In this document: positions 1 to 64,000 of the stretch, piece by piece
How positions within the stretch are numbered: the stretch's first letter is position 1
Layout: every line of letters begins with the position of its first letter
Source of the DNA: Girardia tigrina
Lineage: Eukaryota
Length of the DNA: 64,000 nucleotides
Direction of reading: 5' to 3'
NCBI GenBank assembly: GCA_001938485.1
Contig: MQRK01236046.1
Location: 15,318-79,317 of the forward strand
Made by a program: the position numbers and the translations under genes
Notes under the pieces: model-generated
The model's database searches: none
Told to the model about the DNA's origin: nothing
The model's input: the letters and a program-made list of their open reading frames with translations, nothing else

Positions 1-155
1 CGGTAGCATACGGTTCAATTTCACATTTAAACCCGCATATATCGCATGCTCATTTAAATTTTTTTTGACCGTTACAAGTAACTTCGAGAAAATTTAATTA
101 AGTTAACTTGAATTTTTTTTAATGTAAAATTGTACCTTAGGACCTAACAAATCAT

Positions 156-880
156 TCAGTGAAAATTTGAAGTTTCTATGTGGTCTAAATGCTGAGATAT
201 AGGCAAAAGTAAATGGCCCATTCTTGACAAGATGAAATACAGTGAAGGTATATGAAAAGTGCTTAAAAATTGACCTCCGGATTTAGGGAATAATCCCATT
301 TCACAAAAAGTGTTAGTGGCCGAAAGATCTCTTACTCCTAACAGACCTTTTTTGTTGATATTTAGGGCTCTAAATTCTAAATTTAAATCGTGGCCAACAA
401 TTATTTTTCCAAAGCATAATTGTTGTACCTTCTCAATTATTTCATATTCATCCTTCTTTCCTCTCATCATATTCTCGGTTATCCCGTGGTACTTTTCACC
501 TGTGCAAATCATTTTGTGCCTAGGGGTTGTGAATTCATTAAGTAATATATCCCCTTTTCTATTCAAAATGGTAATGGACACTAGTCCCCTAGTCTTATCT
601 AGTAAATCTCCCGTAAATTCCGCGTCCATAAATATTAATTTTTCCTTTATTTCATCCGTAGATAAAGGTTTACGAATGAAACTCCTACGAAATTTGAAAC
701 CCTTTACTAACTGAATCCGTTGTGAATTGGTACTGATTTGGGATTGATTGATTGCTTGTGTTTCTAAAAAAAAGGAAAAAAATTATTACCCCCTAACCTT
801 CACCTAAACAGGTTACTATGATAAGATAAAAGATTTTGAAAGAAAAAAAAATACTTACTAGAAAAATTTTTGAAGTTCAT
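156..880 (-). CDS. DEDDh 3'-5' exonuclease (REX4/RNase T-like), two exons (880-859, 763-156), C-terminus truncated or degenerate; cargo of a Gypsy-like element
   Basis: Motifs MDAEFTG (DxE), KYHGIT, IIVGHDL, VRDLS. Upstream ATG exon ends in GTAAGT, the acceptor is TTTTTAG, and splicing keeps the frame. The final HxxxxD motif was not found. Confidence 0.75.
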
Positions 881-1147
881 AATTTTGAAATATATATTTT
901 ATGTTTATAATTTGTTTGATTTTATAGTATTGATAAAGTTTTTTTTAACCAATAAGAAAGTTTTTTTTTAAAAGATTACTAACAAGCATCGCTCGCTCTA
1001 ATTTGTTGATACTCAGTCACACACATAAATCACAAAAATGTTATATCATTATAAGATTACAAGGGTATTAATGACATAAAAGAAAAATGATAAAAATAAA
1101 TAGATAAATAAAGTGAATATATACAAAGCATGCAAACTATCTCACAG

Positions 1148-3230
1148 TTACACCAGGGTTGATTGCGTTACTCGAACATCCCTTTGATTGAGTTGATAGG
1201 ACCGTCGTAGGTAGTTCGAAAACACTCGGAGCCAATGCCCACTTATGATCAGAAACATGATTATAGATATGATAACCATTCCAAAAATGAAGTAAGCAGT
1301 TTGTACAGAACTCCATCGGAAAAATATTTGCTTTCTATACACCTTTGATAAATTTGAAGCATTATTAAAGTGATTGGAAATATCTGAATCAGAAACGTTA
1401 AAATGAAGATTATCATTTTTATGAATTAAATTTAAATATTGATGACTATCATTAATATAGGTACGCTCCTCAATATATAAGGTCCTTACGATTTGATTGT
1501 CAACAAAAATAGTATGCCAAATAACTTTTGTTTTGTTTAGTTTTTGATATTAAATTTTTAAGGAATAATCTTCAGCTTCTTCAAGGTTTTTGATTTCTAC
1601 AATTGACGTAAAATAGTCAAGTTTTACCGTAATTACGGATCCCATAAATGAACAAAGTACAATGACCCTTTCATATAGATTTGATTTACGTACTAATATT
1701 ATTGAATTTTCATGAACTTTGATATCAATTCTATTGGTTTCGTTAATAATCGTTAGACAGAAATCTTCACTAAAAATAATTTCCCAACTACGTTTTGAGT
1801 ATTCTAACTTGTTATTTAAATATGCTTCAAAATATTGCAATTTTACTACATAGCTATTCTTAATTTTTAAATTATCGATGACCAAAAAAGGTTTTTCACT
1901 TGTCAAGAATTCTGATCTTTTTAGAGATTCAATTTCATATTCTACTCTGACTCGTACTAACTTAACAGGTTTCCAACGAATCATAATACTTAACCATGTG
2001 GGTTCAATTAACACCTTTTCAAGATTTGATTTTGTCCATACTCTCATTTTAAATTATCTGGATTATTGTCGATTTCAAATTGATTCTCCCAATATTTGAT
2101 CTGAAAATTATAGTAATGATTAAAGTATAAATTTCTTACCATTCCTATAGACAAAGTGTTGTTTACTATTAATGATCTTTTGACATCATCAATCGAATAA
2201 TATAATTTGAAGGTTTCAGAAGTGTGACATCTACATTGAAAAATTATTAAATTATAAGTTGAATAAATTTTTAATTGATTTAAAGTTTTAAGTTCAGTCT
2301 TTGCTGTATGATAATGTATAGATTGAGCTCCAGAGATAGGTAGAGAAAAATACAAAATCCAGGGTATGATCGATAAATAATGACATTTTTTACTTTTCTT
2401 TACCGAGTCTTTAATTTCTGTGCTCGTAGCATTTGCTTTGTTATTTCTTGCTTGCAGATTATAATGAGGTTCATCGACTTGTAATACTTTTTTGCATCTG
2501 TTAGCATGAACTACAATGATTTCCGCGTTTTTGTTATTTGCTGGTTGTAATCTAACGTTAGTTGGAGTTGTTCCACAAACTCGATAAGGTCCTTTGNNNN
2601 NNNNNNNNNNNNNNNNNNNNNNNNNNNNNNNNNNNNNNNNNNNNNNNNNNNNNACTAAATCTCCAATTTTGAAATCGTGATCCTTGGCTTTTTTATCGTA
2701 CGCAGATTTATATTCCTCTTGATTATGTTTGATTTTTAACCCTGCTCTTTCCCAAGCTAATTGCATTCTTTCCTTCATCAAGGTTTTATAATCAGCAACA
2801 TCAATAGTATTAGAGTCTACTTGTTCATAATTTAAATCGATGGGCATATTAGAGTTACGTAAATGCTTAAGATAAAACGGTGTTTCATTTGTAGCCGGAT
2901 GAACTGCATTATTGTATGCAAAGATACATGAACTGATATGTACATCCCAATTTGTTTGTCCATTATTTACGTACGAGGAAATCAAGTTTAATAGTGTACC
3001 ATTGAATCTTTCAACAAGACCATCCGTTTGCGGGTGATACGGAGATGTATTCAATTTCATTATTCCGAAATAATCAGTTACCTGTCTAAAAATTCACTCA
3101 TAAAATTTGAACCTTGATCTGTTAATAATTTTTTCGGAATATCATAACGAAATATTATTTCCTCTACGAATACTTTCGCTACTGTTTCAGTTTTTTGATT
3201 TGGTATCGGGACTGCTACGGCCCATTTTTC
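1148..3230 (-). pseudogene. Ty3/Gypsy integrase (rve) continuing into a membrane glycoprotein-like extension (hydrophobic leader, FN3-like repeats, C-terminal TM)
   Basis: TDQGSNF..., TSPYHPQTDGLVERFNGTL and GPY motifs. Then LSIIPWILYFSLPISGA, FN3-like W..Y..L..Y patterns and the TM segment AYFIFGMVIISIIMFLII. Two single-base frameshifts (~2047, ~1551) join the three track ORFs. Confidence 0.8.
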
Positions 3231-3439
3231 TGGTTATTGGTATTTTTAATCATTAATACTTCTATATATTGCGATTAATTAAATATTTCTCAAATAGTCT
3301 TTGATGTTGTCTTTGTTTTTATTTTCTTATTATTTATATTTTATTTTCTTATCAAATATTATTACGAACGTTTTGACATTATAATGGATTATTTGAGCTC
3401 GAATTGTTTTCATGAATCGGCAATAGTTGTGGCACACAA

Positions 3440-3560
3440 GGATTGCCCTACAGGGGTTGAGGTTGCGACTGGTTGAAGATGTAGCCGCGGTTCGTCTCCG
3501 CGTCCAAGGTATCGAGTGAGGTGGTCCTTGGACTCTGACGCGTAACTGAGTTATGTTGGT
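3440..3560 (-). repeat. Conserved block homologous to 11585-11680 (+), part of the giant LTR-element family
   Basis: TCAGTTACGC...GTCCAAGGACCA...TTGGACGCGGAGACGAA is present in both copies, in opposite orientation. Confidence 0.8.
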
Positions 3561-3683
3561 GTAAATAGGACGTGTAAATATGTACATGTGTTTATAATTG
3601 ATTAAAACTAACAAATTGGCATTTAATTCTATTCTACTAAATGTTATTGTCTATTTAATTTAATGTAAGAAATTTTAAGTAAT

Positions 3684-6600
3684 TGTCACGACCCATTTGT
3701 TCATAACAATTTTAAGTGCTCAGAGGCCCCAGTGGCTATTAAGGGTCAGCCACAACCCAATTTCAATTTATTATTTAACTACAACTCTCTACAATACTTA
3801 TTCTCTCTACTATATATTATAGGGTCGGACGCCTCTTCTCGCTCGACATCTGCCTGACAGTGCCGAGTGTGAAGGGCCTGCGGGTTCTGATAGAGATGGG
3901 ATGGGCTATGAGCCCCCCACCTAGCGGAGTGTCGCTCGGGGATGATGTATGCTCTATTATTGTGTAATATGAGACTTACGGTACTGTTGTGTGTAATATA
4001 AAACTTGTTGCACTGTTATGTGTTTATGTTTCGGAAACTTGAGGCGATGTTATGCCTGTAGGTTGACTTGCTGCACTGTAGTGAATGAATGTGATCTTAT
4101 GGCACTGTTATGTTCGCGTATATACTCGAAGCGTCTGTTTGTTTTGTTTTAATGACCTATGATATCGTTGTTCGCCTGTTTGTAGCAGAATCTATGTTTA
4201 TTATAGCTCACTAGTGTGATGATGAACTCCTCTGGTTCCCTTACTTCTAGTATGACATGATAATTATGGCTTTTCTATCGTTATAGAATACATGATCAAC
4301 AGCAGCTTTTTTCGAGAACATTTTTATCTCATTATCTAACACTACATCGTTCTTTAACACTATCATTGTATTACTATTTCGTTATTATTACTTAGTGTAA
4401 TTCGACAGTCGTGATTTTATGGGGTTTGTCGTTATTTCTCACTTCCAATTTTTAATGCTTATATCGCTAAATACCAGAACTAAATAATTCCTATGCGCGA
4501 TTCCTCAAAGACAATTATTAATATTTGTAAAACAATTTTATCTTATTATTAATATCTACATACGTATCTTTAACTATTAATATTTGTAAAGTAATTTTAC
4601 ACCTCCCGCAAAGAGAATCGTTGATATTCATAAAATAATTTTCGTCCGCTAACTTCAATAGAATTATTATTAATAGAGTAAAATAAATTTATTCATAAAA
4701 TAATTTTCGTCCGATAACTTCAATAAAATTATTACCCATAAAATTCAATAACAAAATAAATTATATACAGATTTGATTTTAGACTCGTTTGTTTTAATGG
4801 TCTAAATTGCATCTCGACCTTTGGGTGTTTTTTTCGATTCCCAAAAGAAATTTTCAATCTTAATCGCCTCAACTACATTTTTCCATGGAATAACCACACA
4901 GTCAATAAAATATAGAGGTAACGAAATTACAGTTTTTAATTGCTAAAATTATTTACCATAAATAATCGGTATTCTTCCACAAAATTCATAATTCGCTTTG
5001 ATTTTATTTTTCTCATAGTCGACAAAATTAAACACCACTCTCGCTTACCGTCAAGATAAATATTTCACCGGTATAATGAATAACTAGCAATCGGGCATGA
5101 TTAATAAATAATCAATCTCAATTAGCAACTAATAGCAGAGTGTAACTAATAATTAATAACCAGGTGAGACTAATAACGCTCTCAGATACTACGTTCCTTA
5201 CTATAGTAATCACTAATATAAAAATAATAATAACAAGACGGTGACTAAAATCGTAAGTTAAGGTATATTTAAAAGAAAGGGTTTTGTCTTAGATACTCGG
5301 TCGTCCGACACGGGCGAGCTCGCGGCTCTGCGTCTTCGATTGGTCATGGATATCTCCGAGAAACAATTTGAGGGGCATTGAAGTTACATCTACGATGATC
5401 GGGTCAGCATAATTCCCGACGCTCTTCCATCGTGCGTTAGAGCGCAAATTCTCTCGGGGCATAGTTGAAGGCGACGACGGCGGGACGACGGATTACCTGA
5501 CTCGGAAATTAAGTATCTACTAATCATAAACTATAATAAACACGAAAGTAAAGTCAAAGTAATAGAATAAAACGAAAAGTGAAACTGTAGATTATTATTC
5601 AATAAAAAAAGCTAATGACCACAATCAAACATAATAAATGAAAATTTACAGTTGAATTCGTAAGCTGGGAGCCGGTCGAATGTCTCGGTCGTCTGGTACT
5701 CTTCTTCGTCGGCGCGTCACTCGGATGAAACGTCGTCGTACACTGTCGGGTGGTTATGGCGGGATAATCGTGGATTCCGCTGTCCTTGTGTAACCTCGGT
5801 TCGTGTCCCACCTTTTCTTCTCGTACGTGTTCGGTATCCTTGCCTTCCGTTGATCGTTGGTATTTCGTATCGCGTACGCCTCTGGAACTCGTTGTCGTCG
5901 AAGATAGTGCAAATGGATCTTGATAAATTCGTGAGCAAAATTGCTATGTAAAAGTTGTTGTGGTTGTTGTTGAAAGTTGTAATTTTTTTGTGATTCTCGG
6001 CAGTGTGACTGTTATATTTATAACAGCGTTATTGATTTTGTCAGGGTGCGATTTCCTCGTGGCCGCTTCTGATTGGCCAACATCGACGGTTTTGTTTTTC
6101 GATTTATCGGGGCAATTTGTTGCCGTACAGTATGTCCAAATATGGACAATGACTGCTTTGTCACATGGACAAGGCCTACCTTGTCACCGATGACTGTTCA
6201 TCGCGTGATGCTGTTTTTTCTTTGTGGGCCTGACTCATGGTAAGTTTTGTTTGCTATTCTTTGTCTTACTTAATTGGCCTTTGTTCTTTTTTAATTAATT
6301 TATATTTCTTTACAGGGGTATAACTTTTCAGGGGAACGCGTCAGAATTTTGCGGGTGACCTTCAGGGGTTCCTCATCTTCGGGGCTACAAGTGGAGGGTC
6401 TGTTGGCCTCATAATGTTGACGGGTCGCCTTGGAGGTGACTTTATTAATTTTTTGGGGTCTATTTTTCAATTAATTCTTTCTTTTCCAGGGTTTGGACTC
6501 TTCTCGGATCTTTGGACGTCGTCGGCCGTCTTTGGGATCGCCTCAAGCTGTCGTCAGAACTTTATTAGCTTTTTCTTTTTGGAATTTGAATAAATGTATT

Positions 6601-8081
6601 TTGCCTAACTGGTCTTTAATATTTTTGGTGTTGTTTTATTAATATTTTTGGAAACAAAAAAAATTTTTTAATGGGTTTAGTATTCTCTATAAATTTCTTA
6701 ATGGGTTCCGGGCCGTACTGTTGCACTTAGATGGTGTTCCTTCTTTTGTTTTCTCCTCTTAGGTTTATAATTCAAATTTCAATTTCTCGACCACAACATA
6801 ATGATTTTGGGAATTAATTTGATTCAATTGTTTGTTGGTTTAAAGTTTTATTTAATTCATAATAATTTTATATTTAAGTAATTTGTTAGTTATTTATTAG
6901 CAGGTTTTCGGTAATATTTCCTGGCTAATTTTTGAGTAATTTTAATTTAATTTATGCTTTAAAATTTAACTTACTTTGAAAATCAGAAAATTTAATTTAA
7001 AGTAACAGCAGTTATTACTGAAAATCTTACGACGAAGTCTCAATTATGCAACCGTTTGTGATTTATTTAATGACCTTTGATTATGATTTATTCGTGCTCG
7101 CTAAAGTAGGGAAAGATATTCGTGTATACTTACAATCTGTAAAGTTGTATGACATCGGAAGTGAGGATTCCAGAAATTTTCAATATGCAACATTAACATT
7201 TACAAATTTTAAATCTGGGAATCCCAAAACAGATCTCGGTTTTCGTTACGAATTGGTAAAATATGACGACAAAAGTATCAGGGAAGGTTTATCGGAAATG
7301 TTAAAGTTTAAAAGTGCAGATTATTTTTCCTCATTATATACGGAAAAAATTGGAAAGGTTCTATTATTTTCTGAAGTTTTGTTGTCCAGTTATACTTTAA
7401 CGAAAAAAATTATTGAACTTGGGAATTATCACCCAGTCGTTATGAATTCGTATGTTCCAAAAGGAAAAAGAGGGAGAGGCTCTAATAAATGGATCAGTCT
7501 TCTTGGTTACGCTATGTTTTCGTGCTTTTTCCCCATTTCTGTCAGATCAAAACTGGAGTGTTCCATAATTTCATTCCATAACTTGTTGATATTGACATAT
7601 CAGAACTAAAGAAATTATCACGTGAGTTAAATTTACCAGGTATCATATCTGTTAACGAGATTGTTAATAATCAAGAAAATGTGACATTTGAACCGCAATC
7701 ACATGAAGAAATTTTAGAATTTATTAAAAATGGAAAGAATCGAGATGAATAAAATCAAACACAAAATAAAGAATTTATTCATATCAGAAGATCTACTCCA
7801 GATGATTTCAAGAAAATACTTACAGCAAATTATGAAATTATAAAAGTTTTAGCGAATGAGGAGTGTGTTGATAAAAACGTTTTAAAAAATGCTTATTCTT
7901 TGTTGGAATATGTGCGAAAAAGATCACAATCAGAAAAACACTTGATAATTATTTTATGAAAAAGTATTTTATTTAATAAATGTTATTAAATTTCTTCAGT
8001 TTTTTTCAATCCACCTAACCCGCTCAATCCGCCAAATTCTTAAAACCACCATTTCATTTCTAAGCGGATTAGGCGGTGACA
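3684..8081 (+). mobile_element. Putative ~4.4 kb LTR (unit A) of a giant Gypsy-like element
   Basis: Starts TGTCAC and ends GTGACA (terminal inverted hexamer). The first ~260 bp are homologous to 8507-8752. No TSD found. Confidence 0.5.
7046..7609 (+). CDS. Hypothetical protein inside LTR-like unit A
   Basis: 187-aa ATG-initiated ORF in AT-rich DNA. No family recognised, and the 3' part may be frameshifted. Confidence 0.4.
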   Translation: MQPFVIYLMTFDYDLFVLAKVGKDIRVYLQSVKLYDIGSEDSRNFQYATLTFTNFKSGNPKTDLGFRYELVKYDDKSIREGLSEMLKFKSADYFSSLYTEKIGKVLLFSEVLLSSYTLTKKIIELGNYHPVVMNSYVPKGKRGRGSNKWISLLGYAMFSCFFPISVRSKLECSIISFHNLLILTYQN

Positions 8082-8129
8082 ACTGTATATATATATATAT
8101 ATACACATTGTAAGGTAAAATCTATATAA

Positions 8130-8389
8130 TAGGGATAAAAACAAGACGACGCGTTTCGAGATAATAAAAATCCCATCATCAGGTCACAAAATGTACCAAG
8201 CAGGTATACTATATGGAAACTTGCCGAAAATAAATAAATTTTATCCAATAAATTATTATCCAATAATTTATTGGATAAAATTTATTTATTTTCGGCAAGT
8301 TTCCATATAGTGTACCTGCTTGGTACATTTTGTGACCTGATGATGGGATTTTTATTATCTCGAAACGCGTCGTCTTGTTTTTATCCCTA
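8130..8389. repeat. 128-bp near-perfect inverted repeat (Penelope-like terminal repeat) embedded in (TA)n
   Basis: Arms 8130-8257 and 8262-8389, 4-nt spacer ATCC, one mismatch. Confidence 0.95.
8334..8374 (+). ncRNA. Minimal type I hammerhead ribozyme (Penelope-type); mirror copy at 8145-8185 (-)
   Basis: GAC-CTGATGA-TGGGAT(TTTTATT)ATCTC-GAAAC-GC-GTC^GTC: full catalytic core, stem II, 3-bp stem I and a palindromic ACGCGT stem III. Confidence 0.85.
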
Positions 8390-8506
8390 ATATATATATN
8401 NNNNNNNNNNNNNNNNNNNNNNNNNNNNNNNNNNNNNNNNNNNNNNNNNATATATATATATAATGTGTGATCGCCGGGAGTCGAATCCGGATCGAATGCT
8501 TGGAAG

Positions 8507-11500
8507 TGTCACGACCCTTTCGAGTTAAAACATTTTGGAAAGCTCAAGAGCCTCCAGTGGTTATTAAGGGTCAACCACAACCCAATGTTACTTTGAAAGT
8601 ATTGATTTACTTTATTTTATCTGTGAGCGGGTCGGACGCCTCTTCTTGCCCGATATCTGGCTAGCAGTGCCGAGCGCGAAGAGCCTTCGGGTTCAAGTAA
8701 AGATAGGACGGGTGAAGGCTCCCCCCCCGCCTAACTCAGTATCAATCGGGGTATGCTGTGTGATACGTTTGTGTCGATTATGTCTGTGTCGGCTTCGTAC
8801 TGTAATGAAACTTGTGGCATTTATGACGCGCTTAAGTGCTGTGCTAAACTTACGGCGTTGTATCTGTGGACGTACTTGAAGTACAGTCAGGTCCGATTTC
8901 TCTGAAATTACGAGAATATTATATCGCTGTATGTTGCATATTAGTTCATCGTTTTATTTCACCCCCATCTCTCTACAGTTTATATCATGCCGTGGCATTT
9001 TATTAGTATTCAGTATTTATTTGCCTTTCACCAGGCTCTCTCATTAATTAATATGTGCTTCAGTTTTTGCACGAGCGTTTGTTATATATTTACCGTCATT
9101 CAGTTAAAATTGAATTTATATAGTCAGTATTTATTCTCGTCTCCTAGAAGTGAATTCGCGACTAACAGATTTTATCGGTGAAAGATCCTCAATTAAACTT
9201 ACAATTTCCTTTGATAATGATGTCCGAACTTAGTCAGGAATTCCTTTGGAAAAACTTAAAAATTTTATTCATAAAAATTTCATAAATTCATAAAAATTTT
9301 ATTAATACCTCGTAAAGTTTTCCTAAAATCCCATTATATCATAAAATTCATTATAAAATTCTTGATCAACATTTCGTAGAATTGTTATAAAATTCCAAAT
9401 ATTAGCTGCTCAAAACTTCCGTTAAAATTCGCAGTTAGGTTAGAATTGGATTTAAGTTAAACTAAATTAAAATTAAACTCGCAATCAAAACTGAAAATCA
9501 ATTAAATTAAAACTGGAAATTATAAGGATTCATCATAAAATCATGGAATTTCTCCAAAAAAAAATTTTTTTACTGATAAAGGTTCATTGATTAAAGATTC
9601 ACTAATTTTTTACTAAAGATTTTGTAAAAGATCTCGATTAATTTATTCACTAGGATAATATATATTTATTTCGTAACGAAGGGTTTTTCGTTTGTTTTAA
9701 TAATCTAAAGTTCGTCCTACAAACCACTCTGCGAATTAGATTTTCCTTTCGAATATCATACACATTCATTACGATATTTTCGCTGATGATGCGGACGACG
9801 ACCGGGGAACTAATTCTTAACTCCAGCTCCGAAGCATCGGGTGTTCGATCTTTTATCTGTTTTTAGTCAAACTGACGAAGATCAATTCCAATCAGGTATA
9901 TGCTTACTGGCTGTCTAAATCCAAACTAAATCACTGTCGTTCAAATAATGTCAGTTAATTTATTAGAATTCGATTAATTAAAACCACTTAAATCAAATAA
10001 TAGTTAGTTAAATAAATTTATTATAATTTAACAAGGATTAATCGAATACATTTATTGATATAAATAAAACTGAATCAACTATGTTTCCATAAATTAATCG
10101 AGTTTACATTTATTTCTTCGCTCACATCAACACGTTGTGTGTACGTTGGAACGCCTTCGGGTTCTCTACCAGTACCGAGGATGGCCCGATTGGTAACACA
10201 GTTTCTGAGGGGATGATGCTAACTCTAACTGAAGCTTATATTTTAGACTACATTATCTAGATAAGACAAAGAGTGTCTCGAGGAAATAAACGTCGGTCTG
10301 CCCGCGTGCCCCTCGCATGCTACGAGCAGCCTGCGTCATCTCCAAAAGATTCTTTGTCTCTACGTAAACTCAAATTATGCGTAAATTTATTTCATACTCA
10401 CGTTCAATTATATTCGTATTTTATTATGTTGGGTTCTATGATATTTGAATATATTTGTTATCATTATCTGTATGGATGTGCTGAACTGCGACAATGATTC
10501 TACAACTTGTTAATTTGTTTATTACTAAAATTATTGCTCAGGAAAATTGAAAAAACGGCGCACAACGTTTCGAACATTTCAAATGTTTATCATCACGATC
10601 GTTTGAAAATTTGTGACTTTATTTGTGTCATCATTCGAGATTCAATATTATTTTGTCTGCTTGCAAATTAGTTTAAATTGTTCATAAAACAATTGCATCG
10701 GAAACTTAAACTAGCCCCGATGTTGCATTAATCAACGTTATATTAGGTCCATATAATTAAACTCTCATGCCACGAATCGACAAAACGAAATCAGAAAAGT
10801 TTACGTAAATAAATAACTAATAACTTCGGAAAACATGAAATGATAAAACCGTATTTGATTCACTTCTTTCATTACTCTCACGTGATCTACATCTGTGACT
10901 ATCTGACAACTTGTGATCACAACTCTCGCTTTAGTACTCGTTGCAGTTCTCACACACCTTTTACGATCTTAAATAACCTTTCTTGGCCGTGTTCTCGCAA
11001 TCACACGTAATAGTCCTAAAGAGAACCGTTGTTCGTTCTTTAGTGACCCTGTATAGAACATTAGACTCTCTCATAATCGTGTGGTATTAATTCACATTTC
11101 ACAAATCTAGCTCAAGAAATTTAACTTTTGATTCAGTCACTTATCTCGTAGAAAATTTACTCCTTTCAAAACTTTAATTTAATATAAAATTTTACCAATT
11201 AGACTCATTAGTAAAGGAATATTTTTAAAGAATATTTATAAAATATTACGAATTAATGTTCGAGATGATCAGTTACACTCATTAAGAAAGAAAAATCATT
11301 ACAAAATATTTACAAAAATTACGAATTAATGTTCGAGATGATTCATTAAACAAAAAAAATAAAAATTTCTAATAAGTTACAAAATTTAATTAAGCTCGTT
11401 AAATTCGTGTTAAATAAAATTCTAATTTCCAAATTAATTCAGTAATATATAAAATAATAACCAAATTAACAACTACTGAAAAAAAATAATAATTGGATTC

Positions 11501-13643
11501 AATCAGTTATTATATCAATGATCTTCCCATTAATCTCAGTTATTTACATACTTCCAACCAACACCATTATTTACAAGGCTTGCATACAACTCAGTTACGC
11601 CACGAAGTCCAAGGACCATTCTCCCTGATCCTTTGGACGCGGAGACGAATCGCCGTCGTATTGTTGTCTACCAGGGTCGATAACTTCGATGCCCATGACA
11701 GTTCGAATCGTTCTCGACAATTTGATTTTCGCAGTTGCAATGCAAACAAGATCGATATTCAAATGAAATATTTATATAATATAACTTTCAAAGAGTTAAT
11801 AAGATCATATCACTCGCGAATTATTTATTAATTATAATCCAAATTATACTCCGAAATTAAAACATGAATGAAATAAAACAGAACAACAAAATTTTGATAT
11901 CAAAAATCAATAATAAAAAATAATTAAGACAAGAATAATAATGAATTAACAAATGATAAATGAACCATACCTTCTTATCAATCGACTATTCGCATTATAC
12001 TGTAGCGTAAATATAAAATTAACTGTCAAAGTAAATCGTAGGATCAAATGTCGTTAAATAAACTGACACAATTGTGTCGAGAAAAATGTAATTGTACTAG
12101 TAAAATTGTCGCTGTAAAAATTGCGTGGTAAAAGCTGTTGTAAAAATTGTTCGTAAAAACTGGCGAAATCGTGCACACTCCTACGGGTATTTATACCCTC
12201 CGGATGTGCATAGCTCTCTCGACATCCTGTATACAATCTGGTTTCGAGACAGGGTGAGGGGGAATCAATGTTGTTTAAAAATTGCACATCCATGATTCAT
12301 GGGTATAACAGGATTAAAGGTTTGTGCGTTTTCGCCGGAGAAAGATGCGCTGCGGCATTCTAACCAGTTGAAGGTAATTAGATAATAATGTTTATCTTAG
12401 ATGCGACTACTGATTATTCCATATGTTATGATTACAGGGTGGAGAGGTAACCGTCGCTTTTTCTACGACATCCTCGATTCGCAGATACCTCGAACGTTGC
12501 CAACATCTGTTGTAGCATACCCGACTGCGATTGTTCGTGAATAACGGATGTCTGTTTCGTTTACTGCAGACCTACCTCGAAGATAAACAAATGTCGAATT
12601 TTTTGCGATTCATACTGAATCATCTCGGTAAGATTTTTAATTAACTAAGAATTCTTAATTAATTTCTATATGTTTCTCAGGATTTTTTAAAGGGTTTCTC
12701 CGCCTGCTGGAATTAAAATGGAGGACACGGAACATCGTCCGCAGAGCCCTTCTCCTGCCTTGTGCTCCAGTGCGTTCAAAACCTATTTAACACTACTGAG
12801 GATAGTCTAGTTTGACTATCCTCACAAATCCTCAATAAGGTTCTTATATGTGCAGGATGTCGGGTATGGGGAAAGGTTCTCGGCGGGTTATGGAATTTGT
12901 CGTATCGTAACAGATGATTTGATTAAAAAATAAAACCATCTTCTCTCATAGGAGATACTTTAGGTTTTATCAAAAAAATATAAGAAAATATGAAATATAA
13001 ATCAATAGTAATTTTACTTTTGTAGCTTCTTTCCTTTGTAAATTTGTAAAGAGTAATTTTTTTTGGGCAAACTAAACAAAATTTACTGCTGTTTATATAG
13101 TAGTTTTCATCAGCCTTGACAATTGATCAAATAAAACAAACACTAAGATATTTTTAAATTTCAATTCCAAATTTTGTTAAACTAAATATTATTTTGTCTG
13201 AAATTAATAATTTTACCAAAAGAATTATCCTAAATTTTTTCTACATAAAAATTTTGTTACAAATGTTCATAGGTATTTTTCGAAACCCTAACAATTCTCT
13301 ACTACGGCGACGCTGTGCGTGCGGGTATATTTATGTTTTTTCTACCCCGGTTATACGATGTGTGTCTGTCATCGGTGTGTACAATTATTGATTTTTCTGG
13401 TGAGTTATTTATGTCATATTAGACTATTTTAAGTTATGCAACTGCAGGAACCCCCAACAGGACAACCCACCATGAACAAGTGCTATCGATGTTTGGATTT
13501 TTGATAAGCCTTAAGTTTTGTTAATTTTCTAATATTTTTTGTTAATTTATTATTATTAATAATAATAATAATTATTGATAACAGAGTGGGTAGCGCAGTG
13601 GTGTACCTGCGGCAGATTAGTTATGGTGGCGACTCTCTTGACA
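8507..13643 (+). mobile_element. Putative ~5.1 kb solo LTR (unit B) of a giant Gypsy-like element
   Basis: Starts TGTCACGACCC like unit A. Candidate end is TGACA at 13643, with GAAG on both flanks (possible 4-bp TSD). The right boundary is tentative. Confidence 0.4.
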
Positions 13644-16349
13644 GAAGGAAAGAACAAAATAATATCACACCGGGAAAGAGAGGAAGTAAAGTAGAGTCAT
13701 TTTTTTGATTTTTAAGGTTATTAAATTAATTGCCCTAGTTATAATTATCTATTTTTAATTTTTGGTATCTTATATTTTCTACATATTATTTATGTATTTT
13801 TTAAATAATTTATTTTTTTGGTAAACAAAATTCTAATTTTATTCAATTCAACAAATTTAATTCAGACAATTTTTTGTTAATATTTTATAAACTTGATACA
13901 CTTGTTATAAAATGTTTAATTAAAAGATGTAGAGACAACTCTCAATTTGTAATACGTATAGCTACACGGACTACAAAATCAGAGTTTTGATTTACTTTAA
14001 TTAACAGTACATAGTAAATAATATTTTTACTAAATAATGAAAAATGAGACTTCAATTGTTAAGCTTTTCATTTAATTCTAATTTTTATTATTTAAAATTT
14101 TAATTTTTTAAATTCCATTAAGAAATGTCATTTATATATTAACTATGTTTTTTCCCATGCAAAATTTTATTTACATGTGAAGTAAATCATTTATAATAGA
14201 ATTTCATGTATTCTAAAAATATTTAAATGAATTCATCGTGGATTATTTATTGTTCTTTCTATTAATTTTTATAAAAAGAAATTCTTTTCACTTTACCATT
14301 TAATATTTGCTTACTTTTTCAATATAAGTGTCATTCTATGCTCTTTTTTGTTCCAAATATTAAAACTAACTTTAAAATTAATTTTTATTATTTAATTATT
14401 TCATGTATATACTATCAAATTTTTGCAATTATTATGTATTTATATTATTATTAATAGATAATTCGATAAGCAGAGGTAAGTTAAAATTAAAATTGGGAAT
14501 GTAATTTTTAATACAATTTAAAATTTTATATGAAATCATTCAAAATTACTTAAAAATGTCGAAATTTTCCTTATTATAAAATAAAAGATTCTTTGAGATT
14601 AAATTTAAAATATATTCCGTAATAAACTATGCATGATAAAAAAAGTTAACAACTCAAGCTTATTTTCTATTAGAAGGTGATTTTATGGGTCTAAAATGTT
14701 ATATAAGAAAGGATTAAGTTTTTTAAATTTTTTTATTTAATCACTTCTTGCAAATTAATTATTTAATTCATTATTTATATCTACCTGCATTGTTTATTAT
14801 TTTAATGTAATTATTAGTTTGATATTGTAAATATTTATTTATATATTTGTTGGTGTATCGGTGTGATTAAATTAAAATAGAAATTAAACAAAAGAAATAA
14901 GATTTATATTGGTTTTAAAATATTTTATTGACAGCATACAATGTACAACAATTTAAGAAAATTATTTAAGGACTTAATCCTATATTAAGAATTTGCAGTT
15001 TTGGTAGAACGGGAAAAGAGATTCTTTTACCCAAATGAATTTTGATATAAGAATATGGTTATTTTATTATATATAAATTATATATAATTCACACCTTTAT
15101 AAATTTACTCAAGCTGATCAAAATTTTCTGAGTGTTCTGAATTGTGAGCTTATATAGATTGATGTAAATTAGATTGATGTAAATTAATTGATGTAAATTA
15201 GATTCTGTATAGACAGACGATCAAATTTATTTTTCTAATATTTTGGACCTTTCAAATTCTTTCGACTCTTTTAACTTCTTGTGGACTTTTTCAATATATA
15301 ATGAAGGGCGCCTTTTTACTCAAAATCTTATCCTTTTATAACTTTCTCTTACATTTTATTTTTTCCTTATTTACTTTTTAAAATAATTAGATTATCTCTT
15401 TATAATAAATATCCCTTGCTTTATTCTTCATTATTCATTTTTCTAATTATTTATAATTTAATTATTTATATATAAATTATATTTAATTTGATAAAAGGAT
15501 AAATAAAATCTTATTTTATCTTATTAATTAAAACAAAGTCTATTTTTATTACTTTTATTATTTATTTTTAATATTTATCTCAACATATTGAAGCTTTGAA
15601 AATTCTATTTCAAAATTCCACATCAAAATTTGATTGATCGTTGTCAAAATAACAAAAACATTAAATAAAAAAAGTACAATTTAATACAGTTTAATAATTT
15701 TAAATTGATTATCACAGAAGTTTTTTTACGTAATAAAAAACTTTTTTGTTTGTAAATATGTTCGAGTTCGCACTTATAAGACAGTCTTTTTCTTAAAAAA
15801 ATGTTTATATATAATTTGAAATTTAATGATAAAAAATTTACCAAAAATTAATAAAATGATATAAATATCATAAATATAAAAAGTTCCTTAACTCTAAAAT
15901 AATAATCATTTCCTCAATTTTAATTATTTCCGTATAAATATATAAATTTTGATGATGGAATTGTCGAAAAAAAGCCAAATTTTATTTGTTAAAATAATAT
16001 TTATTAAATCACATATTTTTCCAAAAAAAAACAGAAACGTAAGTTTATGATAAATATTTTTACATTTATTCGTTTGTTTAAATGATTAAATCAAAACTAA
16101 ATCAAATTAAATCTTTTACAATTTTTCAAATTATTTTTCGAGTTTTATGTAAAAATTATTTTTTTTCATCAAATCGCGATATTTTTTCTTTCAATTTTAT
16201 CCAAACCTCAAAAATTTATTAATAATCGACGTTTTATTCAACCCCATACATCTTTTTTCAATTTTTTTTTGAAATTTTATCGTACGTGATTAACACATTT
16301 TTATTCCGATTTTTTTTCGACAAATCTAGTTCCATTATTACAAACGACA

Positions 16350-19300
16350 ATGGTGAAAGATATTATGATTCTCACATTACAAAATCAAATGAACAATCAA
16401 TACGAATTATTCCGCATTAAAAAAGGTAAAAAAAATCGATAATAATCATTTTAATTGATTATTTTCGTAAAGATTCGTATTTACGACTCCAAATCGGTCA
16501 TAGTTTGTTGGGAAAATCGTTGCGGATATTCACCAATTATCCGATGACGTCGAATATCTTCTTGAGACACGAATATCACGAGCTCGAGATCGTCAATCCG
16601 ACTTTATCCGGCAACAAACGCGACTGTTTCGACAATTACGCCGAATTTCGAGCCACTCTATCCGGGGCGTTCCAGTTCTACTTCACCGAAAACGGATCCG
16701 CGTCGATTTCCGACAAAATCGGCGAAGGATATTTCATAATCGATCCGAGATTCACGTTCCATTTGAGCGAGAAGTTCAAGGACGTCCATTTCGAGCTGGA
16801 CGGGATCGTGCTGCAGACCTATCTGGCCAAGAACCTGGGCCCGTTCGCCGAGTGGAACAAGCGCATCCAGCCGGCGCTCGACGGCAACTACAACATGATC
16901 CACTTCACCCCGCTCCAGGAACTGGGCTACTCGCGCTCGGCGTATTCGCTCCGCGACCAGCTGCGCGTCAACCCGAGCTTCTCGACGGCCGCCAACCAAG
17001 TCTCGTGGTCGATGATCGAGAAATTCGTCGACAACCTCTACCAGAACCACCAGTGCCTGTCCATGACCGATCTCGTCTACAACCACTCGTCCAACGACTC
17101 GCCGTGGATCCACGAGCATCCCGAGTGCGCCTACAATGTCGTCAATTCGCCCCATCTTCGACCGGCCTATCTCATCGATCGGATCGTTTGGAATCTCACG
17201 CTCGACGTCGGCTCCAATCGATACGAGAAGCGCTCTCTCACCAGCATCGTGTCCAGTGGCCGCGACATCGAAATTATCCGCGAGATTCTCTGGGAGAACA
17301 TCAACGATCTCCGGGTGCACGAGTTCTACTTGGCTCATCTCGACGACGAGGTCGACTCGTTCCGCAAGTTTCTCCAGGAGATCGATCAGGACATCGTCGA
17401 CGACGCCGTGTTGCGACCGGGCGCTCTCGTTCTCGATCACCGCAAGTATGAGCGGCTCCGGTCGGGGATCGACCACGCCATCGTCGGCTATCATTTCTAT
17501 CGGGAGTTCCGCGACATCGACGCCGCTTGTATCAAGTACCGCCAGACGCTCGAGCGACTCAATGCGGCCATGTATCGCGAGGTGCNNNNNNNNNNNNNGA
17601 TCGCCAATGTCGGCTACCGGTTCATCGACGAGCACGGCTTGCGACTGGGCCGGGTGACGCCGGACACGCCGCTCATGTGGAACTACTTCTACCATCCGTA
17701 CAGTGACGTGGTGACGCTGCGCGACTGCGAGATCAGGATGGCCGGCGAGCCCAGACTCATGGCCTTCAACGGCTGGGTCATGAACGACAACCCGCTGAGG
17801 AATTTCGCGGAAGAAGGAGCCAACGTTTACCTGCGACGGGAATTGATCGTGTGGGGCGACTCGGTCAAGCTGCGCTACGGCAACAAGCCCGACGACTGCC
17901 CGTATCTCTGGGACCATATGTTCAAGTATACCGAGCTCACGGCCAAGATCTTTCACGCGATCCGACTCGACAACTGCCACGGCACGCCGATTCACGTCGC
18001 CCAGGCGATGCTGGACCGCGCGCGAGCCGTCCGCCCCGACCTCTACATCGTCGCCGAGCTGTTCACCGGGAGCGAGGGCGTCGACAATGTCTTCGTCAAC
18101 AAACTCGGCATCAATTCTCTGATCCGAGAGGCGCAGAGCGCGTGGAATTGCAGCGAGCAGGGCCGCCTCGTCCATCGGTTCGGCGGATTCCCGGTCGGCG
18201 CCTTCGTCCAACAGATCCCGCGCCAGTTGTATCCGAGCACGGCGCACGCCCTCTTCTACGACATGACCCACGACAACGAGTCCCCGGTCTGCAAGCGGTC
18301 CCCGTTCGATCTGCTGCCGACGGCCGCGATCGTCGGCATGGCGTGCTGCGCCGTGGGAAGCACTCGCGGCTACGACGAGATCGTGCCTCACTACATCGAC
18401 GTGGTGAACGAAGAACGGTTCTATTCTCGGTGGGGAGAAACGATCACCATGGACACGGGAATCGTGCGCGCTAAGAGTCTCATCAACAAGCTCCACAAGC
18501 GGCTGGCGGTTGACAACTTCAACCAGGTGTACGTGGACCAACTGGACGGCGACATCGTGTCCATCACGCGCCTCAGCCCGACCAAGCACCGGTCGGTCGT
18601 GGTCGTGGCGCACTCCGCGTTCTCGTACCCGGGACACGAGCCCGGCCACCGGCCCGTGCGCGACATCGGCCTCTCGGGAAAGGTGATCAACATCCTGTTC
18701 GAAACGCGCACGACACGGGACGTGNNNNNNNNNNNNNNNNNNNNNNNNNNNNNNNNNNNNNNNNNNNNNNNNNNNNNNNNNNNNNNNNNNNNNNNNNNNN
18801 NNNNNNNNNNNNNNNNNNNNNNNNNNNNNNNNNNNNNNNNNNNNNNNNNNNNNNNNNNNNNNNNNNNNNNNNNNNNNNNNNNNNNNNNNNNNNNNNNNNN
18901 NNNNNNNNNNNNNNNNNNNNNNNNNNNNNNNNNNNNNNNNNNNNNNNNNNNNNNNNNNNNNNNNNNNNNNNNNNNNNNNNNNNNNNNNNNNNNNNNNNNN
19001 NNNNNNNNNNNNNNNNNNNNNNNNNNNNNNNNNNNNNNNNNNNNNNNNNNNNNNNNNNNNNNNNNNNNNNNNNNNNNNNNNNNNNNNNNNNNNNNNNNNN
19101 NNNNNNNNNNNNNNNNNNNNNNNNNNNNNNNNNNNNNNNNNNNNNNNNNNNNNNNNNNNNNNNNNNNNNNNNNNNNNNNNNNNNNNNNNNNNNNNNNNNN
19201 NNNNNNNNNNNNNNNNNNNNNNNNNNNNNNNNNNNNNNNNNNNNNNNNNNNNNNNNNNNNNNNNNNNNNNNNNNNNNNNNNNNNNNNNNNNNNNNNNNNN

Positions 19301-22300
19301 NNNNNNNNNNNNNNNNNNNNNNNNNNNNNNNNNNNNNNNNNNNNNNNNNNNNNNNNNNNNNNNNNNNNNNNNNNNNNNNNNNNNNNNNNNNNNNNNNNNN
19401 NNNNNNNNNNNNNNNNNNNNNNNNNNNNNNNNNNNNNNNNNNNNNNNNNNNNNNNNNNNNNNNNNNNNNNNNNNNNNNNNNNNNNNNNNNNNNNNNNNNN
19501 NNNNNNNNNNNNNNNNNNNNNNNNNNNNNNNNNNNNNNNNNNNNNNGGTTCAACGCGATGTTCGAGCCGATCAAGAGCCTGCCGCGATATCTCGTGCCGT
19601 CCATGTTCGAGATCCTCATATCGAGCGCCCACAAGTTGGCCGTGGAAGAGGTATTGATTTCGTGATTGTGGGTTTGTTTGTCTTTCGGGATCGAATCGAT
19701 TAGCAAACGTGGTGATTGTCGAGTGGAAATAATCGATTGAACAAATATTTGTTTGCTGTTATTTCTCATTGACAATCGAATCAATTGATTTACGATTTTC
19801 AATATTGATTGTAATTGCTTCAGTGCTACTATCAATTGGGCGACAGTATCGTTTTCGGGTCATCTCTCATGAAGAATCTGTCGCTGGGGTCCATCATGCT
19901 CTGCTCTGTCGTCAGGAACTGCAGATTGCCGCCGTTGGCCATCGAGACCAATCAGGAAGTATGCACCTTGTCGGCCGGGTTCTCGCACTTCGCCGAGGGC
20001 ATCTGGAGGAACTGGGGCCGAGACACGTTCATTTCTCTGAGAGGCCTGACACTGCTCACGAATCGGTTCGAGGTACGCTCTGTTCTGTTTGATTCATCAC
20101 TCATTTCCACTTATATTTATCAAATAATCGATTATTATCATTGATTTTATGTTTAAAATTCGAAAACCAATTGAAATTGTTTATTGATTTCGACGGATTG
20201 CCCGCCATCTTCAGGACATCTGTTTTTATTGACAGAAAAGAAATGCACTTATATAATACCGACAATGATTGTGTAATCAATACGCCATCAATAAAGTTGT
20301 CGAGAGTGCATTTTGATCGTTAATTTTAGGATCCAAAGATCTTATATAAATAACGCTTCACACGAGTCACTCTCTCCCGATAATTCTTGAATTGAGTGCA
20401 CAGAATTTAAAAGTTATTGATGTTTATGTGCCATTTCCTCGCGACTGTGTTCCTGGATTGTCTTACAGAGATGACGCGCAGTCTCTCCAATGTGTGTGAC
20501 GTGGAAGTGGGATCCGGACACAGTCCCAATGGCGTTTAAATTCATCGTATCATCTGCTTTATATTGCTGGACACAGTAAACATTGTAAGGGGGACACAAG
20601 CATCCATGACTTTATAAGCCTCCCGACTGTCACAAGAACACATAATACTCAGCATTGGCGCACAGGGCAGTGAATCAAGGACTCTGTATCGGGTAGAAAC
20701 CATTTTGATCCTCTCACATGGCTTCGGATGCAAGAGTTCGAAATTTCAATGCACGGGCGCGCTTCGGCTCCCCTATGACAAATGACCACTCATGTTCCTT
20801 CGTTCCGTGATTCTGGAGACTTCTGGCTGTATAAACGCACTTAGTGCAACGGGGAAATGGGCCGTGAAACACTCCCTTATCACACCGACAACTCAGCACC
20901 ACATGAGGACTCTCCTCATCTGTTTATGTTCTTTCTACTACTCGGATGTTCGTAGTACCATTACCTTGGATTCGATGATCGATCATTAAATGCTCTGTGT
21001 CGTCGGAGCCGTGGCCAAACGCAAATTCGTAATAAGTCTTGTGAGTTCGTTCTGCTCAGCAAATTCTTTAAAGCAAGAAAGGAATGTGCGAGTTTAAGCA
21101 TTTTCGGATATTCTTTCTCGTGCTCGACTATCTCTTTCAGTCGCTCGGAGATGGTTCCTTTGATCAGGTGTTTAAATTCCTTATCCTTGTCGAGAAGTCC
21201 TCTTTTAGACTCTCCCTGTGTTCTGCCCAATCTACCCGATCATTAAACGAGCAATGCACTCTCTCATCATTTGCTTTTTACGGCCGCTGATTCTGTGATT
21301 TTCTGAGACGATCTCCGAGTTAAGAATCTCCAACCAATTGTTTGTTCGAACAAATTAATGAATGATTTACTCTCAAAACGACCTATTGTAATAATTGAAA
21401 AACATCGGCTTGATCGAACAAGTTATGAACACAAATCAATAAAACTATTTTAAATCGGTTCAAGAAAATCTATTTGAAAGTAATTGGAATCGAAAATGAC
21501 GTATTTATCAGCCACAATTCTATCCTCTTGCCTCTTCTTGGATGTTGTAATCAGATGCGTGCGTAGAACAATATTTCTGGGGGGATGTACTATTACGTAA
21601 CTCATATTTTCTTTTTCAAGTTTTATTTTCAAAGTTAAAAAATTTAATTTATATTCTCATCGAAATACGACTAATGCAGTTAATATCACTTGGTTATTGA
21701 TCATTACTGGCTTCAATTTAGTTTCATGATTTGAGAAAGAAAAAATTTCTATGCTCTGTAAAACTTATACGTAATTAAGATCGTAATTTAAATTTTTCGG
21801 ACGGGGGATTTTCTTAAAATCTTTGGAAAGTTTCACATTTTAAATTCAAGAATTTTAAATTATTCTTATTACCGTTTTTTTCCGTGTATGAGATCCCCCT
21901 TATTTTTGAGTGTACATTGTGTGGAAAAAGTTCAAAAAAGTACCTTAATTCATTCCTGAAAGTAAATTGAAATCTTTTGTATCGGAGAAATATTTCAAAT
22001 ATTAACTAATTGTTGAAAATTCACATTAAATGTTCATTGAATTTTGACAAAATGGGGTCTTATACACAGAAAAATACGGTAATATTCTGTTAGCAAACTT
22101 AGGGCTAATAAAGATCGTAATTCAAAATTTTTTCTGAGGGGATTTGTCCTGAACCACACTGAGTTGCCCAGCTTGTCCTACACAAAATCTAAATTACCCT
22201 GTTTTATGGTTATATGGTGGCACCTTAGTAGATTTTAAAAGACAAAATTTTACTTCGAAAGCACCGTAGTAAACAGTGGAACCTTAGTTAAAAGTGGCAC

Positions 22301-25300
22301 ATTAGTAAAACGAAACAAAAATTTAAAAAAATTTCCTTCTTTTTCAATTATATTTTTTTATCATCATAATCTTCATCTTCGCTACCAAAATTATTTTCAT
22401 CCAACAAAGTATCAATGAGCTGCTCATCTATATCATCTACCACATCTTCAGATTCTTCATCGCTTTCCTCAATAACTACATCTTCAACGTCTTCGTGTTC
22501 ATTCGGATAAAAAATGATTGTGGTCTTCTTGAAGCCATTAAGATGGCACCTAAGAAGAACAAACACAAAATTTCAGAGTTCAAAAAAATTTAATAAGGTG
22601 GCACCTTATAACCATAAAACATGGTACATAAATTTTAAGCGGTTGCTGAACACCAAGTAATTGACAAATTAAAAATGAAAATTTGAGAGCGTTCTTAGGG
22701 AAGATAGAACAATAATACTGCGTAGTAATTTCAGTTTTACCATTCTATTATGGTATTATTATCAGCGCATTTCTTTCATCGCTAATTACAAAGGAAAGTC
22801 TTATTGTTGACGATATTGACCATAATTACTGTAAAGACATTAATCACATTCTCGAAACACTCATTAAACAGTTGTTATTTCATATATACAATAAAAAAAA
22901 TAAGCGTAACGATCTGATTATGAACAAAAATGTATTTTAATTTTCTTTATTGATCGTCACTGGAAAGTTCCAACCCAAACGACAATTCTAAATTTATTTC
23001 TCTAAACATTTTTCACTTCATTCAAAAGTTGTTATTGATCGTCAACATCACACAGGACGCAAGAATAATTATCCTGATGTACGCTGCAACCGTTCGACAC
23101 GGACTGATTCCCAATTTATTAGCTGACGGTCTTGTAGCTCGATATAACGCCCGGGACGCCACATGGTTCTGGTTGAATTCTATCAAGCAATATGAGTTAT
23201 CGCAAGCGAAACTCGGGGAAAAAAGTGTCAGTATTCTAAAAATGCCTGTAGCGCGATTGTTTCCCACTGACGGTTCCGATGGCACGAAAATCAAAGAACA
23301 ACCGTTGTATGAAGTGATCCAAGAAGTTCTCCAAAGACACGCAGACGAAATAAAATTCCGAGAGCGCAACGCAGGCCATCAGATCGATGAGCACATGAGG
23401 GATGAGGGATTCAATGTCGTCGCTGGTATTAGAAACGCCACGAAATTTCCTTATGGAGGAAACGAGTTCAACTGCGGTACGTGGATGGACAAAATGGGCA
23501 GCAGTTACAAGGCCGGTAACAAGGGGTACCCCGCCACCCCGAGAGATGGAAGTGCCGTGGAAATAGTTGGACTGTGCGCGTCGGTCTTGGAATGGTTGAT
23601 TGAGTGAGTATTGTTTTCATTGCTATTTATTATTGTTATTATTGTTATTGATTGTGTGCGCATTAGTTAAATTTGAGATTATTTATTGATTATTTCAGTT
23701 TGTATAAACAATTATTTTTTTTAATTTATTAAATTATTTCTCTCATTTTTGTTTATGTTATGTAATTTATGTTTTATTACGATCGATTATGTCACACCGA
23801 TATCAATTGAAAGTAATGTTTTTCCTCTATCGATTTCCAATGGGAAAAATTAAAATAAACATTATTTTCATTTATGTGAAATGTGCGAATGCCGCTCGAT
23901 ATTGATTTTCAATTTTCAGTGCAACGAGCAATAAACAGTACCCGTATAGCGGGGTCAATTTTTTCGGTAACTCGCTGACTTGGAACGATTGGTACAGCGA
24001 CGTGAAAAAGTATTTCGATGATATGTTTTTCATTCCAATCGACACGACAGATGAACACTTGGTTTACAATCGGGGCATCTATCGGGACACTGTCAATTCA
24101 GTACTCGGGTACACTGACACACTGTTCAAACCGAATTTCGTTGTCGCTATGGCATTGGTGGGTCTTTGTTCTCTCTTAGATTTCTTTTTCTTATTCTTTT
24201 CCTTTCCAATATGACTTTTTAAATCGATTTTTTTCTGTCTTTTCCAAATAGGCCCCTGCTATATTCGTTGTGGAACACGCATGGCACGCTTTGGGTCTCG
24301 TTGAGAAAGAATTGCTCGGTCCTCTCGGGATGCGTACTTTAAGCCCGAGAGACTGGGCTTATCGAGGCTATTACGATAACAGCAATGATTCGACTGACAA
24401 ATCCGTTGCCGCCGGATTCAATTATCACCAGGGCCCAGAATGGGTCTGGTTGACGGGATTTTATTTGCGCGCCAAATTGATCTTTTGTCAGAAAATATAC
24501 GCAATCGATACGGATAAATACAAGACTGTCATCCCGGAAACCATAACCCATGTTCAGATGGTTCTTGGACGTCTGGATCATCACATCAAACACTCTAAAT
24601 GGCGATCTCTGCCAGAACTGACCAATAGAGACGGACAGGTGAAAATTATTCGATTACACATCAACAGTAGTGGCCGAGAGTCTTTATCCCCATTCCTTAA
24701 AATGTGTGAAAAATCAATTTTCATTAACTATTTTTTATTTATCTTTGTTTTATCACATTGATTGCACGAGTGGTATTGATTTAAATATTGCTCAACTGTT
24801 TCTATGACATGCAAGTTACAATTGTCAACTCAATGCCACGCTAAATCGATCGAAATATCTTCTATTTTTTAGGTAATTTCAATTGAGAAGAAGGACATAC
24901 TCATAAAGCAATTGCTGAACGTTATGGTATTCATTTCAAGTCTGTGTCTTATATTATTGAGAGATGCTGAAACGGGTTCTGTTCACGACCGACATCGTTC
25001 TGGCCGTCCTCGACAATCGACTCCAAGGGAGGACAAGCTCATCAGAAGTCTCAAATAAGGACATTCCCGTGTGATCCATGGGTTCACAACTGCAGCTCTT
25101 CTGATCAATTTGTCATCCGCTGGAGTCGATTTCCTTGAGAATATTGGACACAGACTTGAAATGAATGCGATCGTTTTTGAGTACGTCCTTCTTCTCTCAA
25201 GATAAGCACCCGGACACGCTTCTCGATTGAAATTGGTGTAGAGCTACTCATTACCTAAAAAATAGAGGATAATTTGATCGATTTAGCAAGGCATTGAGTT

Positions 25301-25598
25301 AACAATTGTAACTCACATGTGATAGAAACAGTTGGGCAATATTTAAATCAATGCCAGTCGTGCAATCAATGTGATAGAACAAAGATAAATAAAAATTAGT
25401 TAATGAAAATTGATTTTTTCATTGATACGGCCACTACTGTATCAATCTATATCTTCTTGACTCGCCACCATTTCCCGGAACAATACCATTAATCGATTTC
25501 TCACCGTTCAGCATTGTCCTCACAGTTGCGAAGCCCAAGCGTGGAGTATTGCGTCGACATTTGAAGCGTTGGATGATTTGCTCTCCATGTCCGACTGA
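16350..25598 (+). CDS. AGL: Glycogen debranching enzyme (4-alpha-glucanotransferase/amylo-1,6-glucosidase). Exons 16350-16425, 16473-19650 (spans N gap, may hide an intron), 19824-20072, 23056-23603, 23920-24157, 24252-24638, 25512-25598
   Basis: Motifs LQTYLAKNLGP, MIHFTPLQELG, IRLDNCHGTP, AELFTG, THDNE, RNWGRDTFISLRGL, RHGLIPNLL, CGTWMDKMG, YHQGPEWVW, LPELTN, SCEAQAWS. All junctions are GT-AG and frame-consistent. Confidence 0.96.
20177..20220 (-). ncRNA. Degenerate minimal hammerhead ribozyme at the 3' end of a Penelope-like remnant
   Basis: CTGAAGA-TGGCGG(GCAAT)CCGTC-GAAAT-CA-ATA; stem I is imperfect. Confidence 0.55.
20280..20510 (-). pseudogene. GIY-YIG endonuclease C-terminal remnant of a Penelope-like element (in AGL intron)
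   Basis: HIGETARHLCKTIQEH ... CEALFI*D..PKIN pattern, followed by the hammerhead. Confidence 0.7.
20614..21250 (-). repeat. Degenerate copy of the C2H2 zinc-finger repeat at 57149-58012
   Basis: Long colinear nucleotide similarity (e.g. GGATGTTCGTAGTACCATTACCTTGGATTCGATGATC) and the KHLIK.TISERLKE.VE.EKEYPKML translation. Confidence 0.9.
21870..22081. mobile_element. MITE (Tc1/mariner/pogo-type TIRs)
   Basis: TACCGTTTTTTTCCGTGTATGAGA ... TCTTATACACAGAAAAATACGGTA imperfect TIRs. Confidence 0.7.
22195..22626. mobile_element. Non-autonomous TIR element
   Basis: TACCCTGTTTTATGGTTATATGGTGGCACCTT ... AAGGTGGCACCTTATAACCATAAAACATGGTA, TA-flanked. Confidence 0.75.
24665..25439. mobile_element. Tc1-like foldback element with long TIRs in the last AGL intron
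   Basis: CAGTAGTGGCC...GGCCACTACTG termini with ~200-bp inverted arms. Internal Tc1 HTH remnant TGSVHDRHRSGRPRQSTPREDK. Confidence 0.85.
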
Positions 25599-25930
25599 GA
25601 CCCGATTTTACCTATCTCTCTAACCCAAACAATTTCTTGATTTTATTTCTGTGATCACAGCTGATTAGATGGTGGCCGCCGCCGGCACATGTCGACACAT
25701 GGCCACCAGCAACAAGATTTTACCAATTCGCATCGATTTTATTTTAGAAAAATAAATATTCTATTTTCAATTGTTCGCGTTATTCTTTTGTGTGAAAGAA
25801 ATTGTTTTTATTGTCAACAGTTTTCCCAAGCTTACTTTCTATATCGGGTTGTGTTAAAGATATATTTTGGTGTTGTAGGAAATGATATAAATAACTTTCA
25901 AAATATATCTTTAACTTAAAATGTTATTAT

Positions 25931-27796
25931 TAGAGAGCGGAATAATTACGGTAAAAAATGTCAAATTTCCGGTATAATTTCCGGTAAAAATAAGGTAAAA
26001 TATAATGAAATGAAAAATACCAACATAAAACATTTATTTGTTGTAATACAAAATTAACAACTTTTCGAGATTATCTGGGGTTAAATTGGTTCTTCTTTCA
26101 GTGAACAAAATTTTTAAAAGTGAAAAAGATCTTTCAGCTGAAGCAGAAACAAGTGGAGAACATATTCAAATAATTTTTCTTCAATCCCACATGTAACTGC
26201 ATTATATGTTAAAAAGAAATTTAAATCTGGATTCTTTTTTATCAATGCACTCATTTTCTTTACCAGTACTACATCGNNNNNNNNNNNNNNNNNNNNNNNN
26301 NNNNNNNNNNNNNNNNNNNNNNNNNNNNNNNNNNNNNNNNNNNNNNNNNNNNNNNNNNNNNNNNNNNNNNNNATAAATTGACAGTTGTTCACAAATCGTA
26401 GTTGATTGATCAATGTTTCATTTTCAAAAACAATACTTAGTTGGCAATAAATGGTTGGGTTTGAATTGAAAAAATTCAAAAGTATTGCATAGTTTNNNNN
26501 NNNNNNNNNNNNNNNNNNNNNNNNNNNNNNNNNNNNNNNNNNNNNAACAATACTTAGTTGGCAATAAATGGTTGGGTTTGAATTGAAAAAATTCAAAAGT
26601 ATTGCATAGTTTTTAAATATATACGATGCACATTCAATCCATGTACCCCACCTTGTCAAAACAGTGAATTTTGGCAGCTTTATTTGTGTATTTTTGATAG
26701 ATTCCTCCTGATTATTTTTAATAAAAATTCTTTTAAAATCTGCCATAAAAGAATCTAATTTTGTACAATTTTGTCGTATTGTTTCACATAAGCGATGTAA
26801 CATGTGGCATAAACAAGTCACCACATGCTTCAATTTTGGAAAAAGCAACTTTAACATTTTTCCAGCTTTAACTGCATATGGAGCAGCATCTGATACCAGC
26901 AACCTCAATAGAGAATAATTAATAGTCCCACCATATAATTGAGTTAACGTGCCAATTATTCTTTGGTTGATGACTTCTGCATTTGTTTTGTCAATATCTA
27001 CAACAGATATTAATTTAGGCGATAATAGGTATTCACCACATTGCCNNNNNNNNNNNNNNNNNNNNNNNNNNNNNNNNNNNNNNNNNNNNNNNNNNNNNNN
27101 NNNNNNNNNNNNNNNNNNNNNNNNNNNNNNNNNNNNNNNNNNNNNNNNNNNNNNNNNNNNNNNNNNTAAAATAAATTTCCTGTAAAATGATTCGCTTTTG
27201 ACAAAAATTTTACAATACTTTTCCAAAAAAAATTTCATTTTTGGATTACCGATTTTTTTAAATGGTATGTTGGCTGCACAAAAAGCTTCAACAATGTCTT
27301 TATCAAATTCAGAGTATTTGTTGCTTTTTTCATGTGAAAAAACAAGTTCAGATTGCTTCTTACCGTCATTAATTTTCTTGGCAGATATATGTGTTAATGA
27401 CCTCAAATGCTTCGTCAGTGGTGCAACTCCTTCTTTTGGCAAATATTTAAATCCTTTCGTGCATATTTGACAAAATACTTTATCATTTCTTATTTGAAAA
27501 TCACTATTCGCACGTATTAAATCAGTTAGTGCTTTATATTTAGATACATTTACCATTATTATAAAATTTTGAATTATTACTGTTTCAAAAAGTGTTTTAA
27601 AACAAATTTTTAAAATAAATTATGTTACAATATTAGTAATATTATATTACAATGTCAATATTTTCAANNNNNNNNNNAAAAATGTCGTAATTACTGGTTT
27701 ATTTATCAAGATTAGAATTTACGGCTTTTTCATTTTCAGTCGCAAAAATACGGGTTTTTTTACGGTTACGGTTTACCGTAATTATTCCGCTCTCTA
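25931..27796 (-). mobile_element. hAT-superfamily DNA transposon; transposase ORF 26114-27556 (CGGBP1/DUF659-like, BED-type finger)
   Basis: Perfect 25-bp TIR TAGAGAGCGGAATAATTACGGTAAA and perfect 8-bp TSD GTTATTAT (25923-25930, 27797-27804). Motifs CQIC...H....H, SDAAPY, CLCHMLH, TRWGTW. Confidence 0.93.
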
Positions 27797-28119
27797 GTTA
27801 TTATGGTTTAACGAACCCTGGGATTAGAACTAAATTATATGAAACAATTTTAAAAATATCTAAAATATTAGAGTAGAATAAAATAGGGTAATTTTAAAAT
27901 AAATTCAAAATAATTAAAAAAAAATTTTAAACCTGAAAATATAATTTTTTATGTTTTTACAACTATCCAACTAAACGTCCAAAAAGGTACAAACAAAGGT
28001 GAATTAAGACACACACACAAATAATTAAATTACTTTTGTCCAACGATAAAAGGGAAAAAACAACAGCCCAATCACAATAGATAAACCCAGTCAACACAAA
28101 AGACACGAAATTAATGGTA

Positions 28120-29360
28120 TTAGGTTGGTCGAAAAATAATGGCGGTTTTTGAGCTTTATACTTTGTTTATCTACTTTGATATGTATATAAGTTTAAATGC
28201 ATTAGTGTTAGATATTATTTGAAATCCTATGCCTAGCTGTATATTCCTATAGCCATTATTAACATATTGCTGTTATTTTTTAGAATATTTACGGTGCTAA
28301 ATTAATAATGGAAAAAATTAAAATTCGAGCAATTTTCTTGTACAAATTTAAACTGGGTCGTAAAATCAATAAAGCGTTTGGCAAGGGAACAGCTTATGAG
28401 CGCACAGTGCAACGATGGTTCCGAAAATTTTCTGATGGAGAGGAAAACCACGAAGATGAAGAAGGTCATGGTCGTCAGTTTCTATGAACAACGACAATTT
28501 GAGGACAATGGTGGAAACAGATCCCCGTACAACAATCAGAGAACTTGCAGATGGGTTGGGCATTAGTCATTCAACAGTCCTGGATCATTTAAAACAACTT
28601 NNNNNNNNNNNNNNNNNNNNNNNNNNNNNNNNNNNNNNNNNNNNNNNNNNNNNNNNNNNNNNNGAAATTTGTTCTGCCAATCATCTTCGCAATAAAAACG
28701 ATCCATTTCTTGATCGTATTATTACCTGTGATGAGAAATGGATCCTGTATGATAACCGACGTCGATCTGCACAGTGGTTGGAAAAAGATGAAGTACCGAA
28801 ACACTTTCCCCCCGATAGGTTATGGTGACAGTTTGGTGGTGTGATGCTGGAATCATCCACTATAGTTTCTTGAATTCAGGTGAAACAATCACAGCGGATT
28901 CAAGGTACTGTCATGAAATTGATGAAATGCATAAAAATTGAAAACCCTTTGTCCGGGATTGGTCAATCGAAAGAGTCCCATCCTTCTTTATGATAACGCT
29001 AGACCTCATATTTCAAAAGTGACTCTTCAAAAGCTTAATGAGTTGGGCTATGAAACTCTGCTTCATCTACTATATTCACCATACCTCTCGCGAACGGACT
29101 TCTACTTTTTCAAGCATTTGTACAACTTCCTACGTGAAAAAATTTTCAAAAACCAAAATGATGCTCAAAATGCCTTCCAAGAATTCGTCGCTTCGAGAAC
29201 CGATGCATTTTATGCTGATGGAATAAAACAACTTCTTTCTCGTTGGCAAAAATGTATTTGCCAACAGTTCATACTTTGATTAATAAACTTTTGTTTCTGT
29301 GAATTTGCACGTCTTTGAAGTTTGTGTCCCAAAACCGCCATTATTTTTCGACCAACCTAA
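28120..29360 (+). mobile_element. Mariner transposon, full length, frameshifted transposase
   Basis: TIR TTAGGTTGGTCGAAAAATAATGGCGGTTTT, TA TSD. Motifs TCDEKW, DNARPH, YSPYLSRTDF. Confidence 0.95.
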
Positions 29361-29614
29361 TATATATATTCTTTCGTTCGAAATTGATTCTTCTCAAAAT
29401 ATCTTCACTAATAGACGATTATGACGAGAGTTGGAAAATACTCTTCTCTATCATAATATAAATTAAAAATTGTGATCAATATATTTTTTATTGATCATAT
29501 ATTTTAAATTTAATTTTAATTTGACTTGACTACATAAGGTAGTCAAGCATATAGTATAAATGATAATTAAATTTTAATAATAAAAAAAAATTATATGAAA
29601 ATATAGGAATAATT

Positions 29615-31275
29615 TTATACAATAGCCCCCTCCCCTTCAGAAGTGGAACGGACACTAGTGTGTATTAATTTTAGGTTTCTTTGATTTTTAAGCTTATGGT
29701 TAACATTAGAAAAAATGTCCGCAGTATTATTTTCGTAAACTTCTGCTTTATACGGACCAGTAAAACGGTTGCCAAAAGTTGTTGGATTAATGATTTTCTC
29801 GTAAGCCACTGCCTCCTTAGTCTATAATTTTTGTTTTGGTGATAGATCTAAATCGAATAATTTCACGAAGGCTTTCTTTCCACGCAACCTTTCTAACGGA
29901 GAAGTACCTGAAGTTGAATTAGGTTTAAGTCTCAGAGACAAAAGAGCCTCCGGAAGAATGTCTAACCAGTTTGAGTCATTTCCTTTTAAACGTATTGTTT
30001 GTTTGAGATATCTATTAAAAAATCTCGACTTTACCATTTGAACTTGGATTATAAGGAGTGGTTCTGATTTTAACAATGCCGAAAGACGTACATAACTTTT
30101 TGAATAGATCTGATTCAAACTACCGTCCTTGATCCGATATTATTTTTTTTGGGGGTCTGTATCTACAAATACAGTTCTCCTTGATCGCTTTGATTACTGA
30201 CTGTGAGGAAATATCTGACACAGGAATAGCTTCAAACCATGATGAAAAACGATCAATTATGGTGACTATGTATTTTATTTCATGATTATGTGGGAGCGGG
30301 CCGATTATATCTACGTGAATAATATAGAATATACCTCCTTCATCAAAATGCACTTTTCTGATTTTTATTCTACTTATAGATTTATTTAAATTGCAAGTAA
30401 TGCAAGAATTTACAAAACTCTTCACATCCTCACGCATTTTGTACCAACATGCCTGATCGCATAATAACTGGTAAGTACAGCGGAATCCGTAATGACAAAA
30501 ATTGTGTATTGAAGCAATACAAGTTTGTCTCAGGTTTTTAGGGATCAAAGGACGAGAAATGCCGTACAACGAGATTTCATACCAAATTTCTTTAACTTCT
30601 TTCAATTTGATTGATAGATAACTAGCACATCCTTTTACCACTTCTAACTGTTTACCAAGAAGGTCACTAGTAGTAAAATTGGAACAGAAATTCATACTTC
30701 CCACAGGATTACGAGACAAAAAATCAGCGGCTACATTAGAACTCCAGACACGTATTTGAAACAGCAATGGACTTGTGAGATGTAACAGGTTTGTGTCATC
30801 TGTCGAGGAGTGGGATCTTTTTAAGATAGTACTTGAAGAAGAGTTTTGTGATCTGTGACAATTGTGAAATTACGGTCTTCTAAGAAATGTCGAAAGTGTT
30901 TGATAGATTTGTAGACCGCTAAAAGTTCTCTATCAAAAGTAGAATATCTTCGTTCAGTATCTTTTAATTTCGAAGAATAAAAAGCGATAGGAAAGACTAC
31001 GTCGTTTAATTTTTGTTCCAAAACACTACCGATGGCATCGGAGGAAGCGTCAGTGGTTAAATATAATTCCGAACCTTTTTTTTAAGCAAGTTAGATTGGT
31101 AATATTGTTTATAGTCTTTTTTATCTCTATGAAAGCTGTTTCTAATTCGTCTTTCCAAGTAATTTTATCAAGTTTCTTTTTTCCTTTTATCGTTTCCGTA
31201 AAAGCAGACAATAATAGTGAACAGTCTTTTATAAATTGGTGGTAGAAATTGATCATACCACAAATTCGACAGATC
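29615..31275 (-). mobile_element. Degenerate Ty3/Gypsy pol fragment (RT end, RNase H, integrase) ending at a polypurine tract
   Basis: GMINFY, TDASS, RYSTFDRELLA, TDHK, H..GH...C..C, DIIGPLP, SDQGR, GPY motifs. PPT GAAGGGGAGGGGG followed by TGT. Confidence 0.9.
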
Positions 31276-32420
31276 TATTACATTATTAGGTGGTAATTAA
31301 AATTTTAAAAATGAAAATTTCAAGTAAGTTTTAGAAAAAATGAAAAATTCAGATAAATTTTAGAAAAAATAATAGAAGAAAATATATATATTAACAATCT
31401 GACTTAATTTCTTGAGTGTGAGAAATAATTTAATTTCCCTGATCGAGATTTAAATAATTAAATATTATTTAGGATTAATATCAAATGGAAAAAACTTTAA
31501 GTTAAATATTTCAAATAATACTTTAAAATTGAATTTTTATTTTTTTCTAAAATTTATCCGTATTTTTCATTTTAAAAATTGTAATCTTCCAGACTTAGTT
31601 TTCGAGTCTTAATTGTCATTCTCCCATATATATGTATCCATGAAATTTAGAAACCTATTTTTGAAGGCCTTTTACTCAAACGATTTTCTCCAATCTTTGC
31701 ACACTTAGTCATTCTCAATGACAATAAATAGTTTTGTGAAAATTTGATCATAAAACTTTTTAAGGTCCTATAATGGGAAAAAGCGGAAAATTTGGAATTC
31801 CTGAACAATATTAATTGAAAAAGATCTACTTATAAATTATAAGTAATTTATATTAATTTTTATTGTGTTTTTTTCAATTATTTTTTAATGAAAACTTTGT
31901 TGGCAAAGTAGAGTTCTGTCTGCGTAAGAATGGATATAAAAATTGAATTTTTTGATTTATTAGTTTTATTTAAGAACAACCGAAAATGGTGACCCGATAA
32001 AATCGAGCCGATCATTATTTTTTTATTTTCATTAAAAATTTATTTCAATAATACACATCAGCGATGTGATTGTTAAATTATGAATGATTATGAACTCCGA
32101 TTTTCCCGATAAAGTAGTTTTCTATTTTCATTTACAACAAATATTTTTATTTTAGAATTAGAAAATTTTTAGGATAAATTAAAAATTATTTAAATAATAC
32201 AAATCATTGAGAGACCAAGACATATTATCTTTCAGTGAAAATGTACGTTTATTCGTTAATATGCTGATAGACCTTCTATTTGTTTCACCTGTCTTTAGAG
32301 AATCGAATGAAGTTTTTGAGAATTTGTATGACTCCTGGGATGAAAATTAAACTGATCACTGAAGACGAAACTGCAGAGTTAATCTAAGATTTCCTGTAAC
32401 AATGTCGATCATTTGAGATA

Positions 32421-32700
32421 GTGTGCAATACAATCTATTCAATGGAGCAATCGCACCATGCTTTTCAGATGTCTATTGGTGGCCATTACCCTGATGTCTA
32501 CAAGCTGTTCAATCATTTTCGCAGAGAACAAGAATACACTAGGTACATAATTCAAAGATACAATGCAGAAGAACGAGGCAAAACTGCAAGCAAGGTAAAG
32601 TATTTTCAACCAAACAGACGTCTTGCAGTTTCGTTTTCAACGTCTGACAACATACCACTAATATAATTTCTACGTGGTATAGCTTTCAATTAAACTCTGT
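32421..32700 (+). pseudogene. MULE-type transposase C-terminal remnant
   Basis: HHAFQMSIGGHYPDVYKLFNHFRREQEYT resembles the conserved MULE C-terminal H...HP....F..EQ segment. Confidence 0.55.
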
Positions 32701-32904
32701 AATAAAATACATTTAGTAAATAAATTTTCTTTTGTTTTTTAAATAAAAGTTTATAAATTGCATAATTGTATTTATAAGAAAATGTAAAATCTATTGATTT
32801 TATTATTATTTGTTTACTTAGATATTTATTTTCAAAAAATATTTGATAGTTAACTAAATAATATCAAAAGCCAAAATTGAATATTTCATTATTATTATCA
32901 CTAT

Positions 32905-33450
32905 TTTGTCGGTGAGGTGCCGGCTGGCGGGCTAAGTGGTGGCGACCACCACCTCTTAATTGTGCGGAGATTCACCGGCGCGAAAGAACAGCCGACCGTT
33001 TCGCAGTCGCTCGTGATCCCCGCATGTCGAGTGCCCACCGGTCGACGGGTCGCTTTTGGTCGGAAATGCAATCAGTGTGCACCGGTCCTCCGTTTTGCAC
33101 CACCGAACGCAGGACAGTGGATTCAACTTGGAACTGTGGGTGGTCTCCACAATCGGCTCTCGCGACACCGGGTGATTTCATTGAAAGTGAAACGCGTGTC
33201 GATATGTTTGGACATCGTAGTCGGTCGGATCGGTTCCGCCAGTGGTGCGGAATTCAGAGACCACATATGTCTCATTATTTGTGGGAAAAAAAGAAAGAAA
33301 ACGAGAAAATTCAACATCAATAATATTTATTAGAGATTTCAATTTTTTTGAACTTGATTTTCACTCTTTTACTTTAAATAAACAAAAATCAAAATTGAAA
33401 GTTTTTTCAAATTTTCAATTTTTTTAAGTATTAGTTTTTCTGAGCACTAC
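32905..33450 (-). other. GC-rich structured island with conserved upstream motifs; paralog of 48145-48576 (ncRNA or degenerate small gene)
   Basis: Ungapped ~150-nt similarity to the 48 kb island plus shared AT-rich flank motifs. Confidence 0.6.
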
Positions 33451-36288
33451 AGTCGAGGAACCCCCAGAATAATTCAATATAGATTTGTGTTTGTTTTTAC
33501 TGAGTTTTAGTTTCAGTTTGATGAGTTTTTCGTGCAGAAAATTAATCTTACAGTAGTTTGCTGGTCTGTTTTTGTTGGTGACAATGTCTTCGAGAAGGAA
33601 TATTTTCTGTTGTTATTATAGTATTTGTGAATTCGATTAAATATAATAAATATATTAATGTCGAATAATTTCGTTTAATGCTCGGAGACTTTGATGTTTG
33701 GATGACATGATTTCCTCTTACGATTGAATTTTGTCATAATTTTGGATCAATTTCTGAAAGTTTTTCCTTTTGTTTGATCGTTTGTTTCTACTTTAATAAA
33801 ATTATTTTCGACGAACATTGATTTTTTTATGAACTCAAAATTTACTAAACATAAAAAACATATAACATTCATAATATGACATTCTTTGATGTGTTGAAGT
33901 TCAATGGAGTTGAGTAAAATATTTGCGTATTCAACCTCGCATTTGAATTCAACAAAGGAAGATTCAATTTAAAGATTCAATTTAAATATTCCTCACAGTT
34001 ATAATATTCACCCATTTGTGATGTACTAATTAACCAATTTACATCTACGTTTGGGGTTATTAAGAACACCAACATGGGTTTTCGAACTTTTATTTTAAAT
34101 ACAATGAGAATTGTCTTTTGGACAACTCTCAGTCAAGCTCTCAGAATTTGACATCGTTCTAAATTGATAAATTTTAATTAATGTTTTTTAATAAACAATT
34201 ATTCGAACAAATTTTTCATTATTTTCAGATTTTATTTATAAGTTCTTATTAACAACATCAATATGAGTTTTACAACATTTATTAATATTACAAGCGCATT
34301 CACTATTTGACATCTCTCTTGATCAATATTTTTCTGAGTTCAAACTAATTATTTCATTATGAAAAGTTAGCAAAATTTATAATTTCATCAAAAACAGTTC
34401 GAAAATATTTGACTTGATTCTCTTTTTAATAATACATGCATTTATTTTACAATGGCATTCAATTTATTGATTTTGTAGTGTTTACTAACTGATCGCATAG
34501 TGATCCTCGTAGTGTAGTAGATGCACTCCGGTGTTGGTGGTGCATATCTCAGTCTCGGAGTAATTTTATTTATTCCTACCCCTGGGTTATGGAAATGAAA
34601 CAGTCAGCTCTCCTGTCTGTCAACAATTGTGCAAACATTTATAGTGCTAATGAGGACCGGTTCTCGTTCAATTATATCTTTCAAAGGAACAATTCCATAA
34701 CTGATATCTGTTAATTTCAGAAATAAGATGGTCGAATCTGACGAAATTCGGTAATTAAAGATCTGCAAAATACATTTCCGATAATTGGAACGACTTGTAG
34801 CTTTTTTTGCATTTCTTGGTGAAAAAAAAATTTTTCACTTTTTTTTGAACTATCAATAAAAAACGACTTTACCCATATTTTAGCATTGTATTGTGTTTTC
34901 TAATAAGATTTTGATAAGAGTCATGATTAATTTATTTAATACAAATTTCGATTTGTCCTGATTCATTCATTTTAACGAATTTGGCCATTTAAATAATGCC
35001 AACTATATACAAACTATTTTTTTAAATCTTTATTTTCTATTTTTCATTTATATTTTTTTTGCGTTACCGCAATTCTAGGTATTAAAACAACATTACAATA
35101 TACAAAAATCATTTTTAAACATTAATCATACAATTATTTTTACATTTGTTAGGAGCTTTGGTGAGTTCATAAAACTTTTAAATTGTTGAGGGAATATCTC
35201 AAAATTTATAATTTATTGTGTATTATTTAAATTAATAAACAATTTTGATAAACAATTTTATTTTTTCATAGATGGAATATTTGTGATAATAAATATAAAA
35301 TTATATTTTTTATATAAATAAATAAAATATTTAAGAGAGTTTGAGTAAATAAAAGAAGAAAGAAAGACAGATATTTAAAACGGAATAGTAAATAATAAAT
35401 TTAAATTAAAAAATAAAATTGATTTTAAAAGAAAGACCTAGTATAAAAGGTCTTTTAAAAAGTACAGAAGTTTTAAAGTTCAAAAGTTAGAGAGAGTTTA
35501 TTTTAAAGGTCAGAAAGAATTTGCCAAGACGTCACATAGATTATTTATCAGGAAGTTACATAAATTATTTATCAAAAAGTCGCATAAATTGTTTATTTTT
35601 TAATCTATTTAAACGAGTGAAAATCGAGGATATTCAGTTATTGAATCCCACTGAAATAGTGCGAGATTTCTGAATTGAACTGAAGTTGTTGAGAATTTTA
35701 AAACAAAGAAGAAAAAGAGAAAGAGCTAACTAAAAAGTAATTGATATTAAAAAGCATTAATCGATTTTAACATAATTACTAAATACTATATTTCTTATAT
35801 ACAAACACACTGTAAAGTGTGACGCAAACCTAAAAATTCAAATCAACCCGAGTTGTCGCAAAAGGCTCTCGGTGTTTCAATATAAAATCGGCCAGGGGCC
35901 AAATAAAATACTATTCCTTTATCAAGCTTTGTAATCAATTGTAGATACATAAATATATTTTTATAAAATAAAATCAGAGTTTCTTTTATTTTTAATAAAA
36001 ACACAACTAACACTCAACAAAATTTAATCAAGTTAATAATGAAATAATTACATTTTGAAAAGTAGGTCTATAGATTATGTTAAAATAAGATTTTCATTGC
36101 GTCAAAAATTAATTTATATAACAATAAATTTTAAGGTAGATTTTTAAGATTCAACACAAATTTAATTTATAAATTTATTAATAAAGTAAATTTTAATTTT
36201 ATAAAAAACGTAATATTTGAAAGGATAATAAACTAAAAAAATATTTTTTAACTTTTATATAAATAAAACATATCAAATATAATATGAT

Positions 36289-38650
36289 CAGTGGCGTAGC
36301 GCTTCAGGGTCATGGGTGGACAAATGCCATGGACCCCGAGCCTTCAGGGGCCCCCGCCATATATGGACGTACAAAAAATATGTAATTATATTATGGAGTT
36401 AGTGCAGAACCGCGGGGACAGACGACAGAGTATGCACAGCTGACAAATAGAGAAGCAGGTATTTTGTAACATGAGAGCCTCTTATTGGTATTGGTTACAA
36501 AGAGAAGAGTGAGGGTAGCGTGTGTCAAAAGGGGGTTGGTATACTCACCGTGGCTGCAACATTGTCACCTAACATTGTGTGAGTATTAAAGATACAACAT
36601 TCAATGCATATATGCACGCACACGCACACACACTTTAAACGCAGACACAATAAAATAACACTATAATTTCACTGCTGGGCGTGGTTGATGGCTAGCCTCG
36701 CATAAGGTTGATATTGTAGCCAATGCCTCATCGTACGTTGGGTGAGTGTGTGACATCAANNNNNNNNNNNNNNNNNNNNNNNNNNNNNNNNNNNNNNNNN
36801 NNNNNNNNNTCATCGTACGTTGGGTGAGTGTGTGACATCAATAGTAGTGGTGATAACTGATAACAAATGCTCAAGTGATAGCATATCAAGTGCAAGTTAG
36901 AAAATATACAATGTGATATGATAATATAATAGCCACCACTCGGTACATGTCATTTGTCTCCTCACACACCCCATTTACTAGCCCCTTGCGCTCTATAATC
37001 TACTAGTTATCTTTATTCTTCTGTTCGTAGGAATTGGTTGTCTGTTTTATTGTTGGACATGAAACGAGTGTACCCTTCTGGTGCTAGTAAAATTAAAAAG
37101 AAAAAGCAGAAAGTGGCTACCGCGGTTCTCAACTGTAGCCGTTTAGAGCAATTCATCATAAGAAGGTCAAACGCTAATGATGAACAGGATGTGAATCAGC
37201 AGCCCATCCCAACGAGTCCTGGTACATGTACTAATGATGAAATTGTATCATGTAAGCTATTGATTGTTAAACTGAGTATCCTCTTTNNNNNNNNNNNNNN
37301 NNNNNNNNNNNNNNNNNNNNNNNNNNNNNNNNNNNNNNNNNNNNNNNNNNNNNNNNNNNNNNNNNNNNNNNNNNNNNNNNNNNNNNNNNNNNNNNNNNNN
37401 NNNNNNNNNNNNNNNNNNNNNNNNNNNNNNNNNNNNNNNNNNNNNNNNNNNNNNNNNNNNNNNNNNNNNNNNNNNNNNNNNNNNNNNNNNNNNNNNNNNN
37501 NNNNNNNNNNNNNNNNNNNNNNNNNNNNNNNNNNNNNNNNNNNNNNNNNNNNNNNNNNNNNNNNNNNNNNNNNNNNNNNNNNNNNNNNNNNNNNNNNNNN
37601 NNNNNNNNNNNNNNNNNNNNNNNNNNNNNNNNNNNNNNNNNNNNNNNNNNNNNNNNNNNNNNNNNNNNNNNNNNNNNNNNNNNNNNNNNNNNNNNNNNNN
37701 NNNNNNNNNNNNNNNNNNNNNNNNNNNNNNNNNNNNNNNNNNNNNNNNNNNNNNNNNNNNNNNNNNNNNNNNNNNNNNNNNNNNNNNNNNNNNNNNNNNN
37801 NNNNNNNNNNNNNNNNNNNNNNNNNNNNNNNNNNNNNNNNNNNNNNNNNNNNNNNNNNNNNNNNNNNNNNNNNNNNNNNNNNNNNNNNNNNNNNNNNNNN
37901 NNNNNNNNNNNNNNNNNNNNNNNNNNNNNNNNNNNNNNNNNNNNNNNNNNNNNNNNNNNNNNNNNNNNNNNNNNNNNNNNNNNNNNNNNNNNNNNNNNNN
38001 NNNNNNNNNNNNNNNNNNNNNNNNNNNNNNNNNNNNNNNNNNNNNNNNNNNNNNNNNNNNNNNNNNNNNNNNTCTCTCCTCAAATTCAAAACGAGATCAT
38101 TTCCGATCTGTCCGAAGCAGTGAAATCCAGTCTGATCACAGCAATCAAGGCATCGCCTTTTTATGCCATTATCGTTGACACGACTAGTGATATCACCCGA
38201 ACTGATCAAGTGTCTGTCATCATACGTTGGGTGGATATCTCATCAAACAAATTCACAGTCATGGAATCTTTCTTGGGATTTTTGGATATTACGCAGGGAA
38301 CTGCTGCTGCACTGAAGACTCGTGTAATGGAATACATTTATGGCCTCGGTCTTGACCTCAAAAAACTACGAGCACAAGGATATCACGGTGCCAGTGTTAT
38401 GAGCGGAAAGACGGGTGGCATGCAGAAAGTGGTTGATGATTCTGTTACTGCTCGCGTACCTTTTGTACACTGTGCCGCCCACAACTTGAACTTGGTCATA
38501 CATGATGCAGTTCAAGTAAGTGTTCAAGGTGTCACTTTTTTCTCAACGTTAAATGAAGTGTACGTCTATTTTGGGTCAAGTTTGAACAGATGGGCAGAAC
38601 TTGCTCTCTCCCAACAGCATACTAGCTCACTTAAGTTGAAGAAACTTATT
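36289..38650 (+). mobile_element. 3'-truncated hAT element (ZMYM1/DUF4371-like transposase)
   Basis: Starts CAGTGGCGTAGC. Motifs MKR.YPSGASK, IIVDTTSDI..DQ, QGYHGASVMSG, VHCAAHNLNL. Confidence 0.88.
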
Positions 38651-41600
38651 ATTGAAGAATCATATTATATGATTCATATATTTTAAAATTAAAATATAAT
38701 GTTTTGAGACAAATGTAATTTTAATTTTTATTCTTTGAAAATATATTTTTATTGAAATGAAAATGTACTGATATATAAAGATAAATAAAACGGCATCAAG
38801 AATATACTTTATTATATTCAAATACAAATAATATCTGAATATAAAAACAAATATACAATAGATTATTTTTATAATATTTTCGCAAATTCATCATAATATC
38901 ATCACTAGCCCCCTTGGTGGACATACCAAATGGATCAACCAAAGTCGTAGTCTTCATGCCATTGAGGAGTCCTCCTGGAGCTTTTGTAGTCTTGCCGACT
39001 CGTGCTGGTCTTCATCGGGTACCTCATTTAGATAGTGAAACCTCTCTCCCTTGAGCAATCTGCCGCTTCGTTTTCTAGGCTATGTTTTCTTCTATTTGGT
39101 GTAAAACGCAAAACGAAACATGCCTCGCCACACCATCATCATTTATCTCAACCGAAACTCTTGAGATGATCCTTGTTATTAGATGAGGCCCACTCCATTC
39201 TTCTTCACATTTATTACTGTCAGGCTTCAAATAAACCCTGTCGCCGACAACTAGTGGATTAAGAGCAACGTCATTCTAGTCATTCTCGAACTCTACCTGT
39301 TTAAGTTCATAGTTAGATTTTGTCCTGACATTACTGACTCCGGGTTTCCGAGATATATACCAAAACATCAATTCATACGATGCTTTGCCGTGTATCCCAG
39401 TAGAGTTGTTGTACCAAAAGGCGGCTTCTTCAACTGATCTTCCCGTTCTGCCTACCGATCGTTTGATTGTTCTATGGTCTCTTTCAATTACACCATTGCC
39501 TTGAGACTTGTATGCACATAAATATTCTTGACTGACTCCCCACTCTTGGCAAAGTTAGTTGATATCTCTTCATCGAAAAACTGTTCCGTTGTCAGACATG
39601 AAAGAATTCGGCGGCTTGTATTTTGCGATTATTTGCCTTACGTATAAAACAACCTTAATGGCTGATTCATTTTTGAGCTGCCTCCACACTGTAAATCTAG
39701 ACTAACCATCTATCAATGTGAGGTATGGTCGTACATTCACATGCGATATGTCGATTGTAATACGTACCCACAGCTCATTAGAAAACAGGTGTCCCTTCTC
39801 CCATCTGTGCGTTATCGCCGTATCCACATAACATCACCTGTCATAGTTTTTAATATAGGCTGCAACCTTTTCTTTCGATACTTTGGATCCTATTTTCACT
39901 CTGCACAATCCCAAAGTGCGTTGCACAACCAAGTGATAACGGTTATGATTTTTTTCGATTTCCTTCTCCAAATTCTGAATTTTGGTTTGTGACCTTACAT
40001 TCAACTGGTTTGGAAAGTGTATTAATCGGTCAACTTTGTTATCTGCGGATGCAATAAACTCAATTGATAAACATAATTCTTCTCCCTCGATGATTTCACG
40101 AACACTTTCAAGCCGCCTCCGAATGACTATCTCACTTAAAGCATGAATTTTCGCATTATGAGTTTTATTGATTATTGAGTTGAGTCATCCATACATTTTT
40201 TTAAATCCACCTTTAGGATCAGTCTGCGCGCAGCCCATTTGATCGCTAAGTTTATTCCCTTTATAGCAGCATCCAATTCACTAAGATTTATGTGATTTAG
40301 GTCGTCCTTGGGTCTCAACCAAGCGGCGTTTTCTATGATCTCGTTATCCACTTCCAACCAGACTCCAATTGCCACTGAGCTCGCATCAGTCCCGATCGTC
40401 ATTGATGAGTCCTGTTTCACTAGCCATTTTCCGTTACTTGGATCACCATTCTCTATCAAAATTTTTTTAATGCTTCTCACCTTCTGTAATACTTTGATTC
40501 TTACCGGTTAATCCCAGTGTTTCCCTTCCGCAGCTGTCATCCTTTGTAACATTGAGCACATGATTCTCAATTTTCCACAAATGGGTAGGTGGCCTATTAG
40601 TTCCCCAACAAAGCTGTGTAGATTTCGCCATGTTATCTTTTCGCCTTCTAACTGCAAAATTTCTCAGTCTTTGGACCAATTCCAGTCTTTACCTATTTTT
40701 AGACCTAACACTCAATCATTTTTCGCAATTTCTCCGGTTCTTTCGATTCCAAACCCCATTCAAGGAAATGCCTTTGCATTTCTTCCACGGTAACATGTGT
40801 CTCACAAAGTCATTTGTTTGCATTAAGTCATCAACATAGCTTGATACACCTCGTTTGAGATCATCGTTAAAATTTATGATATATTCTACAATCTTCGTCA
40901 TGATCTTTGATGCTGAGCATAATTCTAATCCTAAACGAGTAAGTAAGAACGTTTGACCTCGCCACCTTACCGCTTGATGAACCCACAAACTTTGATCAAT
41001 GTGAATCTGCAAGTATGCTCTTTTGAGATCAAAAACAGCAACATTATGCCCCGTAACCCTTCACTTTCTAATTCTATCTCCACATATTGGTAGTTATCAT
41101 CCTGGGTGCGATTGTAGTAATTTGTTCAGCTCCCTGTAATCCAATACGGATCTTATTTTCGTAATGTTTCCTTTCTCTTGACTGACACTCACGAGTGGCA
41201 GATATCTTCTGATTTGGCCGTGTTTGATTTCGTCATAGGTGACTAGCACATCGTCATCAATCCATGGTTAAATTTCCATCTCGAATTCTTCTTTATCGTC
41301 ATCGTTCACAAATTGCTGGGGTGCAAGACACTCTTTTGTCCCACATCTATCTGGGTTCCATTTCCACTTGACATTTCACTGGCCACTATTCCACTCCGCG
41401 AGAAAGTCGACATCATGGATAACTATGGATACCCTCTTTTGACCCGTGCTAGTTTCTTTTATAACTCCACAAGATTTGTCAGTCGAGATCATTTTTAAGG
41501 TTATATCAGGGTTTATTCGAGCATCTTGTGTTTGGTTATAACATCAAGTCCTAGAATCATTTCAACCCCCAATGGAAGCACATCCATTATAAATGATTTT

Positions 41601-41784
41601 ACATTACTCATCTGCAGCCCCCTCACAAACTACACTTGCCAGACTCACATAACTGTCACTGTATACTGCCTCACCATTGATCAGTCTTAATTTAACTAAC
41701 TCTTTTTTCACCATTAATCCGACCACACAATGCCAAGCAATTAGAGATATGCTGCAGCCGGTATCAATCATCGCTACTCTTCTA

Positions 41785-43070
41785 TTAGTTTATACCAGAA
41801 AGAATGAGACTTTTGAAATGTCAATATCATTTTTAACGAACAATGTCAAAAAACAACCCTGTGTAATACATTCATTCATAATCACCATTCTTCTTTATAA
41901 CATTAAAGAGGCATTGTATCAGTTTTCCCATCTCAGATGACCATCGATCAGCAGAAATATTTTTCAGCTCTGATGTAATGAATTGATGTAACTCATCTGC
42001 AGATTGAAAATTAGTTTTGTGTCGCTGATCTTCCAAGAAAGGGTGAATAAAGTGATCCAAGATGTTATAATCAGGGGAATATGGTGATTGACAGAGCAAG
42101 GTAGCATTCTTGTTTGCGAGAAACATGGACGTTACTTTCGAAACATGAGACCAGTTGAGTGGAAACACATGTCGACTAAACTTCTCCATATTATCAAGAA
42201 AAGTGACATAACGCTCGCTATTAATGCTTGCTCTCTCCTGTAGCAGTTCGCGATGATATTTTCCAGTGAAGAACACTGTGATGACAGACATGATTTTTCT
42301 GTCAAACTGTTTATGCTTCACGACATGAATGGGTTCACTGTGATCACCAGCAGGGGAGACCCAGCAACGGTTGCTTCTTTTCTTGCCAACAGTTCTCATG
42401 TAAAATCACTTCTCATCCACCATCACAATATGTTCATGTTGGTGTTTGCTTTTCAAAATTTTCAATCATTCCTGTGCAGAAGTGACACGATTAACCTTTT
42501 GATCATTTGATAATGCATGAGGAACCCACTTACAGGCAACAGACCGAAAGCCCAAATGGTTACTCACAATACACTGAATGGTTCCGTGGCTGAGGGATGT
42601 CTCATCTTCAATTTCATCAATGGTCACTGCACCGTTGGCGTTAATAATTACAGAGACCAACAGAATGTTTTCAGGGGTTGTTTTTGTTGATTTTCTCCCG
42701 CAGTTTTCCCAAGCAAAAGAAGTCTTGCCATTGTCAAATTCAGTTATCCACCGATACACTGTAGATTATCCAACACTATCAGCACCATGAACAGAGATAA
42801 TTTCCTGATAAATTTCACTTCCCGTTATGCCGAGTGAATAACGGGAGAAGGTATAGAAACGAAGATTTTTTCGATTTTCCACCATAATACAGACAAATAA
42901 ATCAATCAATATTCAAACAAAATTCAATAAATAGTTTCAGTCAATATTTTTTAAGTATTACATATTTTTACTCTTTGTATGTTACTATATACTGCGCAAG
43001 TAATTTCCGCCTTTACAGATCACAAACATAGAAATATAATATCATTCTCACTCTTTCTGGTACGAACCAA
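41785..43070 (-). mobile_element. Mariner transposon nested in the Gypsy protease region
   Basis: Imperfect TIRs TT(G/A)GTT..TACCAGAAAGA.TGAGA with TA TSD. Motifs WVPHAL and SPYSPDYN.LD. Confidence 0.92.
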
Positions 43071-43100
43071 TAATATTAGAAATTAAGACTGAAGTCAATA

Positions 43101-43167
43101 TCGCAGAACCCGCACGGGGACTGTCATCTAATTCTGCGAAGTGACAGCCTCCGTCTCCCCGTTTTCC
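43101..43167 (-). promoter_or_regulatory. Putative -1 ribosomal frameshift signal (GGAAAAC + H-type pseudoknot) at the gag-pro junction
   Basis: Slip site, 8-nt spacer, stem 1 GGCTGTCA/TGACAGTC, stem 2 TCGCAGAA/TTCTGCGA. The gag stop TAG lies inside the knot. Confidence 0.75.
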
Positions 43168-44801
43168 GAAAGATTAGAGAATTCAGACTTACAATGGCCA
43201 TTCTTCTCACAGTTGAAGCACTTTACTGGATACTTACTTCAATTATGTCCCAATTTATTGCAGCAATAGCATCGTATCACTGCTGGGGTTCTCGGCTTGT
43301 TCGATCTATTGTCTCATTCTGTCTCAACTCATGTCATCGTATATTGTGGCGACTTATATGCTTCGGACAGTACGCTTTTGGCTGCTGATATTATCTTATT
43401 TTTTATCATATCTTCACAGTGAAGCACCAGCACTTGATTTCTCACATTTGCGGGGATAGAGTCAAGAAAAAGCAAGAAAATTACCTCCCCTGCACCGCCT
43501 TTCCTCCACAGGCCACCGCCAACAGCATGGATATTTTTTCTGTCAGTACATCAGGTGACTCCCCGGCAATAACGACAGGTTCTTAAACTCTGTTCATGCT
43601 TGTGCTTTTGGCTTGCCATATACTATTCTCAGGGCGCCTTTTATTGTGCCAAGATCTTGTTTTGCGCTTTCATCGAGTATCTTCCAGGTACAATATGCGT
43701 CACCGGTTAGGAACAGCGGAATGAGTGAGGCTAATTTCGACTCACTCCCGAATATTCTTGAGGCTGTTTATAACCTATCGATCCAGTTTTCGATATATTC
43801 TTGTCCACTGAATTTTGTAACCATATCAGTAATTTTCAAATTCTCCATTCTATCCAATGCCGCGATAGCTTGATAATAAACACAAATAAAACCGCAACAA
43901 GAATATACCTTATTAAATTCAAATACAAATAATATCTGAATATAAAAACAAATATGCAATAAATTATTTTTAAAGTATTGTCGCAAATTCATCATTATAT
44001 CGTCACATGTATTTTACAATGTTAATTAAAAAAAGTAAATATGTTAAAATGAAGATGTAAAATAAAATGGGAATTTATTAAAAGACGAAATAAAATCTGT
44101 GTGATGAAATTTTAATAAAAGACCTTTATAAGTTTAAAGACGATTATAAAATTAAAATCCGTAATTAATAAAATAACAATATCGGAATTTATATTTATTT
44201 ATAATGGTTTGTGTAAAGAAAAGAAAGTGCTTAAGTTTCTCAAAAATATTTGTTTGAAAAATCGTTAATGTGATAGAAATAAAGTTTTGTGTCATGAACC
44301 TGAATTCTGAATTCGAACCCAATAATATTAATTGAATAATTACAAGAATTAATTTTATTTAACATTCCACATTGTAGTGACCATTAATCAACGAATTTTC
44401 TCCGTGAATTTCCACATACGAAAATAATTTATGTGTATAATAAATTATTAAAATTTTTACCAATAATTAATTTTCACAAAAAAAACTTTTTATCCCAGTT
44501 TTTACTGTTGCTCCTTTATAATGGGATTCAAAAATAAAGTGGATCAACAAATTAAATTAATTCTAAAAAGTTAATTTAAAAAACGCTTGTTTGAATATGC
44601 ATGTTAGAACGAATTTGAATTGAGATTATTGATTACTATTTGTACATGAATTGTACGGTTTTTTATGTCGAAATAAATTTTATTTTGAAAATTCTCGAAA
44701 TATCATGATTTGTTTTGATCATTCAAATAAAGTCTATATTAATTCAAATTTCACAATTCATTTGAATACTGGGTTCATCGACCGCTAATTGGAATCATAC
44801 A

Positions 44802-44950
44802 ATGTCGAATGTCGTAACGAGCCGTTTGGCACCGCAGAAACAAACGATCGAAGATGCTTATTCTCCACCGGCCAATATCCTGGAAATCGATTTGATAAAT
44901 CCACAAACATACGGCGTTGGAAAGAGCCGATATACGAGCTATGAAGTGCG
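44802..44950 (+). CDS. Sorting nexin 3/12-like N-terminal exon (PX domain start), apparently orphan or truncated
   Basis: EDAYSPPANILEIDLINPQTYGVGKSRYTSYEVR matches the SNX3/SNX12 N-terminus. No downstream exons were recognised. Confidence 0.8.
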
Positions 44951-46249
44951 CCCGAGTTTTATTATCGCGTTCCTCTACCGCCTCCATCACAAATCCGACC
45001 CGATGATCGTCTAATTAAACACTACACACAATGATCATAATTTATGAAACAATTTACTTAAATTTTATTCTCAAAAAGTCATATGAACCACAAATAATAT
45101 TCAATTGATTGCAGGGACGTAAGCAGGATTTCTTTTCGGGGGTATATTGAGAATTACGTAATAATTTCAGCCACACACCCATAATCAAACACACACTGAT
45201 ATCGTTCAGCTTTTTATGGTTCTGTAAAATACCGCTTTCATATTATTTATTGTTTAACAAGAATGACAATTAGACACAGAAATTACAATGTATTCTACAA
45301 AAATTGTAAGGAGTAAAGAATTTAATAACGACAAGAAGAGCAAAATTTATATTAAATAGTTCAGTCTTCGTTGGGATTGACAAAATTCTTCCAGTACTTA
45401 ATATTTTTATGAAAGTTCATTTCAGTCGAAGCTGCCTAATTTCAAGTTCCCTAATTTTAAATGCTGTGTAAATACAGACAAAATCTGGAATAAAAATCAT
45501 AGCTTTTATAGAATAAAATCTCCATAATTTCGCATTTTTCTTATTTCACATTTTTATAAAACTTAGAAATTAGACTAAGTTTAGAGTAAATTAGAAATTT
45601 TAGTAAATATGAATTTATAAATCATCTGTGCACAACTATTAAATAATATTGAATGAATCTTAATTTTACAGGTCAAAATTCTATTTTTTCCCCTTCGAGA
45701 ATCAAAAGATCATCAAATATTAACCTAGAAAATGTCAGTACCATTTCCAAATCAACAGTCAATAACAAGGATAATAATACTGGCAATGATTTTCAATCAA
45801 ACACAGGTTCTATTAGTTTAGAGCGTAAAAGAGCTAACTGAAACTTATGTTTCAGTGAACTCTTAATAAATTTGATTGATGCTGTCACTTTGCATTTAAT
45901 AAATAATCATAACCCCTATTTTCATAAAAAAATTAATTCCCGAATACTAACATATGTATCTTTTGTGTTATTATTATAAATATAAAAAAGCAAAGGAAAG
46001 TTTCTTTTTGATCTCAAATAATTGTTATATTACAGATATGTTAAATTAATAACTATCAATTGAGTTTTACTTTCGTCTAGTTGATTATTCCAAAAAAATA
46101 AAATAAAAGAACAATATTGTATTACATATACAAAAAATATTTTATATGTTGTATTTAAAAAAAAATAAAAATATATAAAACAAGTAATGAATATTAAAAA
46201 GAATTGAAATAGTAAAATAAAAATGAATAAATATTTTTTGCAAAATAGC

Positions 46250-47470
46250 CATGCGGCTTAAAAACCTCAATTTATCAGGTTCGTTATTATAATTTCTACT
46301 TACAACAGCCACTTGGTTACCAAGTATTTAGTATTTTTTTTCTTTATTTCTGGATGACCCGTTTGTGCATTTGCAAAGTTAAAATGTGGCATACCATATC
46401 TCTTTCAATACCCTCTAATAAATTTAAAACACTAGAGTGGTACCAATTATATAGCGATTTCAGTGCTTCATGAAATCTTTCATAAGTATTCATCGTTTTT
46501 GGACCGTTTCCCCCTCTGTATCAAAATGATTCCAAATTCGGGGAGGAAAAAAGATCCACCAGCAATTTCTTCTATATTGGTTGGAAAAAGTAAAACAGCA
46601 CTTCGTTATATCGATCTTTACCTGGAAGTATTCTTGATAATTTGTCGAAGAACTGTCTTATTTTGTTAAGATGGACGTATGAAAGAGGTGCTAACGATTT
46701 TAATTTTAAAGAGGTACCTTCTTTGAGCATTTGCGAAATTCTAGCAATAGACGTTTGCTTTGCCATGTGCTCTAATATGTCGGAATTTAAACCCGTCTAA
46801 ACATATCCTATAACATTCCTAGGTATTGCTCTGATGTTCTTTATTACTTCTTTCCTTCTTTGCTTTAAGACATGCTCTTAATTTTTTTGGATTTAAATCA
46901 TGACAATGTCAGGATTCTTTCGACAATACTCTCATTTTCCTTTTCTAAACGTCCCGTGCACTGTGTAGTATAGTATAATCTACCACACCAAGTTGATATT
47001 CAAAAGTTATTTACTCTGAATTTTGCATACTCAAAGCCTTGAAAAATCAGAACTCGATTTACCTTGTTTTTCACAGAATCTTCCATTATAACCCTTTTGA
47101 AAAACAAAATAAAATTATAATTAATTCTATTTTTATTCTAAATTATGTTATAAAATATAGTAAAGCTTCAAATTAGGTGTTTTTTATAAATCTTCATTCT
47201 TTAATAACAAATAGATTTTCTTATCTTCTCAAAAATAAATTGAAAAACATATGTATAAAAGTCGAAATTGAACTTACTTTGGCAGAATAAATTTAAATGA
47301 TGTATTTTATAATAAGATATGTTATATTATTTATATAAAATGTAGCAAAAATTCTTAATCAGTCTATTTCTCCTTAATAATGCTTTTTTCATCAATGCTC
47401 TGTTTTACCACTATTCTTTTTTATCTTGTTCTGTTCTGTTTTGTCCTGTTATATTTTATCCGGTCACCCT
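46250..47470 (-). mobile_element. Degenerate MULE element with FLYWCH zinc finger
   Basis: Minus-strand LIFQGFEYAK...STWC...C.GRL...HCH at ~46900-47070. Possible terminus GGGTGACCGGATAAAA. Confidence 0.55.
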
Positions 47471-48144
47471 AATACATGCATGCTTTTAAATTTTACTACA
47501 AAATCATTAATATAACACAAATACTATCATCGTTGTAAAACTTGAATCTCCAAACTATTGGTTTAAATATACTAGACATACTTTTTTATTTTAAATGCAT
47601 AAATTGATGTTACATATTTTATTTTTTTAAGTATAAGCAAGTTATAAAAGTATTTAAGAAATATATAAATATTTGCTTTTTTATTACATGGTTTTTAAAT
47701 ATTCATTTTCCAAAGTATTTTAAAAATGACTTGTAAAAAACAAAAATAAGGATTTTTTGTTATTTTTATTTGCATAATAAATAGTAAGAGATATGTCCAA
47801 GTTTTTAAATCCCAATCTCTCAGTTTTCACATGTTGTTTGACAAGTATAGTATTTAATGTTCATTGCAAATATCAAATATAAAAGATGATATAGTTTAAA
47901 TGATTAAAAAATGAATTCTTATAAAACTATATCGATTGATAAGAAACAACTTACAATTTCAAAAAATAATTTATACATTTTTAACAATTTATCTAGAGGG
48001 GGACAATCCCCCTCACATCTAATCTGCCCTTATCAGGAAGACCACTAGAATGGCCAGTTTTCCTATTTAGGTAAAACGATAAATGTTCGAAATTGTTCGA
48101 AACGCACATATTATTGTTAACCTGTCTGCATCAATTAATGTATA

Positions 48145-48576
48145 TATCAGTGAGGTGCTGGTTACCGAACCGAGTGGCGGCGGCCAGCACCTCCTACTTG
48201 TGCGGGAAGATGCCGGATGGAGGAGTTGATCGACTAGTTCGGTGGACGCCATGAAACGGTTGAGCCCGATTGCCACCGGTCGGCGCGTCGATACGTTTCG
48301 AGTTCTCACTAAGTCGGTGATGGCTTTTCGACCAGTCTCTCCAACTCTTTTGCGGTTGGTGGGAGCGCGGAGATCTCTGATAAGGCGCATGATTTTGCGC
48401 GCTGTTATTTGTTTATTAATTAAAATTAAAAGGAATAGCCATGTTCGACAAAAATTTATTTGTTACTTCATCAAATTCGAAATTGTGTCTAATATTTTTA
48501 ACACATTTACGTCAATAAAACAAAAATCAATTTTTTGAAAGTTTATTTTTCAATATCGATTATCGGATCACTACAA
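48145..48576 (-). other. GC-rich structured island; paralog of 32905-33450
   Basis: Perfect 10-bp hairpin GAGGTGCTGG/CCAGCACCTC, shared blocks and flank motifs. Confidence 0.6.
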
Positions 48577-48949
48577 TCAGATTTTGTACAATTCGACTGA
48601 ATTGGTAATATTCTGTATTCTGCTAAGAATAAGAAAATAGCTAGTGTAAAATAAATGAAACATTCAGATAAATTTTTTAAATTTATAATCCAAGAAGGTT
48701 ATACCACATTTTGTATTGAGGCTTTGTGACTGATAGTAAACTGGAAGATATAAACTTAACTGAAAGAAACTAAGAAAGCAATTGATGGTGAAATCTCAAT
48801 TTAAAATTTAAGTTCTATAAACACCATCAATCAGGTAAACATTTATCACACCATTTGAAGAAATAATGTCCCTGAAAGATTCTATCTGTTGAAAGAGATT
48901 GATAGAAAATTTGACAACTATTTCCCAGCTATTCCACCTATGTTTAACA

Positions 48950-50081
48950 GGCGCGTACATAGAATAATATGTGGAGGGAATATACTATTAAAAGATTTGA
49001 AAGATTTCGAAATTATAACCGACTCTGCCACTGTGTTCCGGTGGTTGACGAACGCAACAAAGGATGATGGATCATTCAGATCCAGCGGGATGAGCGACCT
49101 GCTTGTAAGGCGGCGCATCTGCACAATCAAGCAGGCAATTGAAGAGGAGCAGCTGTAGGTTAAGTGGAAACTAATCGGTTCAGCAGAGAACGTGTGCCAG
49201 TGATTGACTAATAGCAACAAAGAGAAACTGGACGTTACGGCAGTAACAATCGAGGGAGAGCGGGAGCTGAGAGACAGTTTCGGGGTCAAACAGATGTCAA
49301 TCCTGGCGAGGAAATTGTGGGGCACAGGTGTTTAATGAGTTTGGCCCTCCACGAGGCTTTTGCTGGATAACTTCACAATGCACCGCTGAGCAACATTCCC
49401 GAAACTACTGTCGGAAATGGGAGTCGAGATGTAGTTTCGGTGCGCAAATCGGACCAGCGGAAACGGTATCGTTGAATGCTGTCATCAGTCCATCGAGCGC
49501 ATGGCAGCATGGAGTGGAAAGCTCGGAGAGTGGTCCCACATAGTAGCTTGGTACAACACCACTCCGAATTCGGCGGGCGTGATTCCGGCGTCCACAGTGT
49601 TTGCACAACGGCGGCGACTGCCGCTACCGATCAATTTCACTGACCAGCTCCCAAGGGACAGTGGAGTTGCGCAGAAGAAGGAACTACGAGTTGGAGACAC
49701 CGTGTTCGTTAAACCGGTGAATGCAAAGCAGCCCATAGGGTGACGAACGTTGACAACTGCAGTGACAGCTCAGAAGATGAAGATGAGCAGTCTTTGGACC
49801 GAGTAACAGATGAATCCGAAGGTGTCAAGTTGCAGATCGACAAGGTGAGGAAGCCGAGGCCACAACGATCGGTCGTTCGACCGGCGAGATTCATGGACTT
49901 AATTTGCTCTGGGGGGAAAGAAGTAGAGAAGAACGGGAATAATCCGGTGCACATACGGCGTGTGCATTTGTGCCTAGAAGGCAAGGGAGAGTGTGGAATA
50001 ATAGTTGTTTAAATATTTAAGAAACATCGAGTGAATTTTGAATTGAATAAATATTTGCTTAATGACTCTAGTCTTTTAACA
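48950..50081 (+). mobile_element. 3' fragment of a Gypsy element (RNase H end, integrase, PPT, ~90-bp LTR 49992-50081)
   Basis: ITDSATVFRWL, EFGPP, SGNGIVE.CH, WYNTTP, VGDTVFVK motifs. Purine tract followed by TGT...ACA with an internal AATAAA. Confidence 0.82.
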
Positions 50082-51623
50082 CAGGGATTTATTCCCCTAA
50101 TTCCCCCTGTGTACGTGCCTGATGTTATAAACATTTTGAAACAAATTAAATTGATGAATAGTGACTTGGATTTTTTTGCAACCTAAACTTTCGACTCAAA
50201 GTTAAACTTTATTTATCGAAATTCAATGTATTTGTTAGATTGAATATTCTTTTCCATTTAATACATTAAAAAGACGTAAAAAATAAAAAAGACATTTAAA
50301 TACAACTTTTTACCTAGAGGATTTTTTTCATAAATTTTTGTAAGTATTTGCATTTTTTAAATTCCCATTTTAATTAAAAATTTTGAATAATGCAAATCTT
50401 GATGAATCACTTTATTTTGGAAAATTAAAAAATTAGCAACACTCTCTTACAATATTTTGAAAAATCATAAATCACTTAAAGACAACTCCAAATGTCAAAT
50501 GCAAATAAAATACATAATTATACAAAATTTAATCGTATATTTTTGAATTTGAAATCAGAATCTCTTTTGTAATTTCTTTGCCCGAGATTATGAATTTATA
50601 ATTGGAAAATTAAAATAAATTGCAGAAAAATTGCTCAAAAATTTGTCTATATCAGAAGATTTTAGAATACTGGGTACTAAACAATATCAGTACAAAGTAA
50701 ATTAAAACTAAATGAAGACCCCTTTCCATTAAAGTTGCATGGGCCTCCAGATATCTTGGTTAGGCCCTGTGAGGAATGTTTTGAATTGTTTGTGGTTTTA
50801 TATTGCTGATGTTGTATGTTGATTCGGATCTTGTCTCTCCTACCCAGATGGCTGATTGGTATTTTCTTTGATTCTTACTAATTAAAAATAATTTAATTTA
50901 ATTTTAAAGTTAAAAGATTTAAAATAATTTTCGAATGTAATAATTAATTTTTAATATAATTTAAAATTTTAATATATTAATTTAATTGGTACTTTTTAAA
51001 AAACTGTTAAGATTTAATTTTAACCAAATTATCTTTATGATATTATCTTTATGATTAATAATTATTAAAAAATATTGTTGATTTATTGTAAATTTGGTAT
51101 GAATTTAGAAAATATAATAATCAAGAAAAAATGTCGATTAGTGGAAAGCGGTTTGAATAATCACAATTCTGCTTGTGATGTTAATAAATATTTAAAAAAT
51201 CATATTGATGTAGTTAATAGCGGTTAAGTAACAGAATATTGATAAAAAACTGTTTTAAAAACCGATTGCATTAAATAGTTCAAATTTAAAGACTTCGCGA
51301 AGTTTATTCATTGTTAAAAATTCGAATTTAAATGCACGAAATATATAAATACATTCGTCATATAAATATAAAATAATTTGATAATATATTATTTTCTAAC
51401 GATTATATGATCATTGCGTTTTGATAATGAAATTAATATCAGTATTGTTTGAAGTGTTGTGTAATCGTCCCGATTTTCACTCACAATTAAACACACTATA
51501 AAATTACTCGATTTTCATTGGTCGACCAAATGCACCAATCACATACACAGCGTAGTCGCTTGAAAAGTGTTTGTAGACTTTCAGACTCCAGTTTATTAAT
51601 TGAAAATTTCTAGTGAAAAGTAA

Positions 51624-52044
51624 ATGACATCTAATAATAATCACATTCTTCCACCAACAAATATCTGGAGTCATTTTATATCGGGTAGAATGAACCCGAC
51701 CACTAACATGATGCCCATGGTGCCCCCAAACTGGATGTTTCCATACCTTCCAGTTAACAAACAACAACAATTCGACCCGATACCAAATCAATATTCCATG
51801 GAAACGATACAGATGTTTCGAACGATGTTGAATCGTCGAAACCAACTCCAACAAAGCGCATTAAATCAGAACATTCTGCCGAAAAATCCGTGTTTGCCGC
51901 CGTTATTCGGACTGCAAAAGTCGGTCGATTTTTTCCTGGCGCGGAGTCCGGGATCTAGCAACATTACTTCTCCGATCGATCAGGGATTCGGTTCGGCGGG
52001 AGAATCGGGCTCGAATTTCGATACTGTCGGTGGTCAGAAATCAG
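51624..52044 (+). CDS. First coding exon of an unidentified gene, probably a transcription factor
   Basis: ATG ORF rich in P/Q/N/S, eh1-like KSVDFFL, donor CAG|GTGAGA, CCAAT box ~90 bp upstream. Confidence 0.6.
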
Positions 52045-55000
52045 GTGAGATTATACTCGTGTTTGTTAAATTGGCGTTTGTCTCTTTGCCGTGAGTCAGT
52101 GCCTGATGCACTTGTTAGCGATTGTCGACGATCTCTCAATAATCCCCATTTGACTGGTGTAATATTTGGAAAGTTGTCCTTTTACATTGGACTTACAGCA
52201 CCTTTAAAATTGACTTGAGACTTCGAGACATATTTTATGTCGTGGAATTGTTGAGAGATTATCTTGTATTGTGACTTGATAATGAAGGTTGATTTGGGCT
52301 GCCAAAATATAATTTTTGATTATGATTTTTCTGTTAATTATTTATTTAAATTAATTAGTGTAATTATAAGAGGCAGTTTAATATGTTATAATTATAATAC
52401 ATTTTGTTATTTTCTGCATATTTCATTCATTTCATTTATAAATTTATCAATTTTATTTGATATTTTATAAATTATTTCTTTACATTACTGTTTCGTAAAT
52501 TTCGAAAAAATATTTGGTTATACCTTGAAATACTTTGTAATAATTTTAATACTTTTCTTTTTTTTCCTTTTGGACCTTAGTTGTTGGGCCGTAGGTACAT
52601 CCAATTATGCTTAAGCCTTCTGCACTGCTCTCTTTTGCAGCGCTGTTCTCAAACATTTCATGTACTATTCGCAATACTTTTATAATACTTCTTATAAATA
52701 TGTGGCATTTTATTGAAAACAGATGAGTCTCCCAATAAATTTCAGAAAAAACAATTTTTATAAACATTTTACAAGGGTTTTCATAAATAAAGACTCAGAT
52801 TTGTTTCCCATTTATTGACAAATTCGCAACATTTAGCGACCATTTAGGAGATCTGTCTTTTATTTATCGAAACCACAGTACTTCAGAATTTCGTATTTTT
52901 TATAAGACAAATGGACGTTTTGCAAATATAATCGCTCTTTCTGTTATTAATTTTTTGAAGGTTGTTGTTTTCTTTATGTTTCACATTCATAAGACAATTC
53001 TGGATTATAACATGTACTCGTTTTATGTACATCTTTGTATTATTATAAAACTTTTAATTTTTTAACATTAAAGTAACATTTGATTTAGTTTTCTTATTTT
53101 CGGATTATTAGTTTATTTATATATTATTATTATTTTTTTATTATAATTTTACCCTATTAAAAGAATAGTATTATATTTAAATAATGATATTTTACAATAA
53201 AATAAATTTTAATCTTTTAAAAATCAAATCAAAAAGATTTTTCTCACCAGGCCAGACTCGCGGGACAAAGTAAGGGTTCCTTGGAAAACTTATGTTTATT
53301 TATTTAGAAAAATAATTTTTTAAAAAAAATTAAAAATTATTTTTTTGGTCTTCTCTGTAATTTTACTAATTAATTAGTTTTTTTATTAATGGAAATTTAT
53401 CTTTAAATTTGTAAAAATACATTAATTACAATCTGAATGTGATCTTTTGAATGATCCTTTGAATGTGACCATTAAGGGTTGCTCCATTAGAATGTATATA
53501 TGTAATACAATACTTTTTATATTAAAAACAAAAAATGAGTTTATAAATTCCAATGTCATCGTAAGTTAATATGCAAAATAAAGCAAGTTTATCCCAAATG
53601 GGATTTATTAAACACAGTAAACTCACGCTGACATCTTTTGAGAACAGTAAGTTCGTGTTTTTGACCTAAATTTTACTGAAAGCTAATTGAAGAAAATTAT
53701 TGTACTCGATCACTATCCCTATAATAATTGATCTATAAAGTGATAATATAAATACTAATAATATCAATTTAATTATTTCAGTATTGATGGTATTTAATGA
53801 CGGATCAGATCCTATTCGTTTTATAAAAATAATTTTCTTCAATTAGCTCCAAAAAATATAACTATAATATATAAATATAATTATATTTGTTTCAGTTAGT
53901 TAATTTGTCTTGAATAAATAAATATTATGGTGGAATTATTAACTTATATGACCTTCCGATTGCTGGGTATCAAGTGCCGGCAATCGAGAGAATACTAAAT
54001 AAACATATAAATTAATAATTCAAATAATGAATTATAAAATTTATCAACGTTTTGATCAATGGTGACAAAATGTCTGTATATACAAGTATGACTTTCGAGT
54101 GGTTGTCGTGCAAAATTAAAGTTTACTTTGAACATATGAATGGACTTTCTTCAAAATTGCTATTGAAATGAGCACAATGAGTTGTAGAGAGAATTTGTGA
54201 AATCAATTGAAACGAAGTCGGCTTAATGTCAGTATAAAATAACCACTACGATTTGGATGAGTGAAGATATACCGGTCTTCTTTTAGCTAGCGCAAGTGGT
54301 GCGACACCGCCAGCTAGCCAGCATCATGTGTTTATTATCAACTGAGGCTGGACTATTAAGAATTAATATTTCTTTTAAGGTGACACTGTCATCTGCAAGT
54401 TGTGCGCCAGGTGTCAAAGGCTTACTAATTTTTTTTCAACGAGACGTAAGTTGTCTGTTACCAGTCTCAATCGACTATCGTGCGATTTTATCGCTTTGTT
54501 TCTACACTTCACAGTTCAATTAACCTTTGAAATTTATCAAAAAATACATTCCGTCATACAATTTATAGACAGAAATGATTATTTAATGTCTTCAATGTGT
54601 TAATTTCTGTTTACAAGTTTATTTTTATTGGTTTTAATTGAGAACGAATAAAGAAAACTTATTTATAAATACGTAAAAATAACCAATTTAAATACATTTT
54701 TTAGATAAATAAAAAATTAAAGCTGTCATTAGGTCTCAAAATAAGGGTAATCTTTTCTCTGGTCCCAATAATACTTAAGGATGAAACATGAAATATGGTA
54801 CACTTTTTTCCACAATAGTTAGTGTTAAAATATTTAAATTAAAATTTAAAACCACTTCTTCAATATTAATAATTCAAATTTTCATAAAATGATAAATAAT
54901 CATACGGTTTAACATTATTAGAACTTCAGTTAATACTTGTGCGATTCGATAAGGTATAAAAACCGGTTTCTAATAAAAGACATTTGGGTACTTTTCAGCT

Positions 55001-56455
55001 GGCCGTGCTTTTGGTGAAAGAACGCTCTTCTTTTGATCCAATGGCCAGAAAGGTCAAATATATATGTTGAAAACCCTTGGATACAATTTTCGAGGCAAAT
55101 CCGGAGAATATGGCTGTGAGGGTTAATTTTGTCATAAAATCTTCTTTAAAATCGTTCATTTTTGCATTAATTATCAAAATTTACATATGGAAGTCTACTT
55201 GTGTATTTGTATGAGTATAAAGCAACCTGTATTAAAAATATTGCATATTAAATAATATTTCTTACGTTCTTTTAATTTTTGGATTTCATTTTTATAAACT
55301 TTCGAAGTACAGTGAAACTTAACGATCTCTCCAAAAGGCAATCATTAAAGCATGATACACGCCATACAACCTCCTCAATATTGCGATCACTTTCTATTGA
55401 TCTCAAAGGTGGTCGGAATAGCGAAGTTCTACTGTAGTCATGATAAAGTTTAAAAATGAAAAATATTATAAAAAATAAAATGTAAAACAAATACCACACT
55501 ATTACTCTAAGTAAAAACATTCAGCTATTCTACTTAGTGTACACATAATAAATAGAGTATAAAATAGATCATTAATACATTATTATCAACTCGTAATATA
55601 AAATAGTTTGATCCGATCACCTTTAACAAATTTATACTTGAAATTACTATACATTAAAACAAATCAATTTATATTAAATAAAAATTTTAAAAAATAATCT
55701 GTGGAAATAATTAAATGAAATATAAATGTTTTATTTATATTAAAAAATATAGTAAGTTAACATAAAAATTGTTCATAATTTCTCATTTGGAAACTTTCTC
55801 CATAGGTACAAATTACGGAGACTAAAAATAAACAAACTATCTCGGAGAACAAAATGTCTCCATTCTTTTAGAAATAAGAAAGATAGGGGAAACAATCTTT
55901 ACAATGTTAGCATTAAAATAACAGGCTTTTTACGGTACATCCCACACTTACTTAAATATTTTGTTTGTGGTCAAGCATTGTTTTGTATCCCCTTTCTCCA
56001 CATTGTATTCTATCTTCCTCTGATTTTGTTCTCGGATCTTGCAAATGTTTATTGAGGGTACTCAATAATCACGAATTTCTGTTTGATATATCCAGATTGT
56101 ACGGGAGAAAGTTTAGAAGCAAAAACCCAGTTTTTGTAATTGCTGACTGTTTTCAAAGTACACAAAAAGGTTATTGTGCATAAAATAGAGGTCTAATGGT
56201 ACCGCCTGCATCGGAGATCCCTTATTTCATACATCACTATAGGGAAGGATGGAACTAATTTCCTAAGGTAGTGGGGCTACAAGCCATGATGTATTTCTCT
56301 CGTATTTCTCTATATGTATCTTCGAAAATACTGATTGTTCAGTAGCTTTATTCAGGAGACTAAAATCAAAACACGCCCAAATGTAATTATTTTCCTTTTC
56401 ACTCGATACAAGCCGTTGCAGTTTTCCTTAGATAGTTACTGTAGTGCTGGAAGAG

Positions 56456-56458
<3 letters not shown>

Positions 56459-56535
<77 letters not shown>
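56459..56535. repeat. (TA)n microsatellite
   Basis: Direct inspection. Confidence 0.98.
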
Positions 56536-56538
<3 letters not shown>

Positions 56539-57148
56539 CAATTAAAATAATAATCAATATTTATACTTATCCGTTTTCAGGACTTGCTAGAGGGTCTTTC
56601 AATAAGCGACCACTCTAGTGATTTGAAAAACAGATAATATTATAATGAAAGAAAAGTTAAAATAATAATTAGCAAAATATAATAAAAATCAGTTCTAAAA
56701 ATTTCTAAATTAATATAATCAACTTGTTAGCACACATTTGCGCTTCATTGTCGCGTATTTCTACCACACAGTTACCGGATATTCAAGCACTGGATTCAGA
56801 AACATTATTCTCTCTCAATAGTCAAGAACTATCAATCCATACGAAAACAATTAAGATGTACTACTGAAAATTCTATTCACCAATTTGACTACTTTACTTA
56901 TCATTATTTCTAAGGTATATACGAAAACGATCCAAAGCGATTACGAAAATTCTCACTCATAAATTCGATTATTTTATTCCATCAAGATTTCAAAGATTGA
57001 TCTCGTTCGAGAATAAATAATTAGCCTAAATAAAAAATATTTTGTTAACACCGTTAGTCTCCTAACTTTCCGAATTCTTTAATTTTTCTTTAAGTCTTAT
57101 CAGTTTATCAATATTACGTTCTAAACATATAAGTTTAAATCCAGGTAT

Positions 57149-58012
57149 AATAAGCCTACCCCGACTGTTACGGATAACTGTGTATTACAAATAATACTCA
57201 GAATGAAGCACAATCATAGATTCTGTATACAGAGGGTAGAAACCATTTGACAAATACAAAGTTTTCTGATCCTCTCACACGGCTTAAGATGCAAGAGCGC
57301 GAGCTTTCAATGCACTGGCACGCTTCGGCTTCTATCTTAGAAAAGACCAGTTGTGTTCCTTCGTTCCATGATTCTGGAGACCTTTGGCTGTATAAACGCA
57401 CTGAACGCAATTGGGAAATGGGCAATGAAACATTCTCTTATCCGTTATATTATCTAGCCGAAACATCAGTACAACACTAGGGATTACTCTTGGACAGTCC
57501 TCATTAGTTACACAGACAGACACTGGCATATCATGTTCCGCATTCAAGTTCAAAGGTGCAGTATGTCTTTCTGTTTCTTCTCTTTCTACTACTTGGATGT
57601 TCGTAGTACCATTACCTTGGATTCGATGATCAATTAATAAATGCCGTTGAAGCAATCCATTAGATTTATAACTTTTGTGGCAGTTCTTCATGGGACATAT
57701 GAATGAACAACCACCTCTCTGTGCCGTCTGCGCCGTCGCCAGATGCATATTCGTAATATGTCTTGTGAGTTCATTCTGCTCAGCAAATTCTTTAAAGCAA
57801 GAACGGAATGTGCAAGCTAATGTTTTGATGTGCGGCATAAGCATTTTCGGATACTCTTTCTCGAGCTCGACTACCTCTTTCAGTCGCTCAGATATGGTTC
57901 TTTTGATCAGGTGTTTAAATTCCTCATCGTTGTCGAGATGCTCTCTTTCGTTTAGACTTTCCCTGTATTCTGCCAAATCTACCGGATCGCTTAATGAAAG
58001 AGTGCTTTAAAA
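57149..58012 (-). mobile_element. Dispersed repeat encoding three C2H2 zinc fingers (ORF 57332-57976), flanked by a 15-bp direct repeat
   Basis: CTFRSC...H....H, CPMKNC...H....H, CPFPNC...H....H. TTTAAATCCAGGTAT at 57134-57148 and 58013-58027. Confidence 0.75.
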
Positions 58013-58619
58013 TTTAAATCCAGGTATGATATTCTTAGGTCCACCTTTTTGAAATATTGTGTATTTAATGACACTTGTATATCCGATATCCAATTGATGT
58101 GCCATAAAACATTTAATATTTATACAGATTTTGAATCAATTTTTAAAAGTTTTACAACCTTAATAAATCTTTTCACTTCAGTGATTTTTTACCAAATTTT
58201 CATTAGTGTTACTATCTGCTTTGCAATAACTTAAATTTTCCCTTAATATTAATTTAATTTATCGAAAAATTCGATCACACAATAATTTCAACAAAACAGT
58301 TTAAGATCTTCACTATGACAGTCAATTTGAACTTCAAGAACAACGTACCTTTAATATTTAACAAACTATCATTCGTACAACGTGTTTTTATCTTCTGCTG
58401 TACTTTCATTCACATTTTCAACCCATCAATTAAACTTCTATTACACTTAGGCAACCTCCAGTATCTGAAAGACATTGTGCAAAAATTATATTTAATCTAA
58501 TTTGAATATTTGGTATACCATTATTAACAGTGTATATGATGTTTACCTATTCATATGGAAATAGGACATTGTTAACAACATTAAGTAACAAAACATTCGT
58601 TATTGAACATTATTGAACC

Positions 58620-59035
58620 GATCTCATGTGGTGATACCTGGTGGAAAGAGATCTTCGTCCCAGGCCAATCCCTCTGAGCCACCGGTGGCCAATTAGTAGG
58701 AATCCACCCTGTTAATGGTTGGCTACGTCACTTCATTCTCCTACAGGAAAAGGCTCAGTGAAGGAAAATGGGATGAGAAAATAGATGTCAAGTTATTCGA
58801 GAAAATCAAATTTGTTTTGAAAAACGTTAAGGATGAAGATCCTTGTAGAGGGATATGGAGTATTGATGATTGTAAAGACAGCATCATATGGTGTGATGCC
58901 AGTTCGATAGCCATTGGGGCAGCATTGGAAGTTAAAGGAAATATTATAGAAGACGCATCGTGCTTAAAACTGACGATTCTAGGCACATAAACGTAGCAGA
59001 ACTAGAAGCAGTTGTAAAGGGTCTAAATGTAACAT
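58620..59035 (+). mobile_element. Gypsy RT-connection/RNase H fragment related to the 38.8-44.0 kb element
   Basis: DPCRGIW...WCDASSIAIGAALEV...IIEDAS...HINVAELEAVVKGLN. Confidence 0.85.
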
Positions 59036-62000
59036 GACATTCTAAAAACATTAAAATTTTTGCATATTAAAACATCCTTAAAATTTTTATACAATGATTT
59101 TTAAATTGATATTGTTGTCAAATTTTATTTTGAATCCCAAGTTATGAGGATTGACGATATGGAGGACATAAAAATGCTAAATAAATTAATCAAGAAATGT
59201 AAAAATCGGATATCGACTTCCGCGGGGTAGTATTAAGTAAATTAAGTTAAAATTTAAATTAAAATAAAATTTGATGATTAATTAGTGGGCACCACGCACG
59301 GATCGAAAACAAGATAACCAATTTTAAATATATGGGTTAATGAACTTCTCAAACAGATAGAGCCTGATCTTTGGAATAATTTTATGCTTCTTCTCTTCTT
59401 GATCCATAAGTCTCGTATCTACATATATCAAAGTCACATTAAAAATCTTATTTGTCTCAAATTGTTAGATTCAAAATTATTATATTCTCTTTGCTGTATC
59501 TTGAATTAAATTTCCTTGTTTTTTGCTCTAAAAACAGCAGATATTTTACTATAAAAGTTCGTTCTGATAGAGCCTTGATCTTTGCAATCATCATATAGAG
59601 GTTTTCGATTTCGATGACAATTTCTTTGGGGATGTCGTTTTTTGGAACCAAAACATTTAGTTTCTTTTAGTTACATTTAGTTTGGAACCTTTGAATTCAC
59701 CTAATTTTTATCTAATTTTTTTCTCAGTGTTTTGTATGAATATTTGAAAGTTACTTTTCTTCCCCATCCTTAGTAAATATTTTGCTCCTATTGATTACCA
59801 CCACTTAGTTGTCTTAAAGAAGATATTTCATTTTCTTAATAACACTTTTGATATCTTCAATTATTTCCTGGGTATCATGTTTCACACGAAATGGACCATG
59901 AAATAAGAAATGGATTTTTCTTCATTCCATTTACGAAACAGCGGTTTGTTCACCTTTGTATCGATATTCTGAAAAAACAGTGCTTATGGATGACTTCATT
60001 TCTCATAGTTATACACATTAATAAAAACCTGAATCAGTGACAACGGTTTTAGCAAATCCGTTTTTAGAGTCATATATATAAATCCATTGATATAAACTGA
60101 CAAATAATCCTTTTAAAACTTTTTAAAATTCATAAATATTGGATATTTCGAAAAATCTCATATCTTATAAAATATTCATTGATATCTTTTTGTCCATTGA
60201 ATGTTTTCAGAATCATATGACAAAGGATTTTTGTGTCGGTTACCATGTTAGAAGACAAAGGTAGTACTAAAAAGTACTTTATTTAAAGATATAAAAGGAG
60301 AGTTAAAGGTTGGCCCTGTTCTGGACTCTATAATTATTATCTTATACAAATTTATAAATTTGTTTATTTCAGAACATTTTGTATAATTAAAATTTCAAAT
60401 AATTATTTGCCTTTGTAATATCTTACATTACCTTAGGAAACCACTTTGTATTCTTTCATTTGGGTGGAATTTGTATGTAAATACATTTTAAAATTGTAAC
60501 TGGACTTTTAAAAGTATAATTATACAAATGAGAGGGGCTTAAAAGATTTTATTCAGAAAAAAAGTAATTATATATAATAAATCCATATAAATATATGTTA
60601 AATATATGAAGTAAATGAGGTTCGCGTAAACAGTTTTACCAATATCGATTGTTTTTAAATTTTTTGAATAATATTTGGTTGACCAGAAAGACCTTTATTT
60701 TACTAATAATGATACAACTATTTAATTTATAAAATTTAATTAATTATTTTCTAAGATCTTTCTGAATTTGCCATACAAAAAATTTTCTGAATTTGCCCTC
60801 TTCCAAGAACTAGTCATATCGGAAATTTGACCACATCGATGCTTAAAACAGTTTTCTTCATGAGAGCTCTTAATTGGTACAAATCGTTCTATTTGGTAAA
60901 ATCAAGGATATATATGCGATTGAGGTAAACTATTTTAATTCAATTCCATGATTGTTTGAAGAATAATGTTCGCAACAAACAGCTTGTCGATATTGAAAAA
61001 TTTGGTAACATTTCCCCACTCCATACTGGCACAGTACCTCTTTAGGAAGGGTCTGTTGATTAGAATAGACATCTTCAATAACCGTTTCATCATGAGATAA
61101 CATATTGAACTATACTCATCCTTTAATTTATCCATTCATACAGATCATGAACCTATTTTTGTGTTGTTGAAAGTTTGGAATCACTATTATTGGGTTGATA
61201 AGAAAGTTCTAGCATGTTTTGATTAATCGTAAAACTTAAAACAAGTGAGACAAAAGGACAACATTTACTATAAACAGGTCAGACATTGATGAGAAATTGT
61301 AATGAGAAATACATTTGTGAAATTCAGCAGGCTTTGATTCAAAGTAAGATTTCAGCCAGATTTCAAACTCGATATTATTGCTGATCAATGAGGTAGATAT
61401 AGAATTGCTTAACGATTGGAACAGTCTGATGGAGAAAGGTCCGGCAGAAAATTATCTCCTAGGCCAGGTTAAGCAGTATTTGACGCGTTATCTGAGGCAC
61501 GTGTGACAGACCGTTGTCATGCAAGAATCTAATCCGACATTTGTTCCATTATCTTGGTGGATATTTCTTCAATTACGCAAAGTAGAGCTGACAAGTGTTG
61601 CTTGTATTTTATGGACAAAGTTCTTAGAGCAGTGCACCCTTGCTGTCCCACCAAATGGACAACATGATTTTACGCAGATGTAGACCAGGCTTCAGTTGAT
61701 GCGCAGAATTTTCGAATAGACTCAGCCAAAAAAATGGCGTTTAATATTGTCTTACTGAACTCACATCTCATCACCAATGACAATACACCATTCAGCCGAT
61801 GGATGGAATGAGAAAAAAAATGTCTGCCATTATTCAGAATTCGCGATCAAAATCACGAAGATTATGCTGAACCAATTAGTCAAGCTTGGACTCCTTTCCA
61901 ATAGTGCGTAAGTGGGCGATCATCGTCGGCTGAGTCCCATTTATCATGGTGTCAATTTTACAAGATGTCAAGTGTGGTTTATCTTGACGCAAGCCATCGT

Positions 62001-64000
62001 CATCAAAATTCAACAGTCGACCTAATTGATATCGGTCTTTGAAACCAATGTTGGGTATCTAGTGAGGATAGTTGTTTCAACTCATTCGGTGATCACCACA
62101 ATCTTCAATATTTATTTTTTTGATAAGATCTAGAGATTTTAACAAAGTTGTGAATCTATGAGCTTGGAAACATCTTAATCTTTTGATGAAGTTTTAATAT
62201 TATCCCTTAGAATTAAACATTATTGATTCTTACAGCGCTTTACTGTTTACTATTTTCGAACGATCGATTTGTGCTTTGCCCTGCAAGTTTATATTTGAAC
62301 CGGTGAAAAACGATTCAGACAGTTCCTCTCTCTAAAGCATATTCTTACGCCTTTCCTTATGCCATGGGACATGGATGAACCAATAACGCATTTTTGTCAA
62401 TCAACTTTTAAAATATTTTACATACCTAAACTTCTTAATTAGAAAAAAATAAGTTATTTATAAATTCGTATTAAACCATTTTTTACAATCATACTAATTG
62501 CGTACATAAAAATATAATTTACTATTTTAACTGTTAATTAATTAAAATAATGTTAGCTTAGGCACTCGTAAGATTTTTTACAGGGAGAGGCAACATAAAA
62601 ATATTTTAATTTTCTTTTATCTGTGTTTGGAAATGATGTACTAATTTTGTATTAGTGCTTTTATGCAGTATTTATACACCAAAATATTTTTCTATTTTGC
62701 AAATGTGACTCACGCAATTCTGATATTGACAGTGTTTATCATAAGCGTTTGTAGTCGGATGTAGTTTCTTATCAATAATTCACGTGATTGTGAATGCTCA
62801 CAAATGAGATGATGATTTGTCTCTCCAATGTAGGTTTCCCATCTCTTTCAATTGTATTGATACTTTAGGCTCTTTCCAGAGTCCTCAAAAACTAAATAAT
62901 ATTCCTCGATTGGCCTGGTAGGGGTCGGATCTCTTTGAATGGTAATTGATTGATTTTGAATGGTAATGCAAGCCTTTGGTTGTATTTGTGGTCTTTATAC
63001 AGCCACAAAAGGGACATCTGAACTCTCCCCTCGGAAATAAGTCTGTGATCCTAAAAGACAGATATCTTTTTAGGCATTGATTTCATGATAATAATTTAAA
63101 TTTTCAAATAACATATGTCATTCATGAAATGATTTCAGCAATAATTTTCGAATATCAGAAATAATTTCTTAATTTAACACATTTCTATAAATTCTGTTGA
63201 AATTTGATGCAATTTGTCCGACATTTTTACATCTTTTATTAGATTGTTACACTTAAATTTGATTTTATTCATACACATAATTAATTTTTCCTTTGTAAAA
63301 TCCGCTTAATTTTAGCATATTTATTTTTTGGATTGTTTTGAATATTTTATGAAGGATCAAATTGATATAATTGCGTTGAGAATGAAGGTTTTCGTCTATG
63401 AGATTTATTGATGTTTTGTTGTCAATTGTAATGATTGTCAAATGTCCTCGTTACTTTGTAAAGTACGGAAAGATAGAAAATATATCGATTAATTAGTAAA
63501 ATGAGATTTTTTGAAATCAAATAAATTATTGTGTAATATATTTTCGGTGAATTGTATAGAAATTTCTCTACACTTCTTTATGTCTAGGCAATCGTGATTT
63601 ATTTGTAAATTACATTATCTGTTTACTCTCCTCCATGGCTTTTCAAATAAAGAATACAAGTACATCGGATATATTTTTCATACAACTTATGACTTTAACA
63701 TAAAGTCCCGTTTTTATAAGAAAAGTTTGATTATGTTTCATAATTCAAACCTCATTACATCAACCTCAAAATACAAAACGATATTTTATTCATTGCAGAG
63801 CTCTTAAAATTAACAAAAAACAACATTTTATAGAATCAAAATAAAAAATATAAATTATTAAAATTTCATGAATTTTCTGTGGTTTTTTAGTGGTTTCAAT
63901 ATTTTAAGGTATATATATATATATATATAATACTGAATTTTGTGATCGCTAATTTAATATTTTTGAAAAATAATTTTGTTAAGCTTTTTTAAGAAATCGA

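Follow-up and report, generated by a model that had tools for sequence, protein, structure and literature searches.

The window analysed here is a stretch of 64,000 nt from Girardia tigrina (GCA_001938485.1, contig MQRK01236046.1, positions 15,318-79,317 of the forward strand) and, judged by its sequence, its segment 3228-1148 on the minus strand is the broken 3' remnant of the pol region of a Ty3/gypsy element. We found that in sister copies the pol frame is fused in frame to a module predicted to hold three fibronectin type III (FN3) domains. The module very probably represents a type I FN3 glycoprotein that is released from the pol polyprotein. Our preferred reading, to which we assign a probability of roughly 0.55, is that this protein is freed by signal peptidase and serves as an accessory adhesion or attachment protein beside a separate gB-type fusogen, a role that we infer from its anatomy.

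On the minus strand of the window, the integrase core is followed by an assembly gap, the GPY motif, a linker, a leader, ~285 beta-rich codons, an Asn/Ser-rich stalk, a hydrophobic segment and a 26-residue tail. The individual features are as follows.

2654..3228, minus strand: integrase core remnant (rve_3 E 5.5e-05; 92-95% identity to sister copies)
2597..2653, no strand: assembly gap of N within the integrase C-terminal region
2401..2595, minus strand: GPY motif (2592-2584) and stop-free linker up to the leader; the window linker has no Met
2326..2400, minus strand: internal signal-peptide-like leader, with a basic patch, a Cys and a hydrophobic core; cleavage is predicted to follow the Ala that ends at 2326
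2030..2325, minus strand: N-terminal arm and predicted FN3 domain 1 (predicted homodimer interface), from the model; fn3 E 9.4e-05 in the neighbouring subfamily
1748..2023, minus strand: predicted FN3 domain 2, from the model and fold searches; fn3 E 0.029 in the window
1475..1744, minus strand: predicted FN3 domain 3 (Z 9.4, rmsd 3.0 Å over 84 residues against fibronectin ED-B)
1310..1471, minus strand: Asn/Ser-rich stalk with N-glycosylation sequons (pLDDT <50 for model residues 287-340)
1229..1297, minus strand: predicted single transmembrane helix (model helix 341-384)
1148..1228, minus strand: short cytoplasmic tail ending in T-L-V (1159-1151), class I PDZ-binding-like, with the stop codon
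156..782, minus strand: separate downstream ORF, DnaQ/RNase T-like 3'-5' exonuclease (RNase_T E 8.2e-04 in the window)

The integrase frame (2044-3093, minus strand) has no stop past GPY and runs straight into a KKSKK-Cys-hydrophobic leader, just as an initial annotation made from the window alone had described. Beyond the leader the frame continues for ~390 codons and ends in a transmembrane segment and a short tail, in good agreement with the extension of about 400 aa that was proposed, and all seven of the sequons that were named (NNT, NET, NKT, NDS, NVS, NAS and NLS) are present. The same annotation had called two 1-nt frameshifts, at ~2047 and ~1551. These calls were wrong in kind but right in place, because comparison with sister copies reveals a loss of 4 nt near 2054, in FN3 domain 1, relative to 18 of 19 sisters, and an in-frame stop at 1550-1552, in FN3 domain 3, where 18 of 19 have a sense codon. 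The integrase core has additionally lost 1 nt near 3087 and the copy is 5'-truncated at ~3228, with no upstream pol found in the window or in the adjacent 10 kb, and no LTRs seen for this truncated copy. The exonuclease ORF is damaged as well, by an internal deletion near 697 and an interruption near 265; in a sister copy the RNase_T match reaches E 8.1e-09. This ORF (window 156-782, minus strand; L007:3093-4256) also has a ~220-aa N-terminal region that matches no Pfam family and is conserved across subfamilies, and an acidic C-terminal tail.

Further features lie elsewhere in the window. A glycogen debranching enzyme gene (16430-24761, plus strand) has very long exons and a 5' part of up to 58% GC against ~30% for the window. 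Another Gypsy integrase fragment, with H2C2 and rve hits, lies at 30120-30869 (minus strand), and the DNA transposase remnants at 26114-27619 (minus), 37000-38686 (plus) and 41872-42405 (minus) comprise one that looks hAT-like by eye, a DUF4371 match and part of a mariner-type DDE domain. The region of a C2H2 zinc-finger ORF (57332-58006, minus strand) is repeated ~36.6 kb away (20694-21205) at 81-91% identity. Closer to the element, a 270-nt repeat of 68% identity occurs at 3681-3951 and 8504-8762, upstream of the truncation point, a palindrome at 8120-8399 with near-perfect 138-nt arms adjoins an N gap, and an LTR-like remnant at 13061-13293 is 71% identical to the family LTR. Beside the window, ~7 kb from the remnant and in the same orientation, there is a second copy that belongs to another subfamily (L021:3167-4857; contig 8566-10256).

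The element has hundreds of relatives in this genome, and the arrangement is thus no product of chance. A DNA search with the window extension returned 317 candidates, of which 40 were scored to give 46 matches; a second subfamily, ~40% identical, used as the query returned 1,318 candidates (150 scored), and further subfamilies were reached through the exonuclease ORF. Across 19 mapped contigs the order of parts is gag zinc knuckles, ubiquitin-like domain, env, protease, RT, RNase H, integrase, FN3 module and exonuclease. The PR-RT-RNase H-IN order with a GPY motif is that of Ty3/gypsy elements, the protease being recognised by a DTG motif and a weak Pfam match (E 0.032). LTRs were seen in one of the 19 contigs, from a related subfamily, and are 793 nt long, 98% identical, with TG...CA ends and a 4-nt target-site duplication; this LTR-bounded copy spans 16.1 kb and its own frames are broken, as are most copies including that of the window. 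The full layout is LTR, gag (CCHC), ubiquitin-like domain, leader/gB-type env/TM, PR, RT, RNase H, IN, leader/three FN3/TM, separate exonuclease ORF, LTR. A Ginger-like integrase-only transposon was considered and ruled out, as sister copies have RT, RNase H and LTRs. Copies at L032 (C223569) and L038/L039 (C178441) combine a window-type FN3 module (86-91% identical) with an exonuclease that is only 53-60% identical, a pattern that suggests an exchange of modules among subfamilies immediately downstream of the FN3 stop.

The fusion of integrase to the FN3 module was examined in 102 distinct GPY-to-leader stretches, 70 of which are open, 17 frameshifted, 7 interrupted by a stop and 8 affected by N. 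Open frames are overrepresented here, since long ORFs were the reason for including some of the loci; in subsets that were not picked for ORF length, open junctions number 6 of the 13 scored (from the 20 top DNA hits) and 15 of the 24 scored (from the 30 top protein hits). The in-frame lengths are 216, 210, 213 or 165 nt according to subfamily (modal values 216/210/213), and a Met is present in only 8 of the 70 open linkers. One natural frame of 1,317 aa covers RT, RNase H, integrase and fn3, running from RT to the end, and a copy of the window's own subfamily (L169) is open from the integrase core through the tail. The arrangement also extends beyond this collection. The protein P0006, which comes from another source and is 22% identical, has a post-GPY tail in frame with a leader, and since it and P0005 have no close copy here (their best relatives in this genome are only ~29% and ~35% identical, respectively) the fusion must exist elsewhere too. 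At the other joints of the element, an open frame was found in 3 of 7 measurements between env and protease, 3 of 9 between the ubiquitin-like domain and env, 2 of 9 between protease and RT and 0 of 7 between gag and the ubiquitin-like domain; a single polyprotein from gag onward would be the likely arrangement.

The ORF between the ubiquitin-like domain and the protease matches PF24664 (Monjiviricetes_fusion) with E 4.9e-65 and BDV_G with E 3.2e-05. It has its own hydrophobic leader and TM segment, and in one copy the leader, env, TM and protease occupy a single 833-aa frame. With a gB-type env between gag and pol, the elements have the organisation of GAG-ENV-POL errantiviruses. Env and FN3 module were found on one contig in 9 of the 19 mapped cases, and a further contig holds a fragment; in the remainder the contig runs out, a gap intervenes or the sequence is disrupted. 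Given a gB-type fusogen in the same elements, the FN3 protein would therefore be a second, accessory surface protein.

A structure model built from an alignment of 86 natural pieces (a single-sequence fold, at pLDDT 40, was not used) predicts that the extension consists of three FN3 domains. The mean pLDDT is 79.9; blocks within residues 11-280 score 82-94, confidence is low in the stalk and the TM helix is modelled confidently. VIA-align delimits the domains at ~14-100, 103-194 and 196-285, with single-domain rmsd of 2.4-3.0 Å and Z of 8.3-9.4, and the predicted model displays the seven-stranded beta-sandwich of ~90 residues that is characteristic of FN3. Among the matches listed by Foldseek, the best was to fibronectin FN10-12 (E 2.3e-10), followed by tandem FN3 fragments of Tie2, CD45 and neogenin; whole-model TM scores were low, probably because the angles between domains differ. 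Against a library of viral structures, the matches listed were for the most part FN3 and tail proteins of phages (6-14% identity), and in the searches as a whole no fusogen fold or family appeared among the listed matches, the confident parts all reading as FN3. The three domains are mutually homologous (hhalign probability 87-94%), and 6 of 30 rows match the fn3 profile directly (best E 7.1e-06). The initial annotation had recognised FN3-like patterns in the extension; the fold is upheld by the model, Foldseek and the per-domain alignment, but the number of domains is revised from two to a predicted three. Word-index protein searches gave no hits, or in another case only P0001 and P0003, with none among longer proteins; a full HMMER scan recovered six unnamed or hypothetical proteins, a PDB sequence search with the alignment gave no hits, and none of 196 pattern matches was confirmed in a metagenome scan with P0006. 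RGD and WSxWS motifs are absent from the seven rows checked, and no close host homologue of the module emerged in any protein search run.

The FN3 module is under purifying selection. Among 22 pieces, each of the 68 pairs that allowed a calculation (at least 120 codons, at least 45% identity) has a dN/dS under 1, with a range of 0.11-0.55, and one copy compared with the other 21 gives 0.21-0.78, again always below 1. With kappa set to 3, 14 of 14 pairs lie at 0.14-0.53 in frame, as opposed to 1.03-4.53 in frames +1/+2; the reverse-strand frame (0.28-0.94) is no independent control because it shares third positions. For integrase, the one valid pair has a dN/dS of 0.28, the pair L036 and L102 having been left out as out of frame. 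Mean identity between subfamilies falls from 49% in domain 1 to 39% in domain 2, 37% in domain 3 and 18% in the stalk, and the leader, three domains, TM and tail motif all persist in subfamilies that are only 30-40% identical. A comparison of integrase and FN3 trees with a Mantel test (r 0.70, 17 copies) carries no weight, because the window's subfamily is absent from it and two rows look frameshifted. The initial annotation had tied its reading to three properties, namely that other copies do not stop right after integrase, that the extension adopts a beta-sandwich fold and that it is under purifying selection. Open junctions (70 of 102), the predicted FN3 domains (pLDDT ~90, Foldseek E 2.3e-10) and dN/dS values of 0.14-0.53 bear it out on each.

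Signal peptidase favours small residues at positions -3 and -1, and the leader fits this pattern: Ala occupies -1 in 92 of 101 copies, Ser, Cys or Thr occupies -3 in 99 of 101 and Pro occupies -5 in 95 of 101. Its hydrophobicity is only moderate, with a KD value of 1.51 against 1.46 for a soluble RT segment, and the most hydrophobic 19-mer in the natural 1,317-aa frame is the TM segment (KD 2.19). The leader is best described as a likely internal signal peptide with predicted cleavage after the conserved Ala. At the other end of the protein, S/T-x-V/I/L at the C-terminus is the class I PDZ-binding pattern. An [ST]-x-[VILM] ending, a putative PDZ-binding-like motif of this class, is present in 57 of 87 distinct ORF ends and in every aligned subfamily that reaches the end, and is kept though the tails are otherwise ~20% identical between subfamilies. 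The 30 ends without it are by eye mostly early-ended or frameshifted, and three full-length ends also lack it. There is a precedent for such a tail in HTLV-1 Env, a retroviral glycoprotein whose tail binds Dlg, according to the part of that study consulted (PMC3395148).

A model of two ectodomains predicts a homodimer formed through a freed N-terminal arm and domain 1. The score is 0.56 compared with 0.22 for the best of three controls, contact agreement between runs is at least 95% and pLDDT at least 85. In benchmarks on microbial proteins, 20 of 30 solved pairs passed the same mark, as against 1 of 23 single chains; for eukaryotic proteins the counts were 17 of 29 solved pairs and 0 of 30 single chains. 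Among the 7 eukaryotic pairs that lacked an older solved relative, however, only 1 passed, and for this reason the result may reflect memory of FN3 dimers. The predicted interface packs the arm (residues 2-13) of one chain on domain 1 of its partner and would need a free N-terminus, which fits with cleavage of the leader, since this would supply one. Conservation is somewhat higher in the interface columns (0.51) than in the remainder of domain 1 (0.40; permutation p 0.034), in a comparison that ignores burial. The prediction lends support to binding but does not separate cis from trans; the dimer may form in cis, or may be a strand-swap artefact.

Taken with the anatomy of the element, these observations favour the accessory adhesion or attachment protein with which we began. 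The polyprotein would be threaded through the ER membrane twice, first at env and then at the FN3 module, with PR-RT-IN remaining cytosolic between the two passages. A signal peptidase cut after the conserved Ala would free the N-terminal arm for dimer formation, and the tail might bind PDZ scaffolds, bringing the FN3 protein to cell junctions or polarised membranes. There it could hold together producer and target membranes, or particle and cell, for fusion driven by the gB-type protein. The initial annotation had similarly spoken of a pol-fused adhesion- or receptor-like cargo that is freed by an internal signal peptide; the pol fusion, leader pattern, predicted FN3 fold and predicted type I layout of that proposal are supported, and the role is the part that is deduced. 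A fuller version of this scheme, in which a single polyprotein yields a two-glycoprotein entry system of gB-type fusogen and host-like FN3 adhesin, with arms swapping across opposing membranes and the PDZ-like tail at junctions to form a synapse for cell-to-cell transmission, is tentative and in our estimation on the doubtful side.

The most serious alternative, which we consider somewhat improbable, is that the released FN3 protein modulates the host, either as a decoy or mimic of cytokine receptors or receptor phosphatases or as a superinfection-exclusion factor on the producer cell. Its structural neighbours include interferon and interleukin receptors, CD45, LAR and CD148, and the nearest proteins by language model are FNDC4/5 and cytokine receptors (0.88-0.92, at low recognition and so a lead only). 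The ectodomain also diverges faster than the rest of the element (~36% identity versus 75-87% for pol/env between two subfamilies), and the Burro relatives are described as having many host-modulating domains in the section consulted (PMC6431247). On the other hand, the lack of WSxWS in the rows checked and of a close host homologue in any search speaks against it, selection between close pairs is purifying rather than diversifying, and the predicted self-dimer would require no host ligand.

A less plausible alternative has the FN3 protein translated, like a retroviral env, from a separate spliced subgenomic RNA, which would make its continuity with integrase fortuitous. Errantiviruses normally use spliced env mRNAs, expression at pol level would yield few copies, and a leader left on integrase would presumably need to be trimmed by the protease. 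Against this, subfamilies retain a stop-free integrase with a linker that is a multiple of three, a start codon is rarely available within that linker, and in the window it is rich in purines, no AG being preceded by more than 9 pyrimidines in 15 nt. The contigs of four RNA runs cover most of window 1-3250 and a related 5' region, although contigs cannot show transcription, strand or unsplicedness; they contain no joint into the leader, and one of 951 nt spans the junction, which is weak evidence for the unspliced arrangement.

We regard as highly unlikely a reading in which the FN3 protein acts as the element's envelope (fusion) protein and defines a new env class. This would explain its usual env position together with the leader, sequons and TM helix, and the initial annotation had indeed raised the possibility of a non-canonical envelope, but a gB-type class III fusion glycoprotein is already encoded upstream of the protease in the same copies, and the model comprises three plain predicted FN3 domains, for which the structural matches listed come from adhesion proteins, receptors or phage tails. 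Least probable of all is that part of a captured host gene is carried along passively and does nothing for the element, which would suit the broken state of most copies but is at odds with dN/dS below 1 in every in-frame pair computed and with the retention of leader, domains, TM and tail motif across distant subfamilies.

In layout the elements match a recognised group. Flatworm GAG-ENV-POL errantiviruses (Smed_errantivirus_1-6) carry a gB-type (HSV/gB) env, as described in the parts of the report examined (PMC13524379, eLife 2026). They share with the present elements both the GAG-ENV-POL order and the type of env, the Smed_errantivirus_1 env row being homologous by eye to that of the FN3-bearing elements, and their listed spans of 14.5-18 kb are similar to the 16.1 kb of our LTR-bounded copy. 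They differ in that no post-integrase membrane protein or exonuclease is described in those parts, and 'fibronectin' is absent from the main text. The initial annotation had suggested a comparison with Burro-type elements, and a link to Burro/GYPSM1 of Schmidtea mediterranea is supported by the section examined (PMC6431247), in which gag CCHC knuckles, a ubiquitin-like domain, an env in frame between gag and pol and before the protease, a multidomain polyprotein and accessory ORFs are all shared. Between PR and RT, where Burro has a dUTPase-like domain, our elements hold an insert to which Pfam assigns no family. Burro exceeds 30 kb, however, and our only LTR-bounded copy is much shorter; its MATH, BCL2, BIR and ankyrin domains were not found here in the pieces scanned, where gag is gapped and partly covered, and that section mentions no FN3 or second TM protein (PMC6431247).

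Two further systems supply precedents for parts of the arrangement. The initial annotation had assumed that invertebrate env genes are normally separate ORFs, a premise to which there are published exceptions, at least in the parts of these sources consulted, in Burro (PMC6431247) and in Atlas virus, which makes one Gag-Pol-Env polyprotein (PMC9094657). In Atlas virus and nematode belpaoviruses a membrane glycoprotein likewise occupies the polyprotein C-terminus, but these are BEL/Pao rather than Gypsy elements and it is their class II fusogen that is fused, as far as that account was examined (PMC9094657). Bdelloid rotifer LTR elements have an accessory DEDD-type exonuclease ORF (ORF3) after pol and small non-env TM ORFs; these are separate ORFs, with no FN3 and no combination with a gB-type env in the parts examined (PMC5408684). 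Cellular Tie2, CD45, neogenin/DCC, sDscam and FNDC4/5 resemble the module in tandem-FN3 fold and type I topology, but identity is 7-18%, the tail of the element protein has no enzyme domain and no host orthologue was found.

No FN3-type second surface protein of an LTR element, and no division of labour between a gB-type fusogen and an FN3 adhesin in any LTR retroelement, was found in the literature searched; Grohme 2018, its supplement and Repbase lie outside it and may annotate the module. Descriptions of envelope-bearing retrotransposons usually give them a single surface protein, whereas the FN3 family keeps a second under selection, and this second glycoprotein is found in at least one outside source too. 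This suggests that the glycoproteins of invertebrate endogenous retroviruses may include accessory ones for attachment or host modulation, as in large viruses, and that replication enzymes might be carried between two passages of one polyprotein through the ER membrane. A small soluble ectodomain and a specific tail motif would provide handles on the movement of such elements between cells. The comparison with known systems, as far as sequence allows, thus indicates a known class of element in which a polyprotein-end env and accessory exonuclease ORFs have precedents, and in which the FN3 surface protein is the apparently new part.

Follow-up and report, generated by a model that had tools for sequence, protein, structure and literature searches.

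Organization of the window

The window analysed here is a stretch of 64,000 nucleotides that carries, among other features, two long units of LTR retrotransposon origin, each with a copy of a structured motif at one end (Table 1). An initial annotation of this DNA had pointed to both motif copies, and all the letters that it quoted are found there. It had also described the units as diverging everywhere except at this end, as is the case: they align only over positions 3681-4079 and 8504-8887, with 65% identity. Its view of two giant LTR-like units holds for their nature and fails for the integrity of unit 2, which by its alignments is a chimera, with a main-family LTR up to position 10099 and a sister-family LTR from position 10116 onwards. 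The 5' end of the sister-family segment at 12912, flanked by GAAG/GATG, is tentative. Neither complete motif copy is followed by a primer-binding site (PBS), and both would be relics of the U5 function proposed below. We infer from its motif that the TATA-like box of unit 1 is the LTR promoter, in which case R and U5 together would measure about 2.3 kb.

Two short GT-AG intron-like segments lie antisense to the LTR in its U3 part (6240-6315 and 6437-6490), and similar ones are found around 12370-12680. Positions 6239-6315 are skipped in a contig of sequencing run X2, whose status as RNA is a guess; together these observations hint at a spliced antisense transcript in the U3 part of the LTR. 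The segment 3224-3552 is 62% like 11588-11939 in inverted orientation and is probably a piece of a sister-type LTR of opposite direction that was the target of the unit 1 insertion.

Table 1. Features of the two LTR units and of the structured U5 domain in the window.
Feature	Position	Strand	Remarks
Target-site duplication of unit 1, TAAT (4 bp)	3680-3683 and 6799-6802
Unit 1, solo LTR, 3115 bp	3684-6798	-	TG...CA termini; no PBS after this copy
Structured U5 domain, copy 1	3684-3946	-	Main family
LTR 3' terminus	3685-3694	-	3' strand of helix H4
Duplicated PBS start (first 9 nt)	3723-3731	-	One mismatch in window copy 1
H-type pseudoknot (model)	3732-3758	-	S1, 3754-3758 with 3743-3747; S2, 3748-3753 with 3732-3737
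AU-rich linker	3759-3821	-	Unconserved
5' strand of long-range helix H4	3822-3830	-	U5-IR-like; partner is the LTR terminus 3685-3694
Long hairpin H3	3831-3877	-	Internal loop and two bulged A; covaries most strongly
Unpaired GAACCCG	3881-3887	-	Complementary to the tRNA T arm (gene positions 49-55); PAS-like
Hairpin H2	3894-3922	-	7 bp, 2-nt bulge, 4 bp, 5-nt loop
Block A, mostly unpaired	3923-3946	-	Complementarity to tRNA-Pro 1-25, covering its 5' acceptor strand and D arm
TATA-like box of unit 1	6015-6022	-	CCAAT motif upstream; motif only
Structured U5 domain, copy 2	8507-8755	-	Different subfamily of the main family; no PBS follows
3' part of main-family LTR, first half of unit 2	8507-10099	-	86% over 1649 nt to locus L181
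Truncated upstream half of sister-family U5 domain	10116-10217	-	Block A, H2, T-arm motif and part of H3
Sister-family LTR segment	10116-12912	-	93% to locus L219 over 10116-11729
TATA-like box in sister-family LTR segment	12188-12195

The window has further features outside these LTRs. On the minus strand, 156-3235 codes for the 3' part of the polyprotein of another LTR element, with an integrase core, further ORF pieces and a weak match to an exonuclease (RNase_T); its integrase has at least 150 close relatives in the genome. A plus-strand ORF of 195 amino acids (7022-7609) gave no Pfam match, and a deep contig of run X2 covers 7085-7566. Positions 8120-8399 form a near-perfect palindrome with 138-nt arms and flanking TA repeats, which we take to be MITE-like. 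The glycogen debranching enzyme gene at 16430-24761 on the plus strand has its best named matches in flatworms, and its large exon is far richer in GC (up to 58%) than the surroundings.

The motif is the U5 end of a long LTR

The assembly searched is AT-rich and comprises 1.43 Gb in 255,254 contigs; AT-richness and genome size would suit a triclad planarian. Each window copy of the motif has more than 2,500 candidate matches in it, of which 40 were scored per search. All motif copies share a sharp end base beyond which the flanks are unrelated. A PBS for tRNA-Pro is found a few bases past this terminus, reading the minus strand, at 164 genome junctions and at none in the reversed control. Because a PBS complementary to the host tRNA-Pro adjoins the terminus, the motif lies at the 3' (U5) end of the LTR with minus-strand sense, and not at a 5' end as first annotated. 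It represents the last 260 nt or so of LTRs that measure 2-3.5 kb and belong to a flatworm LTR retrotransposon with a high copy number (2.1-3.5 kb for the LTRs found elsewhere in the genome).

A single uninterrupted 18-mer, not a short or split core, makes up the PBS and is matched by the 3' 18 nt of the host tRNA-Pro genes (16 pattern matches). All seven tRNA genes called at four checked loci are tRNA-Pro(TGG). Tandem tRNA-Pro genes spaced by about 646 nt occur at L061, L063 and L064. TG...CA termini are present in unit 1 and in five 5' LTRs fetched from the genome. An exact 4-bp target-site duplication flanks unit 1 and the LTRs of L189 and L190, three of four bases match in L181 and L183, and at the other five of the nine loci examined the duplication is absent or the end unclear. 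No purine tract that could serve as polypurine tract is common to 13 LTR starts, mostly of 5' or solo LTRs. Contigs of two sequencing runs (shares 0.08 and 0.05) cover the motif and carry no strand, start or level.

The internal parts behind six PBS contain short ORFs only, with no gag or pol physically tied to the LTRs, and no full element was recovered from the assembly. A stretch coding for reverse transcriptase, RNase H and integrase, the order of Ty3/gypsy elements, lies upstream of one LTR (L179) in sense orientation, but a gap of N separates the two. Behind the PBS, some 150 nt precede the first ORF. At L180 (207-2552) at least seven short coiled-coil-like ORFs of 110-165 amino acids are arrayed there, and such arrays are also found at L170, L175 and L177, with AT-rich spacers between ORFs and conservation between subfamilies. 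None of five of these ORFs tested scored above the Pfam cut-off, and a homology search with one of them returned one unnamed homolog. They could be exons or accessory genes.

Fold and covariation in the main family

Collection of 124 distinct U5 ends gave 97 after near-duplicates and doubtful termini were dropped, and 53 of these entered the main-family alignment. The architecture predicted from it comprises two bulged hairpins (H2 and H3), a long-range helix to the LTR terminus (H4) and an H-type pseudoknot. In the final model 94.1% of the cells of the 53 natural copies pair, in line with the covarying cis-acting RNA of an LTR-type element that had been proposed. Changes preserve pairing, as was also claimed: two-sided changes occupy 167 cells, compared to 61.6 in shuffled alignments (a value reached by 0 of 500), and slid controls give 9-39. 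Of five whole-structure measures, two fail to exceed the shuffles in this family, namely the number of pairs with a two-sided change (115 of 500) and that of further pair types (403 of 500). A G-test with a tree-simulated null yields eight pairs at E<=0.03, five of them in helices of the model, including the pair 3749:3736 of the hairpin described initially. The other three are not base pairs, which indicates that this null leaves some relatedness. The covariation of the U5 motif exceeds chance. H4 and S1 show little covariation of their own within each family.

The hairpin first described corresponds to pseudoknot stem S2. Its loop had been suggested to pair with the LTR terminus; a pseudoknot is indeed part of the model, with another partner, and in the sister family (see below) loop and terminus each change together with different partners. 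The S2-hairpin loop pairs with five bases just 5' of the hairpin, so the fold is predicted to be a compact H-type pseudoknot. L1 is short, L3 is rich in A, and the two stems, S1 of 5 bp and S2 of 5-6 bp, are 93-98% paired in both families. The AU-rich linker upstream varies from 35 to 65 nt in the main family and from 30 to 108 nt in the sister family.

Three further candidates were discarded. A helix between the 5' strand of H4 and the GGGTT segment is 89.8% paired in the main family and fails in the sister family, where each strand covaries with another partner. A hairpin near the terminus (H7) is 75% paired and limited to a subfamily. A poly(A) signal in the linker, present in 33 of 53 main copies vs 6 of 33 sister copies, is not conserved.

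A reading frame does not explain the conservation, since only 1 of 318 and 5 of 198 frames of the U5 domain are open in the two families, and lengths are spread over all three phases. Rfam gave 11 weak matches in 3400-9200 of the window, none of them on the motif, and none at six loci of both families. Metagenome and viral contigs searched with a 25-nt degenerate motif gave no match, and hence no copy from another species.

A sister family with the same architecture

A covariance model of the main family (R1) was run on the window and 38 loci. It gave a weak third match in the window, at 10039-10220 (27 bits), which led to the truncated U5 end of a second LTR family. The terminus of this sister family is followed by a tRNA-Pro PBS at 47 junctions, with none in the control. 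Its 33 copies were aligned independently of the main family; 93.0% of the cells pair and all five measures beat 500 shuffles.

The sister family keeps the architecture of the main family with other letters in the stems, and H2 has the same shape. The partner strand of H4 lies about 140 nt upstream of the LTR terminus, and both sides of the helix differ between families; its terminal pair has changed on both sides in one subfamily. S1 has a two-sided change between families and another one at L169. Two more diverged U5 ends, at L178 (2557-2815, minus strand; 32 bits) and L169 (102-321, minus strand; 68 bits), likely represent a third and a fourth family, and their sequences appear to keep the terminal helix and the pseudoknot with other letters. 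A sister subfamily has 2-3 nt inserted inside the PBS (L251, L255, L256, L259, L264, L269, L270 and L274).

Strand of the structured RNA

The domain had been placed on the plus strand on account of a cUNCGg tetraloop. The 97 main-family copies do not bear this out. The plus-strand loop reads TGCG in 28, ATCG in 26 and TTCG in 25 of them; an ATCG or ATTG loop is present in 29, the stem is mismatched in 21, and the outer stem competes with the covarying hairpin H3. In the covarying helices G-U outnumbers A-C by 364 to 58 on the minus strand, the strand on which these helices were drawn, and by 92 to 34 in a further count on the genomic-RNA strand. The alifold consensus energy is -78.0 on the minus vs -67.2 on the plus strand, and folding of single copies favours the minus strand in 42 of 53. 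Window copy 1 behaves likewise (z of -2.72 on the minus vs -0.97 on the plus strand); folding of window copy 2 is weak and does not discriminate between strands (-1.16 and -1.60, respectively). The domain would therefore fold on the LTR-sense strand, which is the minus strand of the window, the strand of the RNA itself being read from sequence features.

Complementarity to tRNA-Pro

The sequence that remains constant between the two families is largely unpaired and matches tRNA-Pro. That it pairs with this tRNA was first proposed from the main family, when the sister family had yet to come to light. Pairing energies were predicted for 14 anticodon types. In both families tRNA-Pro is the best of these partners for block A, at tRNA positions 1-25/26, with a margin of at least 4 kcal/mol over 12 other types, and 60 of 60 shuffles do less well (49 of 53 main and 31 of 33 sister copies parsed). 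Across 1460 windows of unit 2, U5-domain blocks supply each of the top three duplexes with tRNA positions 1-26; in unit 1, block A ranks third of 1030 windows, below an unrelated window at 5077-5103. Its acceptor part is weakened in the subfamily of window copy 1, and transversions break it in 31 of 97 main copies, this one included, and in 7 of 33 sister copies. Block A was also considered as an intramolecular mask of the PBS and rejected in this role, since such pairing is weaker than that with the tRNA in 48 of 49 and 31 of 31 copies.

Most of the frequent changes in block A are compatible with wobble pairing. Counted over sequences, not events, transitions are commoner at wobble-tolerant than at strict sites and amount to 209/1641 vs 31/1156 in the main family and 86/528 vs 11/394 in the sister family, an asymmetry to which a C-to-T mutation bias could contribute in part. 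The T-arm motif GAACCCG is exact in 71% of the 97 main copies and near-fixed in the sister family. It is not specific for tRNA-Pro: tRNA-Arg comes first in both families, and 7 of 60 sister shuffles are as good. About 45 nt before the terminus, the 9-nt duplicate of the PBS start, like the PBS complementary to the tRNA 3' end, is exact in 71% of the 97 copies. Paired with the leader just behind the PBS it reaches -12.8 vs -8.3 for shuffled leaders in 30 copies, and -14.0 vs -9.2 in 24 copies, and does better than shuffled leaders in 28/30 and 21/24 of them.

Proposed function

The U5 domain probably serves as a platform for the initiation of reverse transcription that captures and unzips the primer tRNA-Pro. 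The initial annotation had listed several roles for a cis-acting RNA. That general assignment stands; a ribozyme, a 3'-end element or an export element fits less well than reverse-transcription initiation, given the adjacent tRNA-Pro PBS and the motifs complementary to the tRNA. In the mechanism proposed, H4 would fold the last 145 nt onto the LTR terminus, so that block A and the T-arm motif come to lie alongside the PBS. Once the 3' 18 nt of the tRNA have annealed to the PBS, its 5' acceptor strand and T stem would be free. Block A could then pair with tRNA positions 1-25 and GAACCCG with the T arm, leaving only the anticodon arm free, with about 40-50 of the 75 nt of tRNA-Pro predicted to be paired with the element. 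A leader segment able to mask the empty PBS would switch to the PBS duplicate in U5 and form a U5-leader stem. Rous sarcoma virus has a stem of this kind, in which U5 pairs with leader sequence downstream of the PBS. For the pseudoknot and H3 we would guess at a role early in minus-strand synthesis, either in pausing or in protein binding.

A role in packaging, dimerisation or Gag binding, with proteins of the element recognising the helices and the pseudoknot and tRNA complementarity being secondary, is compatible with the initiation platform; we regard it as a serious alternative, though unlikely to be the main explanation. The location beside the PBS is that of such signals in retroviral leaders, and the 5' pseudoknot of Ty1 is described as a Gag-binding site in the part of PMC4974528 consulted. 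Many main-family copies also carry a GGGCCC palindrome in H2. This palindrome is paired in a stem instead of exposed in a loop and is absent from the sister family; in addition, the specificity of block A for tRNA-Pro would be left unexplained.

Somewhat less likely, the domain may be a tRNA-sensing RNA switch, in which the D loop, the T loop and the CCA end of tRNA-Pro would be read by three separate motifs, while the PBS duplicate and the pseudoknot would shift the genomic RNA between translation of the short ORFs and the priming of reverse transcription, as a T-box-like device within an LTR. An IRES-like translation element or an exonuclease-resistant fold, allowing the short ORFs downstream of the PBS to be translated even though some 2.3 kb of leader precede them, is improbable. 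It would make sense of a compact H-type pseudoknot placed between an inferred TATA box 2.3 kb upstream and a first ORF so close to the PBS. Against it, the pseudoknot lies about 200 nt from the AUG, the leader length follows from the TATA motif only, Rfam has no IRES or exonuclease-resistant RNA match here, and the conserved unpaired motifs match tRNA-Pro.

A constraint on DNA, be it integrase attachment or folding of the single-stranded strong-stop DNA, would account for a motif that ends exactly at the LTR terminus and for the near-fixed C-TTCG-G of the sister family on the plus strand, which corresponds to minus-strand cDNA. It is highly improbable: conservation extends inward over 260 nt, the genomic-RNA strand is the one that favours G-U, and covariation links even the terminal bases to a strand some 140 nt distant. 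Slightly less credit still can be given to the view that the tRNA-like blocks are relics of an ancient tRNA capture by reverse transcriptase whose pairing with the primer was lost. The plus-strand blocks do read like pieces of tRNA-Pro and one large subfamily is without part of the match, but turnover of the stems has left the blocks in place in both families, and the changes within the blocks tend to be wobble-compatible. Least probable is a new self-cleaving ribozyme. Several helices combined with a pseudoknot, together with unpaired bases that do not vary, might speak for it in the terminal repeat of a retroelement. Against it, Rfam has no match on either strand, loose core patterns run on either strand of 86 copies gave none for hammerhead, hairpin and HDV, at most two for pistol and at most seven for twister, in agreement with the failure to match known ribozymes noted at the outset, and cleavage just upstream of the PBS would remove the strong-stop template.

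The domain is not a new RNA class: both where it lies and what it likely does are as expected for RNA next to a PBS. Structures for the initiation of reverse transcription are well known in a few retroviruses and in yeast Ty1 and Ty3, and hardly in gypsy-type elements of animals. Two diverged LTR families in one genome provide natural covariation for a complete U5 fold including its pseudoknot, and this fold can be used as a structural marker for annotating the long, fast-evolving LTRs of flatworms.

Comparison with known systems

The domain would work in the manner of the HIV-1 PAS, the multipartite PBS of Ty1 and Ty3, the second PBS of Gypsy and the avian U5-IR and U5-leader stems. No account of this U5 structure turned up in the literature searched, which did not extend to the original Burro paper or to supplements, where an annotation of the PBS may exist. 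Burro elements, the giant gypsy elements of planarians (PMC6431247, PMC8532177, PMC11410931), are the obvious candidate family for these LTRs, membership not being established. Flatworm host, thousands of candidate copies, LTRs of several kb and short accessory-type ORFs are features in common (PMC6431247). Burro has an internal region of up to 25 kb and a giant polyprotein with BIR, BCL2, MATH and ankyrin domains, neither of which is tied to the LTRs studied here, and the excerpted part of that paper describes no U5 RNA structure (PMC6431247).

Drosophila Gypsy, a gypsy element of an animal host, resembles the present case in having a second site for tRNA binding besides the PBS, but this site is 11 nt long, lies near the 3' end and binds the anticodon and T stems of tRNA-Lys; no U5 fold of the present kind figures in the part of the source used (PMC1635307). 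In Ty1 and Ty3, too, additional parts of the genome are complementary to the T arm and the D arm of the primer (PMC4974528, PMC5371799), and Ty1 has a pseudoknot in its 5' region. Their PBS is short and split and the extra segments lie 3' of the PBS in Ty1 or at the genome 3' end in Ty3 (PMC4974528, PMC5371799), whereas the flatworm LTR has a full 18-nt PBS with all extra segments upstream, in the LTR and inside one predicted fold.

The U5-IR helix of Rous sarcoma virus involves the LTR terminus (PMC3601003), like H4. The flatworm helix differs in spanning about 145 nt and enclosing a pseudoknot in the model, and the sequences are unrelated.

Elements of the PAS type are characterised by stimulating initiation while leaving primer annealing unchanged. 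The HIV-1 U5-PBS region has an 18-nt PBS and, upstream in U5, a primer activation signal (PAS) complementary to the T arm of the primer (PMC1865047; the PAS is also treated in PMC11251516). The flatworm domain shares with it the length of the PBS, the position of the T-arm motif and a leader with alternative pairings (PMC1865047). The PAS of HIV-1 is masked in a stem (PMC1865047), in contrast to the T-arm motif of the flatworm model, which is unpaired. The flatworm LTR also differs from HIV-1 in its tRNA-Pro primer, in an additional segment that matches the 5' acceptor strand and the D arm, and in its PBS duplicate and predicted H-type pseudoknot.
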